In this document: one piece after another, positions 1 to 64,000 of the stretch
How the letters are laid out: the number at the start of each line of letters is the position of its first letter
Numbering within the stretch: position 1 is the first letter of the stretch
Sequence record: PV287714.1
Reading direction: 5' to 3' (one strand)
Source of the DNA: Escherichia phage HMD-9
DNA length: 64,000 bases
Translations under genes and position numbers: made by a program
The notes under the pieces: generated by a model
The model's input: the letters and a program-made list of their open reading frames with translations, nothing else
Database searches by the model: none
What the model was told of the DNA's origin: nothing

Positions 1-631
<631 letters not shown>

Positions 632-1087
632 TTAAAAGAGGCTGTTCATTATTCGGTAAAGTGAAGGACCCATCACATATTGCCACTGAGTACGAGGAAT
701 AAGAGCAAAAGCGTCCATCTCTGGAATCATAACGCCATCTTTATTTTCAAAATAAGACTCACAATGGCAATTTCTAAACATCTCATGCTCTACTGGAATC
801 GTATAATAAAATAACTGTAAGTCTTTATTACTAGAATATTTAAATACACCTAGGTCTTCTAGAAGGTCTGGATTATAATTGCTAAAACCAGTCTCTTCTA
901 AGCATTCTCTTCGTGCTGCATCTAGTGCGCTTAAATCAGAGTTTTCTACGCGACCCTTTGGAATATCCCAGCGATGTGCCATCATTCCAGGCTTACGAGA
1001 ACCAGTAACCCGACCCATAAATAAATCTTTATCTTCTGTCATAAAGATAATACCAGCTGATAAGGGTTTCATTTTAATTTCCTGCAT
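632..1087 (-). CDS. nudE: Nudix hydrolase (T4 e.1/NudE-like)
   Basis: 151 aa; Nudix box GRVENSDLSALDAARRECLEETGF; immediately upstream of e as in T4. Confidence 0.85.
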   Translation of the reverse strand: MQEIKMKPLSAGIIFMTEDKDLFMGRVTGSRKPGMMAHRWDIPKGRVENSDLSALDAARRECLEETGFSNYNPDLLEDLGVFKYSSNKDLQLFYYTIPVEHEMFRNCHCESYFENKDGVMIPEMDAFALIPRTQWQYVMGPSLYRIMNSLF

Positions 1088-1557
1088 TCAGTGATAAAGT
1101 TATTTAAATTTTGAGCATATTTCTTTTCATCAAAAATCTTTTGCTGTCTGCGTAAACGCCATGGCATTTCAATGAACATACGCCATATTCCTGATAATAC
1201 TGCTGCTGTAAAAATATTAACAAGTATAGTTAAAAGAATCCAATCGCCTATTCTGTCCATTGGATTTTTTATAAAAAAGTAAAATACGAATGATGATATA
1301 GGAAGACTAATGATATACCACAGAAGAACCTTCTTATCTGTGAACCAATCAGCATTTGTTAACTTAGCGCAACCATTTTGAATACACACGAATTTATCAT
1401 CTGTTACAGTAAATGGCTTAGCTGCTTGATATCCCATTCTAAACTCCCTAATTAATCGTTTCTTTGTATCTTCGGAACAACCATTCCAGTCAACTCTATC
1501 AACTGGAATGCCATCATCCCCATCATCTAAATCATACCAGCGAGTTTTTAAAATCAT
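1069..1557 (-). CDS. hypothetical membrane protein (e.2 position), two predicted TM helices
   Basis: 162 aa ORF; hydrophobic stretches LLWYIISLPISSFVFYFFI and WILLTILVNIFTAAVLSGIW; ATGA-coupled to neighbours. Confidence 0.6.
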   Translation of the reverse strand: MILKTRWYDLDDGDDGIPVDRVDWNGCSEDTKKRLIREFRMGYQAAKPFTVTDDKFVCIQNGCAKLTNADWFTDKKVLLWYIISLPISSFVFYFFIKNPMDRIGDWILLTILVNIFTAAVLSGIWRMFIEMPWRLRRQQKIFDEKKYAQNLNNFITECRKLK

Positions 1558-1916
1558 TTAATTTTCCTACAATCACTCACAAACTCTTTCACTGATTCAT
1601 TTTCAATATAAGACATGTAGTTGTTATATTCTTTTAATTGTATTTTGTAATCCTTTTTTCTTTGCCAATTTATTTTAAAATTATCATAATGAAAATATAA
1701 TATAATACCAAAAAATGAAAACAATGAAATAATTTTGGTATAGTGAAGTTCACTCCAAACTTCTGTTATATTTACTGTGCCGTCGATGTTTAAAATAAGA
1801 CAGTCAATTAACAATCCAAAAAGACTACCCGCAAGAGCTGCAGCCAACGCCACAGCAAAAATTAAAAATGACTCAGGAAGCGAATATTTGACTTTATTTA
1901 GTTTTGGCTTTTGCAT
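1554..1916 (-). CDS. hypothetical small membrane protein (two TM helices)
   Basis: 120 aa ORF, ATG start at 1916-1914, ATGA overlap with downstream ORF. Confidence 0.6.
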   Translation of the reverse strand: MQKPKLNKVKYSLPESFLIFAVALAAALAGSLFGLLIDCLILNIDGTVNITEVWSELHYTKIISLFSFFGIILYFHYDNFKINWQRKKDYKIQLKEYNNYMSYIENESVKEFVSDCRKIK

Positions 1917-2290
1917 CGTGATTCCTTAACAAATTTCATAATTTCATCAAATTCATACATATCAAGTTTAAGCTGGTGTTCCTTTTTAATCTTTTTACAC
2001 TGTGCTTTCCAATCACGTACGCGTTTACGATAATGTCTTCCTTGATACCAGTATCCTACCCAATTTACAGGTACTAATAAAAATGGAATTATTAATGGAA
2101 GAATTAGCATTAACACAAGTATTTCACCAGAATCAATATCAGTCATAACATCTAAAACACCTCCAATAATCAATAGAATTACAAATGATATGAGTATAAC
2201 AGGACCTATTAACACATCAGTAGGAATTAGCTGGCGCTTTAGTTCATACTTCAAAGGTTTACTTGGAAGGTATAGTGATGGCTTTGACAT
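1898..2290 (-). CDS. hypothetical small membrane protein (two TM helices)
   Basis: ORF-track start at 2311 is TTG; first ATG with SD (AGGAATGTAGAGAAT-ATG) is at 2290, giving MSKPSLYLPSKPL.. Confidence 0.55.
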   Translation of the reverse strand: MSKPSLYLPSKPLKYELKRQLIPTDVLIGPVILISFVILLIIGGVLDVMTDIDSGEILVLMLILPLIIPFLLVPVNWVGYWYQGRHYRKRVRDWKAQCKKIKKEHQLKLDMYEFDEIMKFVKESRCKSQN

Positions 2291-2867
2291 ATTCTCTACA
2301 TTCCTTAACAAATTTTTCTAGTAATAAATCGCTTTCAAAACTAGGATTTTCCACGAATTTATCAAAAAGATCATCAACAATATTCAAGATATTCCTTTTA
2401 CTAAGAATACATTTATTTTCATGCTTCGTTTCAGAGTCAATTATAAGAGTAAAGAAATATTTCTTTCCCTGAAATTTTACTGTAGTATCAATATAAAATA
2501 AATTTGACTTTTGTAAATTACGTTTAAACCATGCGTCGCTTAAACTATAAACACCGAGATAATCAAAATCGTCGTTTAAATAACAAACTGACCATTCAGG
2601 AGAAATGAAATCAGTAAATTCAACATCAAAATCACATGTTAATGAATGAATTGATTCAATACTTTTAATGAGTATTCCAGGGCGTATTAAAGACTTTTTA
2701 CCTCTGGAAAATCTTCCAGAAAGACTTTCATCAGTTTCATATGAAGACCCCCAATAATAATTACGTCCTTCTGCCATACGTTTAAGAGCATTTAGTAATT
2801 GATCTGGAACATCAACATGTCTTTTGAACTCTTCAAACATTGAATTGAAATCACTTTGCATTTTCAT
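2259..2867 (-). CDS. hypothetical protein (e.x accessory block)
   Basis: 202 aa ORF with ATG start; no recognisable motif. Confidence 0.6.
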   Translation of the reverse strand: MKMQSDFNSMFEEFKRHVDVPDQLLNALKRMAEGRNYYWGSSYETDESLSGRFSRGKKSLIRPGILIKSIESIHSLTCDFDVEFTDFISPEWSVCYLNDDFDYLGVYSLSDAWFKRNLQKSNLFYIDTTVKFQGKKYFFTLIIDSETKHENKCILSKRNILNIVDDLFDKFVENPSFESDLLLEKFVKECREYVKAITIPSK

Positions 2868-2888
2868 TCCTATTTACTCCAAGTAATA

Positions 2889-2902
2889 GGGGCCGAAGCC
2901 CC
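2889..2902. repeat. GC hairpin GGGGCCGAAGCCCC (UUCG tetraloop on the minus-strand transcript), copy 1 of 3
   Basis: perfect 5-bp GC stem plus 4-nt loop; identical 14-mer at 43312-43325 and 62630-62643. Confidence 0.6.
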
Positions 2903-2908
2903 TTATCA

Positions 2909-3502
2909 TTATTTCAGAGAATTAATATATTCCTGGACATCGGCAGAGGTAGTTTCAACCCCAGAAATATTGCCGTTAAAAGTTTCAACTCGAGCAAGGG
3001 TATCTTCAATATCAACCTTAGTCAGTGCTGCAATTTCAACTACATCATCGGCAGTACTAATTCCAAGGGCATTTGCCGCACGAGTTTCACGGATATATTC
3101 CAATTTAACTGCAAGTTCTTGGCGAGCATCATCTAACTCAACTACTTTCTTGGCGATTTCAATTCGCATTTCAGCATAACCGTCAGCTTTAGTAGTCAAT
3201 TGCTCAGCTGTTCGACGATATAGCAAACCGAGTTTAGCGTGCATTGTTACATCTTGACCTTCGGAAAGAAGTTTACGAATTTCACGCTCTTTTGATTCGG
3301 CTTGTCGATTCTTTTCAATAACAAGTTCACGAATACGTTTTTCTTCATTAATAGATTTAACAGAAGCAGTTTTTAAGTCTTTAATCTTATCAAGTAGTTT
3401 TGCTGCTGCAGCAGTATACTGTTCTTCAACAGATAGATTTTTAGCCATAGCAGAACCAAGTTTAGTGCGAATAAACTCAACAATTTTCTTCAGTGTGTTC
3501 AT
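2909..3502 (-). CDS. coiled-coil protein, possible PspA/IM30-like
   Basis: 197 aa; ATG with SD AAGGAAA; long charged heptad-like helices ([27 protein letters not shown]..) resembling PspA by eye only. Confidence 0.5.
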
Positions 3503-3546
3503 AGTATTTCCTTAGGTTAATTAAGATTTAAAAATCCGTGAGAATA

Positions 3547-3723
3547 TTATATTTCAAAGAGTTTATAAACTATTTCAACATCTCCTTTTGCCGCTTTATA
3601 ACCTTCAGCCCAAGATACAACCAAGTTTTTATCTGAAGATTCAAAGTCAGGCATTGGACTTTCATCAATGTTCACACAGTATGTTTCTTCATTTTCGTCA
3701 AACCAAATAGTTAAAATAGTCAT
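3547..3723 (-). CDS. small hypothetical protein (58 aa)
   Basis: ORF below the track cutoff; SD GGAGAAATAA before ATG at 3723-3721; MTILTIWFDENEETYCVNIDESPMPDF.. Confidence 0.4.
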   Translation of the reverse strand: MTILTIWFDENEETYCVNIDESPMPDFESSDKNLVVSWAEGYKAAKGDVEIVYKLFEI

Positions 3724-3791
3724 TTATTTCTCCGCTTCTGTGATTGTTTTGATAAATCTATAATAACACCGTCCTTGGCGTTTGTACACAA

Positions 3792-4055
3792 TTATTTCAT
3801 ATTATTGAAATATTCTTCTGCGATTTCGTCGTTATCATGGTAAACTTTAGAAGACAGTTTAACATAACCTTCAGCAGTGAACATGTTAATCACAACCTTT
3901 ACAGTATACCACTGACCGTCTTCATTACCCATTACTGCGTAAGTTTCAAACATCGGATGGTCAGGACCGATAACTTTAATATCATTCACTGTACGACCGA
4001 AATCTTCTGAAACGCATTTCATAAAGAAGTTGAACAGTTCGCCGTAATTATCCAT
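3792..4055 (-). CDS. hypothetical protein
   Basis: ORF-track start 4109 lies inside the upstream promoter; ATG at 4055 follows SD GGAGAATGAA (MDNYGELFNFF..). Confidence 0.5.
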   Translation of the reverse strand: MDNYGELFNFFMKCVSEDFGRTVNDIKVIGPDHPMFETYAVMGNEDGQWYTVKVVINMFTAEGYVKLSSKVYHDNDEIAEEYFNNMK

Positions 4056-4099
4056 TTCATTCTCCAAGTTGTTTTTCTGTATCAGTAGTTGATAGTTGT

Positions 4100-4129
4100 A
4101 TAGTACCACGGAAGAACATGGATGTAAAC
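4100..4129 (-). promoter_or_regulatory. T4 early-type sigma70 promoter (-35 GTTTAC, 18-nt spacer, -10 TACTAT)
   Basis: minus-sense GTTTAC-N18-TACTAT upstream of ORF 3792-4055. Confidence 0.5.
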
Positions 4130-4261
4130 AGTTTTGTGAAAAAAATTTTAAAAAGTTTTGGGGAATTCTAGGGCAGGGAGGGGCAATTAAAGGATAGGAT
4201 AATATATTATAAAGGATAGAAACTAAATGATGCCTAGAGAGGCCCAGAAAGGTCTAGATGC

Positions 4262-4288
4262 CAAAAAAGCCCTATCATTTAGATAGGG
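4262..4288 (-). terminator. rho-independent terminator after ORF 4297-4860
   Basis: hairpin CCCTATC/GATAGGG followed by U-run on the minus-sense transcript. Confidence 0.5.
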
Positions 4289-4296
4289 ATTTAAAA

Positions 4297-4860
4297 TTAT
4301 TTGCTTAGTTTAGTTATTATAGCTTCTGCGGCAGCTTTTAGCTTAGATGCGGTGTTAATACGATTTTTAATTTCAGTATACGCATCGCCAAGAACATCAA
4401 GGCTATCAGAATAAACACTTACACTATTGCGTTCGCTATTTGAAATAGAACCTTTAGTTTTACGATCAAAATCGGTATACACGTCTTGAAGATCGCGGGC
4501 TGCCTTCTTTGCATCATCCAATGCGTCAAGAGCTTTATTCAAAGCATTAACATATTTTTTAGTGTCAAACATATTCTTAGAAATTTTAACAGGTGCACGT
4601 TCAGGAGTAGCTAATGCAGATTTAGGAACCTGAGCGCCAGATGCCAATTTCTTAGAAATTTTGAAAAATGCTTTATTGAATTTATTTTCTTGACTCATTG
4701 TAAAAGAACTATTATCGATGTTGTACATTTCAATAGCTTTAGCTTTCCACTTAAGAAAATCGCCGCGGTCTTTTGGATCCAAGTGGAAGAATACTTTAGT
4801 AAGATCTGCTTCAGATGGTAATTTTGCTGCTTCGGTTAAAAATTCGGCATAGGTTTTCAT
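4297..4860 (-). CDS. internal-protein-like protein with capsid-targeting sequence
   Basis: 187 aa; N-terminus MKTYAEFLTE|AAKL fits the CTS pattern with a gp21-type cleavage context (LxE). Confidence 0.65.
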   Translation of the reverse strand: MKTYAEFLTEAAKLPSEADLTKVFFHLDPKDRGDFLKWKAKAIEMYNIDNSSFTMSQENKFNKAFFKISKKLASGAQVPKSALATPERAPVKISKNMFDTKKYVNALNKALDALDDAKKAARDLQDVYTDFDRKTKGSISNSERNSVSVYSDSLDVLGDAYTEIKNRINTASKLKAAAEAIITKLSK

Positions 4861-4949
4861 TTAAAATCCTTGAAATAATTTATCGGTTGGTTATTAATTA
4901 TTTATTACTTTGTTATTATCCGTAACAGCATTCTCTATGTGATTCAAAC

Positions 4950-4977
4950 TAAAAAGCCCTAACCTTTCGGTCAGGGT
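4950..4977 (-). terminator. rho-independent terminator (GAAA tetraloop hairpin plus U-run)
   Basis: minus-sense CCCUGACC-GAAA-GGUUAGGG then CUUUUU; near-identical to the hairpin at 5509-5536. Confidence 0.6.
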
Positions 4978-4985
4978 TAAGAATG

Positions 4986-5459
4986 TTATTTGATTTGTTT
5001 AGCAGACCAAATGCGGTCTTTAATAATTTTTTGGATGTCTTCAACATACTCTAGGTCATGAGCATGTGGGTTGTCTTTGAAACTATAAGCACGGGCTAAC
5101 TTTTGGCCTTCGGTTTTGATTACTAAAAGCTCTTTAAGGATAGCTTCATATTTAGCGATAATTCCTTTAACAATATTTTTTTCTTGTGCAGCTTTAGGAT
5201 CCGCTTTAGGAGCAGGTTTACCGGAAGGTTTTTCGAAAGCCGCACCAGTAGCAACCAGGCTTTTCCAGGCGGTGGTAACATAGTTACCCACAAAGCCTTC
5301 AGCTCTCATATCGTCGTAGAACTTGTACCGGGATTCGTCAGAAGCATCTTTATAAGAATATTTACCAGCTTTAATAGCAGCAGTTGCTACAGCGCGAACA
5401 TCTGAAGCGGATGCTTCATTTAACGCCACTTCATTTAAAAATTGAGCATATGATTTCAT
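4986..5459 (-). CDS. internal-protein-like protein with capsid-targeting sequence
   Basis: 157 aa; N-terminus MKSYAQFLNE|VALNE fits the CTS pattern. Confidence 0.65.
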   Translation of the reverse strand: MKSYAQFLNEVALNEASASDVRAVATAAIKAGKYSYKDASDESRYKFYDDMRAEGFVGNYVTTAWKSLVATGAAFEKPSGKPAPKADPKAAQEKNIVKGIIAKYEAILKELLVIKTEGQKLARAYSFKDNPHAHDLEYVEDIQKIIKDRIWSAKQIK

Positions 5460-5499
5460 CTTATTTCCTGTTTTAATTCGTGATTTAATACACTACTAT

Positions 5500-5507
5500 A
5501 TTTATAC
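5500..5507 (-). promoter_or_regulatory. T4 late promoter core TATAAATA
   Basis: minus-sense TATAAATA about 40 nt upstream of ATG 5459. Confidence 0.55.
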
Positions 5508-5508
5508 T

Positions 5509-5536
5509 AAAAAGCCCCAACCTTTCGGTCGGGGCT
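5509..5536 (-). terminator. rho-independent terminator ending the tRNA operon
   Basis: minus-sense CCCCGACC-GAAA-GGUUGGGG then CUUUUU. Confidence 0.6.
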
Positions 5537-5584
5537 AAGCCTTGCGGCAACCTTGTCGGGGTTCCACCTGCTAAGGCAAGTGTT

Positions 5585-5846
5585 TGTACGAAACGCCGGG
5601 ATTCGAACCCGGTTATTAAGCAGTTGACGCTACTCAATATTTTAAAAGGCCATATCTCGACCATATCCGAACGTTCCGTCAAAAACGCTACTCGGCTTAC
5701 GGCAAAGATATTTCCTCGAATCGATAATTCGGTGCGCCGTTTCAGCTGTGATAGTAAAGAACCAGAACACAGTAAAACTGTGGGAGGAACTATACTCCAT
5801 GGAACATCAGTCCGACGACTTACCGGTAGCGACCCGGTTTCTTGTT
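5585..5846 (-). ncRNA. ORF-free structured tract inside the tRNA operon; candidate stable small RNA(s) (T4 species 1/2-like)
   Basis: canonical T-arm CCGGGTTCGAATCCCGG at 5596-5612; 3' strand CGTTTCG can pair with TGAAACG about 150 nt upstream; bounded by tRNA-Arg and the operon terminator. Confidence 0.35.
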
Positions 5847-5922
5847 TGGTCGAGGCAGTAGGGGTCGAACCTACGACCTAGGACTTAGAAGGTCCTTGCT
5901 CTTCCTTCTGAGCTATGCCTCG
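5847..5922 (-). tRNA. tRNA-Arg (anticodon UCU)
   Basis: cloverleaf by hand: acceptor CGAGGCA/TGCCTCG, D-arm GCTC..GAGC, anticodon loop CTTCTAA, T-arm GTAGG-TTCGACC-CCTAC, CCA encoded. Confidence 0.85.
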
Positions 5923-5926
5923 GATT

Positions 5927-6001
5927 TGGCGGACATGCATGGATTCGAACCATGGACCAATTGATTAACAGTCAACTGCTCTACCACTGAGCTACACATC
6001 C
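5927..6001 (-). tRNA. tRNA-Asn (anticodon GUU)
   Basis: acceptor GGATGTG/CATGTCC (two G-U pairs), D-arm GCTC-AGTGGTA-GAGC, anticodon loop CTGTTAA, T-arm CATGG-TTCGAAT-CCATG, CCA encoded. Confidence 0.75.
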
Positions 6002-6005
6002 AAAT

Positions 6006-6092
6006 TGGTGGGGAGTGATGGAGTCGAACCACCCGAGTCGCAATGACAATGGATTTACAGTCCACACCGCTACCTCTACGGGATAACTCCCC
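6006..6092 (-). tRNA. tRNA-like gene, probable type-II tRNA-Tyr (anticodon GUA) with irregular D-arm
   Basis: acceptor GGGGAGT/ACTCCCC, anticodon stem-loop TGGA-CTGTAAA-TCCA, long variable arm, T-arm GGTGG-TTCGACT-CCATC, CCA encoded; D-arm pairing is non-canonical. Confidence 0.5.
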
Positions 6093-6101
6093 TAATTAAT
6101 T

Positions 6102-6176
6102 TGGTGGCCCTGGGTGGAATTGAACCACCATCTGGCGATTATGAGTCGCTTGCTTGAACCTTCCAGCTACAGGGCC
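6102..6176 (-). tRNA. tRNA with anticodon CAU (Ile2/lysidine type by T4 position; Met not excluded)
   Basis: acceptor GGCCCTG/CAGGGCC, anticodon loop CTCATAA, T-arm GGTGG-TTCAATT-CCACC, CCA encoded; 1 nt from tRNA-Thr. Confidence 0.8.
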
Positions 6177-6177
6177 T

Positions 6178-6253
6178 TGGTGCTGATTGACGGAATCGAA
6201 CCGCCGACCTTCTCATTACAAGTGAGTTGCTCTACCTACTGAGCTAAATCAGC
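6178..6253 (-). tRNA. tRNA-Thr (anticodon UGU)
   Basis: acceptor GCTGATT/AATCAGC, D-arm GCTC-AGTAGGTA-GAGC, anticodon loop CTTGTAA, CCA encoded. Confidence 0.85.
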
Positions 6254-6258
6254 AAAAC

Positions 6259-6348
6259 TGGCGGAGGCGATAGGATTTGAACCTATGAGTCGCCGGAGCG
6301 ACTGCCGGTTTTCAAGACCGGTGCATTAAACCACTCTGCCACGCCTCC
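6259..6348 (-). tRNA. tRNA-Ser (anticodon UGA), type II
   Basis: acceptor GGAGGCG/CGCCTCC, anticodon loop CTTGAAA, long variable arm, T-arm ATAGG-TTCAAAT-CCTAT, CCA encoded. Confidence 0.85.
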
Positions 6349-6350
6349 AG

Positions 6351-6424
6351 TCTCCGTGGCAGGATTTGAACCTGCGACATTCTGCTCCCAAAGCAGACGC
6401 TCTACCAAACTGAGCTACACGGAG
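6351..6424 (-). tRNA. tRNA-Pro (anticodon UGG)
   Basis: acceptor CTCCGTG/CACGGAG, D-arm GCTC-AGTTTGGTA-GAGC, anticodon loop TTTGGGA, T-arm GCAGG-TTCAAAT-CCTGC; CCA not encoded; 2 nt from tRNA-Ser. Confidence 0.85.
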
Positions 6425-6434
6425 TAAATTAAAT

Positions 6435-6508
<74 letters not shown>

Positions 6509-6513
6509 AAATT

Positions 6514-6600
6514 TGGTGCGAGAAGTGGGACTCGAACCCACAAGGAAATCATTCCGCAGCATTTTAAGTGCTGTGCCTTTACCAATTTGACCATTCTCGC
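6514..6600 (-). tRNA. tRNA-Leu (anticodon UAA), type II
   Basis: acceptor GCGAGAA/TTCTCGC, anticodon stem-loop CAGCA-CTTAAAA-TGCTG, long variable arm, T-arm GTGGG-TTCGAGT-CCCAC, CCA encoded. Confidence 0.85.
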
Positions 6601-6601
6601 G

Positions 6602-6674
6602 CTGGGAATAAAGGACTCGAACCTTTGCATCTAGCAGTCAAAGTGCTATGCCTTACCAACTTGGCTAATTCCCA
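6602..6674 (-). tRNA. tRNA-Gln (anticodon UUG)
   Basis: acceptor TGGGAAT/ATTCCCA, anticodon stem-loop TAGCA-CTTTGAC-TGCTA, T-arm AAAGG-TTCGAGT-CCTTT; CCA not encoded; 1 nt from tRNA-Leu. Confidence 0.85.
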
Positions 6675-6771
6675 ATTATTAACAAAGGCTCTCAAACAAG
6701 AACCCTTGATGATAGAGGGTATTAATCGGTGCGATATGAGTTAATAATAACAAATAATTCTTAAAGCATAT

Positions 6772-7059
6772 TTACCATTTATGATAATACATATTTACGA
6801 TGCATTCAAGACCCAAAGGATTCTTGAAAATATCATATTCAAGAGGACCTTTTTCTGTTTCAATAAAGAAATCAAAATTTACTGTATTAAATTTACGGTC
6901 TTCCTTCACTAATTTAACTTGAGAAGATGAACGGTCAATGTAAACCTTTTCAACTTCAAAACATGTTAAAATGCCATAATCATCAATCAAGGCTTTCGCC
7001 GCGTCTTGATCATATTTATATCCATTTTCAATGGATGATACTTTCGCATAAAGAATCAT
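6772..7059 (-). CDS. hypothetical protein
   Basis: 95 aa ORF with ATG start between the tRNA operon and the ipI-like locus. Confidence 0.55.
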   Translation of the reverse strand: MILYAKVSSIENGYKYDQDAAKALIDDYGILTCFEVEKVYIDRSSSQVKLVKEDRKFNTVNFDFFIETEKGPLEYDIFKNPLGLECIVNMYYHKW

Positions 7060-7061
7060 TA

Positions 7062-7445
7062 TCAGCCTTCATCAACAATAGTATGCGTATTGGCATTTAC
7101 GATTTGCCACCAATCAAAGCGATTAGAACCATAATCTGGTTTGTTTTCATTTTCTTTGATAATGTCACGAAGTTCATCTTCAGTAGCGGCTTTCGCGATT
7201 AAATCAGCATATCCACCACGAGGATAATAATTATCACCTGCAAAAAGTAAAAAGTTTGGTTTAATATTATTGAACTCTTCAAGAGTAATAACTTTTCCTG
7301 ATGGTAGTTGAACAATCTCTACATATTTATATCCTAATTTTTGAGCAGCATCTACTGCTTCAAGCAAAGTATCATGAGCCCATCCAATTTGACAACCTGG
7401 CTTTTCAGATGGATTAGCCTGATAATCCGCGTACACTTTATACAT
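7062..7445 (-). CDS. hypothetical protein
   Basis: ORF-track start 7454 is GTG; ATG at 7445 follows SD AGGTGA (MYKVYADYQANPSEK..). Confidence 0.55.
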   Translation of the reverse strand: MYKVYADYQANPSEKPGCQIGWAHDTLLEAVDAAQKLGYKYVEIVQLPSGKVITLEEFNNIKPNFLLFAGDNYYPRGGYADLIAKAATEDELRDIIKENENKPDYGSNRFDWWQIVNANTHTIVDEG

Positions 7446-7446
7446 T

Positions 7447-7632
7447 CTATTCACCTTTAGAAATTTTATCCATAACGATAGCGATTAAACCAATTAAAAA
7501 TGCTACTACAAGTGAAAAAACATTTTCTGCTGTAGTCAATAATCCGCATATAAATCCAACAAACATTGAAAAACTAAAAGCGGAAGCAGAAATTGCAATA
7601 GCAACATTTCGAATTAATTCACAACGTTTCAT
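7447..7632 (-). CDS. small hydrophobic membrane protein (61 aa)
   Basis: SD GGAGAATAAA before ATG; two hydrophobic segments (AIAISASAFSFSMFVGFICGLL, VFSLVVAFLIGLIAIVM). Confidence 0.5.
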   Translation of the reverse strand: MKRCELIRNVAIAISASAFSFSMFVGFICGLLTTAENVFSLVVAFLIGLIAIVMDKISKGE

Positions 7633-7651
7633 TTTATTCTCCTCTGTAGTT

Positions 7652-7679
7652 GATAGGGTAATAGTATCACTACCCTATC
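7652..7679. repeat. stem-loop GATAGGGTA-N10-TACCCTATC of a promoter/stem-loop cassette, copy 1 (complete)
   Basis: perfect 9-bp inverted repeat around ATAGTATCAC; partial copies at 8033-8060 and 8372-8399. Confidence 0.6.
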
Positions 7680-7690
7680 TAAAAGTAAAC
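7661..7690 (-). promoter_or_regulatory. T4 early-type promoter (GTTTAC-N18-TACTAT)
   Basis: minus-sense -35 GTTTAC (7690-7685) and -10 TACTAT (7666-7661) upstream of ORF 7447-7632. Confidence 0.55.
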
Positions 7691-7702
7691 TGTTTTTATA
7701 AA

Positions 7703-8011
7703 CTATTTTATTCCGCGTGATGCAATTGTATTCTGTCGTTTAGCACCAGTTTGTTTAAAGTCATGATTGTCGATTTGATCGGTACGAGCAACTCCGAATG
7801 ATGATTTAATCTTAGCTTTAGATCCTTTAGTTATAGAAATAAACATCTCGGAAGCCCCTTTCTTAAAGTCCGAAGCAATTACTTCAACACCGTTCTTAGC
7901 AAGTGACTTCAGAATTGCCTCCGCGTACTCATCATCAAGACTCGCTTGAGTATTAATAACGAATGTCTTTGGTGCAGCCGCTTCATTGATAAATTCTTTA
8001 AATGTTTTCAT
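7703..8011 (-). CDS. internal-protein-like protein with capsid-targeting sequence (ipI locus)
   Basis: 102 aa; MKTFKEFINE|AAAPKTF fits the CTS pattern; lies between the tRNA operon and 57B where T4 carries ipI. Confidence 0.6.
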   Translation of the reverse strand: MKTFKEFINEAAAPKTFVINTQASLDDEYAEAILKSLAKNGVEVIASDFKKGASEMFISITKGSKAKIKSSFGVARTDQIDNHDFKQTGAKRQNTIASRGIK

Positions 8012-8041
8012 TTTATTTTCCTAATTAATTTTGATGAGATA

Positions 8042-8071
8042 ATAGTATCACTACCCTATCTAAAAGTAAAC
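8042..8071 (-). promoter_or_regulatory. T4 early-type promoter (GTTTAC-N18-TACTAT), cassette copy 2
   Basis: same spacing and hexamers as 7661-7690; upstream of ORF 7703-8011. Confidence 0.55.
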
Positions 8072-8344
8072 TCATTTTAAATAAATTGCGTATTTTTTAT
8101 AGCCACCAGGCTCGTGTCGAAGACCCCTATCATTAGCAAAACGCTCAATGTTGTTAATTTGATTCTGGTCAAGTTCAGAGATGTCAAACACGAAATAGTT
8201 ACGTTTGTTACCAACTGTTACATAGTCAGTTAAATCAATACCATATAGGTAATTGATGTCAGCAATCATAGTCTTGACAGCTTTGCTAATTTTTACTTTT
8301 TCGTTAAAAGTAGCTTCATTGATAAATTCTTTAAATGTTTTCAT
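8072..8344 (-). CDS. internal-protein-like protein with capsid-targeting sequence (ipI locus)
   Basis: ORF-track start 8356 is TTG; ATG at 8344 follows SD GGAGAATAAA giving MKTFKEFINE|ATFNEK.. Confidence 0.6.
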   Translation of the reverse strand: MKTFKEFINEATFNEKVKISKAVKTMIADINYLYGIDLTDYVTVGNKRNYFVFDISELDQNQINNIERFANDRGLRHEPGGYKKYAIYLK

Positions 8345-8380
8345 TTTATTCTCCAATCACTCATTTGTTTTGATAGGGTA

Positions 8381-8410
8381 ATAGTATCACAACTAAAACC
8401 CCGTGTAAAC
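8381..8410 (-). promoter_or_regulatory. T4 early-type promoter (GTTTAC-N18-TACTAT), cassette copy 3
   Basis: same spacing and hexamers; upstream of ORF 8072-8344. Confidence 0.55.
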
Positions 8411-8422
8411 AACTTTGTGAAA

Positions 8423-9119
<697 letters not shown>

Positions 9120-9120
<1 letters not shown>

Positions 9121-9845
9121 TATAGTACCTTTAGTGTATTTTTAATTTTAGAAAAAAGTTCTTCAAGAGAACCATCGTTTGTAATTACTAAATCGCCATC
9201 ACGAATTGGCAATCCAGCTTCTGTAATATGAGTATCATTGGATTTTTGACCAGGACGAACTACATGAATTACTGTAGCACCCATCGCCCTAGCCGCATCC
9301 ATTTCATGATCTTGACGAGTATCAGGAACGATATAGTAATCATAGCCTGAGTTAAATTTATCAAGATAATCTAAAGCAAATAATTTTACCCAATACATGC
9401 GGTCGAAGTTATTAACAATCAAATCCGTACCTAGGGCTTGCATCAGACGACGGACTGACCATTGATCTTCAATATTATTTATAACGTCAGCAATCTTGTT
9501 AAATGCTACGAAAGTAACTGATTCTTTTCCTTCGTCATCAAAAACAAACACGCCTTTAATTGGGCTTTTACTATTAAGATAGCAAAATGCTTGTTCCATA
9601 ATCGTAATTACTTCTAATTTAGTCAGATTCAAATTAGTCTCACGATCATAGTCAATTCCTTCAAATTCTTTACGAGTTAAGCAAGGATAGTCAGTGTTTG
9701 TTGCAAATACTCCCCATGCATAAGCCAATGCATCTTTAATAGGACCAGCAAGTTGATATTTAACTGCAGAATAATTTTCCATGATAAAATCTGCGGTAGT
9801 ATCTTTTCCACTACGCTTTACACCACTTAAAAAGATTAGTTTCAT
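9120..9845 (-). CDS. 1: deoxynucleoside monophosphate kinase (gp1)
   Basis: 241 aa; P-loop GVKRSGKDT; size and order match T4 gene 1. Confidence 0.9.
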
Positions 9846-9894
9846 ATGTTTCTCCTCAAATTTAGTTAAGATTATAACACATGAAACTTAAGCA

Positions 9895-10425
9895 TTAAAC
9901 TTCTGCTATAATTTTACCATCTTTTTCTACTTGAAAATACGTATAAGGAATCGTTGCTGTACATACTAAAGCTGGGTCTGAATCTTCTGTGTAGCTAAAT
10001 TCTACTTCGGACAGGTCAGAAACCCAGGGCTTATAAAAATTTATTGACATCACGATTTCAGTTTTACTATTATCTAAAATGTAAAGCGTAATGTATTCAG
10101 GACCTGTTTTTTGGGCAGTATTTTCGCCTATAAGATAGTTACTAGTTCCTAGCATCCATTCATACATTCCTATCCACGACTTAAGCTCTTCATCAACTAT
10201 AAATCTCACGATGAGTGGGTCGTACTCAAATGTAACTCCTGGACGTTGTGCTCTGCCCAGTCCAAACGGCCCAGTCACGGTATCAGTAACAGGTATCCTA
10301 ATTCCCGGAATAGGAACTGACTGAGCATTTAAAGTAAAAGCAGATGTAGTATTACTATGCGGTATTGATACTACAAAGTTAGTTGTATTTGCTTGGTTAA
10401 AAATTTGTTGTAGCGCTTGCGACAT
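9895..10425 (-). CDS. 3: gp3 tail tube terminator / sheath stabiliser
   Basis: ORF-track start 10506 is upstream of the likely start; ATG at 10425 (MSQALQQIFNQ..) gives 176 aa, the T4 gp3 length. Confidence 0.8.
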   Translation of the reverse strand: MSQALQQIFNQANTTNFVVSIPHSNTTSAFTLNAQSVPIPGIRIPVTDTVTGPFGLGRAQRPGVTFEYDPLIVRFIVDEELKSWIGMYEWMLGTSNYLIGENTAQKTGPEYITLYILDNSKTEIVMSINFYKPWVSDLSEVEFSYTEDSDPALVCTATIPYTYFQVEKDGKIIAEV

Positions 10426-10531
10426 ATATTCCTCATAATGCTTTATAAGTGTTGGTGGTATAATGGGTCTAAGTCCCTTCCATTCAATTCCAATTAGAAC
10501 AAACAATAGAAAAGAATGGAAGATAATAGAA

Positions 10532-11356
10532 TTAGATATTTGACCAGACTTTGTTTGCAGAGAAACGTTTTCCTTTTGAAACGAACTGCTGAAGTGGCAT
10601 TAACACAACGTTCGCCCAGTCTTTCGGGGCGATTTCAACAAGGCTACCCATAATATTACCAGGTATATATGCCTTAATCATTTGGTCTGCACCCCTAAAT
10701 CCTTTCACTTGACTCCAATCAATTTTTAATTTCGTTTTATTAGTAATAGTAGGTGTATTTGAATATTGCTTTAAAAGCTCTTCTAGAAATTGCTGACGAG
10801 CTTTAGGTGGAATATAGTGCAAGTTTAATCCGTACATTAAATTATGCTTACCTAAACCAAGGTAAATTATCAAAGGAAATTTATCCCAGTAAGGAAGAGT
10901 TTCTTTGTGTTTAGCATCGTAAGCAAAAGCATATATTCGTCCCGGCTGCGGGCGAACAACTTTATGTCCTTTTACTTGCTTAATAGTTTCAGCAAACCAC
11001 TTTCTGGTTTTATTATTAATTGCTGCACCTTCATTACGAATTTTATCACGCAACGTTTGCCTGAATGAATTTATCATAAGCAGTTGTCTTTCTTGCTTAT
11101 TGAGTTTATTCATTGGTTTTGATTCAAGCTTTTGAATCTTTTCAGCCGTTTTAATTCCTGAAGCATATTTTGACATTGCCGAAGTAAACGTAGAATATTT
11201 AATTCCTCTTTCTTCAGCAAATTGCTTTCCTGTCATTCCTTTTGCTTTGGCCTTTTTGTATTCAAGACCTATCTGAATCCATTTCTTTTCGTTTAATGAT
11301 TGCTTAACCTTTGGAACTTGGGGAGTGCTTTCATTAATTATTTGAAAAATAGCCAT
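10532..11356 (-). CDS. 2: gp2 DNA end-protector protein
   Basis: 274 aa; size and order match T4. Confidence 0.85.
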
Positions 11357-11808
11357 TATGCCCCCTTAAAGCCAAGAGCTCGTAATCCATCTTCTGTTAG
11401 AATTCTAAATTTTATTCCACGCTTTTCAGCTAAAGCTTGAGCTGCTTTCCATTTATCAGTATTAACGGAATATGTATAAATTTCATTCATAAATCTTTTC
11501 TTCGCTGCAGTTGTTAGATGTGCCGGTTTAACTGGTGGTTGTGTTTCTTTTTTAGGTTTTATTTCAATAAAAAATTCTTGCCCAGAAGAATCTTTCATCC
11601 AAATATCCATGAAGTATCTACGTTTTTTCCCTTCTGCATTACAAAAATAAGGAATTACTGCTGTTTCACTACCCCATGCAATAATTTCTGGATTTTTATC
11701 TAACCATTCAAAAAAGAATTTTTCCCAATTTGATCTATACGTAATTTTTTTAGGGTCACCTCTATATTTTGATATATTTTTAGGAACCCATTTTCCAGAA
11801 TATGCCAT
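11356..11808 (-). CDS. 4: gp4 head completion protein
   Basis: 150 aa; size and order match T4. Confidence 0.85.
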
Positions 11809-11819
11809 TGGATTCTCCT

Positions 11820-11827
11820 TATAAATA
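11820..11827 (+). promoter_or_regulatory. T4 late promoter TATAAATA for gene 53
   Basis: exact TATAAATA about 28 nt upstream of ATG 11856. Confidence 0.6.
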
Positions 11828-11834
11828 TATTATC

Positions 11835-11842
11835 TATTTATA
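11835..11842 (-). promoter_or_regulatory. T4 late promoter TATAAATA for gene 4 (divergent partner)
   Basis: reverse-complement TATAAATA 27 nt upstream of the gene 4 start. Confidence 0.55.
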
Positions 11843-11855
11843 AACAGGAGGGCCC

Positions 11856-12446
11856 ATGCTCTTTACATTTTTTGATCCGATTGAATATGCGGCCAAAACG
11901 GTGAATAAAAACGCGCCGACTATTCCTATGACAGATATTTTTAGAAACTATAAAGACTATTTTAAACGCGCTCTTGCGGGATACCGCTTACGTACTTATT
12001 ATATTAAAGGTTCACCACGCCCAGAAGAATTAGCAAATGCTATATATGGAAATCCGCAGTTGTATTGGGTTTTATTGATGTGTAATGATAATTATGATCC
12101 GTATTATGGATGGATTACTTCACAAGAAGCTGCTTATCAAGCATCTATACAAAAATACAAAAACGTAGGTGGAGACCAAATAGTATATCATGTGAATGAG
12201 AACGGTGAAAAATTTTATAATTTAATATCATACGATGATAATCCATATGTTTGGTATGACAAAGGTGATAAAGCTAGAAAATATCCTCAATATGAAGGAG
12301 CACTTGCTGCGGTCGATACGTATGAAGCGGCTGTTCTTGAAAATGAAAAACTTCGTCAAATAAAAATAATAGCAAAATCAGACATCAATTCATTTATGAA
12401 CGACCTTATACGTATAATGGAGAAATCTTATGGAAATGATAAGTAA
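11856..12446 (+). CDS. 53: gp53 baseplate wedge protein
   Basis: 196 aa; size and order match T4. Confidence 0.85.
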   Translation: MLFTFFDPIEYAAKTVNKNAPTIPMTDIFRNYKDYFKRALAGYRLRTYYIKGSPRPEELANAIYGNPQLYWVLLMCNDNYDPYYGWITSQEAAYQASIQKYKNVGGDQIVYHVNENGEKFYNLISYDDNPYVWYDKGDKARKYPQYEGALAAVDTYEAAVLENEKLRQIKIIAKSDINSFMNDLIRIMEKSYGNDK

Positions 12447-14157
12447 TAACCTTAATTGGTTTGTTGGTGTTGTTGAAGATAGAATGGACCCATTAAAATT
12501 AGGTCGTGTTCGTGTTCGTGTGGTTGGTTTGCATCCACCTCAAAGAGCGCAAGGCGACGTAATGGGTATTCCAACCGATAAATTACCATGGATGTCAGTT
12601 ATTCAACCTATAACTTCTGCAGCAATGTCTGGAATTGGAGGTTCTGTTACTGGACCGGTAGAAGGAACTAGAGTTTATGGTCATTTTTTAGACAAATGGA
12701 AAACTAATGGAATTGTCCTTGGCACGTATGGTGGAATAGTTCGCGAAAAGCCTAATAGACTTGAAGGATTTTCTGACCCAACTGGACAGTATCCTAGACG
12801 TCTAGGAAATGATACTAACGTATTAAACCAAGGCGGAGAAGTAGGATATGATTCGTCTTCTAATATTATCCAAGATAGCAATCTAGACACTGCGATAAAT
12901 CCTGATGATAGACCGCTATCAGAGATTCCAACTGATGATAATCCAAATATGTCAATGGCTGAAATGCTTCGCCGTGATGAAGGATTAAGACTAAAAGTTT
13001 ATTGGGATACTGAAGGATATCCGACAATTGGCATTGGTCATCTTATCATGAAGCAGCCAGTTCGTGATATGACTCAAATTAATAAAGTTTTATCAAAACA
13101 AGTTGGTCGTGAAATTACCGGAAATCCAGGTTCTATTACAATGGAAGAAGCGGTAACTTTATTTGAACGTGATTTGGCTGATATGCAACGTGACATTAAA
13201 TCACATTCTAAAGTTGGCCCAGTTTGGAAAGCAGTTAATCGTTCTCGTCAAATGGCATTAGAAAATATGGCATTTCAGATGGGTGTTGGCGGTGTAGCTA
13301 AATTTAACACAATGTTAACAGCTATGTTAGCCGGAGATTGGGAAAAAGCATATAAAGCTGGTCGTGATTCATTGTGGTATCAACAAACAAAAGGCCGTGC
13401 ATCTCGTGTTACCATGATTATTCTTACAGGGAATTTGGAATCATACGGTATTGAAGTGAAAACACCGGCTAGGTCTTTGTCTGCAATGGCTGCTACTGTA
13501 GCAAAGTCTTCTGATCCAGCTGACCCTCCTATTCCGAGTGATTCGAGAATTTTATTTAAAGAACCTGTTTCTTCATATAAAGGTGAATATCCGTATGTTC
13601 ATACAATGGAAACTGAAAGCGGTCATATTCAGGAATTTGATGATACCCCTGGGCAAGAACGATACAGATTAGTTCATCCGACTGGAACATATGAGGAAGT
13701 ATCACCGTCAGGAAGAAGAACAAGAAAAACTGTTGACAATTTGTATGATATAACAAATGCTGATGGTAATTTTTTGGTAGCTGGCGATAAAAAGACTAAC
13801 GTCGGTGGATCAGAAATTTACTACAACATGGATAATCGTCTTCACCAAATAGATGGAAGCAACACAATATTTGTCCGCGGCGATGAAACTAAGACGGTTG
13901 AAGGTAATGGAACTATCCTAGTCAAAGGTAATGTTACTATTGTAGTTGAAGGTAATGCTGACATTACAGTTAAAGGGGATGCTACTACTTTAGTTGAAGG
14001 AAACCAGACTAATACAGTAAATGGAAATCTTTCTTGGAAAGTTGCTGGGACAGTTGATTGGGACGTTGGTGGTGATTGGACAGAAAAAATGGCATCTATG
14101 AGTTCTATTTCATCTGGTCAATACACAATTGATGGATCGAGGATTGACATTGGCTAA
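12430..14157 (+). CDS. 5: gp5 baseplate hub / tail lysozyme
   Basis: 575 aa; N-terminus MEMISNNLNWFVGVVED..; internal lysozyme domain MAEMLRRDEGLRLKVYWDTEGYPTIGIGHL paralogous to e; C-terminal VEGN repeats. Confidence 0.95.
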   Translation: MEMISNNLNWFVGVVEDRMDPLKLGRVRVRVVGLHPPQRAQGDVMGIPTDKLPWMSVIQPITSAAMSGIGGSVTGPVEGTRVYGHFLDKWKTNGIVLGTYGGIVREKPNRLEGFSDPTGQYPRRLGNDTNVLNQGGEVGYDSSSNIIQDSNLDTAINPDDRPLSEIPTDDNPNMSMAEMLRRDEGLRLKVYWDTEGYPTIGIGHLIMKQPVRDMTQINKVLSKQVGREITGNPGSITMEEAVTLFERDLADMQRDIKSHSKVGPVWKAVNRSRQMALENMAFQMGVGGVAKFNTMLTAMLAGDWEKAYKAGRDSLWYQQTKGRASRVTMIILTGNLESYGIEVKTPARSLSAMAATVAKSSDPADPPIPSDSRILFKEPVSSYKGEYPYVHTMETESGHIQEFDDTPGQERYRLVHPTGTYEEVSPSGRRTRKTVDNLYDITNADGNFLVAGDKKTNVGGSEIYYNMDNRLHQIDGSNTIFVRGDETKTVEGNGTILVKGNVTIVVEGNADITVKGDATTLVEGNQTNTVNGNLSWKVAGTVDWDVGGDWTEKMASMSSISSGQYTIDGSRIDIG

Positions 14158-14686
14158 TATACTTCCAATGAGCGCTGATTTAGGAGAATCCATGGAAGGT
14201 TCTTCTATCGACGTCACCTTTACCGCTCAATTAGAAACAGGTGAAACGTTAGTATCTATAAATATAACTAGTTACGAAGAAACTCCTGGGGTTTTAGTAG
14301 AAGAAAATCGTTTATATGGAACGTATGAATCTGTGTTTGGATTTGGAAATGATGCATTGAAATATCGTTTAGATGATGAATTTAAAACTGCTGCTTCATG
14401 GGAAGACCTTCCAACTGATTCTAATACTCAGTTATATCTATGGAAAGCTCCTCAAAACCTTCAGAAGACATTCACTTACGAAGTAACATTAATATATGAC
14501 TACCAAGAACAAAGTGAATCTGGAGGTTCTGGCAGTAATTCTAGGTCATCTTCTGATACTACTGAACCAACCGATCCTCCAGCTCCAATAAGAAAAACTC
14601 TTGTTAAAAATTACACAAAAACTATAGTTGGAAATTGGAGTCGTTGGGCTAATAAATTGAGAAGCTACGTATATGAGAGGCAATAA
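14132..14686 (+). CDS. 5.1: gp5.1-like protein
   Basis: ORF-track start 14129 is TTG; first ATG at 14132 (start uncertain, 14168 also possible). Confidence 0.55.
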
Positions 14687-14979
14687 TGTCAGGATTAAGT
14701 TATGATAAGTGTGTTACTGCTGGCCATGAAGCGTGGCCTCCAACAGTTGTGAATGCTACACAAAGTAAAGTATTCACTGGAGGAATTGCTGTTCTCGTAG
14801 CAGGTGATCCAATTACAGAACATACAGAAATTAAAAAGCCATATGAAACACATGGCGGAGTGACACAACCTAGAACTTCTAAGGTATATGTCACTGGAAA
14901 GAAAGCTGTTCAAATGGCTGATCCAATATCATGCGGTGATACTGTAGCTCAGGCATCATCTAAAGTATTCATTAAATAG
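14686..14979 (+). CDS. 5.4: gp5.4 PAAR-repeat spike-tip protein
   Basis: 97 aa, Cys/His-containing; size and position match T4 5.4. Confidence 0.85.
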
Positions 14980-14987
14980 GATTTAAA

Positions 14988-16970
14988 ATGGCAAATACCC
15001 CTGTAAATTATCAATTAACAAGAACAGCAAATGCTATTCCCGAGATATTCGTCGGGGGTACATTTGCTGAAATAAAACAAAACCTCATTGAATGGCTTAA
15101 TGGCCAAAATGAATTTTTGGATTATGATTTTGAAGGCTCAAGATTAAACGTTCTGTGTGACCTTTTAGCTTATAATACGCTGTACATTCAACAGTTTGGT
15201 AATGCTGCTGTGTATGAAAGCTTTATGCGTACTGCTAACTTACGTAGTTCAGTAGTTCAAGCGGCGCAAGATAATGGATATTTACCTACTTCAAAATCCG
15301 CTGCGCAGACCGAAATTATGTTAACATGCACCGACGCATTGAATAGAAATTACATTACTATTCCTCGCGGTACTCGCTTTTTAGCATATGCAAAAGATAC
15401 TTCCGTTAATCCTTACAACTTTGTATCTACCGAAGATGTTATTGCTATTCGCGATAAAAATAACCAGTATTTTCCGCGTTTAAAATTGGCCCAGGGACGT
15501 ATAGTAAGAACTGAAATCATTTATGATAAATTAACACCTATTATCATTTATGATAAAAATATTGATAGAAACCAGGTTAAATTATATGTTGATGGAGCGG
15601 AATGGATTAACTGGACGAGAAAGTCAATGGTTCATGCTGGTTCAACATCAACGATTTACTATATGCGTGAAACTATTGATGGAAACACTGAATTCTATTT
15701 TGGTGAAGGTGAAATTTCTGTTAATGCTTCTGAAGGAGCTTTGACCGCTAATTATATCGGAGGTCTTAAACCTACTCAGAACTCTACGATTGTTATTGAG
15801 TACATCAGTACTAATGGTGCTGACGCGAACGGAGCAGTCGGATTTTCATATGCAGATACATTAACAAATATAACTGTCATCAATATTAATGAAAATCCAA
15901 ACGATGACCCAGATTTTGTTGGGGCAGATGGCGGCGGTGATCCGGAAGATATTGAGCGTATTCGCGAATTGGGTACTATTAAACGCGAAACCCAGCAACG
16001 CTGCGTAACTGCAACTGACTATGATACATTCGTTTCAGAAAGATTTGGTTCTATTATTCAAGCAGTTCAGACTTTCACTGATTCTACTAAACCTGGCTAT
16101 GCATTTATTGCTGCTAAACCTAAATCAGGTCTGTATTTAACTACCGTACAGCGCGAAGATATTAAAAATTATCTCAAAGACTATAATTTAGCTCCTATTA
16201 CGCCATCAATTATTTCTCCTAATTATCTTTTTATTAAGACTAATTTAAAAGTCACATATGCTTTAAATAAGCTGCAAGAATCCGAACAGTGGCTCGAAGG
16301 TCAAATAATTGATAAAATTGATCGTTATTATACCGAAGATGTAGAAATTTTTAATTCGTCTTTCGCTAAATCTAAGATGTTGACGTATGTAGATGATGCA
16401 GATCATTCTATCATTGGTTCATCAGCGACAATTCAAATTGTTCGTGAAGTACAAAACTTCTATAAAACGCCTGAAGCGGGTATTAAATACAATAATCAAA
16501 TAAAAGATCGTTCTATGGAATCTAATACGTTTTCATTTAATTCTGGACGAAAAGTTGTAAATCCTGATACTGGTTTAGAAAAAGATGTATTATATGACGT
16601 TCGCATAGTATCAACAGACCGAGATTCTAAAGGAATTGGTAAAGTTATTATTGGTCCATTTGCTTCTGGCGATGTTACAGAAAATGAAAACATTCAGCCG
16701 TATACAGGCAACGATTTTAACAAATTAGCAAATTCTGATGGACGCGACAAATACTATGTTATCGGTGAAATAAATTATCCAGCTGATGTGATTTATTGGA
16801 ATATCGCTAAAATTAATTTAACATCTGAAAAATTTGAAGTTCAAACTATTGAATTATATTCTGACCCAACCGATGATGTTATCTTTACTCGCGATGGTTC
16901 ACTGATTGTATTTGAAAATGACTTACGTCCACAATACTTAACTATCGATTTGGAGCCTATATCACAATGA
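14988..16970 (+). CDS. 6: gp6 baseplate wedge protein
   Basis: 660 aa; size and order match T4. Confidence 0.9.
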   Translation: MANTPVNYQLTRTANAIPEIFVGGTFAEIKQNLIEWLNGQNEFLDYDFEGSRLNVLCDLLAYNTLYIQQFGNAAVYESFMRTANLRSSVVQAAQDNGYLPTSKSAAQTEIMLTCTDALNRNYITIPRGTRFLAYAKDTSVNPYNFVSTEDVIAIRDKNNQYFPRLKLAQGRIVRTEIIYDKLTPIIIYDKNIDRNQVKLYVDGAEWINWTRKSMVHAGSTSTIYYMRETIDGNTEFYFGEGEISVNASEGALTANYIGGLKPTQNSTIVIEYISTNGADANGAVGFSYADTLTNITVININENPNDDPDFVGADGGGDPEDIERIRELGTIKRETQQRCVTATDYDTFVSERFGSIIQAVQTFTDSTKPGYAFIAAKPKSGLYLTTVQREDIKNYLKDYNLAPITPSIISPNYLFIKTNLKVTYALNKLQESEQWLEGQIIDKIDRYYTEDVEIFNSSFAKSKMLTYVDDADHSIIGSSATIQIVREVQNFYKTPEAGIKYNNQIKDRSMESNTFSFNSGRKVVNPDTGLEKDVLYDVRIVSTDRDSKGIGKVIIGPFASGDVTENENIQPYTGNDFNKLANSDGRDKYYVIGEINYPADVIYWNIAKINLTSEKFEVQTIELYSDPTDDVIFTRDGSLIVFENDLRPQYLTIDLEPISQ

Positions 16971-19900
16971 CAGTAAAAGCACCTTCAGTCACTAGTCTCA
17001 GAATTTCCAAGTTATCCGCAAATCAGGTGCAAGTACGCTGGGATGACGTTGGTGCTAATTTCTACTATTTTGTAGAAATCGCTGAGACAAAAACAGACTC
17101 GGGGGAAAATCTCCCGAGTGATCAATATCGTTGGATTAATTTAGGGTATACAGCAAATAATAGTTTCTTTTTTGATGATGCTGATCCACTGACATCATAT
17201 GTTATTAGAGTAGCTACGGCGGCTCAAGATTTTGAGCAGTCTGACTGGATTTATACCGAAGAGTTTGAAACTTTTGCTACGAATGCTTACACATTTCAAA
17301 ATATGATTGAAATGCAATTAGCTAATAAATTCATTCAGGAAAAGTTCACTCTTAATAATTCTGATTATGTTAATTTTAATAATGACACCATAATGGCTGC
17401 ATTGATGAATGAATCATTCCAGTTCAGCCCATCGTATGTTGATGTCTCATCAATTAGTAATTTTATTATTGGTGAAAATGAGTATCATGAAATACAAGGT
17501 TCTATTCAGCAAGTATGTAAGGATATTAACCGAGTTTATTTGATGGAATCAGAAGGGATTCTATATCTTTTTGAGCGTTATCAACCTGTAGTTAAAGTAT
17601 CTAATGATAAAGGACAAACTTGGAAAGCTGTAAAGCTCTTCAATGACCGCGTAGGATATCCTTTATCTAAGACTGTATATTACCAATCTGCGAACACAAC
17701 ATATGTTCTAGGATACGACAAGATTTTCTACGGCCGCAAATCTACTGATGTTAGATGGTCAGCTGATGATGTCAGATTTAGTTCGCAGGATATAACATTC
17801 GCTAAACTTGGAGATCAACTTCATTTGGGATTTGATGTTGAAATATTTGGTACTTATGCTACATTACCAGCGAATGTATACCGCATTGCAGAAGCTATTA
17901 CTTGCACTGATGATTACATTTACGTTGTCGCCAGAGACAAAGTTAGATACATAAAAACGAGTAATGCACCTATAGATTCTGACCCATTATCTCCAACATA
18001 TTCGGAAAGGCTATTTGAACCTGATACGATGACTATAACTGGAAATCCTAAAGCAGTATGTTATAAAATGGATTCTGTCGGTGATAAAGTTTTTGCTCTT
18101 ATTATTGGTGAAGTTGAAACATTAAATGCTAATCCTAGAACATCAAAAATAATTGATTCTGCTGATAAAGGAATATATGTTTTAAATCATGACACGAAAA
18201 CATGGAAAAGAGTTTTTGGCAACACTGAAGAAGAAAGAAGACGTATTCAACCGGGATATGCGAATATGTCAACTGATGGTAAATTAGTTTCTCTATCTTC
18301 GAGTAATTTTAAATTTTTAAGTGATAATATTGTTAATGACCCTGAAACTGTGGTGAAGTATCAGTTAATCGGTGCTGTTAAATATGAATTTCCTCGTGAA
18401 TGGCTAGCTGATAAGCATTATCATATGATGGCATTTATAGCAGATGAAAAATCTGATTGGGAAACTTTTACACCTCAGCCGATGAAATACTATGCAGAAC
18501 CATTCTTTAACTGGTCTAAAAAATCTAACACACGCTGTTGGATAAACAACTCTGATAGAGCTGTAGTAGTTTATGCTGATTTAAAATACACCAAAGTTAT
18601 AGAAAATATTCCGGAAACATCACCAGATAGATTAGTTCATGAATACTGGGATGATGGTGATTGCACGATAGTAATGCCAAATGTTAAATTCACGGGATTT
18701 AAAAAATACGCGTCTGGGATGCTTTTTTATAAATCTTCTGGTGAAATAATTTCTTACTATGATTTTAACTATCGAGTGAGAGACACGGTTGAAATAATTT
18801 GGAAGCCAACTGGAATATTTTTAAAAGCATTTTTACAAAACCAAGAGCGTGAAACTCCTTGGTCGCCTGAAGAAGAGCGTGGATTAGCTGACCCTGATTT
18901 AAGACCATTGATTGGCACAATGATGCCTGATTCTTATTTGTTACAGGATTCGAATTTTGAGGCATTTTGCGAAGCATATATTCAGTATCTTTCTGATGGA
19001 TATGGAACTCAGTATAACAATTTACGAAATTTAATTCGTAACAAATATCCACGAGAAGAGCATGCGTGGGAATATTTGTGGTCAGAGATATATAAAAGAA
19101 ACATTTATTTAAATGCTGACAAACGTGATGCTGTTGCAAGATTTTTCGAATCACGTAGCTATGATTTTTATTCTACTAAAGGAATTGAAGCATCATATAA
19201 ATTTCTTTTTAAAGTTCTTTATAATGAAGAAGTTGAAATTGAAATCGAATCTGGGGCTGGTACTGAATATGATATAATCGTTCAATCCGATTCTTTGACT
19301 GAAGATTTAGTAGGACAAACGATTTATACAGCCACAGGAAGATGTAATGTTACTTATATAGAAAGAAGTTATTCTAACGGTAAATTGCAATGGACCGTAA
19401 CTATTCATAATCTTTTGGGAAGATTAATTGCCGGTCAAGAAGTTAAAGCAGAAAGACTTCCTAGTTTTGAAGGCGAAATTATTCGTGGGGTTAAAGGAAA
19501 GGATTTGCTTCAAAATAATATAGACTATATTAATAGAAGTAGATCATACTATGTAATGAAAATTAAATCCAATTTACCTTCTTCCCGCTGGAAATCTGAC
19601 GTTATTCGTTTTGTTCATCCAGTAGGATTTGGATTTATAGCAATTACTCTTTTAACAATGTTTATTAATGTTGGTTTAACTCTTAAACATACAGAGACTA
19701 TAATTAATAAATACAAAAACTATAAATGGGATTCTGGATTGCCTACTGAATATGCTGATAGAGTAGCTAAATTAACTCCAACCAGTGAAATTGAGCATGA
19801 TTCAGTAACAGGCGAAGCAATTTATGAACCTGGCCCAATGGCTAGTGTAGAATATCCTCTTCCTGATGACTATAATGCTGAAAATAATAATTCAATATTT

Positions 19901-20065
19901 CAAGGTCAATTGCCGTCTGAACGACGTAAATTAATGAGTCCTCTATTTGATGCATCTGGAACAACATTTGCGCAATTTAGGGATTTAGTTAATAAGCGTC
20001 TAAAAGATAATATAGGAAATCCAAGAGACCCTGAAAATCCAACACAGGTTAAAATAGATGAATGA
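16967..20065 (+). CDS. 7: gp7 baseplate wedge protein
   Basis: 1032 aa; size and order match T4. Confidence 0.9.
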   Translation: MTVKAPSVTSLRISKLSANQVQVRWDDVGANFYYFVEIAETKTDSGENLPSDQYRWINLGYTANNSFFFDDADPLTSYVIRVATAAQDFEQSDWIYTEEFETFATNAYTFQNMIEMQLANKFIQEKFTLNNSDYVNFNNDTIMAALMNESFQFSPSYVDVSSISNFIIGENEYHEIQGSIQQVCKDINRVYLMESEGILYLFERYQPVVKVSNDKGQTWKAVKLFNDRVGYPLSKTVYYQSANTTYVLGYDKIFYGRKSTDVRWSADDVRFSSQDITFAKLGDQLHLGFDVEIFGTYATLPANVYRIAEAITCTDDYIYVVARDKVRYIKTSNAPIDSDPLSPTYSERLFEPDTMTITGNPKAVCYKMDSVGDKVFALIIGEVETLNANPRTSKIIDSADKGIYVLNHDTKTWKRVFGNTEEERRRIQPGYANMSTDGKLVSLSSSNFKFLSDNIVNDPETVVKYQLIGAVKYEFPREWLADKHYHMMAFIADEKSDWETFTPQPMKYYAEPFFNWSKKSNTRCWINNSDRAVVVYADLKYTKVIENIPETSPDRLVHEYWDDGDCTIVMPNVKFTGFKKYASGMLFYKSSGEIISYYDFNYRVRDTVEIIWKPTGIFLKAFLQNQERETPWSPEEERGLADPDLRPLIGTMMPDSYLLQDSNFEAFCEAYIQYLSDGYGTQYNNLRNLIRNKYPREEHAWEYLWSEIYKRNIYLNADKRDAVARFFESRSYDFYSTKGIEASYKFLFKVLYNEEVEIEIESGAGTEYDIIVQSDSLTEDLVGQTIYTATGRCNVTYIERSYSNGKLQWTVTIHNLLGRLIAGQEVKAERLPSFEGEIIRGVKGKDLLQNNIDYINRSRSYYVMKIKSNLPSSRWKSDVIRFVHPVGFGFIAITLLTMFINVGLTLKHTETIINKYKNYKWDSGLPTEYADRVAKLTPTSEIEHDSVTGEAIYEPGPMASVEYPLPDDYNAENNNSIFQGQLPSERRKLMSPLFDASGTTFAQFRDLVNKRLKDNIGNPRDPENPTQVKIDE

Positions 20066-21062
20066 TTCAAGTGTTATCTATCGTGCGATAGTTACTTCAA
20101 AATTTAGAACAGAAAAAATGTTGAATTTTTATAATTCAATTGGAAGTGGTCCGGATAAAAACACTATCTTTATTACATTTGGAAGATCAGAACCGTGGTC
20201 ATCAAACGAAAATGAGGTGGGATTTGCCCCACCTTATCCCACCGATTCTGTGTTAGGTGTAACTGACATGTGGACTCATATGATGGGAACCGTGAAGGTT
20301 CTTCCATCTATGCTTGATGCAGTTATTCCTCGTCGAGATTGGGGAGATACTAGATATCCAGATCCATACACATTTAGAATTAACGATATTGTAGTGTGTA
20401 ACTCAGCTCCTTACAACGCTACCGAATCAGGCGCAGGCTGGTTAGTATATCGTTGTTTAGATGTTCCTGATACTGGAATGTGCTCAATTGAGTCTTTAAC
20501 TAATAAGGATGAATGCCTTAAGCTAGGTGGAAAATGGACTCCTTCTGTTAGGTCAATGACTCCTCCTGAAGGTCGAGGAGACGCGGAAGGAACAATCGAA
20601 CCTGGAGACGGGTATGTATGGGAATATCTTTTTGAGATTCCGCCTGATGTATCTATAAATAGATGCACGAATGAATATATCGTGGTTCCTTGGCCGGAAG
20701 AATTAAAAGAAGACCCGACTAGATGGGGGTATGAAGATAACCTCACTTGGCAACAAGATGATTTTGGATTAATTTACCGGGTTAAGGCAAATACTATTCG
20801 TTTTAAAGCATACTTAGATTCAGTTTATTTTCCTGAAGCTGCATTGCCAGGAAATAAAGGATTTAGACAAATATCGATAATCACGAATCCTCTTGAAGCT
20901 AAAGTTCATCCAAATGACCCAAACGTTAAAGCTGAAAAGGATTACTATGATCCGGAAGATTTAATGAGGCATTCGGGCGAAATGATTTATATGGAAAATA
21001 GGCCACCTATTATTATGGCAATGGATCAAACGGAAGAAATCAATATTCTGTTTACATTTTAA
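20058..21062 (+). CDS. 8: gp8 baseplate wedge protein
   Basis: 334 aa; size and order match T4. Confidence 0.9.
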   Translation: MNDSSVIYRAIVTSKFRTEKMLNFYNSIGSGPDKNTIFITFGRSEPWSSNENEVGFAPPYPTDSVLGVTDMWTHMMGTVKVLPSMLDAVIPRRDWGDTRYPDPYTFRINDIVVCNSAPYNATESGAGWLVYRCLDVPDTGMCSIESLTNKDECLKLGGKWTPSVRSMTPPEGRGDAEGTIEPGDGYVWEYLFEIPPDVSINRCTNEYIVVPWPEELKEDPTRWGYEDNLTWQQDDFGLIYRVKANTIRFKAYLDSVYFPEAALPGNKGFRQISIITNPLEAKVHPNDPNVKAEKDYYDPEDLMRHSGEMIYMENRPPIIMAMDQTEEINILFTF

Positions 21063-21067
21063 ATTAA

Positions 21068-21093
21068 GGGAGCCCATGGGCTCCCTTTTTCTT
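21068..21093 (+). terminator. rho-independent terminator after gene 8
   Basis: hairpin GGGAGCC-CATG-GGCTCCC followed by TTTTTCTT. Confidence 0.65.
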
Positions 21094-21101
21094 TATAAAT
21101 A
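21094..21101 (+). promoter_or_regulatory. T4 late promoter TATAAATA for gene 9
   Basis: exact TATAAATA 25 nt upstream of ATG 21126. Confidence 0.6.
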
Positions 21102-21125
21102 CTATAAACTCATAAGGAAACCGCT

Positions 21126-21992
21126 ATGTTCATTCAAGAACCAAAGAAATTGATTGATACCGGCGAAATTGGTAACGCTTCTACTGGTGATATCTTATTC
21201 GACGGTGGTAATAAAATTAATAGTGATTTTAATGCAATTTATAACGCGTTTGGCGATCAGCGTAAAATGGCAGTAGCAAATGGTACTGGTGCTGACGGCC
21301 AAATTATTCATGCTACTGGATATTATCAAAAGCATTCTATCACAGAGTACGCAACTCCGGTGAAAGTTGGTACTAGACATGATATTGATACCTCTACTGT
21401 TGGTGTTAAAGTTATCATTGAAAGAGGAGAACTCGGTGACTGTGTTGAATTCATTAATTCTAACGGATCAATATCAGTTACTAATCCTTTAACAATTCAA
21501 GCCATTGATTCAATTAAAGGTGTTTCGGGTAATTTGGTAGTAACTAGACCATATAGTAAAGTAACTTTGCGCTGTATTTCATCTGATAATTCTACGTCAG
21601 TTTGGAATTATTCTATTGAAAGTATGTTTGGCCAAAAGGAATCACCGGCTGAAGGTACATGGAATATTTCTACATCTGGGTCAGTTGACATTCCATTATT
21701 TCATCGTACTGAATATAACATGGCTAAATTGTTAGTTACTTGCCAATCGGTAGATGGAAGAAAAATTAAAACATCAGAAATAAATATTCTTGTAGATACT
21801 GTTAATTCAGCGGTCATTTCTTCTGAATATGCTGTCATGCGGGTTGGGAATGAAACCGAAGAAGACGAAATCGCTAATATTGCATTTAGTATTAAAGAAA
21901 ATTATGTAACGGCGACTATAAGTTCTTCAACTGTCGGTATGAGAGCAGCAGTTAAAGTTATCACTACGCAGAAAATCGGGGTGGCTCAATAA
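21126..21992 (+). CDS. 9: gp9 baseplate protein (long tail fibre socket)
   Basis: 288 aa; size and order match T4. Confidence 0.9.
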   Translation: MFIQEPKKLIDTGEIGNASTGDILFDGGNKINSDFNAIYNAFGDQRKMAVANGTGADGQIIHATGYYQKHSITEYATPVKVGTRHDIDTSTVGVKVIIERGELGDCVEFINSNGSISVTNPLTIQAIDSIKGVSGNLVVTRPYSKVTLRCISSDNSTSVWNYSIESMFGQKESPAEGTWNISTSGSVDIPLFHRTEYNMAKLLVTCQSVDGRKIKTSEINILVDTVNSAVISSEYAVMRVGNETEEDEIANIAFSIKENYVTATISSSTVGMRAAVKVITTQKIGVAQ

Positions 21993-23797
21993 TGAAACAA
22001 AATATTAATATCGGTAATGTTGTTGATGATGGTACCGGTGACTACCTGCGTAAAGGTGGTATAAAAATAAATGAAAACTTTGATGAACTTTATTATGAAC
22101 TTGGTGATGGAGATGTTCCATATTCAGCCGGTGCCTGGAAAACTTATGATGCTTCATCTGGACAAACACTAACGGCAGAATGGGGAAAATCATACGCTAT
22201 TAATACCTCTTCTGGAAGAGTAACTCTACAACTTCCTAAAGGAACTGTTAATGATTACAACAAGGTAATTAGAGCCAGGGATGTATTTGCAACGTGGAAC
22301 ATCAATCCAGTTACACTAGTAGCTGCTTCCGGAGATACAATTAAAGGGTCGTCATCGTCAGTTGAAATTAATATTCAATTTAGTGATTTAGAGCTCGTTT
22401 ATTGCGCTCCAGGACGTTGGGAATATGTCAAAAATAAACAAATTGACAAAATTATTAGTTCAGATATTAGTAATGTAGCTCGCAAAGAATTTTTAGTCGA
22501 AGTTCAAGGGCAAACAGACTTTTTAGATGTTTTCAATGGAACTAGTTATAATGTCAATAACATCAGAGTAAAACATCGTGGTAACGAATTGTATTACGGT
22601 GATGTATTTAGCGAAAATAGTGACTTTGGCTCTCCTGGAGAAAATGAAGGTGAATTAGTTCCTCTTGATGGATTTAACATTCGATTAAGACAGCCTTGTA
22701 ATATTGGTGACACCGTTCAAATTGAAACATTTATGGATGGTGTATCACAATGGAGAAGTTCATATACAAGACGCCAAATAAAAGTACTGGATTCAAAACT
22801 AACGTCAAAGACTTCTTTAGAAGGAAGTATTTACGTTACTGATTTATCGACGATGAAATCAATTCCATTCTCTGCATTTGGATTAATTCCTGGTGAACCC
22901 ATTAATCCTAATTCTCTTGAGGTTCGTTTTAATGGAATTTTACAGCAGCAGGCTGGAACCGCTGGACATCCTCTGTTTTTGTGTGAAGGCGCTAGTTCAG
23001 ATACGCGAGAAGGTTGTATATCTCTTGGTGGTGAATGGAAAGAATCAAACACAGATTATTCTATAGAATATGAAGATGGAAAACCTACCAGTCTTTTATT
23101 TGATAGAAAATTTGAATCAGGTGATATAATCGTTATAACGTGGTTCAATAATGATTTAGGAACTCTTTTAGAAAAAGATGACATTATTGAATTAACGGAT
23201 GACCGTTATGTTAGCAAAGGATCATCCACCGAAGTTACTGGTGATGTAGCCTTAACAGATTTTGATAAAATCGGTTGGCCAAATGTTGAAAAAGTTGATT
23301 CTTATACTAGAATGTATAATTCAATATCATCTATTTTCGACAGCATTTATCCTGTTGGTTCAATTTATGAAAATGCTATAAATCCAAATAATCCGGTGAC
23401 TTATATGGGATTTGGTTCATGGAAATTATTTGGTAAAGGACAAGTTTTAGTAGGATGGAATGATGATGTTACGGATCCAAACTTTGCTTTAAACAATAAT
23501 GATTTAGATTCTAGCGGAAATCCTTCACATACTGCCGGTGGAACAGTTGGAACAACATCAGTAACGCTTGAAAACGCAAATCTTCCTGCGACTAAAACCG
23601 ATGAAAGAGTTTTAATTGAAGATGAAAACGGATCAGTTATTATTGGAGGTTGCCAATATGACCCAGATGAAACTGGTCCTATATATACAAAATACCGTGA
23701 AGATTACGCAACAACAAACTCTTCACATACTCCTCCTGCTAATATTAGTAATATTCAACCGTCTATTACTGTATACCGTTGGATAAGGATTGCATAA
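21992..23797 (+). CDS. 10: gp10 baseplate wedge protein
   Basis: 601 aa; [23 protein letters not shown].. matches T4 gp10. Confidence 0.9.
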
Positions 23798-24456
23798 TGA
23801 GTTTACTTAATAATAAAGCGGGAGTTATTTCCCGCTTAGCAGATTTTCTTGGTTTTAGAACTAAGAAAAATGATATTTCGGTTATGAATAATCAGCCAGT
23901 AGGCGCTGTAACAATTTCACAAATAGCAAAAGGGTTTTATGACCCAAATGTAGAATCTGCTATCAATGATGTTAGAAATATGGCAGAGCAACAAGTTGGA
24001 GCTGTATTAGTTAATATAAGCGGCGTATCTCCTACTGGCGTGCAGCAAACAGACTATTGGTCATTTGAAGGAACTGTTACTGATACTTCAGCCAAACCGG
24101 GTGACCCAGTTATTGTTAACATGTTTGGCATTCCTGTTAAAGCTACTAACGGAATGACTTCAATCGAATTTACCAGTGCCGTTAGAACAGCTCTGCAGGA
24201 AATGGTTGCAAAATTTATTGCAATTGATTCATTTGAAGACCATCCTACCATAGGAAATAAAATACAAGTTAAGTATTTAGATAACCAAGAACATATCTTA
24301 GAACAATACTCTGATAAAGGAATTACTTTCAAACAAGAAATAATTTCTCCTTCTAAACCTGGATACGGAACTTGGCAATTATTAGGTGCGCAAACTGTTA
24401 CGCTAGATAGTCACACACAACCTACAGTATTTTATTATTTTGAGAGAATAGCATGA
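23797..24456 (+). CDS. 11: gp11 baseplate wedge / short tail fibre attachment protein
   Basis: ATG at 23797 ([20 protein letters not shown]..) gives 219 aa as in T4; overlaps gene 10 stop (TAATG). Confidence 0.9.
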
Positions 24457-26009
24457 GTAACAATACATATCAGCACGTATCAAATGAATCAAAATATGTT
24501 AAATTCGATCCAGTAGGATCGAATTTTCCTGACACTGTCACGACAGTGCAGTCTGCATTATCAAAAATAAGTAATATCGGCGTAAATGGTATTCCTGATG
24601 CAACTATGGAAGTTAAAGGAATAGCAATGATTGCGTCAGAGCAAGAGGTTTTAGATGGAACTAATAATTCTAAAATCGTTACACCAGCTACATTAGCAAC
24701 AAGACTATTGTATCCAAATGCTACTGAAACTAAGTATGGTTTAACGCGCTATTCAACAAATGAAGAAACATTAGAAGGCTCAGATAATAATTCATCAATA
24801 ACGCCGCAAAAACTGAAATACCATACTGACGATGTGTTCCAAAATAGATATTCGTCTGAGTCATCAAACGGGGTTATTAAAATATCATCTACACCTGCAG
24901 CTTTAGCTGGAGTTGATGATACTACGGCAATGACTCCATTAAAAACGCAAAAACTTGCAATAAAATTAATTTCACAAATAGCTCCTTCCGAAGATACTGC
25001 ATCAGAATCTGTGAGAGGTGTAGTTCAATTATCTACTGTTGCGCAAACTCGTCAAGGAACTCTCCGCGAAGGATATGCAATTTCTCCGTATACCTTTATG
25101 AATTCTGTTGCAACACAAGAATATAAGGGTGTTATACGTTTAGGAACACAATCGGAAATTAACAGTAATTTGGGAGATGTTGCAGTAACGGGCGAAACAC
25201 TAAATGGTCGAGGAGCTACTGGTTCTATGCGTGGAGTAGTTAAATTAACGACGCAAGCCGGTATTGCCCCTGAAGGTGATAGCTCTGGAGCATTAGCATG
25301 GAACGCAGATGTAATTAATACTCGTGGTGGACAAACTATTAATGGTTCTTTAAATTTAGACCATCTTACAGCAAATGGAATTTGGTCACGCGGCGGTATG
25401 TGGAAAAATGGCGATCAACCTGTTGCCACTGAAAGATATGCGTCCGAAAGGGTTCCAGTTGGAACTATTATGATGTTTGCGGGTGATTCAGCACCTCCGG
25501 GTTGGGTTATGTGCCACGGCGGAACCGTGTCAGGAGATCAATATCCTGATTATAGAAACACAGTTGGAACAAGATTTGGTGGTGATTGGAATAACCCTGG
25601 CATTCCTGATATGCGAGGTCTTTTCGTCAGAGGAGCTGGCACAGGAGGTCATATTTTAAATCAACGAGGACAAGATGGTTACGGGAAGGATAGACTTGGT
25701 GTAGGATGTGACGGAATGCATGTTGGTGGTGTTCAGGCACAACAAATGTCATACCATAAACATGTTGGTGCCTGGGGGGAAAATGGAAATAACAGAGGTT
25801 ATGCACCGTTTGGCGCATCTAATGGCAATGGATATTTAGGCAATGGTAGAAGCGCCGACTGGGACAACCATTTGTTCTTTACTAACGACGGATTTGAAAT
25901 GGGTGGTGCTCGTGACTCGTTTGGCACGTTAAACCGTGAAGGATTAATTGGTTATGAAACTAGACCATGGAATATATCATTAAACTATATTATTAAAATT
26001 CATTACTAA
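24453..26009 (+). CDS. 12: gp12 short tail fibre
   Basis: 518 aa; [13 protein letters not shown].. and conserved C-terminal ..[12 protein letters not shown]. Confidence 0.9.
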
Positions 26010-26018
26010 GGATTACAA

Positions 26019-27476
26019 ATGATTGAATTAAAAGAGTTACCTTTTGTTGATAGCGTTCCTGGCGAAGGCCAGGAACGTATTTCATGGATTAAAAACGGTG
26101 AAGAAATACTAGGAGCTAGTACTAAGTATGGAAGCGATGGGTCAATGAATAGACCAACTGTTTCCGTGTTTAAAAATGTCGAGGTTCTCGATGAAAATGT
26201 AGGAATTCTTAAAACTGCCATTGAAACATCTCAGGAAGATATTAAAACCATTCAAGGCATTTTAGATGTATCAGGAGATATAGAAGCACTATCACAGATC
26301 AGCATTAATAAAAATGATATATCAAATTTAAAGACACTCACGAATGAACACACTGATATATTAAATGGTACAAATACCACGGTTGATAATATTCTTTCTG
26401 ATATTGGTCCATTTAATTCGCAAGCAAATTCAGTTTATAGAACGATTAGAAATGATTTGTTATGGATTAAAAGGGAATTAGGACAATATACTGGGCAAGA
26501 CATTAATGGTCTTCCTGTTGTAGGAAATAGCAGCACGGGGATGAAGCACCGTATCATTAATAATACAGATGCTATAACTTCCCAAGGAATACGTCTAAGT
26601 GATTTGGAAGAAAAATTTATTGAATCTGATGTAGGTTCACTGACAATTGAAGTCGGAAATCTTAGACAAGAACTTGGACAAAGACCATCTTCATTCAGTG
26701 AAAGCATATATTCACGTGTGCATAATTTAGATCAATCTCAGATTAATCTTAGTTCCGAAATTAAATCTATCAAAACTTCTATTGGATATCCAGGAAATAC
26801 TTCAATAATCACAGATGTTAACACTAATACACGAGAAGTTTCAGCTTTAAATGATGAACTAAATAAAAGCGGAGGTATTAAACAACGATTGACTGTCATT
26901 GAAACGTCAATTGGCTCAGATGATATTCCTTCTAGTATTAAAGGTCAAATTAAAGATAATACCACATCAATTGAGTTTTTAAATGGAATTGTTGGTGAAA
27001 ACACTTCATCTGGACTACGAGCAAACGTTTCATGGCTAAACCAAATCGTTGGAACTGATTCTAGTGGAGGTCAGCCTTCTCCTCCTGGGTCTCTTTTAAA
27101 TAGGGTTTCAACTGTTGAAACTTCAGTTAATAGACTGAACAATGATGTTCAAAACTTACAAGTTGAAATTGGTAATAACACTACTGGAATTAAAGGCCAA
27201 GTTGTTGCACTAAATAAACTAGTAAGCGGCACAAATCCAAATGGTTCAACAGTAGAAGAGCGCGGATTAACTAATTCAATAAAAGCTAATGAAACTAACA
27301 TTTCTTCTATTAATCAAGAAATGCGTAATATTAAAAGTAATGTATCTTCATTACAGGGGGATGTTCAGACTTTACAGGAAGCAGGTTATATCCCTGAAGC
27401 TCCAAAAGATGGCCAAGCTTACGTTCGTAAAGACGGCGAATGGGTACTACTTTCTACCTTTTTATCACCAGCATAA
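26019..27476 (+). CDS. wac: fibritin (whisker, wac)
   Basis: 485 aa; coiled-coil repeats and C-terminal foldon [27 protein letters not shown]. Confidence 0.9.
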
Positions 27477-27480
27477 CATG

Positions 27481-27506
27481 GGGCCGCAAGGCCCTAAAGG
27501 ATTTTT
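27481..27506 (+). terminator. GNRA hairpin GGGCC-GCAA-GGCCC after wac (weak terminator / stability element)
   Basis: perfect 5-bp GC stem with GCAA loop then TAAAGGATTTTT. Confidence 0.4.
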
Positions 27507-27508
27507 AA

Positions 27509-29210
<1,702 letters not shown>

Positions 29211-29251
29211 TAAATATTATAAACTAATTAAAGCCCAGATTAGGAGAAATC

Positions 29252-32392
<3,141 letters not shown>

Positions 32393-32420
32393 TATTAAAG
32401 CATATTAAAGAGGATTAAAA

Positions 32421-34400
32421 ATGACTTTATTATCTCCGGGCATTGAGCTCAAAGAAACCACGGTTCAAAGCACCGTGGTTAATAACTCTACTGGTACAGC
32501 CGCTCTGGCCGGTAAATTCCAGTGGGGTCCTGCTTTTCAAATTAAACAGGTTACAAATGAAGTAGATTTAGTTAATACTTTTGGTCAACCTACAGCTGAA
32601 ACTGCTGACTATTTTATGTCTGCAATGAATTTCTTGCAATACGGAAATGATTTGCGAGTTGTGCGTGCTGTCGATAGAGATACCGCTAAAAACTCATCTC
32701 CAATTGCTGGTAATATTGAATACACTATTTCTACCCCAGGTAGTAACTACGCGGTTGGAGATAAAATCACGGTCAAATATGTTTCAGATGCTATTGAAAC
32801 TGAAGGTAAAATTACTGAAGTAGACACAGATGGAAAAATTAAGAAAATTAATATTCCTACTGCAAAAATTATCGCTAAAGCTAAAGAAGTCGGTGAATAT
32901 CCAGAATTAGGTTCTAACTGGACCGCGGAAATTTCTTCATCTTCCTCTGGTTTAGCTGCAGTAATAACTCTTGGAAAAATTATTACTGATTCTGGTATTT
33001 TATTAGCTGAAATTGAAAATGCTGAAGCTGCTATGACAGAGGTTGGCTTTCAAGCAAATCTCGAAAAATATGGAATTCCAGGAGTAGTAGCTCTTTATCC
33101 AGGCGAATTAGGCGATAAAATTGAAATTGAAATCGTATCTAAAGCTGACTACGCAAAAGGGGCTTCTGCATTACTGCCAATTTATCCAGGCGGTGGTACT
33201 CGTGCATCTACTGCTAAAGCTGTGTTTGGATATGGACCACAAACTGATTCACAGTACGCTATTATAGTTCGTCGCAATGATGCTATTGTTCAAAGCGTTG
33301 TTCTTTCAACTAAGCGTGGTGAAAAAGATATTTACGATAGTAACATCTATATCGATGACTTTTTCGCAAAAGGTGGTTCAGAATATATTTTCGCAACTGC
33401 ACAAAACTGGCCAGAAGGTTTCTCTGGAATTTTAACTTTGTCTGGCGGATTATCATCAAATGCTGAAGTAACAGCAGGAGATTTGATGGAAGCTTGGGAC
33501 TTCTTTGCTGACCGCGAATCTGTTGATGTTCAGTTGTTTATTGCGGGTTCTTGCGCCGGCGAATCTTTAGAAACAGCATCTACTGTCCAAAAACACGTCG
33601 TTTCAATTGGTGATGCTCGCCAAGATTGCTTAGTATTGTGCTCACCGCCGCGCGAAACTGTAGTTGGAATTCCTGTAACTCGTGCTGTCGATAACTTAGT
33701 CAATTGGAGAACTGCGACAGGTTCATATACTGATAATAACTTTAATATCAGTTCAACCTACGCAGCAATTGATGGTAACTACAAGTATCAGTATGACAAA
33801 TATAATGATGTGAATCGTTGGGTTCCATTAGCAGCTGATATTGCTGGTTTATGCGCGAGAACAGATAACGTTTCTCAGACTTGGATGTCTCCGGCTGGTT
33901 ATAATCGTGGCCAGATTCTTAATGTTATTAAACTTGCTATTGAAACTCGCCAGGCTCAGCGCGACCGTTTATACCAAGAAGCTATCAACCCGGTAACCGG
34001 TACAGGTGGTGATGGTTACGTATTGTATGGTGATAAAACAGCTACTTCTGTTCCTTCTCCATTTGATCGTATTAACGTTCGTCGTCTGTTTAATATGTTG
34101 AAAACGAATATCGGACGTAGTTCAAAATATCGTTTGTTCGAATTAAACAACGCGTTTACCCGTTCATCATTCCGCACAGAAACTGCCCAGTACTTACAGG
34201 GAATTAAAGCTCTCGGTGGAATTTATGAATATCGTGTAGTTTGCGATACAACAAATAACACTCCGTCAGTAATTGATAGAAATGAGTTTGTTGCAACATT
34301 CTACATCCAACCGGCTAGAAGCATTAACTACATTACCTTGAACTTCGTAGCAACTGCTACTGGTGCAGATTTCGATGAGTTAACTGGTCTTGCAGGTTAA
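32421..34400 (+). CDS. 18: gp18 tail sheath protein
   Basis: 659 aa; size and order match T4. Confidence 0.95.
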   Translation: MTLLSPGIELKETTVQSTVVNNSTGTAALAGKFQWGPAFQIKQVTNEVDLVNTFGQPTAETADYFMSAMNFLQYGNDLRVVRAVDRDTAKNSSPIAGNIEYTISTPGSNYAVGDKITVKYVSDAIETEGKITEVDTDGKIKKINIPTAKIIAKAKEVGEYPELGSNWTAEISSSSSGLAAVITLGKIITDSGILLAEIENAEAAMTEVGFQANLEKYGIPGVVALYPGELGDKIEIEIVSKADYAKGASALLPIYPGGGTRASTAKAVFGYGPQTDSQYAIIVRRNDAIVQSVVLSTKRGEKDIYDSNIYIDDFFAKGGSEYIFATAQNWPEGFSGILTLSGGLSSNAEVTAGDLMEAWDFFADRESVDVQLFIAGSCAGESLETASTVQKHVVSIGDARQDCLVLCSPPRETVVGIPVTRAVDNLVNWRTATGSYTDNNFNISSTYAAIDGNYKYQYDKYNDVNRWVPLAADIAGLCARTDNVSQTWMSPAGYNRGQILNVIKLAIETRQAQRDRLYQEAINPVTGTGGDGYVLYGDKTATSVPSPFDRINVRRLFNMLKTNIGRSSKYRLFELNNAFTRSSFRTETAQYLQGIKALGGIYEYRVVCDTTNNTPSVIDRNEFVATFYIQPARSINYITLNFVATATGADFDELTGLAG

Positions 34401-34416
34401 TACAGTGCATTCTAAA

Positions 34417-34434
34417 GGCCTGTTTCGACAGGCC
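34417..34434 (+). terminator. hairpin GGCCTGT-TTCG-ACAGGCC after gene 18 (partial terminator)
   Basis: perfect 7-bp stem, TTCG loop; weak T tract. Confidence 0.4.
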
Positions 34435-34435
34435 A

Positions 34436-34443
34436 TATAAATA
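34436..34443 (+). promoter_or_regulatory. T4 late promoter TATAAATA (distal, gene 19)
   Basis: exact TATAAATA directly after the gene 18 hairpin. Confidence 0.5.
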
Positions 34444-34496
34444 CACTATATCCTTAATTCTTTAATTCTATATGCCCTAGGTTAAACATAGGGATA

Positions 34497-34504
34497 TATA
34501 AATA
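34497..34504 (+). promoter_or_regulatory. T4 late promoter TATAAATA (proximal, gene 19)
   Basis: exact TATAAATA 15 nt upstream of ATG 34519. Confidence 0.55.
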
Positions 34505-34518
34505 CTACAGAGGCTAAT

Positions 34519-35010
34519 ATGTTTGTAGATGATGTAACACGAGCGTTTGAATCTGGTGATTTTGCTCGACCTAACTTATTCCAAGTAGAAATTTCTTATC
34601 TTGGACAAAATTTTACGTTTCAATGTAAAGCCACTGCTTTACCAGCTGGTATTGTAGAAAAAATTCCAGTCGGATTCATGAACCGTAAAATTAACGTAGC
34701 AGGCGATCGTACATTCGATGACTGGACTGTTACAGTAATGAACGATGAGGCACATGATGCTCGCCAGAAGTTTGTTGATTGGCAAAGCATTGCTGCTGGG
34801 CAAGGGAACGAAATTACTGGTGGAAAACCAGCAGAGTATAAAAAGAGCGCTGTTGTTCGTCAATATGCTCGTGACGCTAAAACTGTAACAAAAGAAGTCG
34901 AAATTAAAGGCCTGTGGCCTACTAACGTGGGTGAACTTCAATTAGATTGGGATTCAAACAATGAAATCCAAACCTTTGAAGTAACTCTCGCTCTCGATTA
35001 TTGGGAATAA
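34519..35010 (+). CDS. 19: gp19 tail tube protein
   Basis: 163 aa; size and order match T4. Confidence 0.95.
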   Translation: MFVDDVTRAFESGDFARPNLFQVEISYLGQNFTFQCKATALPAGIVEKIPVGFMNRKINVAGDRTFDDWTVTVMNDEAHDARQKFVDWQSIAAGQGNEITGGKPAEYKKSAVVRQYARDAKTVTKEVEIKGLWPTNVGELQLDWDSNNEIQTFEVTLALDYWE

Positions 35011-35017
35011 AATGAAT

Positions 35018-35031
35018 GGGGAGAAATCCCC
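35018..35031 (+). terminator. GNRA hairpin GGGGA-GAAA-TCCCC after gene 19
   Basis: 5-bp GC stem with GAAA loop; no strong T tract. Confidence 0.35.
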
Positions 35032-35042
35032 ATCCTGCTTAA

Positions 35043-36667
<1,625 letters not shown>

Positions 36668-36668
<1 letters not shown>

Positions 36669-36865
36669 TGGAAGGTTTAATTGAAGCTATTAAATCAAAC
36701 GACCTCGTAGCCGCTCGTAAATTATTTGCTGAAGCCATGGCTACAAGAACGATTGATTTAATTAAAGAAGAAAAAATCGCTATCGCTCGTAATTTCTTAA
36801 TCGAAGGTGAAGAACCTGAAGACGACGAAGACGAGGATGATGACGAAGACGAGGATGATGAATAA
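36668..36865 (+). CDS. 67: gp67 prohead core protein (acidic tail)
   Basis: 65 aa; [25 protein letters not shown].. with DE-rich C-terminus; TAATG overlap with gene 20. Confidence 0.8.
36824..36859 (+). repeat. 18-nt tandem duplication GACGAAGACGAGGATGAT x2 encoding the acidic gp67 tail
   Basis: two exact adjacent 18-mers at 36824-36841 and 36842-36859. Confidence 0.7.
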
Positions 36866-37290
36866 TGCTTCTGATCCCTGAAACTCATGAATTAGTTCTC
36901 GAGCATGTCGAAGCACTTATTCCTGAAGCACAGGGTCGCTTTGACGAATTGTCTTCTGCTTTAAATAAAGACGATATAAATACAATTGTCGAGAATATGC
37001 TTGATGATGAAACTGATTTAGCAGTTGCATTAGCTTCTATTAATGAAAATATGCCGTTAAATGAATTCATTGTTAAGCATGTTTCAGCTCGTGGTGAAAT
37101 TACACGTACTAAAGACCGCAAAACACGCGAACGTAATGCATTTCAAACCACTGGGCTGTCTAAAGCAAAACGTAGACAAATTGCTCGCAAAGCTACCAAA
37201 ACGAAGATTGCCAATCCAGCAGGTCAATCTCGTGCTCAGCGTAAGCGTAAAAAAGCTCTTAAACGCCGTAAAGCATTAGGATTAAGCTAA
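36865..37290 (+). CDS. 68: gp68 prohead core protein
   Basis: 141 aa; basic C-terminus; size and order match T4. Confidence 0.8.
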
Positions 37291-37928
37291 TGAATGAACC
37301 CCAATTACTAATTGAAACTTGGGGTCAACCTGGCGAAATTATTGATGGTGTGCCAATGCTTGAATCCCACGATGGAAAAGACTTAGGTTTAAAGCCGGGT
37401 TTATACATCGAAGGAATATTCATGCAAGCAGAAGTCGTCAATAGAAATAAACGTCTTTATCCAAAACGCATATTAGAAAAAGCGGTAAAAGACTATATCA
37501 ATGAGCAAGTTTTAACTAAACAAGCTCTCGGAGAATTAAATCATCCTCCACGCGCTAATGTTGACCCGATGCAAGCCGCTATCATTATAGAAGATATGTG
37601 GTGGAAAGGAAATGACGTATACGGACGAGCTCGTGTTATTGAAGGTGACCACGGTCCTGGAGATAAATTAGCAGCTAATATTCGTGCCGGATGGATTCCA
37701 GGAGTTTCTTCTCGTGGATTAGGTTCATTGACTGACACAAATAAAGGTTATCGTATCGTAAACGAAGGATTCAAATTAACTGTAGGTGTTGATGCAGTAT
37801 GGGGTCCAAGTGCTCCAGATGCATGGGTAACTCCTAAGGAAATTACCGAATCACAGACGGCGGAAGCCGATACAAGTGCCGATGACGCCTATATGGCTCT
37901 CGCAGAGGCCATGAAAAAAGCGTTATAA
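37290..37928 (+). CDS. 21: gp21 prohead core protease
   Basis: 212 aa; size and order match T4. Confidence 0.9.
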   Translation: MNEPQLLIETWGQPGEIIDGVPMLESHDGKDLGLKPGLYIEGIFMQAEVVNRNKRLYPKRILEKAVKDYINEQVLTKQALGELNHPPRANVDPMQAAIIIEDMWWKGNDVYGRARVIEGDHGPGDKLAANIRAGWIPGVSSRGLGSLTDTNKGYRIVNEGFKLTVGVDAVWGPSAPDAWVTPKEITESQTAEADTSADDAYMALAEAMKKAL

Positions 37929-37931
37929 ATA
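37924..37931 (+). promoter_or_regulatory. T4 late promoter TATAAATA for gene 22
   Basis: exact TATAAATA overlapping the gene 21 stop, 28 nt before ATG 37959. Confidence 0.6.
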
Positions 37932-37958
37932 TTATTATCTAAACAATAGGACTACAAA

Positions 37959-38768
37959 ATGCTTAAAGAACAACTGATTGCTGAAGCGCAAAAAATTGAT
38001 GCTTCCGTTGCTCTTGATAGTATTTTCGAATCAGTTAGTATTTCTCCGGAAGCAAAAGAAACTTTCGGCACTGTATTCGAAGCTACCGTCAAGCAGCACG
38101 CCGTTAAATTAGCTGAATCCCATATCGCTAAAATTGCTGAAAAAGCAGAAGAAGAAGTAGAAAAAAATAAAGAAGAAGCCGAAGAAAAAGCTGAGAAGAA
38201 AATCGCTGAGCAAGCTTCTAAATTCATTGACCATCTTGCGAAAGAATGGCTCGCTGAAAATAAATTAGCAGTTGATAAAGGCATCAAAGCCGAATTGTTT
38301 GAATCCATGCTTGGTGGATTAAAAGAGCTCTTTGTTGAACACAACGTTGTTGTTCCAGAAGAATCAGTTGATATTGTAGCTGAAATGGAAGAAGAGCTGC
38401 AAGAACATAAAGAAGAATCAGCTCGTCTGTTCGAAGAACTCAATATGCGCGACGCATATATCAATTATGTGCAGCGTGAAGTGGCATTGAGCGAAAGTAC
38501 TAAAGATCTGACTGAGTCTCAAAAAGAAAAAGTCTCTGCTCTGGTCGAAGGTATGGATTATTCAGATGAATTCTCAAATAAATTGAGTGCCATCGTAGAA
38601 ATGGTGAAGAAGTCTAATAAAGATGAAAGCACTATTACTGAGGGTATAAATACTCCTGATACTGAAGCAGCCGGACTGAATTTCGTCACTGAAGCTGTAG
38701 AAGATAAAGCTGCACCTGGTGCAGAAGATATTGTAAGTGTATATGCGAAAGTCGCATCTCGTTTCTAA
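37959..38768 (+). CDS. 22: gp22 prohead scaffold protein
   Basis: 269 aa, highly charged coiled-coil; size and order match T4. Confidence 0.9.
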   Translation: MLKEQLIAEAQKIDASVALDSIFESVSISPEAKETFGTVFEATVKQHAVKLAESHIAKIAEKAEEEVEKNKEEAEEKAEKKIAEQASKFIDHLAKEWLAENKLAVDKGIKAELFESMLGGLKELFVEHNVVVPEESVDIVAEMEEELQEHKEESARLFEELNMRDAYINYVQREVALSESTKDLTESQKEKVSALVEGMDYSDEFSNKLSAIVEMVKKSNKDESTITEGINTPDTEAAGLNFVTEAVEDKAAPGAEDIVSVYAKVASRF

Positions 38769-38786
38769 TTTTAAAGGTTAACACAA

Positions 38787-40352
38787 ATGACTATCAAAAC
38801 TAAAGCTGAACTTTTGAACAAATGGAAGCCATTACTGGAAGGTGAAGGTTTACCGGAAATTGCTAATAGCAAACAAGCGATTATCGCTAAAATCTTTGAA
38901 AACCAGGAAAAAGATTTCCAGACAGCTCCAGAGTACAAAGACGAAAAAATCGCTCAGGCGTTCGGTTCTTTCTTAACAGAAGCTGAAATCGGTGGTGACC
39001 ACGGTTACAATGCTACTAACATCGCTGCAGGTCAGACTTCTGGCGCAGTAACTCAGATTGGCCCAGCTGTTATGGGTATGGTACGTCGTGCTATTCCTAA
39101 CCTGATTGCTTTCGACATTTGCGGTGTTCAGCCGATGAACAGCCCGACTGGCCAGGTATTCGCACTGCGCGCAGTATACGGTAAAGACCCGGTCGCTTCC
39201 GGTGCTAAAGAAGCATTCCACCCAATGTATGGTCCAGATGCAATGTTCTCTGGTCAGGGTGCTGCTAAGAAATTCGCTGCTTTGAAAGCAAGTGATACTC
39301 TTGAAGTTGGAACTATTTACACCCACTTCTTCCAGGACACTGGTACTGTGTATCTGCAAGCTACAGAAGTTAAGCAAATTGATACTAGTGCAACTGACGC
39401 AGCTAAATTAGATGCTGAAATTAAGAAACAAATGGAAGCTGGTGTACTGGTAGAAATCGCTGAAGGTATGGCTACTTCTGTCGCTGAACTTCAGGAAAGT
39501 TTCAACGGTTCTACCGATAACCCATGGAATGAAATGGGCTTCCGTATCGATAAACAAGTTATCGAAGCTAAATCTCGCCAGCTGAAAGCTGCTTACTCTA
39601 TCGAATTAGCACAAGACCTCCGCGCTGTTCACGGTATGGATGCTGATGCTGAACTGTCTGGTATTCTGGCTACAGAAATCATGCTGGAAATTAACCGTGA
39701 AGTTGTTGATTGGATTAACTACTCAGCTCAGGTTGGTAAATCTGGTATGACCCTGACTCCGGGTTCTAAAGCTGGTGTATTTGACTTCCAGGATCCGATT
39801 GATATTCGTGGTGCTCGCTGGGCGGGTGAATCCTTTAAAGCTCTGTTGTTCCAGATTGACAAAGAAGCAGTTGAAATTGCTCGTCAGACTGGTCGTGGTG
39901 AAGGTAACTTCATTATCGCTTCCCGTAACGTAGTTAACGTTCTGGCTTCAGTTGATACCGGCATTTCTTATGCTGCACAGGGTCTGGCTACCGGCTTTAA
40001 CACTGATACTACCAAGTCAGTATTTGCTGGTGTTCTGGGTGGTAAATACCGTGTATATATCGACCAGTATGCTAAACAGGATTATTTCACTGTAGGTTAT
40101 AAAGGTCCGAACGAAATGGATGCTGGTATTTACTATGCTCCATATGTAGCTCTGACTCCGCTGCGTGGTTCCGATCCGAAGAACTTCCAACCAGTAATGG
40201 GATTCAAAACTCGTTACGGTATCGGTATCAACCCATTTGCAGAATCCGCTGCTCAGGCTCCGGCTTCTCGCATCCAGAGCGGTATGCCTTCTATTCTGAA
40301 TAGCCTTGGTAAAAACGCTTACTTCCGCCGTGTATATGTTAAAGGTATCTAA
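38787..40352 (+). CDS. 23: gp23 major capsid protein
   Basis: 521 aa; size and order match T4. Confidence 0.97.
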   Translation: MTIKTKAELLNKWKPLLEGEGLPEIANSKQAIIAKIFENQEKDFQTAPEYKDEKIAQAFGSFLTEAEIGGDHGYNATNIAAGQTSGAVTQIGPAVMGMVRRAIPNLIAFDICGVQPMNSPTGQVFALRAVYGKDPVASGAKEAFHPMYGPDAMFSGQGAAKKFAALKASDTLEVGTIYTHFFQDTGTVYLQATEVKQIDTSATDAAKLDAEIKKQMEAGVLVEIAEGMATSVAELQESFNGSTDNPWNEMGFRIDKQVIEAKSRQLKAAYSIELAQDLRAVHGMDADAELSGILATEIMLEINREVVDWINYSAQVGKSGMTLTPGSKAGVFDFQDPIDIRGARWAGESFKALLFQIDKEAVEIARQTGRGEGNFIIASRNVVNVLASVDTGISYAAQGLATGFNTDTTKSVFAGVLGGKYRVYIDQYAKQDYFTVGYKGPNEMDAGIYYAPYVALTPLRGSDPKNFQPVMGFKTRYGIGINPFAESAAQAPASRIQSGMPSILNSLGKNAYFRRVYVKGI

Positions 40353-40367
40353 TCTTTGACGATTTAA

Positions 40368-40396
40368 GGGACCTTCGGGTCCCTTTAGTTGTTTTT
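40368..40396 (+). terminator. rho-independent terminator after gene 23 (UUCG hairpin)
   Basis: GGGACC-TTCG-GGTCCC followed by TTTAGTTGTTTTT. Confidence 0.65.
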
Positions 40397-40400
40397 ATGG

Positions 40401-40408
40401 TATAAATA
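40401..40408 (+). promoter_or_regulatory. T4 late promoter TATAAATA for gene 24
   Basis: exact TATAAATA 28 nt upstream of ATG 40436. Confidence 0.6.
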
Positions 40409-40435
40409 AATCATATAAACTGAAAGGAAAGCGCA

Positions 40436-41719
40436 ATGGCTAAAATCAACGAACTTTTGCGCGAATCAACCACAACGAATAGCAACTCAATCGGTCGCCC
40501 AAATCTCGTTGCTTTGACTCGCGCTACCACTAAATTAATATATTCTGACATTGTAGCAACGCAAAGAACTAATCAACCTGTTGCTGCTTTTTATGGTATC
40601 AAATACCTTAACCCAGATAATGAATTTACATTTAAAACTGGTGCTACTTACGCTGGCGAAGCTGGGTACGTAGATCGAGAACAAATCACAGAATTAACAG
40701 AAGAGTCTAAATTAACTCTCAATAAAGGCGATTTATTCAAATATAATAATATCGTTTATAAAGTATTAGAAGATACACCATTTGCTACCATTGAAGAAAG
40801 CGATTTAGAATTAGCTCTTCAGATTGCAATTGTTCTTTTAAAGGTTCGTCTATTTTCTGATGCTGCAGTAACAAGCAAATTTGAAAACTCTGATAGCGAA
40901 ATTGCGGATGCTAGATTCCAGATTAATAAATGGCAAACCGCAGTTAAATCTCGTAAACTTAAAACTGGCATTACGGTTGAATTAGCACAAGATTTAGAAG
41001 CAAATGGATTCGATGCTCCTAATTTCTTAGAAGATTTGCTTGCAACTGAAATGGCGGATGAAATCAATAAAGATATTCTGCAGTCTTTGATTACAGTGTC
41101 AAAACGCTATAAAGTTACAGGAATTACTGATACTGGATTCATCGATTTGAGTTATGCATCTGCTCCTGAAGCTGGTCGTTCATTATACCGAATGGTATGT
41201 GAAATGGTTTCGCATATCCAAAAAGAATCAACTTATACAGCAACGTTCTGTGTTGCTTCTGCTCGTGCCGCTGCGATTCTTGCTGCATCAGGTTGGTTAA
41301 AACATAAACCAGAAGATGACAAATATCTTTCACAAAATGCCTACGGGTTATTAGCTAATGGTTTACCGCTTTATTGCGATACCAACAGCCCATTAGATTA
41401 TGTAATCGTTGGCGTAGTAGAAAATATCGGTGAAAAAGAAATTGTTGGATCAATTTTCTATGCTCCGTATACAGAAGGTCTTGACTTAGATGACCCTGAA
41501 CATGTAGGTGCATTTAAAGTTGTAGTTGATCCAGAAAGCTTACAACCATCTATCGGTTTATTGGTTAGATATGCTTTATCTGCAAATCCTTACACTGTAG
41601 CAAAAGATGAAAAAGAAGCAAGAGTAATTGATGGTGGAGACATGGATAAAATGGCGGGTCGTTCAGATTTGTCTGTTTTATTAGGTGTTAAACTACCAAA
41701 AATTATCGTTGATGAATAA
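40436..41719 (+). CDS. 24: gp24 capsid vertex protein
   Basis: 427 aa; size and order match T4. Confidence 0.95.
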   Translation: MAKINELLRESTTTNSNSIGRPNLVALTRATTKLIYSDIVATQRTNQPVAAFYGIKYLNPDNEFTFKTGATYAGEAGYVDREQITELTEESKLTLNKGDLFKYNNIVYKVLEDTPFATIEESDLELALQIAIVLLKVRLFSDAAVTSKFENSDSEIADARFQINKWQTAVKSRKLKTGITVELAQDLEANGFDAPNFLEDLLATEMADEINKDILQSLITVSKRYKVTGITDTGFIDLSYASAPEAGRSLYRMVCEMVSHIQKESTYTATFCVASARAAAILAASGWLKHKPEDDKYLSQNAYGLLANGLPLYCDTNSPLDYVIVGVVENIGEKEIVGSIFYAPYTEGLDLDDPEHVGAFKVVVDPESLQPSIGLLVRYALSANPYTVAKDEKEARVIDGGDMDKMAGRSDLSVLLGVKLPKIIVDE

Positions 41720-41725
41720 AACAAA

Positions 41726-41746
41726 GGGACCAAAAGGTCCCTTTTT
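41726..41746. terminator. bidirectional rho-independent terminator between convergent genes 24 and rnlB
   Basis: GGGACC-AAAA-GGTCCC with T runs on both strands. Confidence 0.65.
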
Positions 41747-41748
41747 AT

Positions 41749-42753
41749 TTAACTTACCAATTCAATCCAAGTCGGACGAAGTACATCTTGTACCATTTTA
41801 ACTAATTCCTTTTTAATCAAAGAAGGATTATCCGCTTGAGTTAGAGTAATACCTTCACGAGAAGTTTCTTCCAAAATATCTTGAACAGTTAGCCCCATCA
41901 CCTTTCCAAAATCTTTTGGACCAATTTCGCCAATTTTAGAAATAACATTATTTACTCGGTTCAGTGTAACGTAGCAAGCTAAAATTCCCAGCAATTTATT
42001 ATCAGCTTCTGACAACTCAACTTTAGCTTTAATAGGCTTATCAGACTTTTTCTTTTCGCTAAATTTAGAGTTCTTGCATTTAATAGCGACACGATTGCCA
42101 TTAGGCATCCAAGAAGGATAACAAGGTTTCAATACATATCCTTCAGCAGTAAATACTTCGCCTTTTGCTTCGGCATTCCAAACGCATTTATTTGCATCAA
42201 CTAATCCAGCATGGTCTACTGTAAAATTATAATCCTGGACGACAGAATCTAAATCATTTGGCAATTTAATAAGTTCTTCAAATTTACCGCGACCTAAAAG
42301 TGGAGCCATTTTAAATTTAAATGTATTACAGAATGATTCCATCATATAATCATCGACATAAGTCACATCACCACTTTCCGTAGTAACAATAATGTCAAAT
42401 ACATAAAAATCTTTATCGCCATAATCGACATTCTTCTGAATGCCAGGTCCAGCGAATTCGCCAAAAACTTGATAAGATACAACTGCTGAAGTTTCCATAA
42501 TATCTTGCACTGCTTTAATGGAATCAGCGTAATTCTTTAAAATAATTTCATACCCAAAGAAATCTTCAGCAGGAAGAATCGGTCCAGTACGTTTAGCACA
42601 AGTTGCTTTATCGCGTTCAATAATCAGTGAGAAATTTGTGCCATGAATCTTTTCACGAGCTACCCATTCGCCGCCAGTCAATCCTAAACTGTAAAGTTTT
42701 TCAATGAATTTAGAATTGTAATGATTTTCAAGACTGCTATACTTTTTAAACAT
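41749..42753 (-). CDS. rnlB: RNA ligase 2 (Rnl2)
   Basis: 334 aa; [42 protein letters not shown].. with nucleotidyltransferase lysine motif KIHG; near-identical to T4 Rnl2 as recalled. Confidence 0.95.
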
Positions 42754-42762
42754 AATTAATCC

Positions 42763-43041
42763 TCAAAATGTAATTTCTAACCAATCACCATCACGCTGAT
42801 CACTATTGACTTTAAAGCTAAATCCTTCTTTTCTCAGCCAATCACCAATTTCTTCAGTAATCAATTTATCGCGAGCGATACAATAATAACTAAAATATGT
42901 TTTACCTTGTTCAGCTGCTTTATTGGCAAGTTCCGAAAAATCTTTAATAAAACACTCTAGCTTAAACTGTTTACTTTTTAATGCTTTTTCGCGTAGTTGA
43001 TTAGCAAAAGATTCATTTTCATAAAGATCATACTGTTCCAT
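42763..43041 (-). CDS. hypothetical protein (24.2-like position)
   Basis: 92 aa ORF between rnlB and hoc. Confidence 0.55.
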   Translation of the reverse strand: MEQYDLYENESFANQLREKALKSKQFKLECFIKDFSELANKAAEQGKTYFSYYCIARDKLITEEIGDWLRKEGFSFKVNSDQRDGDWLEITF

Positions 43042-43237
43042 TTTTCACCTTTTTATTGATATGTCTTTTTCTATAGACAACTTTTTCTCGAGTTTCAAAT
43101 TTATTCTTAGCAGTCATAGCTCGAGCCCATAATACAGCCACTTCTTTTGCCTGTAAGTTTAATTCACGAGCAATTTCAATGAATGACTTTCCAGACTCAT
43201 GAAGAGTAAACACCACAACCTCAGTTCTCATAATCAA
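43028..43237 (-). CDS. small protein with helix-turn-helix-like segment (24.3-like position)
   Basis: 69 aa; SFIEIARELNLQAKEVAVLWARA resembles a sigma region-4/LuxR-type HTH. Confidence 0.45.
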   Translation of the reverse strand: MIMRTEVVVFTLHESGKSFIEIARELNLQAKEVAVLWARAMTAKNKFETREKVVYRKRHINKKVKNGTV

Positions 43238-43298
43238 TCCCGTATTATTTGGTTTGTGCCATTATATACATCAATCTCAAGATGTGTTTTGTATGCTT

Positions 43299-43325
43299 TA
43301 AAACGAAGAAAGGGGCCGAAGCCCC
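43299..43325 (-). terminator. rho-independent terminator after hoc (UUCG hairpin GGGGCUUCGGCCCC plus U-run)
   Basis: minus-sense hairpin followed by TTTCTTCGTTTT; copy 2 of the 14-nt hairpin. Confidence 0.65.
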
Positions 43326-43331
43326 TTACGA

Positions 43332-44462
43332 TTATGGATAAGTATAGATGATACCAGTTTCTAAAGCAGTTTTATGAATGATGTATCCATTACGTGATTC
43401 TTGAACATCAACTTCTGGATAATCTTGAATCATCTTCTGAAGAGTGTAACGATGCAGGTAATATTTACTATCTGGGTCGTCAGTTTTCCAATCTTTACCT
43501 TCTTCGGTCATTTTTTGGATTTCATCCATAACCCACCAACCGCACCAGATGTAAGCTGAAGTACGATGTGGAAGAGGATGAACATAAGGTAATTCACCTT
43601 CTGGTTCTGGAGCAACTTTATCAGTTACCTGAACTTGACCTGTTGCTGTAATAGTTTTGCTATCATAATCAGCAGCAGTAACAGTTGCAGTAACTTCAAT
43701 AGTTTGACTTCCAACAGATGAAGTATCAACTGTATATACATTAGTTGACTCTTCTACAGTAGAAGAATCTTTCTTCCACGAGTAAGTAATTTGTGCTTCT
43801 TCTGGAGCATCAGTAACATTAGCAGTAAATGTAGCCGAAGCATCTTGTTGAACGTTAATAGAAGGAGGAGTCAATGTAACCTGTGGATTCATTGTCTTCT
43901 TATTAACCGTTAATGACACTTCATTAGAAGTAACGCTTAGTGCATCATAATCTGTCGCGGTTACTTGAGCTACACACTTGATTTTTTTAACTCCGCTTGT
44001 GGTAGGAGTGTAATTGAATGTAGCGCTAGTTGCTTCGTCCACAGGAGAATCATCTACATACCACTGATACGTAGCAGATGCTCCATCAGGTTGAGAAGCT
44101 AAGGCAGCAGTAAATTGAACTGGGGTTCCGATTACTCCAGCGTCAGGGTTATCAGGAGTTACAGCCAATGTAGTTGACTGAGTTTTATTTTTAACTGTGA
44201 TAGTTGTTGTCGCTTCAGCCGTTTCCGGGCCTCCTTCAGAAAGTGTATTTGTTGCAACAACTTTAATTGTTTTTGTTCCAGCAGGTCCTTTTAGTACATA
44301 ACTAAAAGTTGCTTCAGCCCCATCTTGTAGAACATCATCTACGCTCCAAGCATATGTAATAGTTCCACCTTCAGTTTGACCACTGGGTGCAGCAGTAAAC
44401 TGCTCGGTTTCATCAATAACCCCCGTTGGTGTTTTAGGAGTTATATCAACTGTAAAAGTCAT
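43332..44462 (-). CDS. hoc: Hoc highly immunogenic outer capsid protein (Ig-like repeats)
   Basis: 376 aa; repeated beta-rich segments with Y.W motifs (YAWSVDD, YQWYVDD, YSWKKD); size and order match T4. Confidence 0.85.
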   Translation of the reverse strand: MTFTVDITPKTPTGVIDETEQFTAAPSGQTEGGTITYAWSVDDVLQDGAEATFSYVLKGPAGTKTIKVVATNTLSEGGPETAEATTTITVKNKTQSTTLAVTPDNPDAGVIGTPVQFTAALASQPDGASATYQWYVDDSPVDEATSATFNYTPTTSGVKKIKCVAQVTATDYDALSVTSNEVSLTVNKKTMNPQVTLTPPSINVQQDASATFTANVTDAPEEAQITYSWKKDSSTVEESTNVYTVDTSSVGSQTIEVTATVTAADYDSKTITATGQVQVTDKVAPEPEGELPYVHPLPHRTSAYIWCGWWVMDEIQKMTEEGKDWKTDDPDSKYYLHRYTLQKMIQDYPEVDVQESRNGYIIHKTALETGIIYTYP

Positions 44463-44471
44463 AAGTTATCC

Positions 44472-45152
44472 TTATTTTAATGTTACGAAAGAAGAATTGC
44501 GTGTTTCACGAATTAAAACTGATCCGTCACGGTTAATGTAATAAATTAAGCTAAATAAAGTTTGGTGTGCTGACGCATGCTCAAAACTTGTTGGGTGAGA
44601 TTTCCAATCCGGAGTTTCAGCAATCCATTGATAAATCCACCAAGGAACAGTACAGAATCCTGGATTTTTTCCAATCAGCTGAAGATTCGGGCTAAAGTTT
44701 TCCGGAAGAGTAAATACAGACGGCTTTTCAGATTCAATAATCTCAGCTACAGCTTGCTCGAATTTTTCTTCAACAAAAGGAGTATCTTCAATCAAAACAT
44801 CGGTATTTTCGGGAATTTTATCCGTTTCGACTACTTCAATTTTAATGTCAGATTTAACCGGAGAATCAATCAGAAGTGCTGCCTCTGGATTGACTTCTTC
44901 ATCGTCATATTTTAATCCGTCTGCGGCATCAGCAGCATCAATTAAGTCTTTAATAGATAACCCATCAGTCTCTGGCATAGGTTCACTAGCGAGCTTCTGG
45001 AGGGCTTCTTCAATATCATTAACGATATTATCAAAAGATTTATTCTTTTTGACCTTTATACCAAACTGTTCAGCATATTCAGCTAATTTAGCTTTAGCTT
45101 CTTTATTATCATCAAGAGCCTTCAGCTCTGCAATATAATCTTTATCTATCAT
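44472..45152 (-). CDS. inh: Inh inhibitor of prohead protease
   Basis: 226 aa; size and position between hoc and segE match T4. Confidence 0.75.
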   Translation of the reverse strand: MIDKDYIAELKALDDNKEAKAKLAEYAEQFGIKVKKNKSFDNIVNDIEEALQKLASEPMPETDGLSIKDLIDAADAADGLKYDDEEVNPEAALLIDSPVKSDIKIEVVETDKIPENTDVLIEDTPFVEEKFEQAVAEIIESEKPSVFTLPENFSPNLQLIGKNPGFCTVPWWIYQWIAETPDWKSHPTSFEHASAHQTLFSLIYYINRDGSVLIRETRNSSFVTLK

Positions 45153-45201
45153 AATATTTCCTCAGTATAAATATAGATATATTTATTACTCGGAAAATAG
45201 T

Positions 45202-45819
45202 ATGTACCACTTTGTATATGAAACGACAAATCTAATAAATGGTAAAAAGTATATAGGAAAACACTCTACTGATGACTTGAATGATGGCTACCTTGGTTCC
45301 GGTAAAGCAATTCAGCAGGCTATAAAGAAATATGGTGAAAAGAATTTCTCTAGAACAATACTAAAAGAGTTTAAAACTTCCGAAGAAGCGTACATGTATG
45401 AAGAAGAAATTATAACTCCTGAACTAATAAAAAGCAAAAATTATTATAATATGAAACCTGGTGGAATTGGTGGAATTGTTATGACTGCAGAGGTTATAGC
45501 AAAGATGAAAGAATCTTCCGCTAAGAGATTTGAAAACTCACCGGGCACGGTATTAGGTACAACTTGTTACACCAATGGAACTAAAAATATTTTTATTAAA
45601 CCTGGAGAACTTGTTCCAGAAGGATTTGTAAAAGGGATGGTTCATCTTAATAGAAAGTCCAGAAAAGGATGTAAAGTCAAACCGACTACCACAGGAACTT
45701 TTTGGGTCAATAATGGAGCAATAAATAAATTAATACAACCAGACGGTATTATTCCCGACGGATTTATTAAAGGTCGTCTCATGAAAAGAGACTCTAAAGG
45801 CAAATTTAGTAAGGCATAA
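45202..45819 (+). CDS. segE: GIY-YIG homing endonuclease SegE
   Basis: 205 aa; N-terminal GIY-YIG-type module (HFVYETTNLINGKKYIGKHS..YLGSG); size and position match T4 segE. Confidence 0.85.
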   Translation: MYHFVYETTNLINGKKYIGKHSTDDLNDGYLGSGKAIQQAIKKYGEKNFSRTILKEFKTSEEAYMYEEEIITPELIKSKNYYNMKPGGIGGIVMTAEVIAKMKESSAKRFENSPGTVLGTTCYTNGTKNIFIKPGELVPEGFVKGMVHLNRKSRKGCKVKPTTTGTFWVNNGAINKLIQPDGIIPDGFIKGRLMKRDSKGKFSKA

Positions 45820-45821
45820 TT

Positions 45822-47330
45822 ATGGATATTAAAGTACATTTTCACGACTTCAGTCATGTACGCATCGATTGTGAAGAGAGCACGTTCCACGAATTAAGAG
45901 ATTTCTTTTCGTTTGAGGCCGATGGATATAGGTTTAATCCTCGCTTCAGATATGGCAACTGGGATGGACGAATCCGTCTTTTAGATTATAATCGCCTTCT
46001 TCCATTCGGCTTAGTCGGGCAAATTAAAAAGTTCTGTGATAACTTTGGCTATAAAGCTTGGATTGACCCACAGATTAACGAAAAAGAAGAATTATCAAGA
46101 AAAGATTTTGATGAATGGCTTTCTAAATTAGAAATCTATTCAGGAAATAAAAGAATTGAACCGCATTGGTATCAAAAAGATGCAGTGTTCGAAGGATTAG
46201 TTAATCGTCGTAGAATTCTTAATCTTCCAACATCCGCAGGTAAATCCTTAATTCAAGCTTTGCTTGCTCGTTATTATTTGGAAAATTATGAAGGTAAAAT
46301 TCTTATCATTGTTCCAACAACTGCTCTGACAACTCAGATGGCTGATGACTTTGTTGACTATCGTTTATTCAGTCATGCAATGATAAAGAAAATTGGCGGT
46401 GGAGCATCAAAAGATGATAAATATAAAAATGATGCACCAGTCGTTGTTGGTACATGGCAAACTGTAGTAAAACAGCCAAAAGAATGGTTCTCACAGTTTG
46501 GAATGATGATGAATGATGAATGCCATCTTGCTACAGGAAAAAGTATTTCATCTATCATATCAGGTTTAAATAACTGCATGTTTAAATTTGGTTTGTCCGG
46601 TTCATTGCGTGATGGCAAAGCTAATATCATGCAGTATGTTGGAATGTTTGGTGAAATATTTAAGCCAGTAACGACTTCTAAATTAATGGAAGATGGACAA
46701 GTAACTGAGTTAAAAATTAATAGTATTTTTCTTCGCTATCCCGATGAGTTCACTACTAAATTAAAGGGAAAAACTTACCAAGAAGAAATAAAAATTATTA
46801 CTGGACTCAGTAAAAGAAATAAATGGATCGCTAAATTAGCTATTAAGCTTGCGCAAAAAGATGAAAACGCTTTTGTCATGTTTAAACACGTATCACACGG
46901 TAAAGCTATTTTCGATTTAATTAAAAATGAATACGATAAAGTTTATTACGTATCAGGGGAAGTTGATACCGAAACACGCAACGTAATGAAAACCTTAGCT
47001 GAAAACGGTAAAGGAATAATTATAGTAGCTAGTTATGGTGTATTTTCTACTGGTATTTCAGTTAAAAATCTGCATCACGTTGTTTTAGCACACGGTGTTA
47101 AATCTAAAATTATTGTATTGCAAACAATAGGTCGCGTATTACGTAAGCATGGTTCTAAAACAATCGCAACGGTCTGGGACCTCATAGATGATTGCGGTGT
47201 TAAGCCAAAATCTGCTAATACGAAAAAGAAATATGTTCATTTGAACTATCTTTTAAAACACGGCATTGATCGTATTCAGCGCTACGCAGATGAAAAATTT
47301 AATTACGTAATGAAAACAGTTAATTTATAA
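45822..47330 (+). CDS. uvsW: UvsW DNA/RNA helicase (SF2)
   Basis: 502 aa; Walker A PTSAGKS, DEAH-like MMNDECH; size matches T4 UvsW. Confidence 0.9.
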   Translation: MDIKVHFHDFSHVRIDCEESTFHELRDFFSFEADGYRFNPRFRYGNWDGRIRLLDYNRLLPFGLVGQIKKFCDNFGYKAWIDPQINEKEELSRKDFDEWLSKLEIYSGNKRIEPHWYQKDAVFEGLVNRRRILNLPTSAGKSLIQALLARYYLENYEGKILIIVPTTALTTQMADDFVDYRLFSHAMIKKIGGGASKDDKYKNDAPVVVGTWQTVVKQPKEWFSQFGMMMNDECHLATGKSISSIISGLNNCMFKFGLSGSLRDGKANIMQYVGMFGEIFKPVTTSKLMEDGQVTELKINSIFLRYPDEFTTKLKGKTYQEEIKIITGLSKRNKWIAKLAIKLAQKDENAFVMFKHVSHGKAIFDLIKNEYDKVYYVSGEVDTETRNVMKTLAENGKGIIIVASYGVFSTGISVKNLHHVVLAHGVKSKIIVLQTIGRVLRKHGSKTIATVWDLIDDCGVKPKSANTKKKYVHLNYLLKHGIDRIQRYADEKFNYVMKTVNL

Positions 47331-47355
47331 GGGCTTCGGCCCTTTGGAGAAAAAG

Positions 47356-47586
47356 ATGTTACTAGAATTTAAACAATTTCTTTATGAAGCTTCTATTGAT
47401 GAATTTATGGGTAAAATTGCCTCTTGCCAAACATTAGAAGGTCTAGAAGAACTCGAAGCTTATTATAAGAAAAGAGTTAAAGAAACTGAATTAAAAGATA
47501 CTGATGACATCTCTGTGAGAGATGCTTTGGCAGGAAAAAGAGCTGAATTAGAAGATTCAGACGATGAAGTAGAAGAAAGCTTTTAA
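47356..47586 (+). CDS. uvsW.1: UvsW.1 small acidic protein
   Basis: ORF-track start 47344 is TTG; ATG at 47356 after SD GGAGAAAAAG gives 76 aa (MLLEFKQFLYEA..). Confidence 0.6.
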   Translation: MLLEFKQFLYEASIDEFMGKIASCQTLEGLEELEAYYKKRVKETELKDTDDISVRDALAGKRAELEDSDDEVEESF

Positions 47587-47643
47587 ATTAAAAAAGGCCC
47601 AACCAAAAAAAGGAAGGGCCAAAACTATAGACTAAAGGTCACA

Positions 47644-47811
47644 CTATAGCAAAAGTTGTGTTTCATTTAATTGTTCTTCCGAACTTTCTGAAACTGGTAG
47701 TTCTTTAATGTAATTATAGCAAGGCCCAGGATGTACAGGACCTTTGTCTGTTTCAACAACCAATGCAGAATCGATTGGAGTTTTACAGACAACACAAATC
47801 TTATCTGACAT
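47644..47811 (-). CDS. small Cys-containing protein (55 aa), possible zinc ribbon
   Basis: ORF below track cutoff: MSDKICVVCKTPIDSALVVETDKGPVHPGPCYNYIKELPVSESSEEQLNETQLLL; CxxC...C spacing. Confidence 0.35.
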   Translation of the reverse strand: MSDKICVVCKTPIDSALVVETDKGPVHPGPCYNYIKELPVSESSEEQLNETQLLL

Positions 47812-47839
47812 GATTGTCTCCTCTAAATTATATATCTAT

Positions 47840-48064
47840 TTATATAACTCTCATATGCATATCAATGCCCATATCTTTAGAATAAAAATATTCATCAAGA
47901 TATCCGGCAAATTTTCCTTTAATATAAAGTACATCTTCACCACATGGGTGGTCGGCCAGGATACGAATATCCTGGCGCTTGAGATTATACTTTTTCATTA
48001 AGAATTGAATTTCCGTTTCGAATTCTTCTTCATAATTAAAAGCATCATCAATGCTATATTTCAT
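47840..48064 (-). CDS. hypothetical protein (uvsY.-2 position)
   Basis: 74 aa; ATGA-coupled to uvsY stop. Confidence 0.55.
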   Translation of the reverse strand: MKYSIDDAFNYEEEFETEIQFLMKKYNLKRQDIRILADHPCGEDVLYIKGKFAGYLDEYFYSKDMGIDMHMRVI

Positions 48065-48477
48065 TATTTTCCAGCCTCAAATGCTCGCATGTCTTGAATA
48101 TGCTTAATAGCAAATCCACGTGATTTAATAGCATCAAGAGCTCCACTACAGAAATCCAATAAAATTCCCCAATATTGTAATGAAGTATCAACTTTTAAAA
48201 CATCCTTATCAGCTGATAGAACTGTCTTCATTTCTGATTTCTCATAACGATCCATACTAAATTCATCACCATCTCCTCGTCCCGAGTAGTAGTCTAATTT
48301 AGCTTTAAGAGCAACTTTTTTCTGTGCTTCAATTCTAAGCATTTCCTTTTTAATACTTGAATGCTTATTAAGCCATTTACTATATAACATCACATTATTA
48401 GCTGCTTCATACTGTAATTTAGTCGAATCTATAAACACATCTTTCTTCAATTCTTCTTGAAGATCTTCTAATTTCAT
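48064..48477 (-). CDS. uvsY: UvsY recombination mediator
   Basis: 137 aa; size and position match T4. Confidence 0.85.
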   Translation of the reverse strand: MKLEDLQEELKKDVFIDSTKLQYEAANNVMLYSKWLNKHSSIKKEMLRIEAQKKVALKAKLDYYSGRGDGDEFSMDRYEKSEMKTVLSADKDVLKVDTSLQYWGILLDFCSGALDAIKSRGFAIKHIQDMRAFEAGK

Positions 48478-48543
48478 ATTGTTCTCTATTCAATTGTTAT
48501 TGGATGGACTTAGATTCATTATACCACGTTTATACGTGAAGCA

Positions 48544-48942
48544 TTATACTCTGTTACTGGAAGCCAGTTGTAGTTTTATCTGTTCAATATCATCAGGGTT
48601 ATCGATGACCGAAAAGCGTATTTCTACTATCAGAGTATAATCATCATAAACCGGTATTACATTAACTGCTAATTTATCAATACGTGGCTCGTAGTTTCTT
48701 ACTGCGCTTTCAATGTTACGCTCAACAGTATCAGCAGTAAGAGGAGTCATATTCTCAAAAAGCTGGTCAGATAAATCGCATCCAAATTCTGGGTCAAATG
48801 GTCTCGACCCTTTTCTGGTTGTAATAATTCCTAAAAGACTATTTTTAATTGACCTTAATCCAAGGGATCTAGAAACATCTTTGTCCCAATCCATTTTCAT
48901 TTCTGGGTCAATGTCAGAATAAAGCTTATTAATATTTGCCAT
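48544..48942 (-). CDS. 25: gp25 baseplate wedge (lysozyme-fold) protein
   Basis: 132 aa; size and order match T4. Confidence 0.9.
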   Translation of the reverse strand: MANINKLYSDIDPEMKMDWDKDVSRSLGLRSIKNSLLGIITTRKGSRPFDPEFGCDLSDQLFENMTPLTADTVERNIESAVRNYEPRIDKLAVNVIPVYDDYTLIVEIRFSVIDNPDDIEQIKLQLASSNRV

Positions 48943-49568
48943 TACAATAGCTCAAAGAATTCTTTGAGTCCTCTTATTACATGAGCGTGAGATTTTCCAC
49001 ACTCTGGACATTTAATTGGAACAGCCAAATAAACAGTAGGCTTTAAAAGCATATCTTTTATAGCTACAATATCTGACTCTGTGATGATAGAATATAAATC
49101 TTCCAACTCTTTTTCATTCAAGTCTTCAATTGGAATGCTTTCACCGTTAGCATGAATTGTTTCTATACATGATACTATCATGTGGGCTATATTTTTATCA
49201 TCAAAAATTTTAGGGTAATGGAACTTAATTTTAATGTCGCCCAGTGTATACCAGAGGTCTTCTGGTGCATCTATTTGTGTATGTAATAGATTTATATGGG
49301 TTGGTATTTCAGTTCCACAAGTGCACTTCCAGGAGTTTTCGTGATTAACTTCTCCAAGAGAATGCGCCCATAAATGAATCAACAGTAGTTCTGATTCTTG
49401 GCGGTTTAAATCTTTTGCATTTGTGCATTCTTTGATTAGCTTTTTAACGTTCTCTTCTACTGAACCGTTCTTTTTAGCAGTAATAAGTTCTAGATATTCT
49501 TTAAGAGTAAATGCGCGACAGTTGATTATTTTAGAACCAACTCTCACATCAAATTTGTATTCATACAT
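48942..49568 (-). CDS. 26: gp26 baseplate hub protein
   Basis: 208 aa; size and order match T4. Confidence 0.85.
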
Positions 49569-49589
49569 ATTTAGCTCCTTTATTTATCA

Positions 49590-49597
49590 TATTTATA
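49590..49597 (-). promoter_or_regulatory. T4 late promoter TATAAATA for genes 26/25
   Basis: reverse-complement TATAAATA 22 nt upstream of the gene 26 start; overlaps the plus-strand copy. Confidence 0.5.
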
Positions 49598-49601
49598 AAT
49601 A
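49594..49601 (+). promoter_or_regulatory. T4 late promoter TATAAATA for gene 51
   Basis: exact TATAAATA 17 nt upstream of ATG 49619. Confidence 0.55.
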
Positions 49602-49618
49602 GAATAAAAGGAGCATCT

Positions 49619-50368
49619 ATGGCAAACATTATTCGTTGTAAATTACCAGATGGTGTTCATCGTTTTAAACCATTTACGGTAGAAGATTATCGAGATTTTT
49701 TGTTAGTTCGAAACGATATAGAACATCGGTCACCACAAGAACAAAAAGAAATAATTGCTGATTTAATTGCTGATTATTTTGGAGACTATCCGAAGACTTG
49801 GCAACCATTTATATTTTTGCAGGTATTTGTAGGGTCGATAGGTAAAACTAAAGTACCGGTCACATTTGTATGTCCAAAATGTAAAAAAGAAAAGACAGTT
49901 CCATTTGAAATATATCAAAAAGAATTAAAGGAACCTGTTTTTGATGTAGCTAATGTTAAAATTAAATTAAAGTTTCCTTCTGAGTTTTATGAAAATAAAG
50001 CAAAGATGATTACTGAAAATATTCATTCTGTTCAAGTAGATGAAACTTGGTATGATTGGAAGGAAATTAGCGAATCAAGTCAAATAGAACTCGTTGACGC
50101 CATCGAGATAGAAACATTAGAAAAAATTCTCGATGCAATGAATCCTATTAATTTAACTCTACATATGTCATGCTGTAATAAGTACATTAAAAAATACACT
50201 GATATAGTAGACGTGTTTAAGCTATTAGTTAACCCAGATGAGATATTTACTTTTTATCAAATTAATCACACACTTGTAAAAAGTAATTATAGCTTAAATT
50301 CAATAATGAAAATGATTCCTGCCGAGCGCGGATTCGTATTAAAACTGATTGAGAAGGATAAACAATAA
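49619..50368 (+). CDS. 51: gp51 baseplate hub assembly catalyst
   Basis: 249 aa; size and order match T4. Confidence 0.85.
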
Positions 50369-51543
50369 TGAGTATGTTGCAACGCCCCGGATATCCAAAT
50401 CTCAGCGTTAAATTATTTGATAGCTACGACGCTTGGAGTAATAATAGATTTGTTGAATTAGCTGCTACTATTACCACATTAACTATGCGGGATTCTCTTT
50501 ATGGACGAAATGAAGGAATGCTGCAGTTTTATGATTCTAAAAACATCCATACAAAAATGGATGGAAATGAAATAATTCAGATTTCTGTAGCTAATGCAAA
50601 TGATATTAATAATGTTAAAACACGAATTTATGGATGTAAGCATTTTTCCGTGTCAGTAGATTCAAAAGGTGATAACATCATTGCTATTGAATTGGGAACT
50701 ATTCATTCTATAGAAAATCTTAAATTTGGTAGACCATTTTTCCCTGATGCAGGTGAATCTATAAAAGAAATGCTTGGCGTCATTTATCAAGATCGCACAT
50801 TATTAACTCCAGCAATAAATGCTATAAATGCTTATGTTCCTGATATTCCGTGGACTAGTACATTTGAAAACTATTTGTCATATGTCAGAGAAGTTGCTCT
50901 AGCTGTAGGAAGTGACAAATTTGTATTTGTGTGGCAAGACATCATGGGAGTTAACATGATGGACTATGATATGATGATAAATCAAGAACCATATCCAATG
51001 ATTGTCGGTGAGCCATCTTTAATAGGTCAATTCATCCAAGAATTAAAATATCCATTAGCATATGATTTCGTTTGGTTGACTAAATCGAATCCTCACAAAC
51101 GTGACCCAATGAAAAACGCTACTATCTATGCGCATTCATTTTTAGATTCTTCATTGCCAATGATTACTACAGGAAAGGGCGAAAACTCTATTGTAGTGTC
51201 AAGATCAGGTGCTTATTCTGAAATGACTTATAGGAATGGGTATGAAGAAGCTATTCGTCTTCAAACTATGGCACAATACGATGGCTATGCTAAATGTTCT
51301 ACTGTCGGTAATTTTAACTTGACACCTGGCGTTAAAATTATTTTTAACGATAGTAAAAACCAATTTAAAACAGAATTTTACGTTGATGAAGTCATCCATG
51401 AATTATCAAATAATAATTCAGTAACTCATCTATATATGTTCACTAATGCAACGAAACTGGAAACAATAGACCCAGTTAAGGTTAAAAATGAATTTAAATC
51501 TGATACTACCACTGAAGAAAGTAGTTCTTCCAATAAGCAATAA
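50368..51543 (+). CDS. 27: gp27 baseplate hub protein
   Basis: 391 aa; size and order match T4. Confidence 0.9.
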
Positions 51544-52021
51544 AGAAGTTTCTATTCCTAAAATGGGTCTTAAACATTATAACATTTTAAAAGATGTTAA
51601 AGGTCCTGATGAAAATTTAAAACTTCTTATTGATTCTATTTGTCCGAATTTATCACCAGCAGAAGTTGATTTCGTTTCCATTCATTTATTGGAATTTAAT
51701 GGAAAGATTAAATCTCGTAAAGAAATAGATGGTTATACTTATGACATTAATGATGTTTATGTATGCCAAAGATTAGAATTTCAATACCAAGGAAATACAT
51801 TTTATTTTAGACCGCCTGGAAAATTTGAACAATTTTTAACTGTGAGCGATATGTTATCCAAATGCTTGCTTAAGGTCAATGATGAAGTTAAAGAAATTAA
51901 TTTTCTTGAGATGCCAGCATTCGTTTTAAAATGGGCAAATGATATTTTTACAACTTTAGCAATTCCTGGCCCTAATGGTCCAATAACCGGAATTGGCAAT
52001 ATTATTGGATTATTTGAATGA
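51488..52021 (+). CDS. 28: gp28 baseplate hub distal protein
   Basis: 177 aa; overlaps the end of gene 27. Confidence 0.8.
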
Positions 52022-53790
52022 AAAAGCCACAAGAAATGCAAACGATGCGTAGAAAAGTTATTTCAGATAATAAACCAACACAGGAAGCGGCTAAATCCGC
52101 TTCTAACACTTTATCTGGACTTAACGATATATCTACGAAATTGGATGATGCTCAAGCTGCTTCTGAGTTAATTGCTCAAACTGTCGAAGAAAAATCGAAT
52201 GAAATAATTGGAGCAATTGACAACGTAGAAAGCGCAGTGAGTGATACTACTGCTGGTTCTGAGTTAATTGCTGAAACCGTTGAAATTGGCAATAATATTA
52301 ATAAAGAAATCGGTGAATCACTCGGGAGCAAATTAGATAAATTAACAAGTTTACTAGAGCAAAAAATTCAGACAGCTGGAATTCAACAAACAGGAACTAG
52401 TTTAGCCACGGTTGAAAGCGCTATTCCTGTTAAAGTTGTTGAGGACGATACAGCTGAATCTGTGGGTCCTTTATTACCGGCTCCTGAAGCAGTTAATAAT
52501 GATCCTGATGCTGATTTTTTCCCTACCCCTCAGCCAGTCGAACCTAAACAAGAATCGCCAGAAGAAAAACAGAAAAAAGACGCATTTAACTTAAAATTAT
52601 CTCAAGCTTTAGATAAATTAACAAAGACTGTTGATTTCGGATTTAAGAAATCTATTTCAATTACTGATAAAATATCAAGCATGCTATTTAAGTATACCGT
52701 CAGTGCTGCTATTGAAGCTGCTAAAATGACTGCAATGATATTGGCTGTTGTTGTTGGAATAGATCTACTGATGGTTCACTTTAAATATTGGTCAGATAAA
52801 TTTTCGCAGGCTTGGGATTTGTTTAGTTCAAACTTTACTAAATTCTCTAGCGAAACCGGAACATGGGGTCCTTTATTACAGAGCATCTTTAGTTCTATTG
52901 ATGAAATTAAAAAATTCTGGGAAGAGGGAGATTGGGGTGGTTTGACAACAGCTATCATAGAAGGACTTGGAAGTGTTCTTTTTAATTTAGGAGAGCTTAT
53001 TCAATTAGGTATGGCTAAATTATCTGCAGCAATTCTTCGAGTCATTCCTGGTATGAAGGATACTGCTGATGAAGTAGAAGGAAGAGCATTGGAAAATTTC
53101 CAAAATTCTACTGGAGCATCTCTCAATAAAGAAGACCAAGAAAAAGTTGCAAATTATCAAGATAAACGAATGAACGGAGACCTTGGTCCGATAGCAAAAG
53201 GATTAGATAAAATTGCTAATTGGAAAACTCGTGCATCTAATTGGATTCGCGGTGTTGATAATAAAGAAGCACTAACTACCGACGAAGAACGTGCAGCAGA
53301 AGAAGAAAAATTAAAGCAGCTTTCACCTGAAGAAAGAAAAAATGCTTTAATGAAGGCTAATGAAGCACGTGCCGCGATGATTCGTTTTGAAAAATATGCT
53401 GATTCAGCTGATATGAGTAAAGACTCAACGGTTAAATCTGTTGAATCTGCCTATGAAGACCTTAAAAAACGGATGGATGACCCGGATTTAAACAATTCAC
53501 CGGCAGTTAAAAAAGAACTTGCTGCTAGATTTTCTAAAATTGATGCTACTTATCAAGAGCTCAAGAAAAATCAGCCTAATGCCAAACCTGAAACTTCTGC
53601 TAAATCGCCAGAAGCGAAACAGGTCCAGGTTATTGAAAAGAACAAAGCACAGCAAGCTCCTGTTCAGCAAGCATCTCCTTCAATCAATAATACTAATAAT
53701 GTTGTTAAGAAAAATACTGTCGTTCATAATATGACACCTGTAACAAGCACAACTGCTCCTGGTGTATTTGATGCGACTGGAGTTAATTAA
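52018..53790 (+). CDS. 29: gp29 tail tape-measure / baseplate hub protein
   Basis: 590 aa; size and order match T4. Confidence 0.9.
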   Translation: MKKPQEMQTMRRKVISDNKPTQEAAKSASNTLSGLNDISTKLDDAQAASELIAQTVEEKSNEIIGAIDNVESAVSDTTAGSELIAETVEIGNNINKEIGESLGSKLDKLTSLLEQKIQTAGIQQTGTSLATVESAIPVKVVEDDTAESVGPLLPAPEAVNNDPDADFFPTPQPVEPKQESPEEKQKKDAFNLKLSQALDKLTKTVDFGFKKSISITDKISSMLFKYTVSAAIEAAKMTAMILAVVVGIDLLMVHFKYWSDKFSQAWDLFSSNFTKFSSETGTWGPLLQSIFSSIDEIKKFWEEGDWGGLTTAIIEGLGSVLFNLGELIQLGMAKLSAAILRVIPGMKDTADEVEGRALENFQNSTGASLNKEDQEKVANYQDKRMNGDLGPIAKGLDKIANWKTRASNWIRGVDNKEALTTDEERAAEEEKLKQLSPEERKNALMKANEARAAMIRFEKYADSADMSKDSTVKSVESAYEDLKKRMDDPDLNNSPAVKKELAARFSKIDATYQELKKNQPNAKPETSAKSPEAKQVQVIEKNKAQQAPVQQASPSINNTNNVVKKNTVVHNMTPVTSTTAPGVFDATGVN

Positions 53791-53798
53791 GGAATAAT

Positions 53799-54893
53799 AT
53801 GGCAATTGTTAAAGAAATAACTACTGATTTAATTAAAAAGTCCGGTGAGAAAATTTCAGCCGGACAGAGCACTAAATCAGAAGTAGTAACTAAAACATAC
53901 ACTGCCCAGTTTCCAACTGGGCGTGCTAGTGGTAATGACACTACAGGGGACTTCCAGGTAACAGATCTATATAAGAATGGATTATTATTTACTGCATACA
54001 ATATGTCATCTAGGGATTCTGGAAGTCTTAGATCGATGAGATCTAACTACTCTTCTTCATCTTCGAGTATTTTAAGTACAGCTAGAAACACTATTAGTAG
54101 TACAGTATCAAAACTATCAAATGGATTAATATCAAATAATAATTCAGGAACAATAAGTAAAGCTCCTGTGGCAAATATTCTTTTGCCGAGATCTAAATCT
54201 GACGTTGATACATCATCACATAGATTTAATGATGTTCAAGAAAGTCTTATCAGCAGAGGCGGAGGTACTGCTACTGGTGTGCTAAGTAATATTGCTTCAA
54301 CTGCAGTGTTTGGGGCACTGGAAAGTATAACGCAAGGTATAATGGCTGATAATAATGAACAGATTTATACAACAGCCAGAAGTATGTATGGTGGTGCTGA
54401 GAATAGAACTAAAGTGTTTACATGGGATTTGACTCCACGTTCAACAGAAGATTTAATGGCTATTATTAATATCTATCAATATTTTAACTATTTTTCTTAT
54501 GGTGAAACGGGCAAATCTCAATATGCTGCTGAAATAAAGGGGTATTTAGATGATTGGTATCGTTCTACGTTAATTGAACCTTTATCTCCGGAAGACGCGG
54601 CTAAAAATAAAACACTATTTGAGAAAATGACAGCAAGTTTAACGAACGTTCTAGTAGTTTCAAACCCGACAGTTTGGATGGTGAAAAACTTTGGTGCAAC
54701 ATCTAAGTTTGATGGAAAAACGGAAATATTTGGCCCATGTCAAATACAGAGCATTAGATTTGATAAAACGCCTAACGGTAACTTTAATGGATTAGCTATT
54801 GCTCCAAACCTCTCTAGTACATTTACTCTTGAGATTACTATGAGAGAAATTATCACGTTAAACCGTGCTTCTTTATATGCGGGGACTTTTTAA
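53799..54893 (+). CDS. 48: gp48 baseplate tail-tube junction protein
   Basis: 364 aa; size and order match T4. Confidence 0.9.
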   Translation: MAIVKEITTDLIKKSGEKISAGQSTKSEVVTKTYTAQFPTGRASGNDTTGDFQVTDLYKNGLLFTAYNMSSRDSGSLRSMRSNYSSSSSSILSTARNTISSTVSKLSNGLISNNNSGTISKAPVANILLPRSKSDVDTSSHRFNDVQESLISRGGGTATGVLSNIASTAVFGALESITQGIMADNNEQIYTTARSMYGGAENRTKVFTWDLTPRSTEDLMAIINIYQYFNYFSYGETGKSQYAAEIKGYLDDWYRSTLIEPLSPEDAAKNKTLFEKMTASLTNVLVVSNPTVWMVKNFGATSKFDGKTEIFGPCQIQSIRFDKTPNGNFNGLAIAPNLSSTFTLEITMREIITLNRASLYAGTF

Positions 54894-55858
54894 TGTATTC
54901 TTTAGAGGAATTTAATAATCAAGCAATAAACGCAGATTTCCAACGTAATAATATGTTTAGCTGCGTTTTTGCGACAACTCCATCAACTAAAAGCTCTTCG
55001 TTGATAAGTTCAATTAGCAACTTTTCTTATAATAACTTGGGCCTAAATTCAAATTGGTTAGGATTAACTCAAGGTGATATTAATCAGGGAATTACCACGC
55101 TAATTACAGCTGGCACACAAAAACTAATAAGAAAATCAGGAGTCAGTAAATATCTTATTGGTGCCATGAGTCAACGTACTGTCCAGAGTTTATTAGGCTC
55201 ATTTACGGTTGGTACATATTTAATTGACTTCTTTAACATGGCATATAACTCATCTGGATTGATGATATATTCTGTAAAAATGCCAGAGAATAGATTATCC
55301 TATGAAACTGACTGGAACTATAATTCTCCTAATATTCGTATAACTGGGAGAGAATTAGACCCTTTGGTTATTTCATTTAGAATGGATTCAGAAGCTTGTA
55401 ACTATCGTGCAATGCAAGACTGGGTTAACTCCGTTCAAGACCCAGTAACTGGATTACGTGCTTTGCCACAAGATGTCGAGGCAGATATTCAGGTTAATCT
55501 TCATTCTCGCAATGGATTGCCTCATACTGCGGTGATGTTCACCGGATGCATTCCAATATCAGTGAGCGCTCCTGAGCTATCATATGATGGAGATAACCAA
55601 ATAACTACATTTGATGTTACTTTTGCGTACAGAGTGATGCAGGCTGGAGCAGTTGATAGGCAAGCTGCGCTTGAATGGCTTGAATCTGCTGCTATAAATG
55701 GTATTCAAAGCGTTCTCGGAAATAGTGGAGGTGTTACTGGACTATCTAATTCGCTTTCACGACTTAGTAGATTAGGAGGAACTGCGGGAAGCATTTCAAA
55801 CATTAATACTATGACGGGAATTGTCAACTCGCAAAGTAAAATATTAGGAGCAATATAA
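54893..55858 (+). CDS. 54: gp54 baseplate tail-tube initiator
   Basis: 321 aa; size and order match T4. Confidence 0.9.
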   Translation: MYSLEEFNNQAINADFQRNNMFSCVFATTPSTKSSSLISSISNFSYNNLGLNSNWLGLTQGDINQGITTLITAGTQKLIRKSGVSKYLIGAMSQRTVQSLLGSFTVGTYLIDFFNMAYNSSGLMIYSVKMPENRLSYETDWNYNSPNIRITGRELDPLVISFRMDSEACNYRAMQDWVNSVQDPVTGLRALPQDVEADIQVNLHSRNGLPHTAVMFTGCIPISVSAPELSYDGDNQITTFDVTFAYRVMQAGAVDRQAALEWLESAAINGIQSVLGNSGGVTGLSNSLSRLSRLGGTAGSISNINTMTGIVNSQSKILGAI

Positions 55859-55862
55859 CAAT

Positions 55863-55892
55863 GGGGACCTTTCGGTCCCCATATTTTTATTT
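55863..55892. terminator. bidirectional terminator between convergent gene 54 and the alt-upstream ORFs
   Basis: GGGGACC-TTTC-GGTCCCC followed by ATATTTTTATTT on plus; GAAA loop on the minus transcript. Confidence 0.6.
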
Positions 55893-56177
55893 ACGGAATG
55901 AAATAAAAGCAGCAACTGAAGCAACTAAACTGTCTTCAATATAAACTTCAATTTTTACCGGAGCTTCTGACTCAAATTTACCTGTTACTACACCTTGGAA
56001 AATACTTTCAGTCTGTTCTGGCTTTGAAAAATTTTCAGAAGGAAAAATTCCGAACTTTTTATCTGTTCCAAAAATTTTGATAAATTCATCATAAACTGCT
56101 TCATTAAAAGCATTATCAGCAGGAATAACGCCTTCAACTACAAGTTCTTGACCTAAAAAGCGCAAAGAAGATTTCAT
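55887..56177 (-). CDS. hypothetical protein (alt.-3 position)
   Basis: 96 aa ORF downstream of the alt fragments. Confidence 0.5.
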   Translation of the reverse strand: MKSSLRFLGQELVVEGVIPADNAFNEAVYDEFIKIFGTDKKFGIFPSENFSKPEQTESIFQGVVTGKFESEAPVKIEVYIEDSLVASVAAFISFRK

Positions 56178-56209
56178 TTTGTGTTCCTCATGTTATGTCA
56201 GTAAGATTA

Positions 56210-56413
56210 CTATAACACAACATGAGGGACTTGTAAACTACATTTTGAACTTTTTAGTACGCGTAATAGGCATGCGTCGATTTTATACTGTTTCATTGTT
56301 TGAAGAGCAGTATCAAAAACAGCATTAATGACACCAATTGGATTTCCACCCATGTTTTTAAGCTTAACTAATGATAGTTTCTCATTAACACCTATCATTA
56401 CGATATGCATCAT
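56210..56413 (-). pseudogene. alt N-terminal duplicate, distal fragment (homologous to Alt residues about 65-120)
   Basis: MMHIVMIGVNEKLSLVKLKNMGGNPIGVINAVFDTALQTMKQYKIDACLLRVLKS aligns with Alt MMHIVPFTLTAKGSIAKLKGLGPSPINYINSVFTVAMQTMRQYKIDACMLRILKS. Confidence 0.6.
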
Positions 56414-56595
56414 TTTATCGCCCGGCTTAACGTTTTATTCGTATCACCGCCAGAGGTGTATGTACAAAATCTAAATCCAGGAAGCACACTTTCTTCACCG
56501 GCTTGAATAGCAAAAATTTGAGGTATTTTATGCTTAGGATTTAAGTTAACAACCGGCGCCGAAGCGCCGTCAAATAATTCTGTAATAAGTTCCAT
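56410..56595 (-). pseudogene. alt N-terminal duplicate, proximal fragment (homologous to Alt residues about 2-60)
   Basis: MELITELFDGASAPVVNLNPKHKIPQIFAIQAGEESVLPGFRFCTYTSGGDTN aligns with Alt MMELITELFDENTTLPITNLYPKKKIPQIFSVHVDDAIEQPGFRLCTYTSGGDTN; frame breaks exactly at the MMHIV junction. Confidence 0.6.
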
Positions 56596-56598
56596 GAT

Positions 56599-58647
56599 TT
56601 ATCCTTGAACAAACTTGTAAGGCATGTTTGCAATATCTATGCAAGACGCAATAATTCCAAGAGATGATTCTGCTTTCTGTTTAACATTTGATGAAACAAA
56701 CGATGCAAAGTCAACTCTATCTTCTATATCACCTGTCATTGTAACCAATTCACCAGTTTCCATTAAACGGTCACCGTCATAAATTACCGATTCGGTGAGT
56801 TCTTCTGTGGTCATAACTTCAGCTTGAATAAGCTTGTTGTTAGTTCTAATTGTTCCATCGTTGTAAGATGCATCAGTTATTTTATTAACTTTGACCATTA
56901 ATCCACGTGGCAAAATGACTTCCATTTCATTTGAAGGCGCTAAACTTCCACCGGGTAAAACAACATTGACCTTATCAGCCCCAGTAATAACCCATCCAAT
57001 TCCAACTAAATTATCGCTAGAATTTACAAGTCCTTCATCAGTTTTATCAATAGAAACACTTAAACGCTTTTCGTCTGGTAAAACACCCACAGATGAATCA
57101 GTCATCCAAGTACCAAAAATATTTGGATATAATGATGTTGACACAAAGTTTCTAAAATAAAAAACTCGATTTTTTACCATTGCTTCGTATATTGAAGGTA
57201 ACATTCGTTGTGAACGATACAAAGTAATACCTTTTGGTAATCGTTCACCATTTTTAAAGGCTGAATCTAAATTATCAATGGCTTGTTCTATTTCAGGTGC
57301 TGTTAAAATACTTGTACGCTCATCTGGATTATATAATCCCAAAAGAGCATTATTCATGTCTACATATCCTGAACCTACATATTCACGAATTCCGCGTTTT
57401 TGCGCTGGTGTGTATTTAGATGAATCTTTATTTTCGACTATAGGATGTAATGACCATCCAGCGGTAAGAGCATATCCACGTAATTCTCTTCGAATAATCT
57501 TTGTTTTTATTGCATTCCAAGAATTTTGTACTAACTCATTTGCAGCATCTTGGTTTAAATGCGAATGTCTGTTAATATTTCTTTCAAACCAAGCACCTTT
57601 ATATTTTTCTAAAGTATCATCGACGATAGAAGCAATAGTTTCTAAAGTTTTTATTGAAGTAATAGATTCTTTTCGTAATTTTTCTAAAGCTTTATTTTTT
57701 ATTTCTGCATTAATAATGGATTCTTTATCTTCAGGAATTATAGAAGCTTCTCTGAATGCCATCCCAGCTGTAACACTGCTAAGAGCATTCTCTAATGCAA
57801 ATCCTGAAGTAGAAATAACAGTTAATTCGTTAGCATCAGAAATTAAAGGCGCGTCGGCGGGTTTATTTAATTCTGCTGCTGAAGCCTCAAATTTTTGAAA
57901 CATTGGTGTTTCAAATCTAGAAGATTCCAATGACTGACTTTGTGCAATTGCTCTACGGGAAATTTTAACTTTAACAATAACAGCTTGGTCAGAACGCTTA
58001 TCATTTTCTTGCGCAATAGATGCAGCAATTGCCTCATTTTTAGTTACTTGAGCTCCAGTATCTTTATTGATATAAACATCACCGACCTTCGATTCAACTT
58101 TAGTAAAGAGCTCGGTGCTAATTTCCGGAACTCCTGGAATGTCTTCTAGTGATACATTTTTGCGATGTATAAGAATATATGCATACTTTTTATCGTAATC
58201 CCAGAGTTCCTTAAGAAGGACGTATCTGCCGCCTGAACGACTGCGGATAAGTCTATCAGCAATAACTTGAATTTGTCGAGCTTGACCAGCAGTTTTAGAC
58301 TTAAGAATACGAAGCATGCAGGCATCAATTTTATACTGACGCATCGTTTGCATCGCAACAGTAAAAACTGAATTGATGTAATTAATTGGGCTTGGACCGA
58401 GACCTTTTAATTTAGCAATTGAACCTTTAGCAGTTAATGTAAAAGGAACGATGTGCATCATTTTATCGCCCATCTTTAAATCACGGTTAGTATCACCTCC
58501 AGATGTATAAGTACATAAACGAAAGCCTGGTTGTTCTATTGCGTCATCAACATGAACTGAAAAAATTTGTGGTATTTTCTTCTTTGGATACAAATTTGTA
58601 ATCGGAAGAGTAGTATTTTCGTCAAATAATTCTGTAATAAGTTCCAT
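56599..58647 (-). CDS. alt: Alt ADP-ribosyltransferase (packaged, injected)
   Basis: 682-683 aa (tandem ATG at 58650/58647); size and position upstream of gene 30 match T4 alt. Confidence 0.88.
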   Translation of the reverse strand: MELITELFDENTTLPITNLYPKKKIPQIFSVHVDDAIEQPGFRLCTYTSGGDTNRDLKMGDKMMHIVPFTLTAKGSIAKLKGLGPSPINYINSVFTVAMQTMRQYKIDACMLRILKSKTAGQARQIQVIADRLIRSRSGGRYVLLKELWDYDKKYAYILIHRKNVSLEDIPGVPEISTELFTKVESKVGDVYINKDTGAQVTKNEAIAASIAQENDKRSDQAVIVKVKISRRAIAQSQSLESSRFETPMFQKFEASAAELNKPADAPLISDANELTVISTSGFALENALSSVTAGMAFREASIIPEDKESIINAEIKNKALEKLRKESITSIKTLETIASIVDDTLEKYKGAWFERNINRHSHLNQDAANELVQNSWNAIKTKIIRRELRGYALTAGWSLHPIVENKDSSKYTPAQKRGIREYVGSGYVDMNNALLGLYNPDERTSILTAPEIEQAIDNLDSAFKNGERLPKGITLYRSQRMLPSIYEAMVKNRVFYFRNFVSTSLYPNIFGTWMTDSSVGVLPDEKRLSVSIDKTDEGLVNSSDNLVGIGWVITGADKVNVVLPGGSLAPSNEMEVILPRGLMVKVNKITDASYNDGTIRTNNKLIQAEVMTTEELTESVIYDGDRLMETGELVTMTGDIEDRVDFASFVSSNVKQKAESSLGIIASCIDIANMPYKFVQG

Positions 58648-58670
58648 CATATCCTCTCTAGTGTTTATTC

Positions 58671-58678
58671 TATTTATA
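58671..58678 (-). promoter_or_regulatory. T4 late promoter TATAAATA for alt
   Basis: reverse-complement TATAAATA about 20 nt upstream of the alt start. Confidence 0.5.
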
Positions 58679-58701
58679 AAATTAAAGGCCCGAAGGCCTT
58701 T
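58674..58701 (-). terminator. UUCG hairpin AAAGGCC-UUCG-GGCCUUU at the end of ORF 58700-58888
   Basis: 7-bp stem with UUCG loop on the minus transcript, overlapping the stop codon and followed by an A/U-rich tract. Confidence 0.5.
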
Positions 58702-58888
58702 AATAATCTAATGGTAAGAGAGTACGATATATTTCAAACTTTGGCCCTTTTTCATAGGCATCAAATGTTTCTGAAAATTTATTATAAGCATATGCATCTA
58801 CAAATTCGAGAATGATTTGTGATACAGAAGTAGAAACATCTCCACCTTCTTTTTGAGCAACGACAATTGTTTCTAAGTAAGCTTTCAT
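58700..58888 (-). CDS. hypothetical small protein, ATGA-coupled to DNA ligase
   Basis: 62 aa ORF. Confidence 0.5.
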   Translation of the reverse strand: MKAYLETIVVAQKEGGDVSTSVSQIILEFVDAYAYNKFSETFDAYEKGPKFEIYRTLLPLDY

Positions 58889-60348
58889 AGACCAGTTACC
58901 TCATGAAAATCACCAAATACATCCTCGAATGTATTAGCTTTAGTTTTATCTTCACGTAAACGAATCGCAATCGGAAGAAATAATTTAACGTAATCAGTGC
59001 GGCCATCAGATTTTAACCAACCATTGCATTCGCACTCTAGAATTTTTCCAATATAATAATTTTGGTTTTCCATAATGCGAGTACGGTCAAGTTCATGCGA
59101 TTTTACACCGGCTTTATCTTTTAAGCCTGAACCAGCATTTACTTTAATTTTTCCACACTCTGACTCAAGAATAAATCCACCTGCTTTAGTAGGGTCTTTA
59201 CGGTGAGGATAAATTCCTACAATTTTTAAATCAACATCAATTACTTCTTTAAATTTATAGAGATTTTTTGAACGAGCATTTTCCCATAATCCATCGATAT
59301 TTTTGAGAATAATACCTTCAAGACCTTGGTCAATATACTTTTTATAAATTACCTTAGCTTCATCTAGGTTATTTACTACCTGGTTTTCAATTAAAATTAC
59401 TTTATCATAGCCTGATGTCATTTGTTCTAGTTTAGAAAAACGTACATCATATTTCAAACGAAATGCAGGAAGACCGTATATTTCTACCAACGGGACATAA
59501 TCCCAGACCTGAAACTTCATGCATTGAGCTTCTTTTTCAGAAATGGTTCCCTTTAAAGATTTATTGGCGATGCCATTAGATGCAGTACGTGATTCAGCTA
59601 CTTCTGTGAAGTCTTTAACTTTGCTGTTTCCAGGATGAGCATCAAAAAGAAAATCTAGGCCTTCTGGCTCCTTTTTAACTTGCTCGTGGTATACCAATTC
59701 GCCATCAATTAACACACCTTCTGGATGAATCTGGCGGGCTTCAGCAGTCATTTTGATTAACTCTTCCTTAAGAAGATCTAATCCTAGATATTCATTACCA
59801 GCTCGTGATAAAAGACGAACATCATCTAATTCATCACCTCGGACTTCAGCAAAACACCGAGCTCCATCTGCTTTTAACTGTGCAAAGGCTGGAAACTTAA
59901 TATTCTTATTAATGCCTTTTTCATCATAAGAACTTGCCAGCATTTGAGGTTGTTCAGGAATTAAACCTGGCCAAACTTTGTTTGCAATAGATACTGAAGC
60001 ACCGCATTCAAGGTCTCGCATCATAACTCGACGCAAAACTTCAACATCATCCTTTTTACCATCAGTGATATATCCAGTCAATTCCTCAATTGCAGCATTT
60101 CCAGTCAATTTCCGAGTAGCTAATGTGAATTCAATGAAGTCAAGCATATCGGTAAGAGTCAACATTCCAAAACTCTGGGTAGTAATACCAGGTTTAGGCC
60201 ATTTCTTGATATAATACTGCAACCCACGAGAATAAGTCAGACGATATACTCGTTTAAGCAATTCATTATCTTTATTCTTTTCAAGAATTGCTTGCTTCTG
60301 CTTAGTTGAACCAATAGATGCTATTTCGTTCAGAATTTTAAGAATCAT
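58885..60348 (-). CDS. 30: gp30 ATP-dependent DNA ligase
   Basis: 487 aa; adenylation lysine motif KADGAR; size matches T4 gp30. Confidence 0.95.
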   Translation of the reverse strand: MILKILNEIASIGSTKQKQAILEKNKDNELLKRVYRLTYSRGLQYYIKKWPKPGITTQSFGMLTLTDMLDFIEFTLATRKLTGNAAIEELTGYITDGKKDDVEVLRRVMMRDLECGASVSIANKVWPGLIPEQPQMLASSYDEKGINKNIKFPAFAQLKADGARCFAEVRGDELDDVRLLSRAGNEYLGLDLLKEELIKMTAEARQIHPEGVLIDGELVYHEQVKKEPEGLDFLFDAHPGNSKVKDFTEVAESRTASNGIANKSLKGTISEKEAQCMKFQVWDYVPLVEIYGLPAFRLKYDVRFSKLEQMTSGYDKVILIENQVVNNLDEAKVIYKKYIDQGLEGIILKNIDGLWENARSKNLYKFKEVIDVDLKIVGIYPHRKDPTKAGGFILESECGKIKVNAGSGLKDKAGVKSHELDRTRIMENQNYYIGKILECECNGWLKSDGRTDYVKLFLPIAIRLREDKTKANTFEDVFGDFHEVTGL

Positions 60349-60614
60349 TATTCATCCTTCAGAGTTTGGTTTACAGCTCTATTATAAATCAATTCATCAT
60401 TAAGCTCAGTCAAAGACTTATGATATGTGGTTCTAACTTTATTTCCTTGCATCCAGTGCTTGATATAAATGAAACCTTGCTCTACACATTTTTTAAAAAT
60501 TCGTTCGTCTTTTTGAGCTCGGAACTCTGGATTGCATCTAAAAAATTGATTTACGTGACCGTAATCACGTGTAGTATTACCTTCATTTTCATAAATAGTG
60601 TGAACAACAAACAT
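60348..60614 (-). CDS. hypothetical protein (30.1 position)
   Basis: 88 aa ORF. Confidence 0.55.
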   Translation of the reverse strand: MFVVHTIYENEGNTTRDYGHVNQFFRCNPEFRAQKDERIFKKCVEQGFIYIKHWMQGNKVRTTYHKSLTELNDELIYNRAVNQTLKDE

Positions 60615-61477
60615 TAGAATGCTCCTTGAAAAATATTATCACCACTAGTAAGTCTATTAAAATACCCTGCGTCGCCAGGCTTAATATAACTCCACGTGTG
60701 GAATGGATTCATATGATACGGGTGTGTATAATATGGATTATATGGATGTGTATAATATGGATGATATGGATTTAATCCAGGCGTTCTCCAAGTAGTGTTC
60801 CAAGGAAAAGAATCGTTTTTAACCATCTTCTCAATTACATCTTTTATAGCTTTTTCACTATCAAAACTTTCTTTATTTTCCTTTGGTGAAAAAAGCTTAT
60901 TCTCTACATCGTTCCATGTATAAACTCGCTGTGCAGTTTTTGGAATACTGTCACGCTCTCCTCGAGCCATCCAATAAACTGGAACATTTAATATTTCACT
61001 CGCGTGATCGCAGTGGTGAGCGAGATCATCAATATAACAAATTACGTTATATTTCTCTTTTGCCTTTTTGAACAACTCTTCTTTTGAAGAATCATGACCA
61101 CACATCAGTACTTCTGAAAAGGCACCAGGAAAAAGAGCATTCAAATTAAATTGACGATTCAGCAGAGCGTCAATAGAATCACCCAGTGCTGTAACAGCTA
61201 CAAAATTATAATCTTCTTTTAATTTGTTAATTACACACAGAGCATCTTTATATGGAGACAAATAACGAATAAAATCTGATCGATTATATTTTTCAATTAA
61301 CTTGACACCAAGTTCTTCATCACAATTAAAGAGTTTACCCGGAGAAATAAATTTCTCATCTTGGATCATTTTTAAAATATGTTCTAACGGAAGATTATAT
61401 TTCTGAGCAAAATAAGGAAGGCCTGATTGCCAGCTTAAACATACTCCATCAATATCAGTCAAAATAGTTGGCTTCAT
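60614..61477 (-). CDS. HAD-superfamily hydrolase-like protein with C-terminal His/Pro/Tyr repeat (30.2 position)
   Basis: 287 aa; motif I LTDIDGV, motif II VAVTA, motif IV YIDD..D; C-terminal NPYHPYYTHPYNPYYTHPYH. Confidence 0.6.
   Translation of the reverse strand: MKPTILTDIDGVCLSWQSGLPYFAQKYNLPLEHILKMIQDEKFISPGKLFNCDEELGVKLIEKYNRSDFIRYLSPYKDALCVINKLKEDYNFVAVTALGDSIDALLNRQFNLNALFPGAFSEVLMCGHDSSKEELFKKAKEKYNVICYIDDLAHHCDHASEILNVPVYWMARGERDSIPKTAQRVYTWNDVENKLFSPKENKESFDSEKAIKDVIEKMVKNDSFPWNTTWRTPGLNPYHPYYTHPYNPYYTHPYHMNPFHTWSYIKPGDAGYFNRLTSGDNIFQGAF
60724..60771. repeat. 24-nt tandem duplication x2 inside the 30.2-like ORF
   Basis: GTGTATAATATGGATTATATGGAT then GTGTATAATATGGATGATATGGAT (one mismatch); in frame, encodes the HPY repeat. 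Confidence 0.8.
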
Positions 61478-61938
61478 AGAGAGTCTCTTAATAGGTTTAA
61501 CACATCAATAAATTCAGCTTCGGTTAGTATTGTATCATCTTTTGTTAGACCACTAGCCATGCTGTGCTTCAAAACTTTTCCTTTCGAGGCTTGTAATGCA
61601 TCACGAAAGCCCCTGTTTTGGATCGCTGCTTCAAAATATGCATTTGTATATAATTCTTTCCACGCCGGGGAGTATCTTGAAAACGGAACTCCAAGCCAAA
61701 AGAGGGTCCCACGGTCCTGAGCTCTAGCATAAGATCGTCCAGCTTGTCGGGCGGCAAGCCCGGATAACCCAAATATGCGTCTTTGCTGTTCAACATTTTT
61801 CACCTTACACCCTTGGAGGAATCCTTCGAGACCTCCAAATTGAATACCATCCATAACGAAAGGCCATTGGGCGAAATTACTTAATGCACATGATGGCCAT
61901 TTAAAATTGCTTCTTATCTCTAGCTCAGACATTTTCAA
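61474..61938 (-). CDS. NADAR/YbiA-like (DUF1768-type) protein (30.3 position)
   Basis: 154 aa; LSNFAQWPFVMDGIQFGGLEGFLQGCKV and SGLAARQAGR resemble YbiA FSNFAAWPIKVDGKTWPTSEHYFQAQKF and SPMVAARMGR, aligned from memory only. Confidence 0.55.
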   Translation of the reverse strand: MKMSELEIRSNFKWPSCALSNFAQWPFVMDGIQFGGLEGFLQGCKVKNVEQQRRIFGLSGLAARQAGRSYARAQDRGTLFWLGVPFSRYSPAWKELYTNAYFEAAIQNRGFRDALQASKGKVLKHSMASGLTKDDTILTEAEFIDVLNLLRDSL

Positions 61939-62131
61939 TACTTATAATTTCAACATCAGCCCAATGACCATAGCAAGGAAGACGAAATTCAACTGGCCAG
62001 TTAGGGTCCTTTTCTAATATAATAGACTGAACTTGTGGCTCTTCATGTTCATCGGTATACGGACCTTTATACGTTACTTTATATGTGACCTTAATGTACT
62101 GAATTCCAAAAATCTTATTAATTATATTCAT
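61925..62131 (-). CDS. hypothetical protein
   Basis: 68 aa ORF in the 30.x block. Confidence 0.5.
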   Translation of the reverse strand: MNIINKIFGIQYIKVTYKVTYKGPYTDEHEEPQVQSIILEKDPNWPVEFRLPCYGHWADVEIISIENV

Positions 62132-62325
62132 ATTAATTCCTTTAATCCATAGATAGGAGATAATTCATCACCCATACGAAGGTCTTCATTTCCATCTACC
62201 CAGGAAACAATATAAGCCTCTTTTATTTGAATACCACTCCATTTAAATGGAGGTAGAACCTTAGAAATTAATCCAGGTATACCAACTCCCTTTAATTCAA
62301 CAGTTTGACCCGAAAAGAATTTCAT
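62128..62325 (-). CDS. hypothetical protein
   Basis: 65 aa ORF, ATGA-coupled. Confidence 0.5.
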   Translation of the reverse strand: MKFFSGQTVELKGVGIPGLISKVLPPFKWSGIQIKEAYIVSWVDGNEDLRMGDELSPIYGLKELI

Positions 62326-62612
62326 TAGAACCTCATCTGAAAACCATGCGATTTAACATTACCGCCGCCAATATCAGAAATGTTAATTTCGCGCGCAATT
62401 GAAGGGTCAATGTCAATTTCACGATTGAGTTTAGTGATAGCTAAAGTATCACGTCCATTTACAGTACGGAACTCTAAAGGGCAGACTACATTAACGTAGT
62501 TTTTAATCGATTCACTGGTAGGTTGCAAATGAGCAGGAAGGTCTTTAGGTGCCTTAGAGAAAACCACTTCACAGAAATTTTTGCGGGTATCAAAATAAGT
62601 AGTCATAAACAT
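62325..62612 (-). CDS. hypothetical protein
   Basis: 95 aa ORF. Confidence 0.5.
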   Translation of the reverse strand: MFMTTYFDTRKNFCEVVFSKAPKDLPAHLQPTSESIKNYVNVVCPLEFRTVNGRDTLAITKLNREIDIDPSIAREINISDIGGGNVKSHGFQMRF

Positions 62613-62629
62613 AGTATTTTCCTCAGTAA

Positions 62630-62643
62630 GGGGCCGAAGCCCC
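62630..62643. repeat. GC hairpin GGGGCCGAAGCCCC, copy 3 of 3
   Basis: identical 14-mer to 2889-2902 and 43312-43325; lies between two minus-strand ORFs. Confidence 0.6.
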
Positions 62644-62653
62644 TCATTTTATT

Positions 62654-63019
62654 TTAAATATCAAATTCGTTAAGAACTACATCAAAGATCGCTTCAAGAT
62701 GCTCAGGTTTAGCTCTGTTACTCAGAATATGACGAATCCAAGTTTTAACCAGAAGCTTACGATTGACGCCATTCCAGCAAGGATGAGTACCTAAATCGCG
62801 TTGACGAAAATCATCATCTAATGCGATTTTAAAAGAAGAACCTTCTTTCGTGATTGAAACCGTGATGCCATTTTCAAATCGCATATAAACGTAGTTAGGA
62901 GTCATATACTGTTCAATTTCGCATATTGATCCATTTTGGTGTTTCCAAAGGCAGATAGTATCAATAGAACCTGCAATACCGTTAGAAACATATTTACGTT
63001 CAAAGTTGATGTAGTTCAT
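62654..63019 (-). CDS. hypothetical protein
   Basis: 121 aa ORF. Confidence 0.55.
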   Translation of the reverse strand: MNYINFERKYVSNGIAGSIDTICLWKHQNGSICEIEQYMTPNYVYMRFENGITVSITKEGSSFKIALDDDFRQRDLGTHPCWNGVNRKLLVKTWIRHILSNRAKPEHLEAIFDVVLNEFDI

Positions 63020-63087
63020 TTTTATTCTCCGAGATGTTTAATTGCGGTACAGGTATATAATATCATATCCTGTACCAAAGTAAACAA

Positions 63088-63420
63088 TTATTTTACTACT
63101 TTCCAGTGCTGCATGTCAAGTTTACCAACTTTTTTCATCTTCTCAATTAAGCGTTCGGCACGTTGGCGAGCTGTAACATAATACCATTCACCCAATTCAT
63201 TTTGTTCAATTTTTCCAACGATTACTGTATTCAATTCATAAATCCAACCAGTAAAGAAATTATGAACTTGGATTGTAAAGGTGAAATCTGTTCCCATACC
63301 TTCTGTTGTTTCTACTTCAATAATATCACCTTCAACTGCCATTAAGAACCACATAGTTTCATCATATTTACCATTGAAGCATTTAGTTTTAACTGTGGCG
63401 TTCAGATTAATCGTTTTCAT
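63088..63420 (-). CDS. hypothetical protein
   Basis: 110 aa ORF with SD GGAGAATAAA before ATG. Confidence 0.55.
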   Translation of the reverse strand: MKTINLNATVKTKCFNGKYDETMWFLMAVEGDIIEVETTEGMGTDFTFTIQVHNFFTGWIYELNTVIVGKIEQNELGEWYYVTARQRAERLIEKMKKVGKLDMQHWKVVK

Positions 63421-63447
63421 TTTATTCTCCTTTGTTTGTGTAAGATA

Positions 63448-63477
63448 ATACTATCACAAAGGAACTATACTGTAAAC
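63448..63477 (-). promoter_or_regulatory. T4 early-type promoter (GTTTAC-N18-TAGTAT)
   Basis: minus-sense -35 GTTTAC and -10 TAGTAT with 18-nt spacer upstream of ORF 63088-63420. Confidence 0.45.
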
Positions 63478-63496
63478 AACTTTATGCAATCTTTGG

Positions 63497-63525
63497 AAAA
63501 TAAAAAAGGACTCCCGAAGGAGTCC
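63497..63525 (-). terminator. rho-independent terminator (UUCG hairpin plus U-run)
   Basis: minus-sense GGACUCC-UUCG-GGAGUCC followed by UUUUUUAUU. Confidence 0.65.
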
Positions 63526-63530
63526 TCAAC

Positions 63531-63749
63531 TTATGCTTTCTGCTTACCAAAACGAGAAGCATCATCTCGAAGAACCGCACGTGCTCGGCGCATGATCTTC
63601 TCAACAGTTTGATTGATACGAGAGTTCGACCCACGCTTGTAACCAGCGCGTTTAGAATCACCAACTTTCTTTTCAACTGCTTTCTTTGCTTTAGCTTGTT
63701 TTGCCATTATAAATTCTCTTTTAAATGAAAATGCAGGACTTATTGGCAT
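63531..63749 (-). CDS. small basic protein (30.9-like position); start uncertain (63749 or 63707)
   Basis: 72 aa ORF, Lys/Arg-rich (MAKQAKAKKAVEKKVGDSKRAGYKRGS..). Confidence 0.45.
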   Translation of the reverse strand: MPISPAFSFKREFIMAKQAKAKKAVEKKVGDSKRAGYKRGSNSRINQTVEKIMRRARAVLRDDASRFGKQKA

Positions 63750-63901
63750 TGCCTGCGCAGGCCCTCAAGGGGAACATAGGTTTTGAGTATTTACCGACAG
63801 GATAACCATAAACCTCGTCAACATTCAAGAGGTACACCGTAAAACAAAGTTCGACGGCTCCTCGATTTTAGCTCACACTAAGGCAGTGACTCTCCAATAA
63901 A

Positions 63902-64000
63902 TTACTTCAGTGTTACCACAAAGTGACGAACTGCTTTTCGTGCGGCAGAAGCCAGAGGCTTAGCATACTTAAGTTCATCTTTTTCCTGGAGCTCAGCGGC
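63902..64000 (-). CDS. 3' end of a gene continuing beyond the window (rIII-like position)
   Basis: open frame on minus strand ending at TAA 63904-63902; ..AAELQEKDELKYAKPLASAARKAVRHFVVTLK*. Confidence 0.3.
   Translation of the reverse strand, partial: AAELQEKDELKYAKPLASAARKAVRHFVVTLK

Follow-up and report, generated by a model that had tools for sequence, protein, structure and literature searches.

The window that we analysed (64,000 nt of Escherichia phage HMD-9, PV287714.1) is from a Tequatrovirus. A 3-kb region of it is 90–96% identical to hundreds of Tequatrovirus genomes, and the gene order of the region is that of ime09 and T4. Four minus-strand ORFs lie here upstream of nudE and the lysozyme gene e, and they are the T4 genes e.5, e.4, e.3 and e.2 (Table 1). 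Checking the ORF list and the T4 annotation, we find that an earlier note on this DNA had correctly described the four ORFs, with their coordinates and tails. The PHROG matches of the e-cluster proteins range from 1e-59 to 1e-107. Along e.5-e.4-e.3-e.2-nudE, successive genes overlap by 32, 19, 4 and 4 nt, and the hairpin between e.6 and e.5 is the upstream boundary of this overlapping array.

Table 1. Genes, tail motifs and repeats of the e.5–nudE array (positions in the window).
Feature	Position	Strand	Details
GC-rich hairpin, UUCG loop	2888..2903	-	between e.6 and e.5; same in 12/12 genomes
e.5	2259..2867	-	202 aa, soluble, no TM segment; end ..LLEKFVKECREYVKAITIPSK; T4 annotation; phrog_2607 (5e-107)
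Type-A junction repeat, copy 1	2300..2315	-	AAATTTGTTAAGGAAT; exact 16-mer
e.5 tail motif	2295..2312	-	TTT GTT AAG GAA TGT AGA (F V K E C R); 5–22 nt 5′ of e.4 ATG (2290)
e.4	1898..2290	-	ATG 2290; 130 aa, basic towards the C-terminus, two TM segments; end ..IMKFVKESRCKSQN; phrog_2604
Type-A junction repeat, copy 2	1921..1936	-	AAATTTGTTAAGGAAT; exact 16-mer
e.4 tail motif	1916..1933	-	TTT GTT AAG GAA TCA CGA (F V K E S R); SD AAGGA; CGA-TGC holds e.3 ATG (1916–1914)
e.3	1554..1916	-	120 aa; helix 14–42, long helix 58–119; end ..VKEFVSDCRKIK; phrog_2330
Type-B junction repeat, copy 1	1554..1574	-	GATTGTAGGAAAATTAAATGA; left end of T2-type e.2 deletion
e.3 tail motif	1566..1583	-	TTT GTG AGT GAT TGT AGG; AGGAAA (R-K) is the e.2 SD; ATGA stop/start overlap
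e.2	1069..1557	-	162 aa; two TM segments behind a soluble N-terminal domain; basic tail; end ..LNNFITECRKLK; phrog_2203
Type-B junction repeat, copy 2	1069..1089	-	GAATGCAGGAAATTAAAATGA; right end of e.2 deletion
e.2 tail motif	1081..1098	-	TTT ATC ACT GAA TGC AGG; AGGAAA is the nudE SD; ATGA overlap
nudE (NUDIX hydrolase)	632..1072	-	last gene of array; annotations; Pfam PF00293 (8.7e-14)

Precomputed matches on close homologues of the window proteins place e.4 in Phage_T4_Y06O (PF26873), e.5 in Phage_T4_Y06P (PF26876) and e.2 in Phage_T4_Y06M (PF26896). Within these three separate families, the window proteins are unexceptional members, and no description of a tail common to PF26873, PF26876 and PF26896 proteins was found in the sources searched. 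Sequence searches of Pfam, PADLOC and the PDB with e.2–e.6 returned nothing informative, and literature searches for e.2–e.5 found nothing.

The shared tail and the proteins that carry it

The four proteins end in KFVKECREYV.. (e.5), KFVKESRCKSQN (e.4), EFVSDCRKIK (e.3) and NFITECRKLK (e.2), a C-terminal peptide that reads roughly L-E-x-F-I/V-K-E-C-R-K. The Cys is displaced in the e.4 tail (..KESRC..), and nudE is without the motif. Scanning all six frames of the 64-kb window with F[VIL]xxCR, we obtained four matches, of which three belong to these tails and the fourth to a junk ORF. No other strict match occurred among ORFs of at least 35 aa in the rest of T4 (1–66.6 kb and 129.5–168.9 kb), and the back-translated pattern TTYRTNNNNGANTGYMG was observed three times against 0.18 expected. 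The similarity of the tails is confirmed to be far above chance.

By sequence comparison, e.3 and e.4 are the only detectable paralogues among the four proteins. They are weakly related over their full length (BLASTP 7e-4; e.3 to the e.4 family phrog_2604, 2.4e-3), and ORF171 of Mosigvirus is a full-length paralogue of both. The match of e.2 to the e.3/e.4 family profile was limited to the 16-residue tail (hhalign), and e.5 and e.4 had no alignable region, tail included. Thus, the modular duplication of small membrane-protein genes that the earlier note had envisaged is weakly supported for e.3 and e.4 but not for e.2 and e.5, and duplication alone does not account for a tail that soluble carriers in other genera also have. 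Single-sequence searches of a large protein database retrieved only close Tequatrovirus relatives, and the profile search gave close relatives among the matches listed. The narrowness of the e.3/e.4 family is seen in an exhaustive representative search, which yielded just 12 clusters. Few useful loci came from an IMG/VR scan with nudE.

Two clear hydrophobic segments are present in e.2 and e.4, and one strong plus one weaker segment in e.3, which bears out the two TM helices noted before in three of the four proteins. The AF2 model of e.3 is a helix-loop-long-helix (pLDDT 82), in which the long helix is predicted to extend from the membrane to the C-terminus. The e.5 model, built from a shallow alignment, has a pLDDT of 43. 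Because the C-terminal regions are K/R-rich and the last 30 residues of e.3 are modelled as helix (pLDDT 85–91), we infer that the tails probably lie in the cytoplasm, ending a long helix beyond the last membrane segment; e.5 itself would be cytoplasmic. A helical hydrophobic-moment test on 17 tails gave a weak signal for amphipathic helices (mean z 0.63, with no single tail significant), which we do not count in favor of any reading.

Junction DNA and start signals

As described before, the tails overlap the SD and the ATG of the next gene at every junction from e.5 to nudE. An AAGGA or AGGAAA stands 6–11 nt 5′ of each ATG, and the next ATG overlaps or precedes the upstream stop at all four junctions. 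The same codons are used twice: AAG GAA is K-E, AGG AAA is R-K, and both double as SD. The segment is therefore doubly constrained, by the peptide and by the SD. The motif lies 17–32 nt 5′ of the next ATG, inside its start region, in 16 of the 17 tails; with such placement, an RNA-level share is not fully separable from the peptide signal.

The earlier note had read the four junctions as one repeated sequence. Repeats indeed exist, but they form two distinct pairs. The 16-mer AAATTTGTTAAGGAAT is confined to the e.5/e.4 and e.4/e.3 junctions, and GANTGYAGGAAANTNAAATGA is confined to the e.3/e.2 and e.2/nudE junctions (0 expected), where the type-B copies match at 18/21 nt. Between the pairs, the common part is the amino-acid motif alone, so only the peptide unites the four tails. 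The likeness of the junctions nevertheless goes beyond what the SD consensus explains, with conservation reaching well outside it. Among 12 Tequatrovirus genomes, a 38-nt run at the e.5/e.4 junction (2320–2283) and a 43-nt run at the e.4/e.3 junction (1945–1903) are invariant, and the junction cores do not vary in nucleotide sequence between about -30 and +10 relative to the starts. By our count, about 29 overlapping junctions in T4 1–50 kb are without the motif, which argues that an SD alone does not create it.

We also looked for signals in the junction RNA and DNA. Folding revealed no structure common to the four junctions: three were unstructured, no better than shuffles, and the e.3/e.2 junction formed a weak hairpin over the e.2 SD and AUG (-10.9 kcal/mol, z -1.9; 9/200 shuffles folded at least as well). 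A search of Rfam with window positions 500–4300, at E up to 1, gave no covariance-model match. Sigma-70-promoter-like sites were at chance (18 versus 17.9 expected) and none lay at the junctions; terminator-like sites numbered 6 versus 1.4 expected, none of them at a junction. GGAG, the RegB site, is absent from the four junction cores. We considered a possible resemblance of AGGAAAUUAAAAUG to the RegA operator. The gp21 prohead-protease site, I/L-x-E, is a misfit for the V/D variants of the motif, and the carriers are membrane proteins.

These junctions allow an explanation in which the peptide has little or no function. An ancestral junction with its tail, SD and ATG would have been duplicated in tandem and spread by in-frame deletions and fusions, leaving a relic of common descent that is kept mainly by dual coding. 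The full-length relatedness of e.3, e.4 and Mosigvirus ORF171 fits this account, as do the existing fusions that transplant a tail (T2 e.3/e.2 and an e.4/e.2 chimera, described below). So do the tracking of the next ATG by the motif, the invariant cores around the starts and the lack of structure in three of four junction RNAs, as in good start regions. We find it unlikely all the same, considering the ~29 T4 junctions that overlap without such a peptide, the position of F, I/V, C and R outside any SD, and the codon usage in other genera.

Conservation of the tail in other genera

The peptide recurs in Mosigvirus, Gaprivervirus, Dhakavirus and Jiaodavirus, five genera in all, on orthologues that are otherwise 18–55% identical. 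The tails in Mosigvirus are QFIMECREYV, EFVKEIRCKSLNS, NFIKECRK, NFIKECRGK and RFITECRNLR; in Gaprivervirus VR7, EFIKEIRNGTA, TFIKECKS and SFIEECRK; in Dhakavirus, RFIAECREYAK, EEFIKEVRNGTA, TFIKECKS and SFIEECRK; and in Jiaodavirus KP179 together with a Metamorpho-like contig, EFIKYCRE, EFVKEVRRK, WIRSCRK, WIKEMK and FIAKCRAK. In tails of the e.4 type, the consensus position is often without its Cys, and degenerate forms occur as well (WIKEMK, FASEVKRK). The motif is also found in other genera on unrelated, soluble proteins.

In these alignments, no part of the proteins is better conserved than the tail; the same short peptide is kept on non-homologous proteins more strongly than the remainder of each. 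The e.5 proteins of the window and of Jiaodavirus are 18% identical overall and share 10/17 tail residues, and Dhakavirus e.5 aligns with window e.5 over the tail only. Within the e.2 family, 5/6 motif positions are invariant versus 28/162 columns overall. The codons vary freely. Across 22 tails, Arg is encoded by all six codons (AGA 5, AGG 5, CGA 3, CGT 3, CGC 1, CGG 1), Cys by TGT (8) and TGC (7), and Phe by TTT (15) and TTC (3).

The peptide is kept by selection on the protein, since it persists at 18–55% identity, tolerates free synonymous change and sits on unrelated carriers. That Arg is written with all six codons and Cys with both, while the amino acids stay fixed, goes against a relic, because such turnover needs selection on the residue. 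In Mosigvirus ORF171, FIKECR is retained with AAA for Lys, and hence without AAGGA, while an extra Gly codon builds a new SD. A 102-aa ORF of Jiaodavirus between nudE and e keeps F-I-x-x-C-R but has lost the K-E (SD) pair; its motif lies ~54 nt 5′ of the next ATG by our count, away from any start region. The different codons and the unrelated soluble carriers also led us to abandon the nucleotide "coupling module" that had been suggested for these junctions.

We thus favor, at a probability of roughly 0.55, that a single peptide module, under protein-level selection and overlapping the SD, is repeated in the four tails and has a putative docking or assembly role. The module, with the consensus (L/I/V)-E-x-(F/W)-(I/V)-K-E-C-R-(K), would be carried by the products of the conserved, overlapping early array e.5-e.4-e.3-e.2-nudE in Tevenvirinae, of which about 650 genomes have this cluster. 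It might bring the proteins, which are co-translated, together in a single membrane-associated complex, or it might bind all its carriers to a common partner. A more specific proposal, for which we see a limited chance, is that the helix-terminal F-I-x-E-C-R is an assembly tag zipping the three inner-membrane proteins and soluble e.5 into a membrane complex beside NudE (NAD-cap/ADP-ribose hydrolase), or else a nascent peptide that promotes re-initiation. With regard to an assembly tag, there are further carriers in other genera.

Taken as an explanation of the motif by itself, action of the nascent chain in cis appears improbable to us. Here, the C-terminal residues in the ribosome tunnel would slow termination or elongation and so promote re-initiation downstream. 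Conservation at the amino-acid level suits this idea, and the motif is nearly always 1–13 residues from the stop, atop the next start. The carriers are unrelated, and their obvious common property is an upstream position in a coupled array; moreover, the e.3/e.2 hairpin can hide the e.2 SD and AUG, making e.2 depend on upstream ribosomes. However, that hairpin is weak and matched by the shuffles counted above, and the e.5 motif tracks the e.4 start, with the e.5 stop 11–13 codons further. The motif is also present without an overlapping downstream gene, in the Jiaodavirus 102-aa ORF and in a Metamorpho-like 105-aa ORF. The tail is not known to resemble any arrest peptide.

Loss of e.2 and comparison with known systems

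About 50 of ~500 Tequatrovirus records (~10%, T2 included) are missing exactly e.2 (e.3 in 498 records versus e.2 in 447). In T2, JE01 and ZN18-type phages, e.2 is exactly removed by a crossover inside the 18/21-nt junction repeat, and T2 e.3 ends in a chimeric e.3/e.2 tail (..CRKLK). The module is repeated in one reading frame, so recombination between copies drops a cassette in-frame. Since the three T2-type junctions that we read are identical, e.2 may have been lost just once in history and not repeatedly. One complete genome has an in-frame e.4/e.2 chimera. Both the e.2 loss and this chimera are joined at 5–9 nt of identity within the 18/21-nt or a similar repeat, and the breakpoint of the chimera is in a TM segment, not at a junction. 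An insertion of e.2 was considered and rejected, since Mosigvirus, Gaprivervirus, Dhakavirus and Jiaodavirus carry a gene at the e.2 position upstream of nudE. Gene content in this region differs between genera, and the first three of these have a ~3.6 kb block between e.3 and e.2.

Such events could mean that the junctions are DNA-level linkers for swaps between co-infecting phages, the peptide being a by-product. The precedent is the PeSLs, intergenic promoter-plus-terminator units (2010, PMC2839356; Comeau et al. 2014, PMC4122927). As with PeSLs, gene boundaries in a variable region here carry a short reiterated sequence whose copies recombine to remove e.2 cleanly; together with the ~3.6 kb block, this argues for a linker. 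Unlike a PeSL, the repeats are inside coding sequence, promoter and terminator signals do not exceed chance at the junctions, three of four junction RNAs have no stable hairpin, and the tails are conserved between genera as peptide, not as DNA. The copies within one genome share just 9–16 contiguous identical bases, the two repeat pairs differ, and the e.4/e.2 chimera was joined elsewhere. We therefore regard a linker as the origin of the motif as quite doubtful.

About half of the T4 genes have no function assigned, e.2–e.5 among them. The tail, which in five genera is better conserved than any other part of the four to six neighboring proteins that carry it, would offer a concrete handle that can be mutated. 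If it is an assembly tag or acts as a nascent peptide, it would be the first functional handle on this block of T4 orphan genes, and in the latter case it would represent a new mechanism of translational coupling. About 20 nt at this locus are under three constraints at once, namely, the peptide, the ribosome-binding site and the recombination microhomology.

Stop/start overlaps of the ATGA type in which the upstream ORF contains the SD are frequent in T4 as well as in bacterial operons. The four junctions resemble such presumably coupled genes in both the overlap and the placement of the SD, but ordinary coupled junctions impose no shared peptide. In T4, gp43, gp33 and gp55 are unrelated proteins with C-terminal tails that bind the sliding clamp. 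The tails described here are similarly short, extreme C-terminal and common to different folds in one phage; their sequence is unrelated to that of the clamp-binding tails, and their carriers are mostly membrane proteins encoded by adjacent genes. Deletions between short direct repeats are also known in T4, for example, the classical rII deletion end-points. Unlike those, the repeats here are in phase and include the next start, so all neighbors stay intact and the phage can shed a gene with no harm to them. In summary, the finding is a modestly novel variation on known themes.

Consecutive genes sharing a C-terminal peptide

By its sequence, the window comes from a Tequatrovirus (T4-like) genome; over positions 600-3600, hundreds of T-even phage records match it at 90-96% identity. 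The gene order from e to e.6 is the same in the window, ime09 and T4, and the genes along e.5-e.4-e.3-e.2-nudE overlap by 32, 19, 4 and 4 nt. The T4 annotation starts nudE at an ATG within the e.2 tail codons (MQEIKMKP..; window 1072-1087); the ATG at 1072 is favoured by an AGGAAA Shine-Dalgarno (SD) sequence and by most other annotations. The hairpin between e.6 and e.5 is unchanged in 12/12 genomes compared, with no more than a weak U tract after it.

Features of the e to e.6 region and of comparison loci from other phages (L numbers); positions are those of the window unless a locus or accession is named
Feature	Position	Strand	Remark
lysozyme e	107-595	minus	
nudE	632-1072	minus	NUDIX
e.2	1069-1557	minus	
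e.3	1554-1916	minus	
e.4	1898-2290	minus	
e.5	2259-2867	minus	
e.6	2909-3502	minus	
GC-rich hairpin, UUCG loop	2888-2903		upstream of e.5; sense strand AGGGGCUUCGGCCCCU
Invariant core e.5/e.4	2320-2283		38 nt, 12 Tequatrovirus genomes
Invariant core e.4/e.3	1945-1903		43 nt, 12 Tequatrovirus genomes
Invariant core e.2/nudE			23 nt, 12 Tequatrovirus genomes
Invariant run inside e.3	1699-1654		46 nt, 12 Tequatrovirus genomes; encodes LYFHYDNFKINWQRKK
Second Cys motif of e.4	1999-2016		residues ~92-97
Extra soluble ORF, 102-105 aa	L029 4381-4689; L027 6748-7065		Jiaodavirus-type Klebsiella phages; between nudE and lysozyme e
W(V/Y)xSSxxC genes	L017 3857-4651; L018 24-1283; L034 1352-2597		between e.3 and e.2
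e.4/e.2 chimera	L030 2501-2821		OP555981
T4 reference e.2	NC_000866 67475-67960; L016 1476-1961		annotated 102 aa

The earlier note had read tails of the type F-I/V-x-x-C-R at the C-termini of the e.5, e.4, e.3 and e.2 products, and we confirmed their sequences exactly. A six-frame scan of the window for F[VIL]xxCR gave four matches, of which these tails account for three and a junk ORF for the other; the back-translated motif gave 3 matches against 0.18 expected. ORFs of at least 35 aa in the rest of the T4 genome held no additional strict match. At the DNA level, the four junctions (tail codons, SD and overlapping ATG of the next gene) form two distinct repeat pairs. The exact 16-mer AAATTTGTTAAGGAAT lies at e.5/e.4 and e.4/e.3 and at no other site in the window, and GAnTGYAGGAAAnTnAAATGA, of which none is expected, lies at e.3/e.2 and e.2/nudE. 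Only the amino-acid motif is common to both pairs.

The cluster is syntenic in four further genera, and the tail is present in each. Mosigvirus APCEc01 carries QFIMECREYV.. (e.5), EFVKEIRCKSLNS (e.4), NFIKECRK (e.3) and RFITECRNLR (e.2), plus an additional two-TM ORF ending in NFIKECRGK. Gaprivervirus VR7 has EFIKEIRNGTA (e.4), TFIKECKS (e.3) and SFIEECRK (e.2), while Dhakavirus dhaeg has RFIAECREYAK.., EEFIKEVRNGTA, TFIKECKS, SFIEECRK and an additional 109-aa ORF with LFLEYCRS. Jiaodavirus KP179 and a Metamorpho-like contig show EFIKYCRE.. (e.5-like), EFVKEVRRK (e.4-like), WIRSCRK (98-aa TM protein) and WIKEMK (108-aa TM protein); their extra soluble ORF, which has no counterpart in the window, ends in FIAKCRAK / FIAKCRRINTPIN. 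Orthologues in other genera are 18-55% identical overall to the window proteins and nonetheless keep the tail. The window and Jiaodavirus e.5 proteins share 18% identity overall versus 10/17 tail positions, and Dhakavirus e.5 aligns with window e.5 in the tail only. Within the e.2 family, 5/6 motif positions never vary, against 28/162 invariant columns overall. The consensus of 17 tails is (L/I/V at -3)-E-x-F/W-I/V-K-E-C-R-K, followed by the protein end. The tail is thus a conserved C-terminal peptide module.

The same variable region holds another family whose members have a C-terminus in common, W(V/Y)xSSxxC and then the stop codon, carried by 3-5 tandem small genes (65-101 aa, all with that ending) in Mosigvirus, Gaprivervirus and Dhakavirus. 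A second conserved cysteine, in (E/D)-W-(K/E)-x-(Q/K)-C directly past the second TM segment, occurs in e.4 orthologues of every genus; these often lack the consensus tail cysteine and keep the second one.

Peptide and nucleotide conservation at the junctions

The tail codons lie 17-32 nt upstream of the next gene's ATG and contain that gene's SD. K-E is mostly written AAG GAA, the SD in question; where S-D or T-E replaces it, the SD is shifted to AGG AAA (R-K). In a table of 22 tails, the conserved arginine uses all six codons (AGA 5, AGG 5, CGA 3, CGT 3, CGC 1, CGG 1), cysteine TGT 8 and TGC 7, and phenylalanine TTT 15 and TTC 3. This synonymous spread is the signature of amino-acid-level selection. 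Such codon turnover fits poorly with the tail being a relic of descent maintained by dual coding, and also with a recombination linker comparable to the promoter-plus-terminator intergenic shuffling cassettes, PeSLs (PMC2839356, PMC4122927). Mosigvirus ORF171 encodes FIKECR with AAA and CGA, an extra Gly codon giving GAGGAAAA. A natural control comes from the Jiaodavirus 102-aa ORF: its motif lies ~54 nt from the next ATG (our own count), and K-E is gone while F-I-x-x-C-R is kept. T4 has ~29 further overlapping junctions in its first 50 kb (our own count), and none carries such a peptide. Junction similarity due to the SD alone, the outcome named in the earlier note as fatal to its proposal, is therefore not what we see; the SD accounts for K-E and not for the motif.

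Constraint at the nucleotide level is apparent at the junctions too, as expected from dual coding and a start region. Of the columns aligned across 12 Tequatrovirus genomes, 19% are variable, and the invariant cores span about -30 to +10 relative to the starts. The longest invariant run lies inside e.3, overlapped by two plus-strand sigma-70-like matches (region 1654-1701; TTGCCA-17-CATAAT and TTTAAA-16-TATAAT, 10/12 each) that may represent an antisense promoter. The e.3/e.2 junction RNA (1537-1602) could form a hairpin enclosing the e.2 SD and AUG (-10.9 kcal/mol, z -1.9, matched by 9/200 shuffles); RNA of the remaining three junctions is unstructured.

Paralogy and cassette loss

Aligned over their full length, e.3 and e.4 are 23% identical (E 7e-4), and e.3 matches the PHROG of e.4. 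Both start with M-x-K-P-x-L, have two hydrophobic segments and a basic juxtamembrane stretch, and end with the tail. A search of their joint profile against 1.84 billion representative proteins yielded just 12 clusters, each of this kind, so the e.3/e.4 family is narrow. An e.2 profile from three genera matched the e.3/e.4 profile over the last 16 residues only (hhalign probability 87%, E 4e-6), and e.5, which lacks TM segments, gave no BLASTP alignment with e.4 in any region, tail included. Duplication would therefore explain at most part of the pattern.

Reiteration of the module in a single reading frame has allowed clean cassette loss. In T2, JE01 and a ZN18-type contig, e.2 is missing exactly: the e.3 tail becomes ..EFVSDCRKLK, its final residues derived from the e.2 tail, and the e.3 stop codon overlaps with the ATG of nudE. 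The parental e.3/e.2 and e.2/nudE junctions are identical at 18/21 positions, with 9 contiguous bases in common where e.3 has TGC, as in T4. Because four other genera have e.2-position genes, the absence is a deletion, and an insertion of e.2 is ruled out. At ≥80% identity, e.3 is in 498 records versus 447 for e.2; record counts and a junction search put the T2-type allele at about 50 records. The three such junctions read were identical, so a single origin is possible. A second in-frame rearrangement, in a complete Tequatrovirus genome, joins e.4 residues 1-31 to the C-terminal half of e.2 and deletes e.3, the breakpoint being a short identity (..ATCAT..) inside the first TM segments.

The T4 reference e.2 carries two compensating frameshifts, either a laboratory-strain lesion or an old sequencing error; NNFITECRKLK is readable in the original frame.

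Topology, proposed role and relation to T4 biology

The AF2 model of e.3 (pLDDT 82 overall, 85-91 in the last 30 residues) has a helix at 14-42, a short loop helix and a long helix, 58-119, reaching the C-terminus. Since the terminal regions of e.2, e.3 and e.4 are K/R-rich and their loops acidic, these tails should be cytoplasmic, as for e.5. Helix projection places the -3 hydrophobic residue, F and C on the same face; the hydrophobic-moment test was weak. We favour the reading that the tail is a cytoplasmic docking or assembly motif, which would join the co-translated products of the array with one another or with a shared partner. A nascent peptide aiding re-initiation fits poorly with e.5, whose motif tracks the e.4 start and not the e.5 stop, and with the motif-bearing ORF that has no overlapping neighbour.

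The literature searched makes no mention of a C-terminal motif common to e.2-e.5 and their relatives, whose Pfam families are separate and of unknown function. Overlapping genes with coupling, paralogous small membrane proteins and deletions mediated by repeats are each commonplace in T4.

Follow-up and report, generated by a model that had tools for sequence, protein, structure and literature searches.

Identical C(UUCG)G hairpins after e.6, hoc and 30.7 of a T4-type phage: a putative terminator and two candidate intra-operon mRNA elements

Why should a T4-type phage carry one and the same short hairpin at three separate places in its genome, and is the hairpin likely to do the same thing at each of them? 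The question is raised by the 14-mer GGGGCCGAAGCCCC, which an exact search of the + strand finds exactly three times (Table 1) in the window, that is, in the whole 64,000-nt stretch of Escherichia phage HMD-9 (PV287714.1) analyzed here. None of 100 dinucleotide-preserving shuffles contained it even once, which rules out a chance repeat. Allowing two mismatches adds only two sites, 47330-47343 (AGGGC-UUCG-GCCCU, in + sense) and 56555-56568. The window comes from a T4-type phage (Tequatrovirus); its segments are 94-99% identical to hundreds of T-even genomes and it corresponds to approximately 64-131 kb of T4. On the basis of the window ORFs and the T4 map, all three copies were assigned to intergenic positions just downstream of the minus-strand genes e.6, hoc and 30.7, at distances of 6, 6 and 10 nt, respectively, from the stop codon. 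Since all six flanking genes lie on the minus strand, the mRNA at each site reads GGGGCUUCGGCCCC, or GGGGC(UUCG)GCCCC: a Watson-Crick stem with a C-G closing pair and a UUCG tetraloop. An earlier sequence-only reading of this DNA had claimed just this, namely an identical 14-nt UUCG hairpin at three positions, always in minus-strand gene context and forming C(UUCG)G in the transcript, and on all of these points it was borne out.

The bare 14-mer has a predicted folding energy of -9.6 kcal/mol (ViennaRNA), and the three stems, once their flanking A-U and G-U pairs are counted in, differ in length (Table 1); the same energy model rates the UUCG loop no better than UUUG. Outside the hairpin the flanks of the copies are unrelated, so the 14-mer is not the core of a longer repeat or of a mobile element. 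Even when the T4 copy that follows regA is added to the comparison, the common part is the hairpin plus a short U/GGAG stretch only. An Rfam search of the whole window at the gathering thresholds returned no family for the UUCG hairpins; its sole matches were 10 tRNAs, in a minus-strand cluster (5850-6674) for which 8 tRNA genes are annotated in T4.

Table 1. Positions of the three 14-mer hairpins, their associated signals and the other hairpins discussed (window coordinates).
Feature	Position	Strand	Context and remarks
Copy 1 hairpin	2889-2902; extended stem 2888-2903 (one A-U pair added; 6 bp, -11.2 kcal/mol)	-	between e.6 (2909-3502) and e.5 (2259-2867); ends 21 nt before e.5 AUG; no U-tract
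GGAG, Shine-Dalgarno of e.5	2877-2880	-	7 nt past extended hairpin of copy 1
Copy 2 hairpin	43312-43325; extended stem 43310-43327 (7 bp, -12.1 kcal/mol)	-	between hoc (43332-44462) and 24.3 (43028-43231); extended stem begins 4 nt past hoc stop
U-tract UUUCUUCGUUUU	43298-43309	-	immediately 3' of copy 2; with hairpin, an intrinsic-terminator-like site
Copy 3 hairpin	62630-62643; extended stem 62627-62646 (8 bp, -13.5 kcal/mol)	-	between 30.7 (62654-63019) and 30.6 (62325-62612); 14-mer core ends 17 nt before 30.6 AUG; no sense U-tract
GAGG, Shine-Dalgarno of 30.6	62621-62624	-	2 nt past extended hairpin of copy 3
GCAA-loop hairpin	27479-27496	sense	after wac
UUCG hairpin, same class	34417-34434	+	after gene 18; abuts late-promoter motif TATAAATA at 34436-34443
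GAAA-loop hairpin	35016-35033	sense	after gene 19
UUCG hairpin, same class, AAGGGACC-UUCG-GGUCCCUU	40366-40385	+	after gene 23
Hairpin with AAAA loop (neither UUCG nor GNRA)	41723-41744		after gene 24
UUCG hairpin AAGGGC-UUCG-GCCCUU, one pair shorter	47329-47344	+	after uvsW, then at once a GGAG ribosome-binding site; no U-tract
Hairpin with UUUC loop in gene 54 sense, GAAA only in the sense of convergent alt.-3	55861-55882		after gene 54
UUCG hairpin CGGCGC-UUCG-GCGCCG	56554-56569	-	30 nt past alt stop, inside small alt.-1 ORF (56410-56595)
UUCG hairpin, same class	58681-58704	-	alt.1|alt junction, then TATAAATA at 58671-58678
UUCG hairpin plus UUUUUAUUUU, terminator-like	63506-63527	-	after 30.9, then promoter-like site 63476-63448

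The class to which the three copies belong is already known: they are intercistronic C(UUCG)G hairpins, whose first description came from T4 (Tuerk et al. 1988, PNAS 85:1364, per PMC8948821). According to the latter article, CUUCGG hairpins are abundant in the intergenic regions of T4 and stop reverse transcriptase (there citing Tuerk 1988), C(UUCG)G hairpins are reported to be unusually stable thermally, and one CUUCGG hairpin stabilizes the gene 32 mRNA. The T4 hairpins resemble ours in loop, closing C-G pair, short G+C stem, intergenic placement, transcript-sense orientation and phage group. Nothing essential sets the two apart; T4 itself has a UUCA loop at the 30.7|30.6 junction, where the relative L026 has UUUG, and with such loops in close relatives, some departure from the exact loop is evidently tolerated at that site. 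The exact 14-mer occurs in T4 after e.6 (69292), after hoc (110167) and, outside the region covered by the window, after regA (29954). About 8 of the 21 C(UUCG)G hairpins of T4 have the stem (A/G)GGGC, and with a stem so strongly favored, repeated identical copies are hardly surprising. A functional need for identity among the three copies is ruled out by nine genomes outside the T4 type, in each of which the hairpins at the three orthologous sites all differ from one another. The identity is thus specific to the T4 lineage; it reflects convergence on the favored (A/G)GGGC stem and does not mark a repeated or mobile element.

What has been conserved at these sites is an RNA structure. In our tetraloop-hairpin scan of the window, where the UUCG count was limited to predicted energies of -7 kcal/mol or lower, all 10 UUCG hairpins are in transcript sense (p = 0.002). 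In the assembled T4 genome the same holds for all 25 whose stem has 6 bp or more (p = 6e-8). The orthologous sites, examined in IMG/VR loci that encode relatives of e.6, 30.7 and Hoc, tell a similar story. A hairpin lies just past the stop codon in 16/16 sequences at the e.6 site, in six versions (among them GGGGC-UUCG, GGAGGAC-UCCG, GGGAGAC-UUCG, GGGGGC-UUU and GGGGGGC-AAA), and in 15/15 at the 30.7 site, likewise in six versions (including GGGGC-UUCG, GGGGC-UUUG, GGAGGC-UUCG, GGGAGC-UUCG and GGGGC-GAAA). At the hoc site it is present in 21 of 23 sequences, in 18 versions with UUCG, GCAA, UUGC and other loops. Both arms of the stem change together across the lineages, so that it is the pairing, and not the sequence, that is conserved; selection would accordingly seem to act on the RNA structure. 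The tails behave just as regularly. In all 15 sequences of the 30.7 site there are 1-3 U in the 8 nt past the stem, followed by GAGG, and the combination of hairpin and (U)UGAGGAAA at the 30.7|30.6 junction is kept in 14/14 related loci. The e.6 site has 2-5 U in the same interval and then GGAG or GGAU in 15/15 related loci, while the hoc site tails mostly have at least 5 U in 8 nt (5-6 U). This site-by-site conservation of the presence or absence of a U-tract suggests that two functional kinds of hairpin are maintained separately.

The first kind is represented by the hoc copy. In the sense direction it is followed directly by UUUCUUCGUUUU, and it is flagged in that direction by a terminator-consensus scan that passes over copies 1 and 3, so the claim that only the hoc copy has a clear U-run holds. 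T4 terminators are described in PMC2988022 as combining a GC stem with a loop of 4 nt and poly(U), and the orthologous hoc site is annotated as a terminator in phages fPS-2 and SV76. With its hairpin and conserved U-tract, the hoc copy is best regarded as a putative intrinsic (Rho-independent) terminator. A -10-like TATAAT is found some 50 nt downstream of it, for which the scan finds no -35 element. All three copies share with the Rho-independent terminators of E. coli and T4 the G+C-rich stem, the 4-nt loop, the position just past a stop codon and the sense orientation; only the hoc copy shares the U-tract. Copies 1 and 3 differ from such terminators in lacking this tract, a lack conserved across lineages, and in having the next gene only 17-21 nt downstream. 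The sequence-only reading had distinguished these two as lying between co-directional genes, which is true of both but does not separate them from the hoc copy, since that one is between co-directional genes as well.

At copies 1 and 3 the hairpin runs almost immediately into the signals for the next gene. The sense tail of copy 1 is UAUUACUUGGAG (AUUACUUGG in the U-tract comparison), and the arrangement past the hairpin is UAUUACUU-GGAG-N9-AUG; for copy 3 the tail is UUACUGAGG (CUGAGGAAA in the same comparison) and the arrangement UUACU-GAGG-N8-AUG. We found no sense-strand promoter-like site between hairpin and start codon at either copy. Further upstream, just before 30.7, there is a near-consensus sigma-70 promoter-like sequence (TTGACA-18-TAAAAT, 63119 to 63090 on the minus strand), so that 30.7 is bracketed by this site on one side and the copy 3 hairpin on the other.

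This layout is by no means confined to T4-type phages. An exact scan of IMG/VR for the 14-mer yielded at least 120 stretches, with 127 copies among the matches listed, which were placed relative to genes by simple gene calls. The matches listed represent 95 distinct sequence contexts with G+C contents from 33 to 68%, essentially none of them T4-like, and 98 of their 127 copies fall between genes (noncoding background, 7.4%). Nearly all of these intergenic copies among the matches listed (92/98) are sense to a same-strand upstream gene, usually 5-14 nt past its stop codon. Again among the matches listed, the next same-strand start is at most 30 nt away in 53 of the 62 copies with U-poor tails (median 21 nt) and in 13 of the 30 with U-rich tails (Fisher p = 5e-5). 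Copies 1 and 3, with their 21 and 17 nt to the next start, are typical of the stop-hairpin-Shine-Dalgarno-AUG layout among the matches listed. Many unrelated phages thus make the same use of the 14-mer. One unrelated 7-kb viral contig (IMGVR_UViG_3300014821_000003, our L137) has three copies between 249 and 1131, spaced by approximately 400-470 nt, which indicates that there the identical hairpin is reused between successive small genes.

Taking these observations together, we think it probable that the three copies are standard "punctuation" hairpins that act in the mRNA and not in the DNA, the hoc copy as a terminator and copies 1 and 3 post-transcriptionally. They would be independent instances of the C(UUCG)G hairpin, each placed a few nt past a stop codon. 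The hoc copy would end the inh-hoc transcript and leave it with an exonuclease-resistant 3' end. For copies 1 and 3, which lie within strings of co-directional genes, the role in RNA stability or processing already put forward by the sequence-only reading is the most plausible. RNA polymerase would mostly read through them, and they would block 3'-to-5' exonucleases once the polycistronic early mRNA had been cut downstream; with such a block, the upstream cistron would survive the cut. They may also give the downstream cistron a structured 5' edge, with at most a weak attenuation of transcription besides. How such effects would divide among decay barrier, weak attenuator and translation insulator we infer from the anatomy of the two sites. 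A literature search for T4 3'-end data (Term-seq, ONT-cappable-seq) gave no usable 3'-end, half-life or expression data for them, and the supplement of a T4 RNA-seq/proteome paper is limited to host DESeq2 tables and temporal classes, in which all four flanking genes count as "early RNA".

For e.5 the cut might be made by the T4 endoribonuclease RegB, whose core motif is GGAG (PMC3014915), at the GGAG adjacent to copy 1. This GGAG is a poor match to the extended RegB consensus GGAGRAYARAA, and copy 3 is followed by GAGG and no GGAG, so RegB cannot be the general partner of these hairpins; we have rejected it as a general mechanism. The REP elements in E. coli operons are intercistronic hairpins that stabilize mRNA. 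Copies 1 and 3 resemble both these and the T4 gene 32 leader hairpin in being stable stem-loops of a polycistronic mRNA, located at the 3' end of a cistron and without a U-tract, and the decay-barrier role of those systems is the one that we propose here from anatomy. The 14-mer hairpins are much shorter than REP, and, unlike for REP, we know of no protein bound to C(UUCG)G hairpins.

Other readings must be weighed against the punctuation reading. All three copies could terminate or attenuate transcription, lowering it stepwise along the early operons. One annotated genome (G50) does label the orthologue of copy 1, at its e.6|e.5 site, a "putative transcriptional terminator", and the copy 1 tail is partly U-rich (4-5 U in 8). 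The stem-loop of the element PeSL211/210 of phage RB49 cut expression about as much as rrnB T1 when placed between a strong promoter and lacZ (PMC2839356), and a weak T4 terminator within mobE stops around 30% of the transcripts (PMC2988022). Nevertheless, the consensus scan is silent on copies 1 and 3 in the sense direction and the 30.7 site is poor in U throughout its relatives. In addition, the 21 and 17 nt before the next start leave no room for a promoter, so that termination here would starve e.5 and 30.6, and it is precisely the U-poor 14-mers of unrelated phages that, among the matches listed, sit preferentially within 30 nt of a start in what is an intra-operon position. We therefore regard termination at all three sites as unlikely. 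Alternatively, copies 1 and 3 could act on translation, either by freeing the ribosome-binding site from long-range pairing or by uncoupling or tuning re-initiation. The geometry of stop, 5-10 nt, hairpin, 2-8 nt, Shine-Dalgarno and AUG, kept in all the relatives and common for the 14-mer in unrelated phages among the matches listed, would suit such a role, and the Shine-Dalgarno of 30.6 is unpaired in context folds. A similar "very stable hairpin" just upstream of a ribosome-binding site has been noted, with no function assigned, for seg43(25) of Aeromonas phage 25 (PMC2988022). Against this, the same type of hairpin is also found where no gene follows closely, as at the hoc site, and at copy 1 the minimum-free-energy fold (though not the centroid) pairs UUGGAG with upstream sequence; a primary effect on translation seems to us distinctly improbable. 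It is more improbable by far that copies 1 and 3 serve as terminators of antisense (+ strand) transcription. The scan of the + strand does flag both of them, one as AGGGGCCGAAGCCCCT followed by TATCATTATT and the other as the same hairpin followed by CATTTTATTT. These T-rich + tails are, however, simply the A-rich stop-codon regions (UAAUGAUAA, UAAAAUAAAAUGA) of an AT-rich DNA, and on the + strand the UUCG loop becomes CGAA. Because there is no + strand late-promoter motif upstream, in 1-2889 or in 55900-62630, and the hairpins of this class all share the orientation of the genes, we have set this possibility aside.

The remaining alternative places the function in the DNA: the hairpins would be short conserved linkers for the exchange of gene cassettes between co-infecting T4-type phages, as proposed for the PeSL (promoter-early stem-loop) cassettes of T4-like phages, modeled as recombination linkers made up of a stem-loop and an early promoter (Arbiol 2010, PMC2839356; Comeau 2014, PMC4122927). 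The sequence-only reading had also suggested recombination points or boundaries of variable segments, and homology does break at the hairpins. In 9 of the 15 related e.6 loci (L015-L023) the stretch homologous to the window at the DNA level breaks off at copy 1 (2885-2899); e.6 itself is still ~75% identical in these loci, and in two of them (L015 and L016) e.5 is replaced by an ORF without a T4 match. A further locus, L013, drops from 88% identity in e.6 to 47% in e.5. Near copy 3, L031 has a break at 62606 and a 204-aa ORF without a T4 match in place of 30.6 (in this same locus 30.7, at 93%, is far better conserved than 30.8, at 37%), and past hoc the homology ends at 43309-43345 in most of the distant relatives. 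Megablast likewise finds the downstream genes in fewer phage records than the upstream ones: 502 for e.5 versus 640 for e.6, and 503 for 30.6 versus 694 for 30.7. The PeSL papers, moreover, place one crossover in the stem-loop, inside its loop (PMC2839356, PMC4122927). Like PeSL, copies 1 and 3 are poly-G/poly-C stem-loops that lie between small early genes of hyperplastic regions and precede a Shine-Dalgarno and a start codon; the gene replacements between relatives at the hairpins may be a further likeness. Comparable breaks are nevertheless found at junctions that have no hairpin (3513-3551 and 63085), and viable mosaics must break between genes anyway. The hairpins coincide with steps in conservation, yet hairpin-less gene junctions do so too, and the boundary claim has some support. 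For 30.6 the lower megablast count is also in part a matter of divergence below the threshold and not of loss, since one related locus (L030) aligns through 30.6 at 76%. Copies 1 and 3 differ from PeSL in having no sigma-70-like early promoter between hairpin and start, and the likeness between the copies in the window covers 14 bases, far below the ~100 bp conserved in PeSL. As the stems differ between lineages, the lineages in which replacement is seen are just those that have no homology in common at the hairpins. Finally, a pure DNA recombination site would not predict a strict sense orientation or compensatory changes in the stem. All told, a mainly DNA-level role is very unlikely in our view.

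Returning to punctuation in the mRNA, there is little new in such hairpins as such: hairpin-type terminators are routinely predicted in T4, and C(UUCG)G hairpins were discovered by way of its intercistronic regions. For annotators, the three sites are a reminder that not every hairpin of this kind is a terminator, as two of them show a conserved lack of a U-tract, with the next gene 17-21 nt away. We would add, tentatively and as something we consider on the whole unlikely, that the copies without a U-tract may form a distinct and widespread class with a role of its own, laid out as stop, 5-10 nt, C(UUCG)G hairpin, 2-10 nt, Shine-Dalgarno and AUG. The suggestion draws on the conserved absence of the tail in all 15 sequences of the 30.7 site and on the 53 of 62 U-poor copies, among the matches listed in IMG/VR, that have a start close by. 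If correct, such hairpins could set the expression ratio of neighboring cistrons via protected mRNA ends, or uncouple their translation, and could double as microhomology for cassette exchange.

The window contains a number of other hairpins (Table 1). The sequence-only reading had listed UUCG or GNRA hairpins after genes 18, 19, 23, 24, 54, wac, uvsW and alt; the tetraloop scan finds them as described after 18, 19, 23, wac, uvsW and alt, but neither 24 nor 54 has such a loop in its own sense. The hairpins at these last two places (24/rnlB and 54/alt.-3) are single structures between convergent genes, with A/U runs on both sides, and they look like bidirectional terminators. Two UUCG hairpins directly abut the late-promoter motif (34417-34443 on the + strand and 58671-58704 on the minus strand), forming a composite analogous to the early-promoter arrangement of PeSL. 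The hairpin inside alt.-1 is present in T4 as well, at 123409, and one may ask if alt.-1 is a genuine gene or instead the 3' untranslated region of alt. With respect to homing-endonuclease genes, the window differs from T4 in the absence of segD (40352-40436; genes 23 and 24 are direct neighbors) and of segC together with 5.3 (14132-14979), while segE is present (45202-45819).

Two more hairpins lie within coding DNA. A 9-bp UUCG hairpin, GCCAGGAUA-UUCG-UAUCCUGGC (47955-47976, minus strand, -13.5 kcal/mol), is located inside the uvsY.-1 coding region and is also present in T4, at 114805. A perfect 11-bp hairpin, GCGUUCCUGGC-GAAG-GCCAGGAACGU (26053-26078, + strand, -20.9 kcal/mol), lies 34 nt into the wac ORF and 44 nt past the stop codon of gene 12. 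T4 has a different hairpin, GGCCCUC-CUGCA-GAGGGCC, in the same wac codons, so it seems that the structure has been kept and its sequence changed, even within coding DNA. By analogy with those reported in mobE and segF, the wac hairpin may be an intragenic terminator or attenuator.

Follow-up and report, generated by a model that had tools for sequence, protein, structure and literature searches.

The window analysed here, a stretch of 64,000 nucleotides from Escherichia phage HMD-9, contains between the tRNA/rnaC operon and e.8 a slot with the order hairpin A - ORF2 - hairpin B - ORF1 - hairpin C. The two ORFs, which an earlier note on this DNA had placed at 4297-4860 and 4986-5459, were found exactly there, both on the minus strand. 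The features of the slot, from upstream to downstream, and two genes located further along the window are:

5509-5536, minus strand: hairpin A, 28 nt, with a 10-bp stem, a GAAA loop and a T-run
5499-5506, minus strand: late promoter of ORF2, TATAAATA, an exact match to the T4 type, ~40 nt upstream of the ATG
5464-5469, minus strand: ribosome-binding site of ORF2, AGGAAA
4986-5459, minus strand: ORF2, 157 aa, starting with MKSYAQFLNE
5430-5459, minus strand: putative capsid targeting sequence (CTS) of ORF2
~5226-5429, minus strand: variable three-helix N-domain of ORF2
~5181-5225, minus strand: Pro/Ala/Lys linker of ORF2
4989-5180, minus strand: conserved C-terminal helical domain of ORF2
4951-4978, minus strand: hairpin B, terminator of ORF2 and copy of hairpin A, from which it differs by 3 substitutions
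4899-4906, minus strand: candidate promoter of ORF1, AATAAATA, matching the late promoter in 7 of 8 positions
4867-4871, minus strand: ribosome-binding site of ORF1, AAGGA
4297-4860, minus strand: ORF1, 187 aa, starting with MKTYAEFLTE
4831-4860, minus strand: putative CTS of ORF1
~4642-4830, minus strand: type-1 N-domain of ORF1
~4573-4641, minus strand: Pro/Ala/Lys linker of ORF1
4300-4572, minus strand: C-terminal helical hairpin domain of ORF1, homologous to the C-terminal domain of ORF2
4263-4288, minus strand: hairpin C, the ORF1 terminator, whose stem (CCCTATC/GATAGGG) is diverged
37290-37928, plus strand: gp21 prohead protease (Peptidase_S77 match, 1.5e-111)
37959-38768, plus strand: gp22 scaffold (T4_CASP match, 5.5e-89)

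Hairpin A is the upstream copy of a direct repeat that bounds the cassettes; it corresponds to the single hairpin in T4 and, judging from its sequence, ends the tRNA/rnaC/rnaD operon as an intrinsic terminator. Of the three differences between hairpins A and B, one is a compensatory C-G to T-A change; both copies score as intrinsic terminators (folding energy of -20.3 kcal/mol with z about -3.3 for A, and of -14.3 kcal/mol with z about -3.4 for B). Within 3 mismatches the repeat has only 2 copies in 64 kb, both at the slot, the expectation for this type of repeat being 0 in 100 shuffles. The pair of near-identical GAAA hairpins reported in the earlier note is confirmed, but the third, diverged hairpin C had been overlooked; it has a downstream flank of the T4 type (GCTTTTTTGGCATCTAGACC...) and delimits the insert on the downstream side when compared with T4.

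The ORF2 promoter overlaps the tail of hairpin A (GCTTTTTAGTATAAATA), the tail ...GTAT being continued by AAATA. The hairpin/TATAAATA junction occurs also in RB27, IME08, KMB19 and KpnM6E1, and in the SA21RB record the ORF2-type junction is annotated as a late promoter. The late promoter that had been proposed to follow the upstream hairpin is thus present, albeit one base off the position then given. Its role as a shared part of both cassettes was not borne out: the canonical late promoter is found at ORF2 only, and the region upstream of ORF1 lacks an exact TATAAATA and contains only the candidate listed above. After hairpin B, positions 4941-4950 read AGTTTGAATC, which is a degenerate form of the AGTATAAATA junction. 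The ORF1 promoter position reads GATAAATA in CT01 and RB14, and JK36 carries AATAAATA at the homologous ORF2 promoter position. ORF1 may be served either by its candidate promoter or by read-through of hairpin B.

The comparison with T2, T4, T6 and RB phages, suggested earlier as a check, reveals four occupancy states of the slot: it is empty in T4, T2, T6 and PST, contains only ORF2 in RB27 (hairpin - ORF2 - hairpin), only ORF1 in CT01, RB14 and RB69, and both ORFs in HMD-9. In T4, e.8 and rnaC are separated by a gene-free gap of 284 bp with one hairpin, in agreement with the previous claim that no ip gene is located at this site. The description of the cassettes as "inserted" is nonetheless misleading, since the same arrangement (hairpin, late promoter and CTS gene of this family right after the tRNA/rnaC operon) occurs in six genera of Tevenvirinae, namely Tequatrovirus, Mosigvirus, Dhakavirus, Karamvirus, Jiaodavirus and Tegunavirus. 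The empty site of T4 is therefore most likely derived, and T2, T4, T6 and PST most likely lost the genes by recombination between the flanking hairpin repeats. The reverse history, with cassettes recently inserted in the HMD-9 lineage and not lost from that of T4, appears rather unlikely to us. It would be compatible with the identity of at least 95% shared by ORF1 in 163 of 164 records, and with a 1.2-kb e.8-ORF1 block that is 94.6% identical between HMD-9 (Tequatrovirus) and RB69 (Mosigvirus) and indicates recent horizontal movement of at least ORF1. However, it conflicts with the occurrence of the family, together with the hairpin, TATAAATA and the CTS, at the same slot in six genera, with the divergence of the ORF2-type genes (511 records, down to ~53% identity), and with the single T4 hairpin, the expected leftover of recombination between flanking repeats. 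A 97% match to RB69 was also considered as an indication of the ORF1 cassette moving alone, and rejected, as the shared block includes e.8. Of the earlier idea of a cassette with swappable cargo, the hairpin boundaries and the exchangeable occupancy stand, but what varies is mainly the N-domain and the presence or absence of whole genes, not arbitrary cargo attached to a common leader.

The T4-type CTS noticed at the start of both ORFs looks genuine. Experimental mapping of the IPIII CTS assigned residues 4 and 7 to targeting and L8 and E10 to processing (PMC9026906), and both leaders possess all four determinants (Y4, F7, L8 and E10) and resemble the model propeptide of ~10 residues, MKTYQEFIAE. 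Cleavage by gp21 is predicted at the (L/I)xE motif in residues 8-10 (LTE in ORF1, LNE in ORF2). ORF2 has a second cleavage motif at residues 13-15 (LNE followed by A) and, further inside the protein, one more (L/I)xE site at residue 108; an internal gp21 motif is absent from ORF1. The pattern M[KL][TSQE][YF]x[EQ]F[LI]xE occurs 5 times in the window versus 0 times in 200 shuffles, and 20 of 20 family members, drawn from six genera and with bodies only 20-60% identical, retain the leader motif. The mature proteins would be small and basic, with 19.7 kDa, pI 9.54 and 14.7% Lys for ORF1 and 16.3 kDa, pI 9.22 and 13.6% Lys for ORF2, as compared with 20.4 kDa, pI 9.65 and 13.7% Lys for T4 IPIII* (pI about 9.6 and 13.7-15.6% Lys for T4 IPII and IPIII taken together). 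The gp21 and gp22 encoded in the same window would be the cognate machinery that recognises and cleaves the CTS of both proteins. We strongly infer that the two products are packaged and cleaved, and regard this as very probable. The opposite reading, in which the resemblance of the leader is coincidental or vestigial and both are ordinary cytoplasmic late proteins left unpackaged, is in keeping with the lack of direct packaging evidence and with the annotation of every database record of the family as "hypothetical protein". It is scarcely credible given that the leader is retained where the bodies are down to ~20-30% identity, with the mapped determinant positions intact, that the motif is absent from shuffled sequence, and that the predicted late timing and the basic composition fit internal proteins (IPs). 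In the fPS-90 paper and the fHe-Yen9-01 literature we found neither virion proteomics nor N-terminal sequencing for any family member; the virion proteomics sources for phiR1-RT (which lacks a homolog) and fHy-Eco03 (which is not T4-like) provided nothing usable, and IPs are unmentioned in Petrov 2010.

Apart from their leaders, the two proteins had been described as "otherwise unrelated", which proved incorrect. Both belong to phrog_2280 (PHROGs v4; "unknown function"), ORF1 with E=1.4e-53 (residues 1-181 versus profile 1-178) and ORF2 with E=2.3e-54 (residues 1-157 versus profile 1-172), and hhalign comparison of the two clades with the first 16 residues removed aligned 82 C-terminal columns with 97% probability and E=1e-10, the reversed decoy scoring 3.7%. 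The paralogy became clear only after the ORF1 clade had been enlarged, earlier shallow hhalign runs having returned probabilities of 41-65%. Pairwise BLASTP of ORF1 against ORF2 detects the leader only, and a phmmer search of 1.84 billion representatives with ORF1 retrieved one distant relative (P0024, E=4e-6), which indicates that single-sequence searches are unable to link the two. By these profile comparisons ORF1 and ORF2 are diverged paralogs of one old, unnamed family, with different N-domains and homologous C-terminal helical domains. The RB14 annotation "similar to RB69ORF148c and 149c" was rejected as evidence of paralogy, as it refers to two halves of a frameshifted ORF1. Searches of Pfam yielded only sub-threshold noise (e.g. 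cytochrome b562 with 17 bits versus a cutoff of 30), the best leaderless BLASTP score against T4 IPI, IPII and IPIII was E=2.4 (no match), and the bodies showed no similarity to IPI, IPII, IPIII, IpV, IpVI, Ip9 or the other ip genes of the window. No structural relatives were found in the PDB, IPI* included. The AF2 model of ORF1 is poor (pLDDT 58), the predicted fold is an uninformative, generic helical bundle, and the C-domain is coiled-coil-like.

Analysis of sequence variation shows that both genes are under purifying selection, with dN/dS of ~0.2 in the N-domain versus 0.03-0.06 in the C-domain; all pairwise values stay below 1 and so provide no demonstration of positive selection. The fast-evolving N-domain of ORF2 forms a divergence island of ~70% nucleotide identity between flanks of 95-100%, and ORF2 itself is an intragenic mosaic, its N-domain being of the RB27 type (dS 0.08) and its C-domain of the SA21RB type (dS 0.18). 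The near-invariant ORF1 (164 records, within a wider type-1 clade of 350) does not look like an arms-race gene. Broken copies with frameshifts or truncations recur (RB69, F26, P0019, P0020), and the genes are thus dispensable in some settings.

These patterns bear on two further explanations of the function. According to the first, which we consider unlikely, the proteins are packaged but generic, i.e. lysine-rich polycations that neutralise or organise the packaged DNA or help ejection, with no specific defence target. The bulk properties shared with IPII and IPIII (pI 9.2-9.5, 13.6-14.7% Lys), the contacts of IP lysines with DNA phosphates (PMC3012670), the strong conservation of the C-terminal domain, the near-invariance of ORF1 and the uninformative fold are all in line with it. 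It leaves unexplained the sharp N-domain divergence island, the domain-level mosaicism, the retention of two N-domain types and the frequent loss in lab-adapted T2, T4 and T6; moreover, all three T4 Ips were formerly considered generic and proved to be specific inhibitors (PMC12373910). The second, which is highly improbable, makes the proteins accessory components of the prohead scaffold or core, in which the C-terminal helical hairpin binds gp22 or gp23 and the proteins are degraded or left behind, with no function in the next host. Binding of the CTS to the scaffold core, the presence of the gp21 and gp22 genes, the internal site at ORF2 residue 108 and a conserved C-domain similar in character to helical scaffold proteins agree with such a role, but T2, T4, T6 and PST lack the genes and have normal heads, the genes are frameshifted in RB69 and F26, and ORF1 offers gp21 no internal motif.

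We favour the explanation that ORF1 and ORF2 are probably internal (injected) head proteins encoded by a third ip locus, situated where the tRNA/rnaC operon ends (its 3' side). According to this proposal, the operon terminator hairpin would halt early and middle transcription. Expression during prohead assembly would depend on the late promoter joined to the tail of the hairpin, which is TATAAATA in the case of ORF2; ORF1 would use an ATAAATA variant or read-through. The 10-residue CTS, with an aromatic residue at position 4 and Phe at position 7, would dock each protein on the gp22 scaffold core, and gp21 would cut after Glu10 at (L/I)xE and in ORF2 perhaps also after Glu15. The basic, lysine-rich products of ~20 and ~16 kDa would then stay with the DNA and be ejected into the next host, where the N-domain, by analogy with Ip1-3, may determine which host defence is targeted, the most probable kind being a modification-dependent nuclease. 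Homologous recombination between the directly repeated terminator hairpins would allow cassettes to be deleted, added or swapped.

Injected internal proteins act ahead of any phage gene expression. An anti-defence role of the ORF1 and ORF2 products, argued by analogy, has in our estimate somewhat less than an even chance, and a GmrSD-type target is doubtful. To regard them as candidate injected anti-defence proteins, as had been proposed, is nevertheless reasonable, because each of the proteins Ip1, Ip2 and Ip3 blocks a different type IV restriction enzyme of the GmrSD kind (Silas et al. 2025, PMC12373910). The genes tested in that study were ip1-10; ip4-10 showed no GmrSD target on testing, so an Ip need not always be a GmrSD inhibitor, and five active GmrSD clusters remain without an inhibitor (PMC12373910). 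More tentatively, the Tevenvirinae may possess a conserved, unrecognised third injected-protein locus, in which a constant C-terminal helical "chassis" is combined with a rapidly exchanged N-terminal specificity domain, the exchange proceeding by a late-promoter/terminator analogue of the promoter-early stem-loop (PeSL). If true, it would provide modular injected effectors against host defences with no known phage inhibitor, e.g. the five GmrSD clusters. Hundreds of T4-like phages with sequenced genomes, therapeutic as well as environmental, carry the family, and its absence from the three laboratory T-even phages is probably the reason why it has been overlooked. Genes of the ORF1 and ORF2 types are concrete candidates that can be tested cheaply against orphan defence systems. 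Their domain architecture hints at the half responsible for specificity, and the four occupancy states offer natural isogenic-like comparisons for host-range studies.

The known class of CTS-bearing internal proteins comprises T4 IPI, IPII and IPIII together with the products of ip4-ip13, genes that are polymorphic among T-even phages (reportedly described by Repoila et al. in 1994 and by Mullaney and Black in 1996; see also Silas et al. 2025), and the ORF1/ORF2 family is an unnamed addition to it, at a third locus. Current accounts recognise two ip loci, and neither the ORF1 nor the ORF2 leader sequence is present in the supplement text of the same study (PMC12373910). Like ORF1 and ORF2, the T4 Ips have a 10-residue N-terminal CTS with the same determinants and an (L/I)xE site, small, basic, lysine-rich mature forms with gp21 and gp22 in the same genome, and bodies unrelated to other Ips, and they are non-essential and present or absent among close relatives. 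The new family differs in its location (rnaC-e.8, as opposed to 57B-trna.4 for ipI and denV-e for ipII/ipIII), in bodies without similarity to any named Ip, in its absence from T2, T4 and T6 and in being known from sequence alone. ORF2 has only a late promoter, whereas GTTTAC-type early-promoter sequences lie upstream of the ipI-locus genes of the window and of T4 ipI, ipII and ipIII. Both ORFs match phrog_2280 end to end, but the PHROG entry holds neither the CTS, nor the inference of head packaging, nor the two N-domain types.

With respect to its layout, the slot can be compared with PeSL and PmSL elements, i.e. promoter-early and promoter-middle stem-loops that mediate the shuffling of modules in T4-like genomes (Arbiol et al. 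2010, PMC2839356; Comeau et al. 2014, PMC4122927); a late-promoter version is unmentioned in both papers. In the slot the order is terminator followed by the late promoter TATAAATA, where PeSL and PmSL elements have an early (sigma-70-like) or a middle (Mot) promoter; the hairpin itself is an intrinsic terminator, rich in G+C and with a GAAA tetraloop, and the repeat is confined to its two copies instead of being dispersed. The ipI-locus genes of the window are flanked by true PeSL-type elements, in which a stem-loop is embedded in GTTTAC...TACTAT. The slot nonetheless shares with PeSLs a composite of stem-loop and promoter repeated on either side of an accessory ORF, an empty allele with one copy, and an indel pattern that fits excision and integration by repeat recombination, with a decayed promoter copy retained after hairpin B.

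ORF1 and ORF2, which lie exactly where the earlier note placed them, belong to a T4-like (Tequatrovirus) segment whose closest DNA matches are Tequatroviruses of Escherichia, Shigella, Salmonella and Yersinia (93-97.5% identity). The genes here run on the minus strand in the order e (107-595), nudE, the e.2-e.8 block, ORF1/ORF2, rnaC/rnaD and ten tRNAs (5847-6674), beyond which follow trna.2-4 homologs, two ip genes of the ipI locus, 57B and, further on, head genes. The tRNAs are those for Arg, Asn, Tyr, Met, Thr, Ser, Pro, Gly, Leu and Gln; relative to T4, Ile and segB are missing and Asn, Tyr and Met are additional. The 94-nt "tRNA-Lys(ttt)" reported by ARAGORN at 5586-5679 (minus strand), and not called by the Rfam tRNA model, occupies the position of the T4 tRNA-like stable RNAs rnaC/rnaD and is therefore probably not a real tRNA.

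Features around the two genes and ORFs with a CTS start
1-110, minus strand: ORF running from position 110 past the left edge; CTS start
4263-4288, minus strand: hairpin C, diverged stem
4297-4860, minus strand: ORF1, 187 aa; CTS start
4951-4978, minus strand: hairpin B, three substitutions relative to A, -14.3 kcal/mol
4986-5459, minus strand: ORF2, 157 aa; CTS start
5509-5536, minus strand: hairpin A, 10-bp stem, GAAA loop, -20.3 kcal/mol
7703-8011, minus strand: ipI-locus ip gene, phrog_2667; CTS start
8072-8344, minus strand: ipI-locus ip gene, phrog_7673; CTS start

Five starts in the window match the CTS pattern, against none in 200 shuffles. According to the mutagenesis of Mullaney and Black, as reviewed in PMC9026906, residues 4 and 7 serve targeting and residues 8 and 10 processing; both ORFs have Y4, F7, L8 and E10. 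All 20 family members compared, drawn from six genera, keep the leader motif M-x(1,2)-[YF]-x-[EQD]-[FVIL]-[LI]-x(1,2)-E, despite identities between their bodies down to ~20-30%. Many members, including ORF2, have a second (L/I)xE-A site 5-7 residues beyond the first, reminiscent of the 19-residue IPI propeptide. The gp21 protease and gp22 scaffold genes are also within the window (37290-38768). The CTS-type ORF at the left edge is in the ipIII position, its ATG overlaps the e stop codon (ATGA), its body resembles PST IpV (…KLGMALAEAERLF…), and it shares the extended leader ES(I/V)LNEA with ORF2 and IME08 Ip9.

Beyond their leaders the two proteins had been described as unrelated, and a pairwise BLASTP match is confined to the leader. 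Nevertheless, both match phrog_2280 end to end (~1e-54). Profiles were built from family members of other genera (Yersinia phage fHe-Yen9-01 gp154 and gp153, Klebsiella phage KpnM6E1 gp123, IME08 orf129, KMB19 and P0026-P0037); once the first 16 residues are trimmed off, the clades of ORF1 and ORF2 align over 82 C-terminal columns (97% probability, E=1e-10), as against 3.7% for a reversed decoy, and the N-domains of the two clades give no alignment. Single-sequence searches are nearly blind to the family; with ORF1, 1.84 billion representatives yielded one distant relative (P0024, 31% identity). The common architecture comprises the CTS, a variable N-domain of at least two types, a Pro/Ala/Lys linker and a conserved helical C-domain. 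The AF2 model of ORF2 is all-helical with a flexible leader (pLDDT 79); that of ORF1 is poorer (pLDDT 58) but has the same helix order, and its C-terminal hairpin is better modelled (block means 58-79, residues 101-187). In the Shigella phage CT01 (locus L009, 1501-1989) ORF1 has 162 instead of 187 residues owing to a 25-residue in-frame deletion within the linker, the length of which is therefore evidently flexible.

Three terminator-type hairpins lie on the minus strand at the slot, one of them (C) overlooked in the earlier note. The substitutions separating B from A include one compensatory pair (C-G to T-A); among six GAAA-type copies from different phages, a small sample, the stem is kept, with compensatory double changes in 2 of 10 pairs. 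The only exact late promoter TATAAATA of the region (5499-5506) precedes ORF2 and is made from the hairpin tail, GGGGCTTTTTAGTAT joined to AAATA. Upstream of ORF1 there is a decayed copy of this hairpin/promoter junction, AGTTTGAATC (4941-4950), and, nearer the gene, AATAAATA (4899-4906), the counterpart of which in CT01 and RB14 is GATAAATA. Two exact TATAAATA copies, 13 bp apart, also lie directly upstream of the lysozyme gene e (609-629, minus strand).

The earlier note regarded the genes as inserted, T4 having none at this position. T4 is indeed gene-free there (e.8-rnaC gap, 284 bp), but the same arrangement is present in six genera: Tequatrovirus (RB27), Mosigvirus (JK36, RB69), Dhakavirus (IME08), Karamvirus (KMB19), Jiaodavirus (KpnM6E1) and Tegunavirus (fHe-Yen9-01). 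The conserved order is operon terminator hairpin, TATAAATA, family CTS gene, terminator, e.8 early promoter. In the phage collection, ORF2-type genes occur in 511 records (identity down to ~53%), ORF1 in 164 (almost all at least 95% identical) and the wider type-1 (ORF1-like) clade in 350. The slot has four states.

States of the slot
Empty: T4, T2, T6, RB3, RB5, RB55, RB59, PST
ORF2 only: RB27
ORF1 only: CT01, RB14, RB69 (frameshifted in RB69)
Both genes: the window and the majority of the 127 records covering at least 80% of 4100-5700

The BLASTN alignment of T4 to the window extends to position 4288 and resumes from 5504, and the ~30-bp hairpin is common to both parts; the extra DNA of the window therefore lies between direct repeats of the operon terminator. 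In T4, the single hairpin is the expected remnant of recombination between such repeats. Most likely the family is an old one in Tevenvirinae that the laboratory T-even phages have lost. There has also been recent movement of ORF1 itself, since a 1.2-kb block with e.8 and ORF1 (RB69, L014, 6917-8112; window 3783-4981) is 94.6% identical, while the adjoining tRNA-Arg region is only ~76% identical, which points to a recent exchange between Tequatrovirus and Mosigvirus. The RB69 reference annotates the frameshifted ORF1 as two genes, ORF148c and ORF149c. In fHe-Yen9-01 (L005, 1922-3037) the type-1 gp154 adjoins the type-2 (ORF2-like) gp153 in reversed order, 9 bp apart with no hairpin between, and one upstream hairpin plus TATAAATA serves both.

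The codons of the ORF2 N-domain (about 5235-5414) are only 68-75% identical to SA21RB, compared with 90-100% for the leader and C-domain. By the Nei-Gojobori method, dS of the N-domain is 1.09 against SA21RB and 0.08 against RB27 (dN/dS 0.19-0.24), and that of the C-domain 0.18 and 0.63, respectively (dN/dS 0.03-0.06). Given these opposite patterns, ORF2 of the window is a recombinant of an RB27-type N-domain and an SA21RB-type C-domain. Constraint acts on both domains, and the N-domain evolves, relatively, several times faster than the C-domain; these comparisons do not demonstrate positive selection in either. Truncated or frameshifted family copies are recurrent (P0019, P0020, F26, RB69). 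In phage F26 (L010, 1764-2354), where ORF2 is frameshifted, the e.8 promoter region is genuinely duplicated in tandem, which has produced an e.8'-ORF1' fusion ORF. Chimeric ORFs from metagenome/Logan assemblies (P0010, P0011, P0021, P0022, P0025), with pieces of ORF1 or ORF2 fused to nudE, a trna.3-like gene or e.8, are either variants that arose naturally by deletion or duplication in this hyperplastic region or chimeras created in assembly.

Most likely the proteins would be expressed late, loaded by the CTS onto the scaffold core, cleaved by gp21, co-packaged with the DNA and then injected, and the N-domain would be the module that confers specificity against a host defence. Packaging is quite probable; we found no virion proteomics in the literature for any family member. 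An anti-defence role, argued by analogy, is a tentative proposal, and a target of GmrSD type is rather unlikely. Ip1, Ip2 and Ip3 each inhibit a different GmrSD type IV nuclease, no target was found for ip4-10, and for five further GmrSD systems that are active no inhibitor is known (Silas et al. 2025, PMC12373910); neither leader sequence occurs in the accessible part of the supplement text of that paper. The earlier observation was real and accurate, and its interpretation right in spirit apart from "unrelated" and "inserted". Both proteins are directly testable candidates.

The repeats bounding the slot would work similarly to PeSL elements (PMC2839356, PMC4122927), but they combine a terminator with a late promoter and are restricted to the slot; a late-promoter form is mentioned in neither paper. 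In the region 7640-8430 (minus strand), textbook PeSL copies instead precede the ipI-locus genes, each with an early promoter GTTTAC...GTGATACTAT in which the inverted repeat GATAGGGTA/TACCCTATC is embedded; another such copy (7650-7700) follows the two genes. ORF1 and ORF2 have every feature of CTS-bearing internal proteins that can be checked in protein sequence, and the bulk properties of their mature forms are similar to those of IPII and IPIII, but their bodies are unrelated to any named Ip and their locus is different. The family and locus are new and unnamed, while the kind of protein is well known.

What the first reader, a model, noticed from the sequence alone, without database searches (positions are those of the whole stretch)
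5585..5846. ORF-free tract with a tRNA-like terminus inside the tRNA operon: candidate stable small RNA(s)
About 260 nt between tRNA-Arg and the operon terminator has no credible ORF but carries a canonical T-arm (CCGGG-TTCGAAT-CCCGG, 5596-5612) whose 3' strand CGTTTCG can pair with TGAAACG about 150 nt upstream, and two copies of GAGTAGCGT. This resembles the T4 species 1 and 2 stable RNAs, which are RNase-P-processed and still have no assigned function.
Basis: partly seen in the sequence, partly recalled or inferred. Interest (0 to 1): 0.55.

Follow-up and report, generated by a model that had tools for sequence, protein, structure and literature searches.

The report
T4 species 1 and 2 RNAs
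This stretch is the counterpart, in a T4-like phage, of the two small stable RNAs (rnaD and rnaC, "species 2 and 1") known from phage T4 since the 1970s, so it is real but not new, and what these RNAs do remains unknown.

Summary
The window is a Tequatrovirus genome, and the tRNA operon runs on the minus strand. The tract after tRNA-Arg aligns base for base with the annotated T4 genes rnaD (window 5845-5731) and rnaC (window 5724-5587). A 48-nt trailer and an intrinsic terminator (5536-5509) follow.

Two structural details of the observation do not hold:
- The 3' acceptor-like strand pairs with CGAUUCG at the 5' end of rnaC. It does not pair with GAAACG 150 nt upstream.
- The 9-mer repeat is near chance level.

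Comparison of 17 distinct rnaC sequences from four phage genera gives a strongly covarying cloverleaf (98.6% of cells paired; 26 of 43 pairs with compensatory changes). It has:
- an acceptor-like stem with two invariant U.U mismatches;
- a 70-nt hairpin in the D-arm position;
- a 10-bp arm with an invariant 6-nt loop;
- a canonical T-arm;
- no anticodon loop and no encoded CCA.

ARAGORN's "tRNA-Lys" call inside rnaC is false.

rnaD is a hairpin followed by a long rod with a swappable centre. Relatives of the window's type also sit in the tRNA arrays of Vequintavirinae and Phapecoctavirus-like phages.

A published adaptive SNP in phage BW-1 restores one base pair in rnaD's distal hairpin, and the window already carries the paired allele. 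Function remains unknown.

The parts
5847..5922 (-). tRNA-Arg(UCU), the unit immediately upstream of the tract (context)
   Evidence: ARAGORN. Rfam tRNA 66.9 bits.
5731..5845 (-). rnaD orthologue (T4 species 2 RNA), centre of 'type C'
   Evidence: Coordinates transferred from the T4 annotation through alignment A1. 745 phage records match, but only 170 over at least 80% of the length.
5822..5838 (-). rnaD hairpin P1: ACCGG-GUCGCUA-CCGGU
   Evidence: Present in every fold. The stem changes to ACAGG/CCUGU in Esher1 and AUAGG/CCUAU in PM2. Per-pair counts on 10 sequences are.
5813..5819 (-). rnaD long-range helix P2, 5' strand GUCGUCG
   Evidence: Pairs with 5739-5732. The inner pair is G-C in 7 sequences and C-G in 3.
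5732..5739 (-). rnaD long-range helix P2, 3' strand CGGCGCAC.
5768..5782 (-). rnaD distal hairpin CACAG-UUUUA-CUGUG, flanked by the conserved pyrimidine strands UUCCUCC and UUCUGGU
   Evidence: The stem and most of both flanks keep their sequence in the Certrevirus and Phapecoctavirus-like relatives, while the loop varies. This is the site of the BW-1 adaptive SNP.
5725..5730 (-). Spacer GAAUUA between rnaD and rnaC
   Evidence: AAAUUA in T4.
5587..5724 (-). rnaC orthologue (T4 species 1 RNA), a cloverleaf-shaped tRNA mimic
   Evidence: 136/139 identical to T4 rnaC. 744 phage records match. Covariance model R1 scores 164 bits here, and the next best match in the window, which overlaps tRNA-Asn, scores 21.7 bits.
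5717..5723 (-). rnaC acceptor-like stem, 5' strand CGAUUCG
   Evidence: Pairs with 5595-5589. The two central U.U mismatches are invariant. The third pair is A-U in 9 sequences and G-C in 8.
5646..5716 (-). rnaC long irregular hairpin in the D-arm position (helices 2-5), with tip UUGACG at 5682-5677
   Evidence: 16 of its 23 pairs show compensatory changes. Its sequence is largely replaced in EnC15, Kosakonia 305 and L013 while the pairing is kept.
5614..5639 (-). rnaC 10-bp hairpin in the anticodon-arm position, with invariant 6-nt loop CGUCAA (5629-5624)
   Evidence: 8 of 10 pairs show compensatory changes. The loop is complementary to the tip UUGACG and both are invariant in 17 sequences.
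5596..5612 (-). rnaC T-arm CCGGG-UUCGAAU-CCCGG
   Evidence: The middle pair is G-C in 9, U-A in 7 and A-U in 1.
5589..5595 (-). rnaC acceptor-like stem, 3' strand CGUUUCG, followed by an invariant UACAA tail (no encoded CCA)
5538..5586 (-). Conserved 3' trailer with the hairpin CACUUGC-CUUA-GCAGGUG (5582-5565). JS98 and L180 keep it although they lack rnaC.
   Evidence: Not analysed further.
5509..5536 (-). Intrinsic terminator of the tRNA operon: 10-bp stem, GAAA loop, U run

Best explanation
The tract holds two separate, long-known genes for small stable RNAs of T-even phages. They are rnaD (species 2, about 115 nt, window 5845-5731) and rnaC (species 1, about 138 nt, window 5724-5587). Both are co-transcribed with the ten tRNAs of the operon and released by the host's tRNA-processing enzymes.

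Shown here:
- rnaC is a cloverleaf-shaped derivative of a tRNA. It keeps the part that RNase P and T-loop enzymes recognise: a 7-position acceptor-like stem stacked on a canonical 5-bp T-arm.
- The D-arm is replaced by a 70-nt hairpin. The anticodon arm is replaced by a 10-bp hairpin with an invariant 6-nt loop. The 3' tail is UACAA rather than CCA.
- rnaC and rnaD are independent modules. Each occupies a 'tRNA slot' in phage tRNA arrays.

Inferred biogenesis:
- RNase P cuts at the 5' end of rnaC. That cut also creates the 3' end of rnaD.
- Exonucleases then trim rnaD back to its terminal helix P2.
- The 5' end of rnaD is left by 3' processing of tRNA-Arg.

Inferred function, at roughly 0.3 probability:
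- rnaC cannot decode and, lacking an encoded CCA end, is probably not aminoacylated. It would act as a stable tRNA mimic that occupies a host or phage tRNA-binding factor.
- rnaD would act through its conserved, pyrimidine-flanked distal hairpin in a host-strain-dependent way.
For: Identity:
- T4 annotation, pairwise alignment and identity counts.
- 744 phage records match rnaC and 745 match rnaD, nearly all Tevenvirinae.
- RB9, RB5 and RB55 records annotate these matches as rnaC or rnaD.

rnaC structure:
- 17 distinct sequences, 43 pairs, 98.6% of cells paired, 26 pairs with compensatory change. 0 of 500 shuffles reach this, and slid controls pair at 38-44%.

tRNA-slot behaviour:
- In EcS1, VIPECLOM01, Pet-CM3-4, PG7 and EnC15, rnaC lies alone. 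The BLAST match starts 6-9 nt after one tRNA and ends 6-9 nt before the next.
- JS98, PSTCR6, L016 and L180 carry rnaD without rnaC.

RNase P recognises the acceptor plus T-stem minihelix, and T4 tRNAs arise from closely spaced multimeric precursors (PMC11143913).

Expression in T4: northern blot of RNAC, and RNAC and RNAD classed as late RNAs (PMC9697503).

Function of rnaD:
- The only mutation shared by three BW-1 lines that gained virulence on ECOR34 maps to rnaD (PMC12685909).
- I place it at L171 position 355, A to G on the RNA strand. That changes CACAG/CUAUG to CACAG/CUGUG, restoring a C-G pair.
- In a 30-nt probe, 105 phage records match the paired version at 99% or more, and 8 match the mismatched version.
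- The stem and most of the flanks of this hairpin keep their sequence in Certrevirus and Phapecoctavirus-like phages.
Against: - No transcript data exist for this particular phage.
- The exact ends are transferred from the T4 annotation. The T4 5' end of rnaC lies one nucleotide upstream of the position expected for a 7-bp acceptor stem.
- rnaD folds are not more stable than shuffles for most variants (z -0.6 to -1.6). Its covariation is thin: one swapped pair in P2 and a few in P1.
- No partner, target or phenotype is known for rnaC.
- As I recall without a citation held here, T4 deletions of the tRNA region grow on laboratory hosts.
- No antisense target above chance was found in the 64-kb window.
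- The BW-1 mapping assumes that GenBank OR125554 uses the coordinates of the paper. The rnaC coordinates do agree (hit H76).
Confidence: 0.85

Rival explanations
1. Part of the tract is a genuine decoding tRNA. ARAGORN calls a tRNA-Lys(UUU) of 94 nt at 5679-5586, and some GenBank records annotate the same stretch as tRNA-Met or tRNA-Lys.
For: ARAGORN call. PG7 annotates tRNA-Met over the homologous stretch, and phage 55 lists a tRNA-Lys under the match. The internal 8-bp 'acceptor' ACGGAACG/CGUUUCGU pairs in 90% of cells.
Against: - No Rfam tRNA match even at E up to 10. Only tRNA-Sec at 16.4 bits, against a gathering score of 47.
- Across 17 homologues the proposed D stem pairs in 51% of cells and the anticodon stem in 43%.
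- The internal acceptor shows no compensatory change, and one of its pairs is broken in 7 sequences.
- The supposed anticodon loop is not conserved.
- The rival fold is supported at 98.6%.
Confidence: 0.02
2. The RNAs are processing by-products with no role of their own: spacer and relic-tRNA segments that survive only because they are structured.
For: - They lie in a tRNA operon, and their ends are set by neighbouring processing sites.
- Either one can be absent from related phages.
- rnaD fold energies are close to those of shuffles.
- The function is reported as unknown (PMC3014915, PMC9697503).
Against: - Compensatory changes maintain every rnaC helix, while loops and the two U.U mismatches stay invariant.
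- rnaC is at least 95% identical in 680 of 744 records.
- Core motifs of rnaD recur in three phage lineages.
- A convergent adaptive SNP restores a base pair in rnaD (PMC12685909).
Confidence: 0.12
3. The elements act in cis for the operon. They would be processing and stability scaffolds: an RNase P entry site plus 3' structures that protect or time the maturation of the upstream tRNAs.
For: - They sit at the 3' end of the operon, followed by a conserved trailer hairpin and terminator.
- The T4-like trailer is retained even where rnaC is lost.
- Processing of T4 dimeric precursors is known to be ordered (PMC11143913).
Against: - In Karamvirus and Kagamiyamavirus, rnaC sits in the middle of the array, not at its end.
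- rnaD-like elements also sit between tRNAs.
- Invariant loop sequences are not needed for a mere structural barrier.
- Both RNAs accumulate as discrete stable species in T4 (PMC9697503).
Confidence: 0.1
4. The tract encodes small proteins. ORFs at 5485-5682 (minus, 65 aa) and 5642-5800 (minus, 52 aa) match PHROG families.
For: Matches to phrog_28391 (E 1.7e-35) and phrog_24262 (E 3.4e-29). Many phage records annotate hypothetical proteins here.
Against: - No frame is open in all 17 rnaC homologues, and their lengths differ by 1-4 nt.
- The window itself differs from most Tequatrovirus sequences by a 1-nt deletion inside the 65-aa ORF.
- That ORF runs through the trailer and the operon terminator.
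- The substitution pattern is that of paired RNA.
- The PHROG families are most simply explained as ORF calls made on highly conserved RNA genes.
Confidence: 0.02
5. They are trans-acting base-pairing regulators or RNA sponges. The pyrimidine strands of rnaD (UUCCUCC, UUCUGGU) or the rnaC loops would pair with host or phage RNAs.
For: - Single-stranded motifs are invariant across families.
- CCUCC resembles the anti-Shine-Dalgarno sequence (my reading of the sequence).
- From my own knowledge, tRNA-operon spacers can act as sponges in E. coli (3'ETS-leuZ).
Against: - No complementary target of 11 nt or more above chance in the 64-kb window.
- Neither RNA has a terminator-type U-rich 3' end of the Hfq-dependent kind.
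- The two rnaC loops are complementary to each other, which points to an internal or dimer contact instead.
Confidence: 0.1

Closest known systems
Phage T4 rnaC (species 1 RNA, T4s001)
   Same: 136/139 identical. It lies after rnaD and before the operon terminator, and it has the same T-arm, acceptor-like ends and length.
   Different: A 1-nt shorter A run and two substitutions. Nothing of substance differs.
Phage T4 rnaD (species 2 RNA, T4s002)
   Same: It starts 1-2 nt after tRNA-Arg and has the same first 45 nt and last 28 nt, the same P1 hairpin and the same P2 helix.
   Different: The central 50 nt or so is a different cassette ('type C', also carried by phage T2 and phage BW-1). Overall identity is 92 of 121 aligned positions.
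Canonical tRNA (Rfam RF00005)
   Same: rnaC has the four-arm cloverleaf topology, a 7-position acceptor stem next to a 5-bp T-stem with a UUCGAAU loop, and a tRNA-like position in tRNA arrays.
   Different: It has no 7-nt anticodon loop, no D-arm and no encoded CCA, and it has two U.U mismatches in the acceptor stem. It has no RF00005 match.
tRNA-like domains of non-decoding RNAs (tmRNA, bacterial Y RNA YrlA, murine gammaherpesvirus 68 TMER RNAs; from my own knowledge)
   Same: They keep the acceptor and T-arm module that tRNA-processing enzymes recognise, while the rest of the molecule serves another purpose.
   Different: No sequence or Rfam relationship. There is no tag reading frame, no Ro-binding stem, and ARAGORN finds no tmRNA.
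tRNA-operon spacer RNAs with a function, such as E. coli 3'ETS-leuZ (from my own knowledge)
   Same: rnaD is cut out of a tRNA transcript by the enzymes that mature its neighbours.
   Different: rnaD is much larger, highly structured and moves between phage tRNA arrays as a module. No target is known.

Membership tests
T4 rnaC (species 1 RNA) | Sequence homology to the annotated T4 gene over its whole length | tested here: met
   136/139 identical. Model R1 scores 164 bits.
T4 rnaC (species 1 RNA) | Location in the tRNA operon downstream of tRNA-Arg and rnaD and upstream of the terminator | tested here: met
T4 rnaC (species 1 RNA) | tRNA-like acceptor and T-arm module | tested here: met
   Helices 1 and 7 are 100% paired, each with one compensatory pair.
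T4 rnaC (species 1 RNA) | Accumulates as a stable RNA of about 140 nt, matured by RNase P | not testable with these tools
   Northern evidence exists for T4 only (PMC9697503). RNase P dependence is from my memory of the 1970s-80s literature, which is not held in the library.
T4 rnaD (species 2 RNA) | Sequence homology to the annotated T4 gene | tested here: inconclusive
   The ends match (41/45 and 26/29) but the centre is a different cassette. Only 170 of 745 matching records cover at least 80% of the window's version. Orthology is clear from the ends and the synteny.
T4 rnaD (species 2 RNA) | Lies directly after tRNA-Arg and before rnaC | tested here: met
T4 rnaD (species 2 RNA) | Accumulates as a stable RNA of about 120 nt | not testable with these tools
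   T4 data only (PMC9697503).
tRNA (RF00005; ARAGORN tRNA-Lys call) | Score at or above the Rfam gathering threshold | tested here: not met
   No RF00005 match in 5400-5846 at E up to 10. tRNA-Sec scores 16.4 bits against a threshold of 47.
tRNA (RF00005; ARAGORN tRNA-Lys call) | Conserved D stem, anticodon stem and 7-nt anticodon loop | tested here: not met
   51% and 43% of cells paired. The loop sequence is not conserved.
tmRNA | tRNA-like domain plus a tag reading frame | tested here: not met
   ARAGORN with -m finds none. The only Rfam match is 10 bits on the T-loop.

The most novel reading that the evidence does not exclude
rnaD and rnaC are host-range or counter-defence RNAs. In this reading:
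- The conserved pyrimidine-flanked distal hairpin of rnaD (5798-5760) is the active site. It is exchanged as a cassette between Straboviridae, Vequintavirinae and Phapecoctavirus-like phages, and it neutralises a strain-specific host factor, such as the one that limits BW-1 on ECOR34.
- rnaC is a tRNA mimic held together, or dimerised, by a UUGACG/CGUCAA kissing contact. It titrates a tRNA-binding host factor.
- More widely, the tRNA arrays of large myoviruses would carry a shuffled set of non-tRNA structured RNA modules.
Probability: 0.2. Interest if true: 0.75.

Novelty: already known. Interest (0 to 1): 0.3.

Why it matters
The finding itself rediscovers two RNAs described about fifty years ago, so it adds no new kind of element. 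Their function is, however, one of the oldest open questions of T4 biology.

The comparative work done here gives that question handles:
- a covariation-backed cloverleaf for rnaC, showing which tRNA features are kept and which are lost;
- two invariant, mutually complementary loops that can be tested by compensatory mutation;
- evidence that rnaC and rnaD are independent modules sitting in tRNA slots;
- relatives of rnaD outside the T4 family;
- a structural reading of the only known adaptive mutation in rnaD.

There is also a practical point. Rfam has no family for either RNA. Genome records therefore mislabel them as tRNA-Met, tRNA-Lys or hypothetical proteins.

Tried and rejected
- Rfam at gathering score and at E up to 10: nothing real in the tract.
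- ARAGORN tRNA-Lys: rejected by covariation.
- The 9-mer repeat: 10% of shuffles have some 9-mer repeat, and it is not conserved.
- Pattern scans of metagenome contigs and genome contigs for the rnaC ends: swamped by a Bifidobacterium coding sequence and Planctomycete tRNA arrays, with no bacterial rnaC found.
- IMG/VR scans returned few T4-like contigs.
- Model R1 found no rnaC in the Certrevirus, Phapecoctavirus-like, PM2, JS98 or PSTCR6 loci, and no second copy in the window.
- Search for antisense targets of both RNAs in the window: at chance level.
- Coding potential: rejected.
- A T-loop reading of the rnaD P1 loop GUCGCUA, and an acceptor-like pairing of the rnaD ends: considered from the sequence and dropped, because no complementarity exists.
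- The 7-nt complementarity between the rnaC 5' end and its T-loop comes from the palindrome UUCGAA and was not pursued.
- Older primary papers (Paddock and Abelson; Broida and Abelson; Miller 2003) are not held in the library. A preprint that mentions ECOR34 immunity could not be opened.

Full report
**What the window is**

BLAST of 5500-5930 against 50,697 phage records finds 965 records, led by Tequatrovirus genomes at up to 98.6% identity. ARAGORN and Rfam place ten tRNA genes on the minus strand, from Gln (6674) to Arg (5922-5847). The tract in question therefore lies downstream of tRNA-Arg on the minus strand. A terminator follows at 5536-5513 with a U run.

**Identity**

The T4 reference record annotates, directly after tRNA-Arg, the misc_RNAs rnaD ('species 2 RNA', 119 nt) and rnaC ('species 1 RNA', 139 nt). 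Aligning the window with that stretch and transferring coordinates gives rnaD at 5845-5731 and rnaC at 5724-5587, separated by the spacer GAAUUA.

- rnaC is identical to T4 at 136 of 139 aligned positions.
- rnaD matches at 41/45 at its start and 26/29 at its end, but its centre is different.

Reviews and recent papers in the library still call the function of both RNAs unknown (PMC3014915; PMC9697503, which confirms RNAC by northern blot and classes both as late RNAs; PMC12685909). Rfam 15 has no family for either RNA.

**Checking the observation**

- Only 6 nt of the proposed long-range pairing of the acceptor 3' strand with TGAAACG are complementary. 94% of shuffles of the tract contain such a match.
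- An exact 9-mer repeat appears in 10% of shuffles.
- Mechanical ORFs exist, and two of them hit PHROG families of unknown function. No frame is conserved, and homologues differ by indels that are not multiples of three.

**Structure of rnaC**

Divergent copies were found in these phages:

- Kagamiyamavirus EcS1
- Karamvirus VIPECLOM01, Pet-CM3-4, PG7 and EnC15
- Kanagawavirus Kosakonia phage 305
- an IMG/VR contig, L013

In the first five phages the roughly 140-nt element stands alone, without rnaD. The match starts 6-9 nt after one tRNA and ends 6-9 nt before the next.

RNAalifold on 17 distinct sequences gives a four-arm fold:

| Element | Description |
|---|---|
| Acceptor-like stem | CGRUUCG / CGUUYCG, with two invariant U.U mismatches |
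| D-arm position | 3-bp helix closing a long irregular hairpin |
| Linker | A-rich |
| Anticodon-arm position | 10-bp hairpin with a 6-nt loop |
| T-arm | Canonical, one nucleotide after the 10-bp hairpin |

Counting pairs on the alignment gives 98.6% of cells paired and 26 of 43 pairs with compensatory change. No shuffle in 500 reaches this, and slid controls pair at about 40%. In EnC15, Kosakonia 305 and L013 most of the long hairpin has a different sequence but the same pairing.

ARAGORN's 94-nt 'tRNA-Lys' fold fares badly on the same alignment:

- The D stem pairs in 51% of cells.
- The anticodon stem pairs in 43% of cells.
- The internal acceptor shows no compensatory change.

It is a false positive, as are the tRNA-Met and tRNA-Lys labels in some GenBank records. 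After the acceptor stem the sequence is an invariant UACAA, not NCCA.

**A possible tertiary contact in rnaC**

The tip of the long hairpin (UUGACG, 5682-5677) and the loop of the 10-bp hairpin (CGUCAA, 5629-5624) are perfectly complementary. Both are invariant in all 17 sequences, although their supporting stems vary at most positions. Two random 8-nt loop regions share six contiguous Watson-Crick pairs with probability about 0.002. Because neither loop varies, covariation cannot test the contact. Whether the contact would form within one molecule or between two cannot be decided here.

**Structure and spread of rnaD**

All variants fold into the same layout:

- a 5' hairpin P1 (ACCGG-GUCGCUA-CCGGU);
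- a long-range helix P2 (GUCGUCG with CGGCGCAC);
- a rod whose distal part comes in at least four unrelated sequence types: T4; a second type in several contigs and PSTCR6; the window's type C; and JS98.

Fold energies are mostly no better than those of shuffles, so the support is weaker than for rnaC.

rnaD occurs without rnaC in JS98, Providencia phage PSTCR6, L016 and L180. A 30-nt probe of the type C centre also hit phages outside the T4 family. Fetching them showed rnaD-like elements inside tRNA arrays:

- Certrevirus phages PBES 02 and POP17;
- the Phapecoctavirus-like phage MirsaeidiM_Esher1, with BLAST matches in related records;
- a longer form in the Mosugukvirus PM2;
- a 153-kb IMG/VR contig, L181.

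These relatives supply the covariation that the T4-like set lacks:

- The P1 stem changes to ACAGG/CCUGU and AUAGG/CCUAU.
- The inner pair of P2 switches from G-C to C-G in three sequences.
- The distal hairpin stem CACAG/CUGUG and most of its pyrimidine flanks (UUCCUCC, UUCUGGU) keep their sequence, while the loop varies.

**Link to a published experiment**

In PMC12685909, three independent lines of phage BW-1 evolved on E. coli ECOR34 shared a single SNP at genome position 164264, T to C. Their virulence measure rose from 0.17 to 0.98.

BW-1 carries the window's type C rnaD. The position maps to L171:355, which is A to G on the RNA strand. The change turns CACAG-UUUUA-CUAUG into CACAG-UUUUA-CUGUG and replaces a C.A mismatch with a C-G pair.

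The window already has the paired form (5782-5768). Among phage records probed with 30 nt, 105 match the paired version at 99% or more and 8 match the mismatched version. This is the only genetic evidence held here that rnaD structure affects fitness, and the effect depends on the host.

**How it most likely works**

Shown:
- The two RNAs are separate modules that occupy tRNA slots.
- rnaC keeps the acceptor and T-arm module.
- rnaC has lost the anticodon loop, the D-arm and an encoded CCA.

From established knowledge, RNase P recognises the acceptor/T-stem minihelix, and T4 tRNAs mature from tightly spaced multimeric precursors (PMC11143913).

Inferred:
- RNase P cuts at the rnaC 5' end.
- That cut, followed by exonuclease trimming back to helix P2, defines the rnaD 3' end.
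- 3' processing of tRNA-Arg leaves the rnaD 5' end.

The biological role is not shown. My preferred guess, at about 0.3, has two parts. rnaC would be a non-decoding tRNA mimic that occupies a tRNA-binding factor. rnaD would act through its conserved distal hairpin against a strain-specific host factor.

The rivals remain open at about 0.1 each: inert processing by-products, cis-acting operon scaffolds, and base-pairing regulators. A real tRNA and small proteins are effectively excluded.

**Verdict**

The feature is real and correctly interpreted, but it is already known. Interest is low to moderate. It rests on the testable structural and comparative leads, not on the finding itself.

Noticed in passing
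window 5768-5782 (minus); L171 position 355: The convergent adaptive SNP of phage BW-1 on ECOR34 (PMC12685909) restores a C-G pair in the rnaD distal hairpin. The window carries the paired allele. In a 30-nt probe, 105 phage records match the paired version at 99% or more and 8 match the mismatched version.
   Followed up: yes
L176 796-965; L178 429-597; L177 843-960; L179 about 495-790; L181: rnaD-like elements sit in the tRNA arrays of Certrevirus (Vequintavirinae), Phapecoctavirus-like and Mosugukvirus phages. The PM2 version is about 290 nt long and contains a nested T-arm-like GGAG-UUCGAAU-CUCC.
   Followed up: partly
L176 796-870; L178 429-500; L179 215-300; Kosakonia phage 305 (hit H268): The Certrevirus element has a further 5' module of about 75 nt (..CCAAGCUGGUAAUG..GCCCAGAUGG..). 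This module also matches, without the rnaD-like part, in CR3, Enterobacter phages, phiTE and Kosakonia phage 305. It may be another shuffled RNA module of phage tRNA arrays.
   Followed up: no
L168 530-605; L180 about 245-320: In PSD9 and L180 a stretch of about 70 nt lies between tRNA-Arg and rnaD (AAGCCGUCG...GACUGAU...CACCGGCGCAAC). It looks like a truncated extra copy of rnaD lacking P1 and the rod.
   Followed up: no
window 5847-5922: The window's tRNA-Arg(UCU) matches T4's at only 47 of 79 aligned positions, but matches JS98's at 65 of 76. The sequence immediately downstream is nearly identical to T4. There is thus a mosaic junction at the 3' end of the tRNA.
   Followed up: partly
window 6102-6176: ARAGORN calls tRNA-Met(CAU). 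The near-identical phage AugustSocin annotates the corresponding gene as tRNA-Ile reading AUA, so it may be a lysidine-type tRNA-Ile.
   Followed up: no
window 5485-5682 and 5642-5800 (minus): PHROG families phrog_28391 and phrog_24262 (unknown function) match ORFs that lie on rnaC, the trailer and rnaD. They are probably built from spurious gene calls on these RNA genes.
   Followed up: partly
window 5509-5536 and 4957-4976 (minus); 5499-5506: Two similar terminator hairpins with a GAAA loop (..CCGAAAGGUU..) end successive transcription units. The first is followed at once by TATAAATA, which I read as a T4 late-promoter consensus, ahead of the next gene.
   Followed up: no
window 5538-5586 (minus): The trailer between rnaC and the terminator is conserved. 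It includes the hairpin CACUUGC-CUUA-GCAGGUG and a direct repeat of CCCCGAC. JS98 and L180 keep it although they lack rnaC.
   Followed up: no
window 5822-5838 (plus strand): Read on the plus strand, the rnaD P1 hairpin is followed by a T-rich run and scores as terminator-like. It could stop antisense transcription into the tRNA operon.
   Followed up: no
L003-L007, L170, L002: Homing endonuclease genes sit at varying places in these tRNA arrays (AugustSocin, EnC15, PSTCR6; segB in T4). This may explain the mosaic exchange of tRNA and RNA modules.
   Followed up: no

Follow-up and report, generated by a model that had tools for sequence, protein, structure and literature searches.

We analysed a window of 64,000 nucleotides from Escherichia phage HMD-9 (PV287714.1). 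The window belongs to a Tequatrovirus; its closest match is Escherichia phage 236Ecol005PP (98.4%), and 935 phage records match it. As in T4, the genes run 1-57A-57B-(IP genes)-trna.4-tRNAs, with 11 tRNAs at 5586-6674. Between a 57B/acb1 homolog and a trna.4 homolog, which form the borders of the locus, lie two internal protein (IP) genes and three cassettes, each cassette being one copy of a promoter module:

8423-8878, minus strand: 57B/acb1 homolog, the upstream conserved border (PHROG 755; named Acb1 / 57B in the closest relatives).
8345-8410, minus strand: cassette 3, with -35 GTTTAC at 8405-8410, spacer at 8387-8404, TGn and -10 TACTAT at 8381-8386, 5'UTR of type beta, GGAG at 8351-8354, downstream arm TACCCTATC at 8372-8380 and an alternative upstream arm GGGGT at 8398-8402.
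8072-8344, minus strand: ORF-A, 90 aa, internal head protein family F1 (PHROG 7673 'internal head protein', E 2e-53).
8012-8071, minus strand: cassette 2, with -35 at 8066-8071, spacer at 8048-8065, -10 at 8042-8047 and 5'UTR of type alpha.
8033-8041, minus strand: mismatched downstream arm of cassette 2, TATCTCATC.
7703-8011, minus strand: ORF-B, 102 aa, internal head protein family F2 (PHROG 2667 'internal head protein', E 2e-41).
7633-7690, minus strand: cassette 1, with -35 at 7685-7690, spacer at 7667-7684, -10 at 7661-7666, 5'UTR of type gamma and GGAG at 7639-7642.
7652-7679, minus strand: hairpin of cassette 1, GATAGGGTAGUG-AUAC-UAUUACCCUAUC, a stem of 12 bp, 2 of them G.U, around the -10.
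7447-7632, minus strand: trna.4 homolog, 61 aa, predicted membrane protein, the downstream conserved border (PHROG 1692).

The 57B/acb1 gene matched itself at 100% in tblastn and is 74-100% identical over 36 IMG/VR loci, and the trna.4 homolog is 100% identical to the T4 trna.4 product (tblastn). On the evidence of their sequence, the two ORFs between these borders are internal head protein genes. Both N-termini read MKTFKEFINE|A and fit MKT(Y/F)(K/Q)EFIxE with an I/L-x-E protease site, the capsid-targeting sequence MKTFKEFINE corresponding to codons 8315-8344 in ORF-A and 7982-8011 in ORF-B; packaging and cleavage of the products are predicted. Family F1 accounts for 23 of the IP genes collected from relatives. 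The F1 + F2 allele was also found in many GenBank phages. The original prediction had spoken of small ORFs flanked by cassettes; the flanking is as described, and the identity of these ORFs as internal-protein genes of the IP1 locus had gone unrecognised. For annotation, 'hypothetical' ORFs between 57B and trna.4 that start with MKT(Y/F)(K/Q)EF can be named internal head proteins.

The cassettes and IP genes of the window are one more allele (F1 + F2) of the hypervariable T-even IP1 locus. Repoila, Tetart, Bouet and Krisch (EMBO J 1994) reportedly described a conserved motif at this locus and gene shuffling via recombination in the conserved block, work that is cited in PMC2839356, PMC4122927 and PMC3012670. 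In their account, the locus resembles ours in its position between 57B and trna.4, in its variable number of IP-like ORFs and in the block of promoter, translation start and first ten codons that precedes each IP ORF. We saw no essential difference from that account; the window is a further allele, in which cassette 1 would drive a non-IP gene. Among the relatives that we compared, the number, identity and order of the ORFs likewise vary, with junctions in the conserved block. The system is already known, and our analysis agrees with Repoila 1994 and with the papers on promoter/stem-loop (PeSL) cassettes (Arbiol 2010, Comeau 2014).

The three copies of the module GTTTAC-N18-TACTAT that the original prediction had reported are exact matches on the minus strand (7661-7690, 8042-8071 and 8381-8410), with a further copy at 4100-4129. 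With one mismatch allowed, the window holds 6 matches where 0.5 are expected, and none of 100 shuffles reaches 6. The shared core, ATAGTATCAC, which had also been reported, occurs exactly three times in the window, against 0.18 expected. The promoter can be written as TTTACA or TTTACT, 17 nt and TACTAT with TG ahead, which fits TTTACW-N17-TAYWAT. Cassette 3 was scored as a sigma-70-like site with TG in a promoter scan, the -35 of cassette 2 lies directly 3' of the ORF-A stop TGA (8072-8074), and cassette 1 is homologous to a promoter-like site ahead of T4 trna.4. Consensus and homology to the upstream regions of T4 ipI and trna.4 suggest that the cassettes are active promoters, and cassette 1 is predicted to drive the trna.4 homolog and, as judged from the homologous T4 region, the tRNA operon too. 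No usable map of where T4 transcripts start and end was found in the literature, so the start sites of the cassettes (~7654, 8035 and 8374, minus strand) are predictions.

The promoter and core had been correctly delimited, but the real repeat is longer. In copies 2 and 3 the common stretch runs on through the ribosome site and the ATG as far as codon 11, with a 42-nt block (7980-8021 and 8313-8354) that is 98% identical and a 24-nt gene start, ATGAAAACATTTAAAGAATTTATC, that occurs twice with 0 mismatches. Copy 1, which precedes a non-IP gene, has in common with the other two the promoter and ribosome site only; its whole 18-nt spacer is identical to that of copy 2. The cassette repeats measure 30-76 nt and are spaced 340-380 bp apart. 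Such likeness might come merely from a shared T4 early-promoter consensus, with genes gained and lost by illegitimate recombination at gene ends. T4 early promoters genome-wide have in common the -35, TGn, the -10 and further positions (PMC2988021), and a downstream CTATCAACTAC is present at many unrelated promoters. The identical spacers of copies 1 and 2 and the 42-nt block of copies 2 and 3 nevertheless exceed the consensus.

For the comparison of loci, we took relatives from GenBank records; an IMG/VR pattern scan with GTGATACTATTAYCYYATCA gave 14 stretches, mostly contigs already collected. Across 48 loci we counted 17 IP families in combinatorial order, with 0-4 genes per locus, and in one locus (L006) the order is reversed to F2-F1. 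According to the original prediction, the ORFs have been shuffled by recombination at PeSL-type cassettes, and a comparison with related T4-type genomes would reveal it. In T4 and 19 other loci (20 in all), every breakpoint of a gene-content change falls inside cassettes, colinear homology with the window ending at 7627-7697, 7990-8055 and 8313-8428, although this coincidence is partly built in, as homology must end near gene borders when a gene is replaced. Stronger evidence comes from homology that runs into the cassettes from both sides, and from an overlap: in two loci with ORF-B only (L033 and L066), the single cassette aligns to both cassettes 2 and 3 of the window, with a 76-nt overlap. 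Spacers, 5'UTR types and genes also occur in discordant combinations across loci; each of the three 5'UTR types stands ahead of several different genes, and the spacer type follows the upstream gene. In relatives, the cassette between F1 and F2 (F1>F2) has a spacer that differs from the window's, which points to probable gene conversion in the window lineage. That spacer, the discordant combinations and the 76-nt overlap all argue against resemblance through consensus alone, an explanation that we regard as very improbable. The proposal of PeSL-kind shuffling, on the other hand, is supported by the breakpoints, the discordant combinations and the overlap.

The shuffling itself is evident from comparison between genomes, and we infer that recombination within the cassettes produced it. 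Each cassette would be a portable expression unit that combines an early promoter of the T4 type (TTTACA/T, a spacer of 17 bp, TGn and TACTAT) with one of a few alternative 5'UTRs, its ribosome site and ATG. Cassettes of IP genes would also carry ten capsid-targeting codons (MKTFKEFINE), which would take the protein to the prohead, where the tag would then be removed by the prohead protease. Because the cassette repeats recur within the genome and in co-infecting relatives, efficient phage homologous recombination could cross over there, whether at GTTTAC, within the GTGATACTAT core or in the stretch that holds the ribosome site, ATG and targeting sequence. Such crossovers would insert, delete, swap and reorder IP genes and leave expression and packaging undisturbed. 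T4 recombines experimentally at microhomologies of 6-10 bp (PMC9391042). We consider it likely, with good confidence, that the locus as a whole is to be read in this way, as an IP1 locus whose genes are shuffled by crossover within portable cassettes.

Internal proteins enter the cell along with the injected DNA and counteract host restriction: GmrSD is blocked by IPI*, and further enzymes of the GmrSD type by Ip2 and Ip3 (PMC12373910, PMC3012670). Swapping of IP genes at built-in homology patches, with promoter and packaging signal kept, would offer a ready-made route to host-range change. For engineering, the promoter, ribosome site and ten codons would make up a natural module for protein expression and packaging into T4-like heads. 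Integron gene cassettes are a conceptual analogue in which small adaptive genes are likewise exchanged as modules at repeated boundaries. Unlike them, the window has no integrase or attC, exchange would proceed by general homologous recombination, and each module has its own promoter.

PeSL cassettes join a strong early promoter, preceded by an AT-rich region, to a stem-loop, a ribosome site and a start codon (PMC2839356, PMC4122927). Their stem-loops often overlap the -10 box, and G-T pairs were noted in them (PMC2839356). Arbiol et al. 2010 called the elements of the T-even IP locus 'PeSL-like' and 'analogs, not homologs' (PMC2839356). The window has the early sigma-70-type consensus, the promoter stem-loop and the link to indel or replacement breakpoints of close relatives, and it is like PeSL in its composite build, in the stem-loop across the -10, in the indels that adjoin the cassettes and in the PST/T4 consensus TTTACW-N17-TAYWAT. 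In contrast to PeSL, the stems of the window are AT-richer and lack the G4...C4 tract, and the repeat reaches into the coding (targeting) sequence. Terminator activity and mini-circles were shown for RB49/phi1 only, the terminator activity for a G/C-rich stem of RB49. In the window, mini-circles excised by recombination between cassettes would measure 339 bp (cassettes 3 and 2), 381 bp (2 and 1) or 720 bp (3 and 1).

The inverted repeat brackets the -10, one arm lying in the spacer and the other over the predicted start. GATAGGGTA or its complement occurs at 7652-7660 and 7671-7679 in copy 1, a perfect 9-bp inverted repeat, and as one arm each in copy 2 (8052-8060) and copy 3 (8372-8380), all where the original prediction had placed them. 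In gene sense, copy 2 retains the upstream (spacer) arm and copy 3 the downstream (+1) arm. Pairing is still possible in copy 2 via two G.U pairs and one A.C mismatch, and in copy 3 GGGGT pairs with ACCCT. The sense RNA folds at -16.4, -7.3 and -11.5 kcal/mol in copies 1, 2 and 3, with z of -6.2 (0 of 200 shuffles as good), -2.2 and -2.7, respectively. The sense fold is better than the antisense fold in all three copies (-12.2 kcal/mol for the antisense strand of the cassette 1 hairpin). A chance inverted repeat was ruled out by permutation tests.

The arms of copies 2 and 3, which had been described as decaying, are indeed imperfect, but they are better read as crossover hybrids whose partners are compensated elsewhere. 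Both copies would look half-decayed because crossovers in the -10 core join arms of different parents. Simple decay of a once-perfect palindrome was rejected for copy 2: its spacer is that of copy 1, and its type of 5'UTR pairs with GATGAGGTA elsewhere. Copy 2 is better read as a probable hybrid cassette that joins the spacer of copy 1 to the 5'UTR partner of a GATGAGGTA spacer. In more than 12 sequenced phages the F1>F2 cassette is stable in its unpaired form; the hairpin is not needed at every cassette.

Arm sequences vary by cassette, and each has a compensated partner. The matched pairs across cassettes include GATAGGGTA/TACCCTATC, TGATGAGGTA/TACCTCATCA (T4 ipI), ATGGGATA/TATCCCAT, AGGGCTAT/ATAGCCCT, AGGGTTAT/ATAACCCT, TAGGACTA/TAGTCCTA and AGGTCTAT/ATAGACCT. 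In one register, 93.6% of the cells pair, against 31-71% in slid controls, and 3 pairs have changed on both sides. Stems of at least 7 bp occur in 38% of 63 distinct cassettes but in 9% with swapped arms. In the IP cassettes alone, rescue by G.U outnumbers rescue by A.C (5 cassettes against 1, or ~3 independent events against 1), a comparison that is underpowered.

Two other sites in the window had been named as related promoters without the stem-loop:

4100-4129, minus strand: early-promoter-like site without a perfect stem across the -10 (no perfect stem >4 bp).
63448-63477, minus strand: early-promoter-like site with TAGTAT, its spacer TCCTTTGT complementary to ACAAAGGA, which lies over the ribosome site downstream.

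This description holds for the first site, whose T4 homolog, at 70696, has a weaker long-range pairing between spacer and ribosome site (-11.6 kcal/mol). It fails for the second, which has TAGTAT with an inverted repeat and whose T4 homolog lies at 130310. Spacer/ribosome-site pairing is also present at 56209-56238 of the window, at T4 regB and denV and at other promoters, and a trna.4 cassette in which ACATCTCCATTTG is paired to CAAATGGAGATGT over the ribosome site is found in three loci (L004, L009 and L035).

In T4, stems of at least 7 bp are present at 13 of 43 early-promoter-like sites, compared with 1.7% in swap controls. The duplex energy of a promoter's own spacer with its downstream region averages -9.42, against -6.24 when swapped, and none of 5000 permutations reaches the observed mean. 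Promoters for the strand comparison were chosen by the mean energy of both strands, since choice by sense energy is biased; the sense strand is better in 15 of 17 strong pairs (mean difference -2.6 kcal/mol), compared with 61% of swap pairs (-0.7). In about half of the strong T4 cases the 3' arm sits on the ribosome site. Overall, about a third of T4 early promoters have the -10 bracketed by an inverted repeat that pairs better on the sense strand.

These data allow two further explanations of the complementarity to be weighed. Template switching within quasi-palindromic DNA as it is replicated, a process described for frameshifts in T4 rII, would copy one arm onto the other, so that complementarity would be upheld by mutation; this would account for the many perfect arms of different sequence, and the 'compensatory' changes would arise in one step. 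The process is strand-symmetric, however, and leaves the sense-strand G.U bias unexplained, as it does the targeting of ribosome sites, and in many phages imperfect hybrids, the F1>F2 cassette among them, have stayed uncorrected. We consider this explanation improbable. Alternatively, the repeat could act as DNA, as an operator for a dimeric repressor or as a cruciform that is cut by endonuclease VII and serves as a recombination hot spot. The repeat spans the -10 and +1, and an operator placed there would block RNA polymerase; the mechanism of T4 early-promoter shut-off is still unknown (PMC2988021), and Arbiol et al. speculated that the stem might be the target of a DNA-binding protein (PMC2839356). 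But the arms differ among cassettes of one genome and loop lengths range from 3 to 18 nt with a fixed 3' arm, so one sequence-specific protein cannot read all of them, and a single repressor operator was rejected. G.U pairs, which in DNA would be mismatches, also make the pairing systematically better on the sense strand, and a 3' arm on the ribosome site is relevant in RNA only. A role at the DNA level is therefore very unlikely.

An RNA hairpin is the remaining reading that we develop. A transcript started at the cassette itself would lack the 5' arm, and therefore only read-through RNA from upstream could form the hairpin. This might be a general design rule of T4-type early promoters, in which the spacer doubles as the 5' arm of a sense-RNA hairpin, a generalisation that we hold to be doubtful. 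Under such a rule the 3' arm would lie at +1 or on the downstream ribosome site, and RNA from an upstream promoter would be folded, insulated or untranslatable where local RNA would not. If the rule is true, what is known for late promoters (e, soc, 49 and I-TevI) would hold for about one early promoter in three as well, and each promoter-gene module would be autonomous, which would let modules be shuffled freely. In the reviews that we consulted we did not find the anti-ribosome-site class, the sense-strand bias or the genome-wide statistics.

For the window, our tentative view, held with slightly less than even confidence, is that the hairpin on read-through RNA attenuates or insulates between cistrons, or else stabilises the 3' end of the upstream cistron, as was proposed for PeSL stem-loops. 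An intrinsic terminator was rejected as a candidate: the hairpins have no U-tract, being followed by AACUACAGAGGAG and similar sequences, and a scan of 7300-9000 for intrinsic terminators found 0 terminator-like sites, which makes classical termination unlikely. A more specific possibility is that the 3' arm blocks downstream translation on read-through RNA. In T4 e, soc, 49 and I-TevI a hairpin encloses the promoter, so that the local RNA lacks the 5' arm and only read-through RNA folds (PMC3014915), and the window shares the promoter within the hairpin and a fold open to read-through RNA only. The blocking geometry occurs at the other early promoters described above (63448-63477, 56209-56238, T4 regB and denV, and the trna.4 cassette of the three loci). 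The T4 examples are, by contrast, late promoters whose 3' arm hides the ribosome site, whereas the window's are of early type and their arm stops short. We judge a translation block at these cassettes to have a small probability: the downstream 9-nt arms of the three window cassettes stop 9, 11 and 17 nt upstream of the AGGA/GGAG ribosome-site motif, and in longer folds of all three the ribosome site stays unpaired.

Genes of this region are encoded on the minus strand. The region matched 935 phage records, the best being Escherichia phage 236Ecol005PP (Tequatrovirus, 98.4%), and its genes follow in the order dNMP kinase (gene 1), 57A, 57B/acb1, two small ORFs (ORF-A and ORF-B), a trna.4 homolog, trna.3, trna.2 and eleven tRNA genes.

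Genes between 57B and trna.4
8423-8878, minus strand: 57B/acb1
8072-8344, minus strand: ORF-A, 90 aa, PHROG 7673 "internal head protein"
7703-8011, minus strand: ORF-B, 102 aa, PHROG 2667 "internal head protein"
7447-7632, minus strand: trna.4 homolog

Both small ORF products begin with MKTFKEFINE, the capsid-targeting sequence, the sole conserved part of T-even internal proteins, which otherwise differ widely (PMC3012670). In T4, a single gene, ipI, occupies the position of the two ORFs. Gene order, internal head protein matches and capsid-targeting starts together indicate that this is the internal protein 1 (IP1) locus, a locus that Repoila et al. (1994) reportedly found to be polymorphic. 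Both proteins would presumably be packaged and cleaved.

The original prediction placed three copies of a promoter with a shared core at 7661-7690, 8042-8071 and 8381-8410. We confirmed this observation: all three read GTTTAC-N18-TACTAT with 0 mismatches, and the core ATAGTATCAC occurs 3 times versus 0.18 expected. With ≤1 mismatch there are six matches versus 0.5 expected from shuffles. Of two sites described as related, 4100-4129 matches with 0 mismatches, whereas 63448-63477 has TAGTAT in place of TACTAT; although it was said to be without a stem-loop, its spacer is complementary over 8 bp to the ribosome site downstream. This hexamer and complementarity had been missed, as had the extension of the repeat over the ribosome site, ATG and first codons (7980-8021 and 8313-8354 are 98% identical, and the first 24 coding bases of ORF-A and ORF-B are the same).

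Promoter cassettes, in gene sense (minus strand)
8381-8410, cassette 3: -35 GTTTAC 8405-8410; spacer 8387-8404; TGA-TACTAT with -10 hexamer 8381-8386; downstream arm TACCCTATC 8372-8380; 5'UTR 36 nt ending GGAGAATAAA; predicted to drive ORF-A (ATG 8342-8344)
8042-8071, cassette 2: -35 8066-8071, abutting the ORF-A stop; spacer 8048-8065; -10 8042-8047; downstream arm TATCTCATC 8033-8041; 5'UTR 30 nt ending AGGAAAATAAA; predicted to drive ORF-B
7661-7690, cassette 1: -35 7685-7690; spacer 7667-7684, same as that of cassette 2; -10 7661-7666; downstream arm TACCCTATC 7652-7660; 5'UTR 28 nt ending GGAGAATAAA; predicted to drive the trna.4 homolog

Read as sigma-70 promoters, the cassettes have TTTAC(A/T) and an extended -10 separated by 17 bp, and cassette 3 was listed in a sigma-70-type promoter scan. 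The cassettes fit the PST/T4 consensus for promoter-early stem-loop (PeSL) cassettes, TTTACW-N17-TAYWAT (PMC4122927), and probably fire as early promoters, with predicted transcription starts near 7654, 8035 and 8374. GGAG, the target of the RegB endoribonuclease, is present in the ribosome sites of cassettes 1 (7639-7642) and 3 (8351-8354), and cassette 2 has AGGAAAA in its place (8012-8022), so the two IP genes may differ in RegB sensitivity.

We compared 36 loci from IMG/VR downstream of 57B homologs, the whole T4 genome and 13 GenBank Tequatrovirus/Mosigvirus loci (handles beginning with L; L001 is the T4 locus). Across 48 loci there are 17 IP families in combinatorial arrangements (gene counts per locus run from zero to four), and locus L006 has the order F2-F1, opposite to the F1-F2 of the window (F1 and F2 are the families of ORF-A and ORF-B). 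When each cassette is split up, its segments are discordant across loci. The spacer and the 14 nt before the -35 travel with the upstream gene, and three 5'UTR types, alpha tacctcatcaaaattaattaggaaaataaa, beta taccctatcaaaacaaatgagtgattggagaataaa and gamma taccctatcaactactgaggagaataaa, each precede several different genes, all three being found before F1. Such discordance implies that crossovers must have taken place in two regions, the -10 core and the block of ribosome site, ATG and targeting sequence.

In direct alignments, colinear homology ends inside the cassettes (window coordinates): at 7670 and 8323 against T4; 7697 and 8322-8324 against L003, L034, L067 and L068; 8055 and 8313 against L033 and L066; 7627-7673 and 8323-8422 against L058; and 7650-7670 against L063. 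Gene replacement itself forces homology to end near gene borders, and the informative evidence is that homology enters the cassettes from both sides, and overlaps. L033 and L066 carry ORF-B only, and their single cassette aligns to both cassettes 2 and 3 of the window with an overlap of 76 nt, the footprint that would be expected of a crossover between these two. The spacer shared by cassettes 1 and 2 of the window is replaced at cassette 2 by ttttaaatagggttgtgg in most relatives, suggesting that adjacent cassettes underwent gene conversion in the window lineage. These comparisons support the earlier interpretation that cassette recombination shuffled the ORFs. The mosaics would arise by homologous recombination, possibly through excised circles; in T4 experiments, genes were amplified and deleted via recombination at 6-10-bp microhomologies (PMC9391042).

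In T4 (L001), the sequence after ipI, aaatatttcacaaagttGTTTACatagggtttt, repeats that after 57B, aataatttcacaaagttGTTTACat (3538-3600 versus 3905-3960); recombination in the -35 region that brought ipI and one cassette into a 57B-trna.4 junction would leave such a repeat. Small tandem duplications within cassettes (L019 ~6173-6250, tactattacctcatcaagatactattacctcatcaa, with -10 and arm doubled; the L060 cassette between F1 and F2, aggaaaataaggaaaataaa, with the ribosome site doubled) look like scars of slippage or unequal crossover. In other T4-like genera (L004, L009, L013, L016, L019-L022, L024, L025, L027-L030, L035 and L038, ~5453 in each), the first IP gene lacks its own promoter and overlaps the 57B stop (..TTAAATGAAA..), and its translation therefore appears coupled to that of 57B/acb1; several later IP genes there join the preceding IP gene with no cassette between.

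A 9-mer search bore out the description of the arms: GATAGGGTA or its complement occurs once each in copies 2 and 3, and copy 1 has two, forming a perfect 9-bp inverted repeat. Across phages, the arms are conserved as complementarity and not as sequence. The T4 ipI pair is TGATGAGGTA/TACCTCATCA, and other phages have ATGGGATA/TATCCCAT, AGGGCTAT/ATAGCCCT, AGGGTTAT/ATAACCCT, TAGGACTA/TAGTCCTA and AGGTCTAT/ATAGACCT. In the single alignable register 93.6% of cells pair, versus 31-71% in slid controls, and three pairs are altered on both sides, that is, compensated. Perfect stems of at least 7 bp are present in 38% of 63 distinct cassettes, versus 9% with arms swapped between cassettes. The 3' arm constantly adjoins the -10 and loop length ranges from 3 to 18 nt, which fits a nucleic-acid hairpin but not an operator of fixed spacing.

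The arms had been described as decaying. The alpha 5'UTR directly after 57B pairs with a GATGAGGTA spacer (T4, L033, L066, L058, L068, L003 and L060), whereas in copy 2 of the window it is attached to the GATAGGGTA spacer. Copy 2 is thus a hybrid, and the apparent decay is mostly mis-pairing by recombination. The unpaired spacer of the cassette between F1 and F2 has nevertheless drifted further in many relatives; this suggests relaxed constraint after loss of the pairing partner, and shows that the hairpin is dispensable at this position. T4 has a second IP locus, not part of the window, and upstream of its ipII and ipIII genes (65799 and 66498; L040) the design is the same with other arms across the -10, TCCTAGAATTGTGA/TCACAATTCTAGGA (14 bp) and AATTGTGA/TCACAATT.

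Read in the direction of the genes, the spacer holds the upstream arm, and the downstream arm directly follows the -10 hexamer, over the predicted start (~7 nt downstream). RNA initiated at the cassette itself would therefore lack the 5' arm, and folding would be confined to RNA from upstream.

Predicted folds of the window cassettes
Copy 1: sense -16.4 kcal/mol, z -6.2; antisense -12.2; 12-bp stem, AUAC loop
Copy 2: sense -7.3 kcal/mol, z -2.2; antisense -3.5; two G.U pairs, one A.C mismatch
Copy 3: sense -11.5 kcal/mol, z -2.7; antisense -7.7; alternative arm GGGGU with ACCCU

In all three window cassettes the hairpin ends short of the ribosome site by coordinate check, and it lacks a U-tract. 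The hairpin would act on read-through RNA; tentatively, with slightly less than even confidence, we suggest that it attenuates or insulates between cistrons, or stabilises the 3' end of the cistron upstream.

The pattern extends across the T4 genome (NC_000866, L039-L042), where 43 sites fit GTTTAC-N17-19-TAnnnT. A perfect stem of at least 7 bp spans the -10 at 13 of the 43, versus 1.7% in swap controls. The mean duplex energy of each spacer with its own 60 nt downstream is -9.42 kcal/mol, versus -6.24 with swapped partners, and none of 5000 permutations was as low. The sense RNA is the more stable in 15 of the 17 strongest pairs, picked on the mean of both strands (mean difference -2.6 kcal/mol), versus 61% of swap pairs (-0.7 kcal/mol). 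In about half of the strong T4 cases the 3' arm lies on the ribosome site; this class includes regB, denV and sites 166807, 136336, 8218, 123093, 53943, 70696 and 130310. These T4 results argue for an action on read-through transcripts at the level of RNA, and against a cruciform, a DNA operator or an origin by mutation alone.

Three early-promoter-like sites of the window also have spacers complementary to downstream sequence (56209-56238, 63057-63085 and 63448-63477, all minus strand). Among them, CCTCATGTT/AACATGAGG and TCCTTTGT/ACAAAGGA lie over the next gene's ribosome site and GGTACAGG/CCTGTACC lies on either side of the -10. In T4, the site homologous to 56209-56238 has CCTCGTGTT, so an A-U pair of the window is G.U there.

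The IP-locus system is said to originate with Repoila 1994, and the F1+F2 arrangement is common among sequenced T4-like phages. The system is known, with the cassette concept from Arbiol 2010 and Comeau 2014. Arbiol et al. (PMC2839356) termed the T-even IP-locus elements analogs, not homologs, of PeSLs, reported PeSL stem-loops with G-T pairs mostly between -35 and -10 or overlapping the -10, and suggested attenuation of upstream transcription as their role; the general idea of promoter-overlapping stem-loops is therefore already published. A T4 transcription review (PMC2988021) makes no mention of palindromes at early promoters and describes early-promoter shut-off as unexplained. Only the genome-wide, sense-strand promoter-in-hairpin pattern, with its anti-ribosome-site class, may extend beyond this literature.

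Downstream, the trna.3 homolog (7062-7454, minus strand) has a ~200-bp homology break at 7241-7443 against T4, L003, L034 and L061-L063 and is colinear there with L033, L057, L059, L060 and L066-L068, so two alleles of its N-terminal half circulate, without flanking promoter cassettes. T4 has segB between tRNA Arg and Ile, and no segB homolog was seen in the window ORF list. The eleven tRNA genes (5586-6674; Lys, Asn, Tyr and Met among them) compare with eight in T4, and the predicted tRNA-Lys is unusually long at 94 nt.
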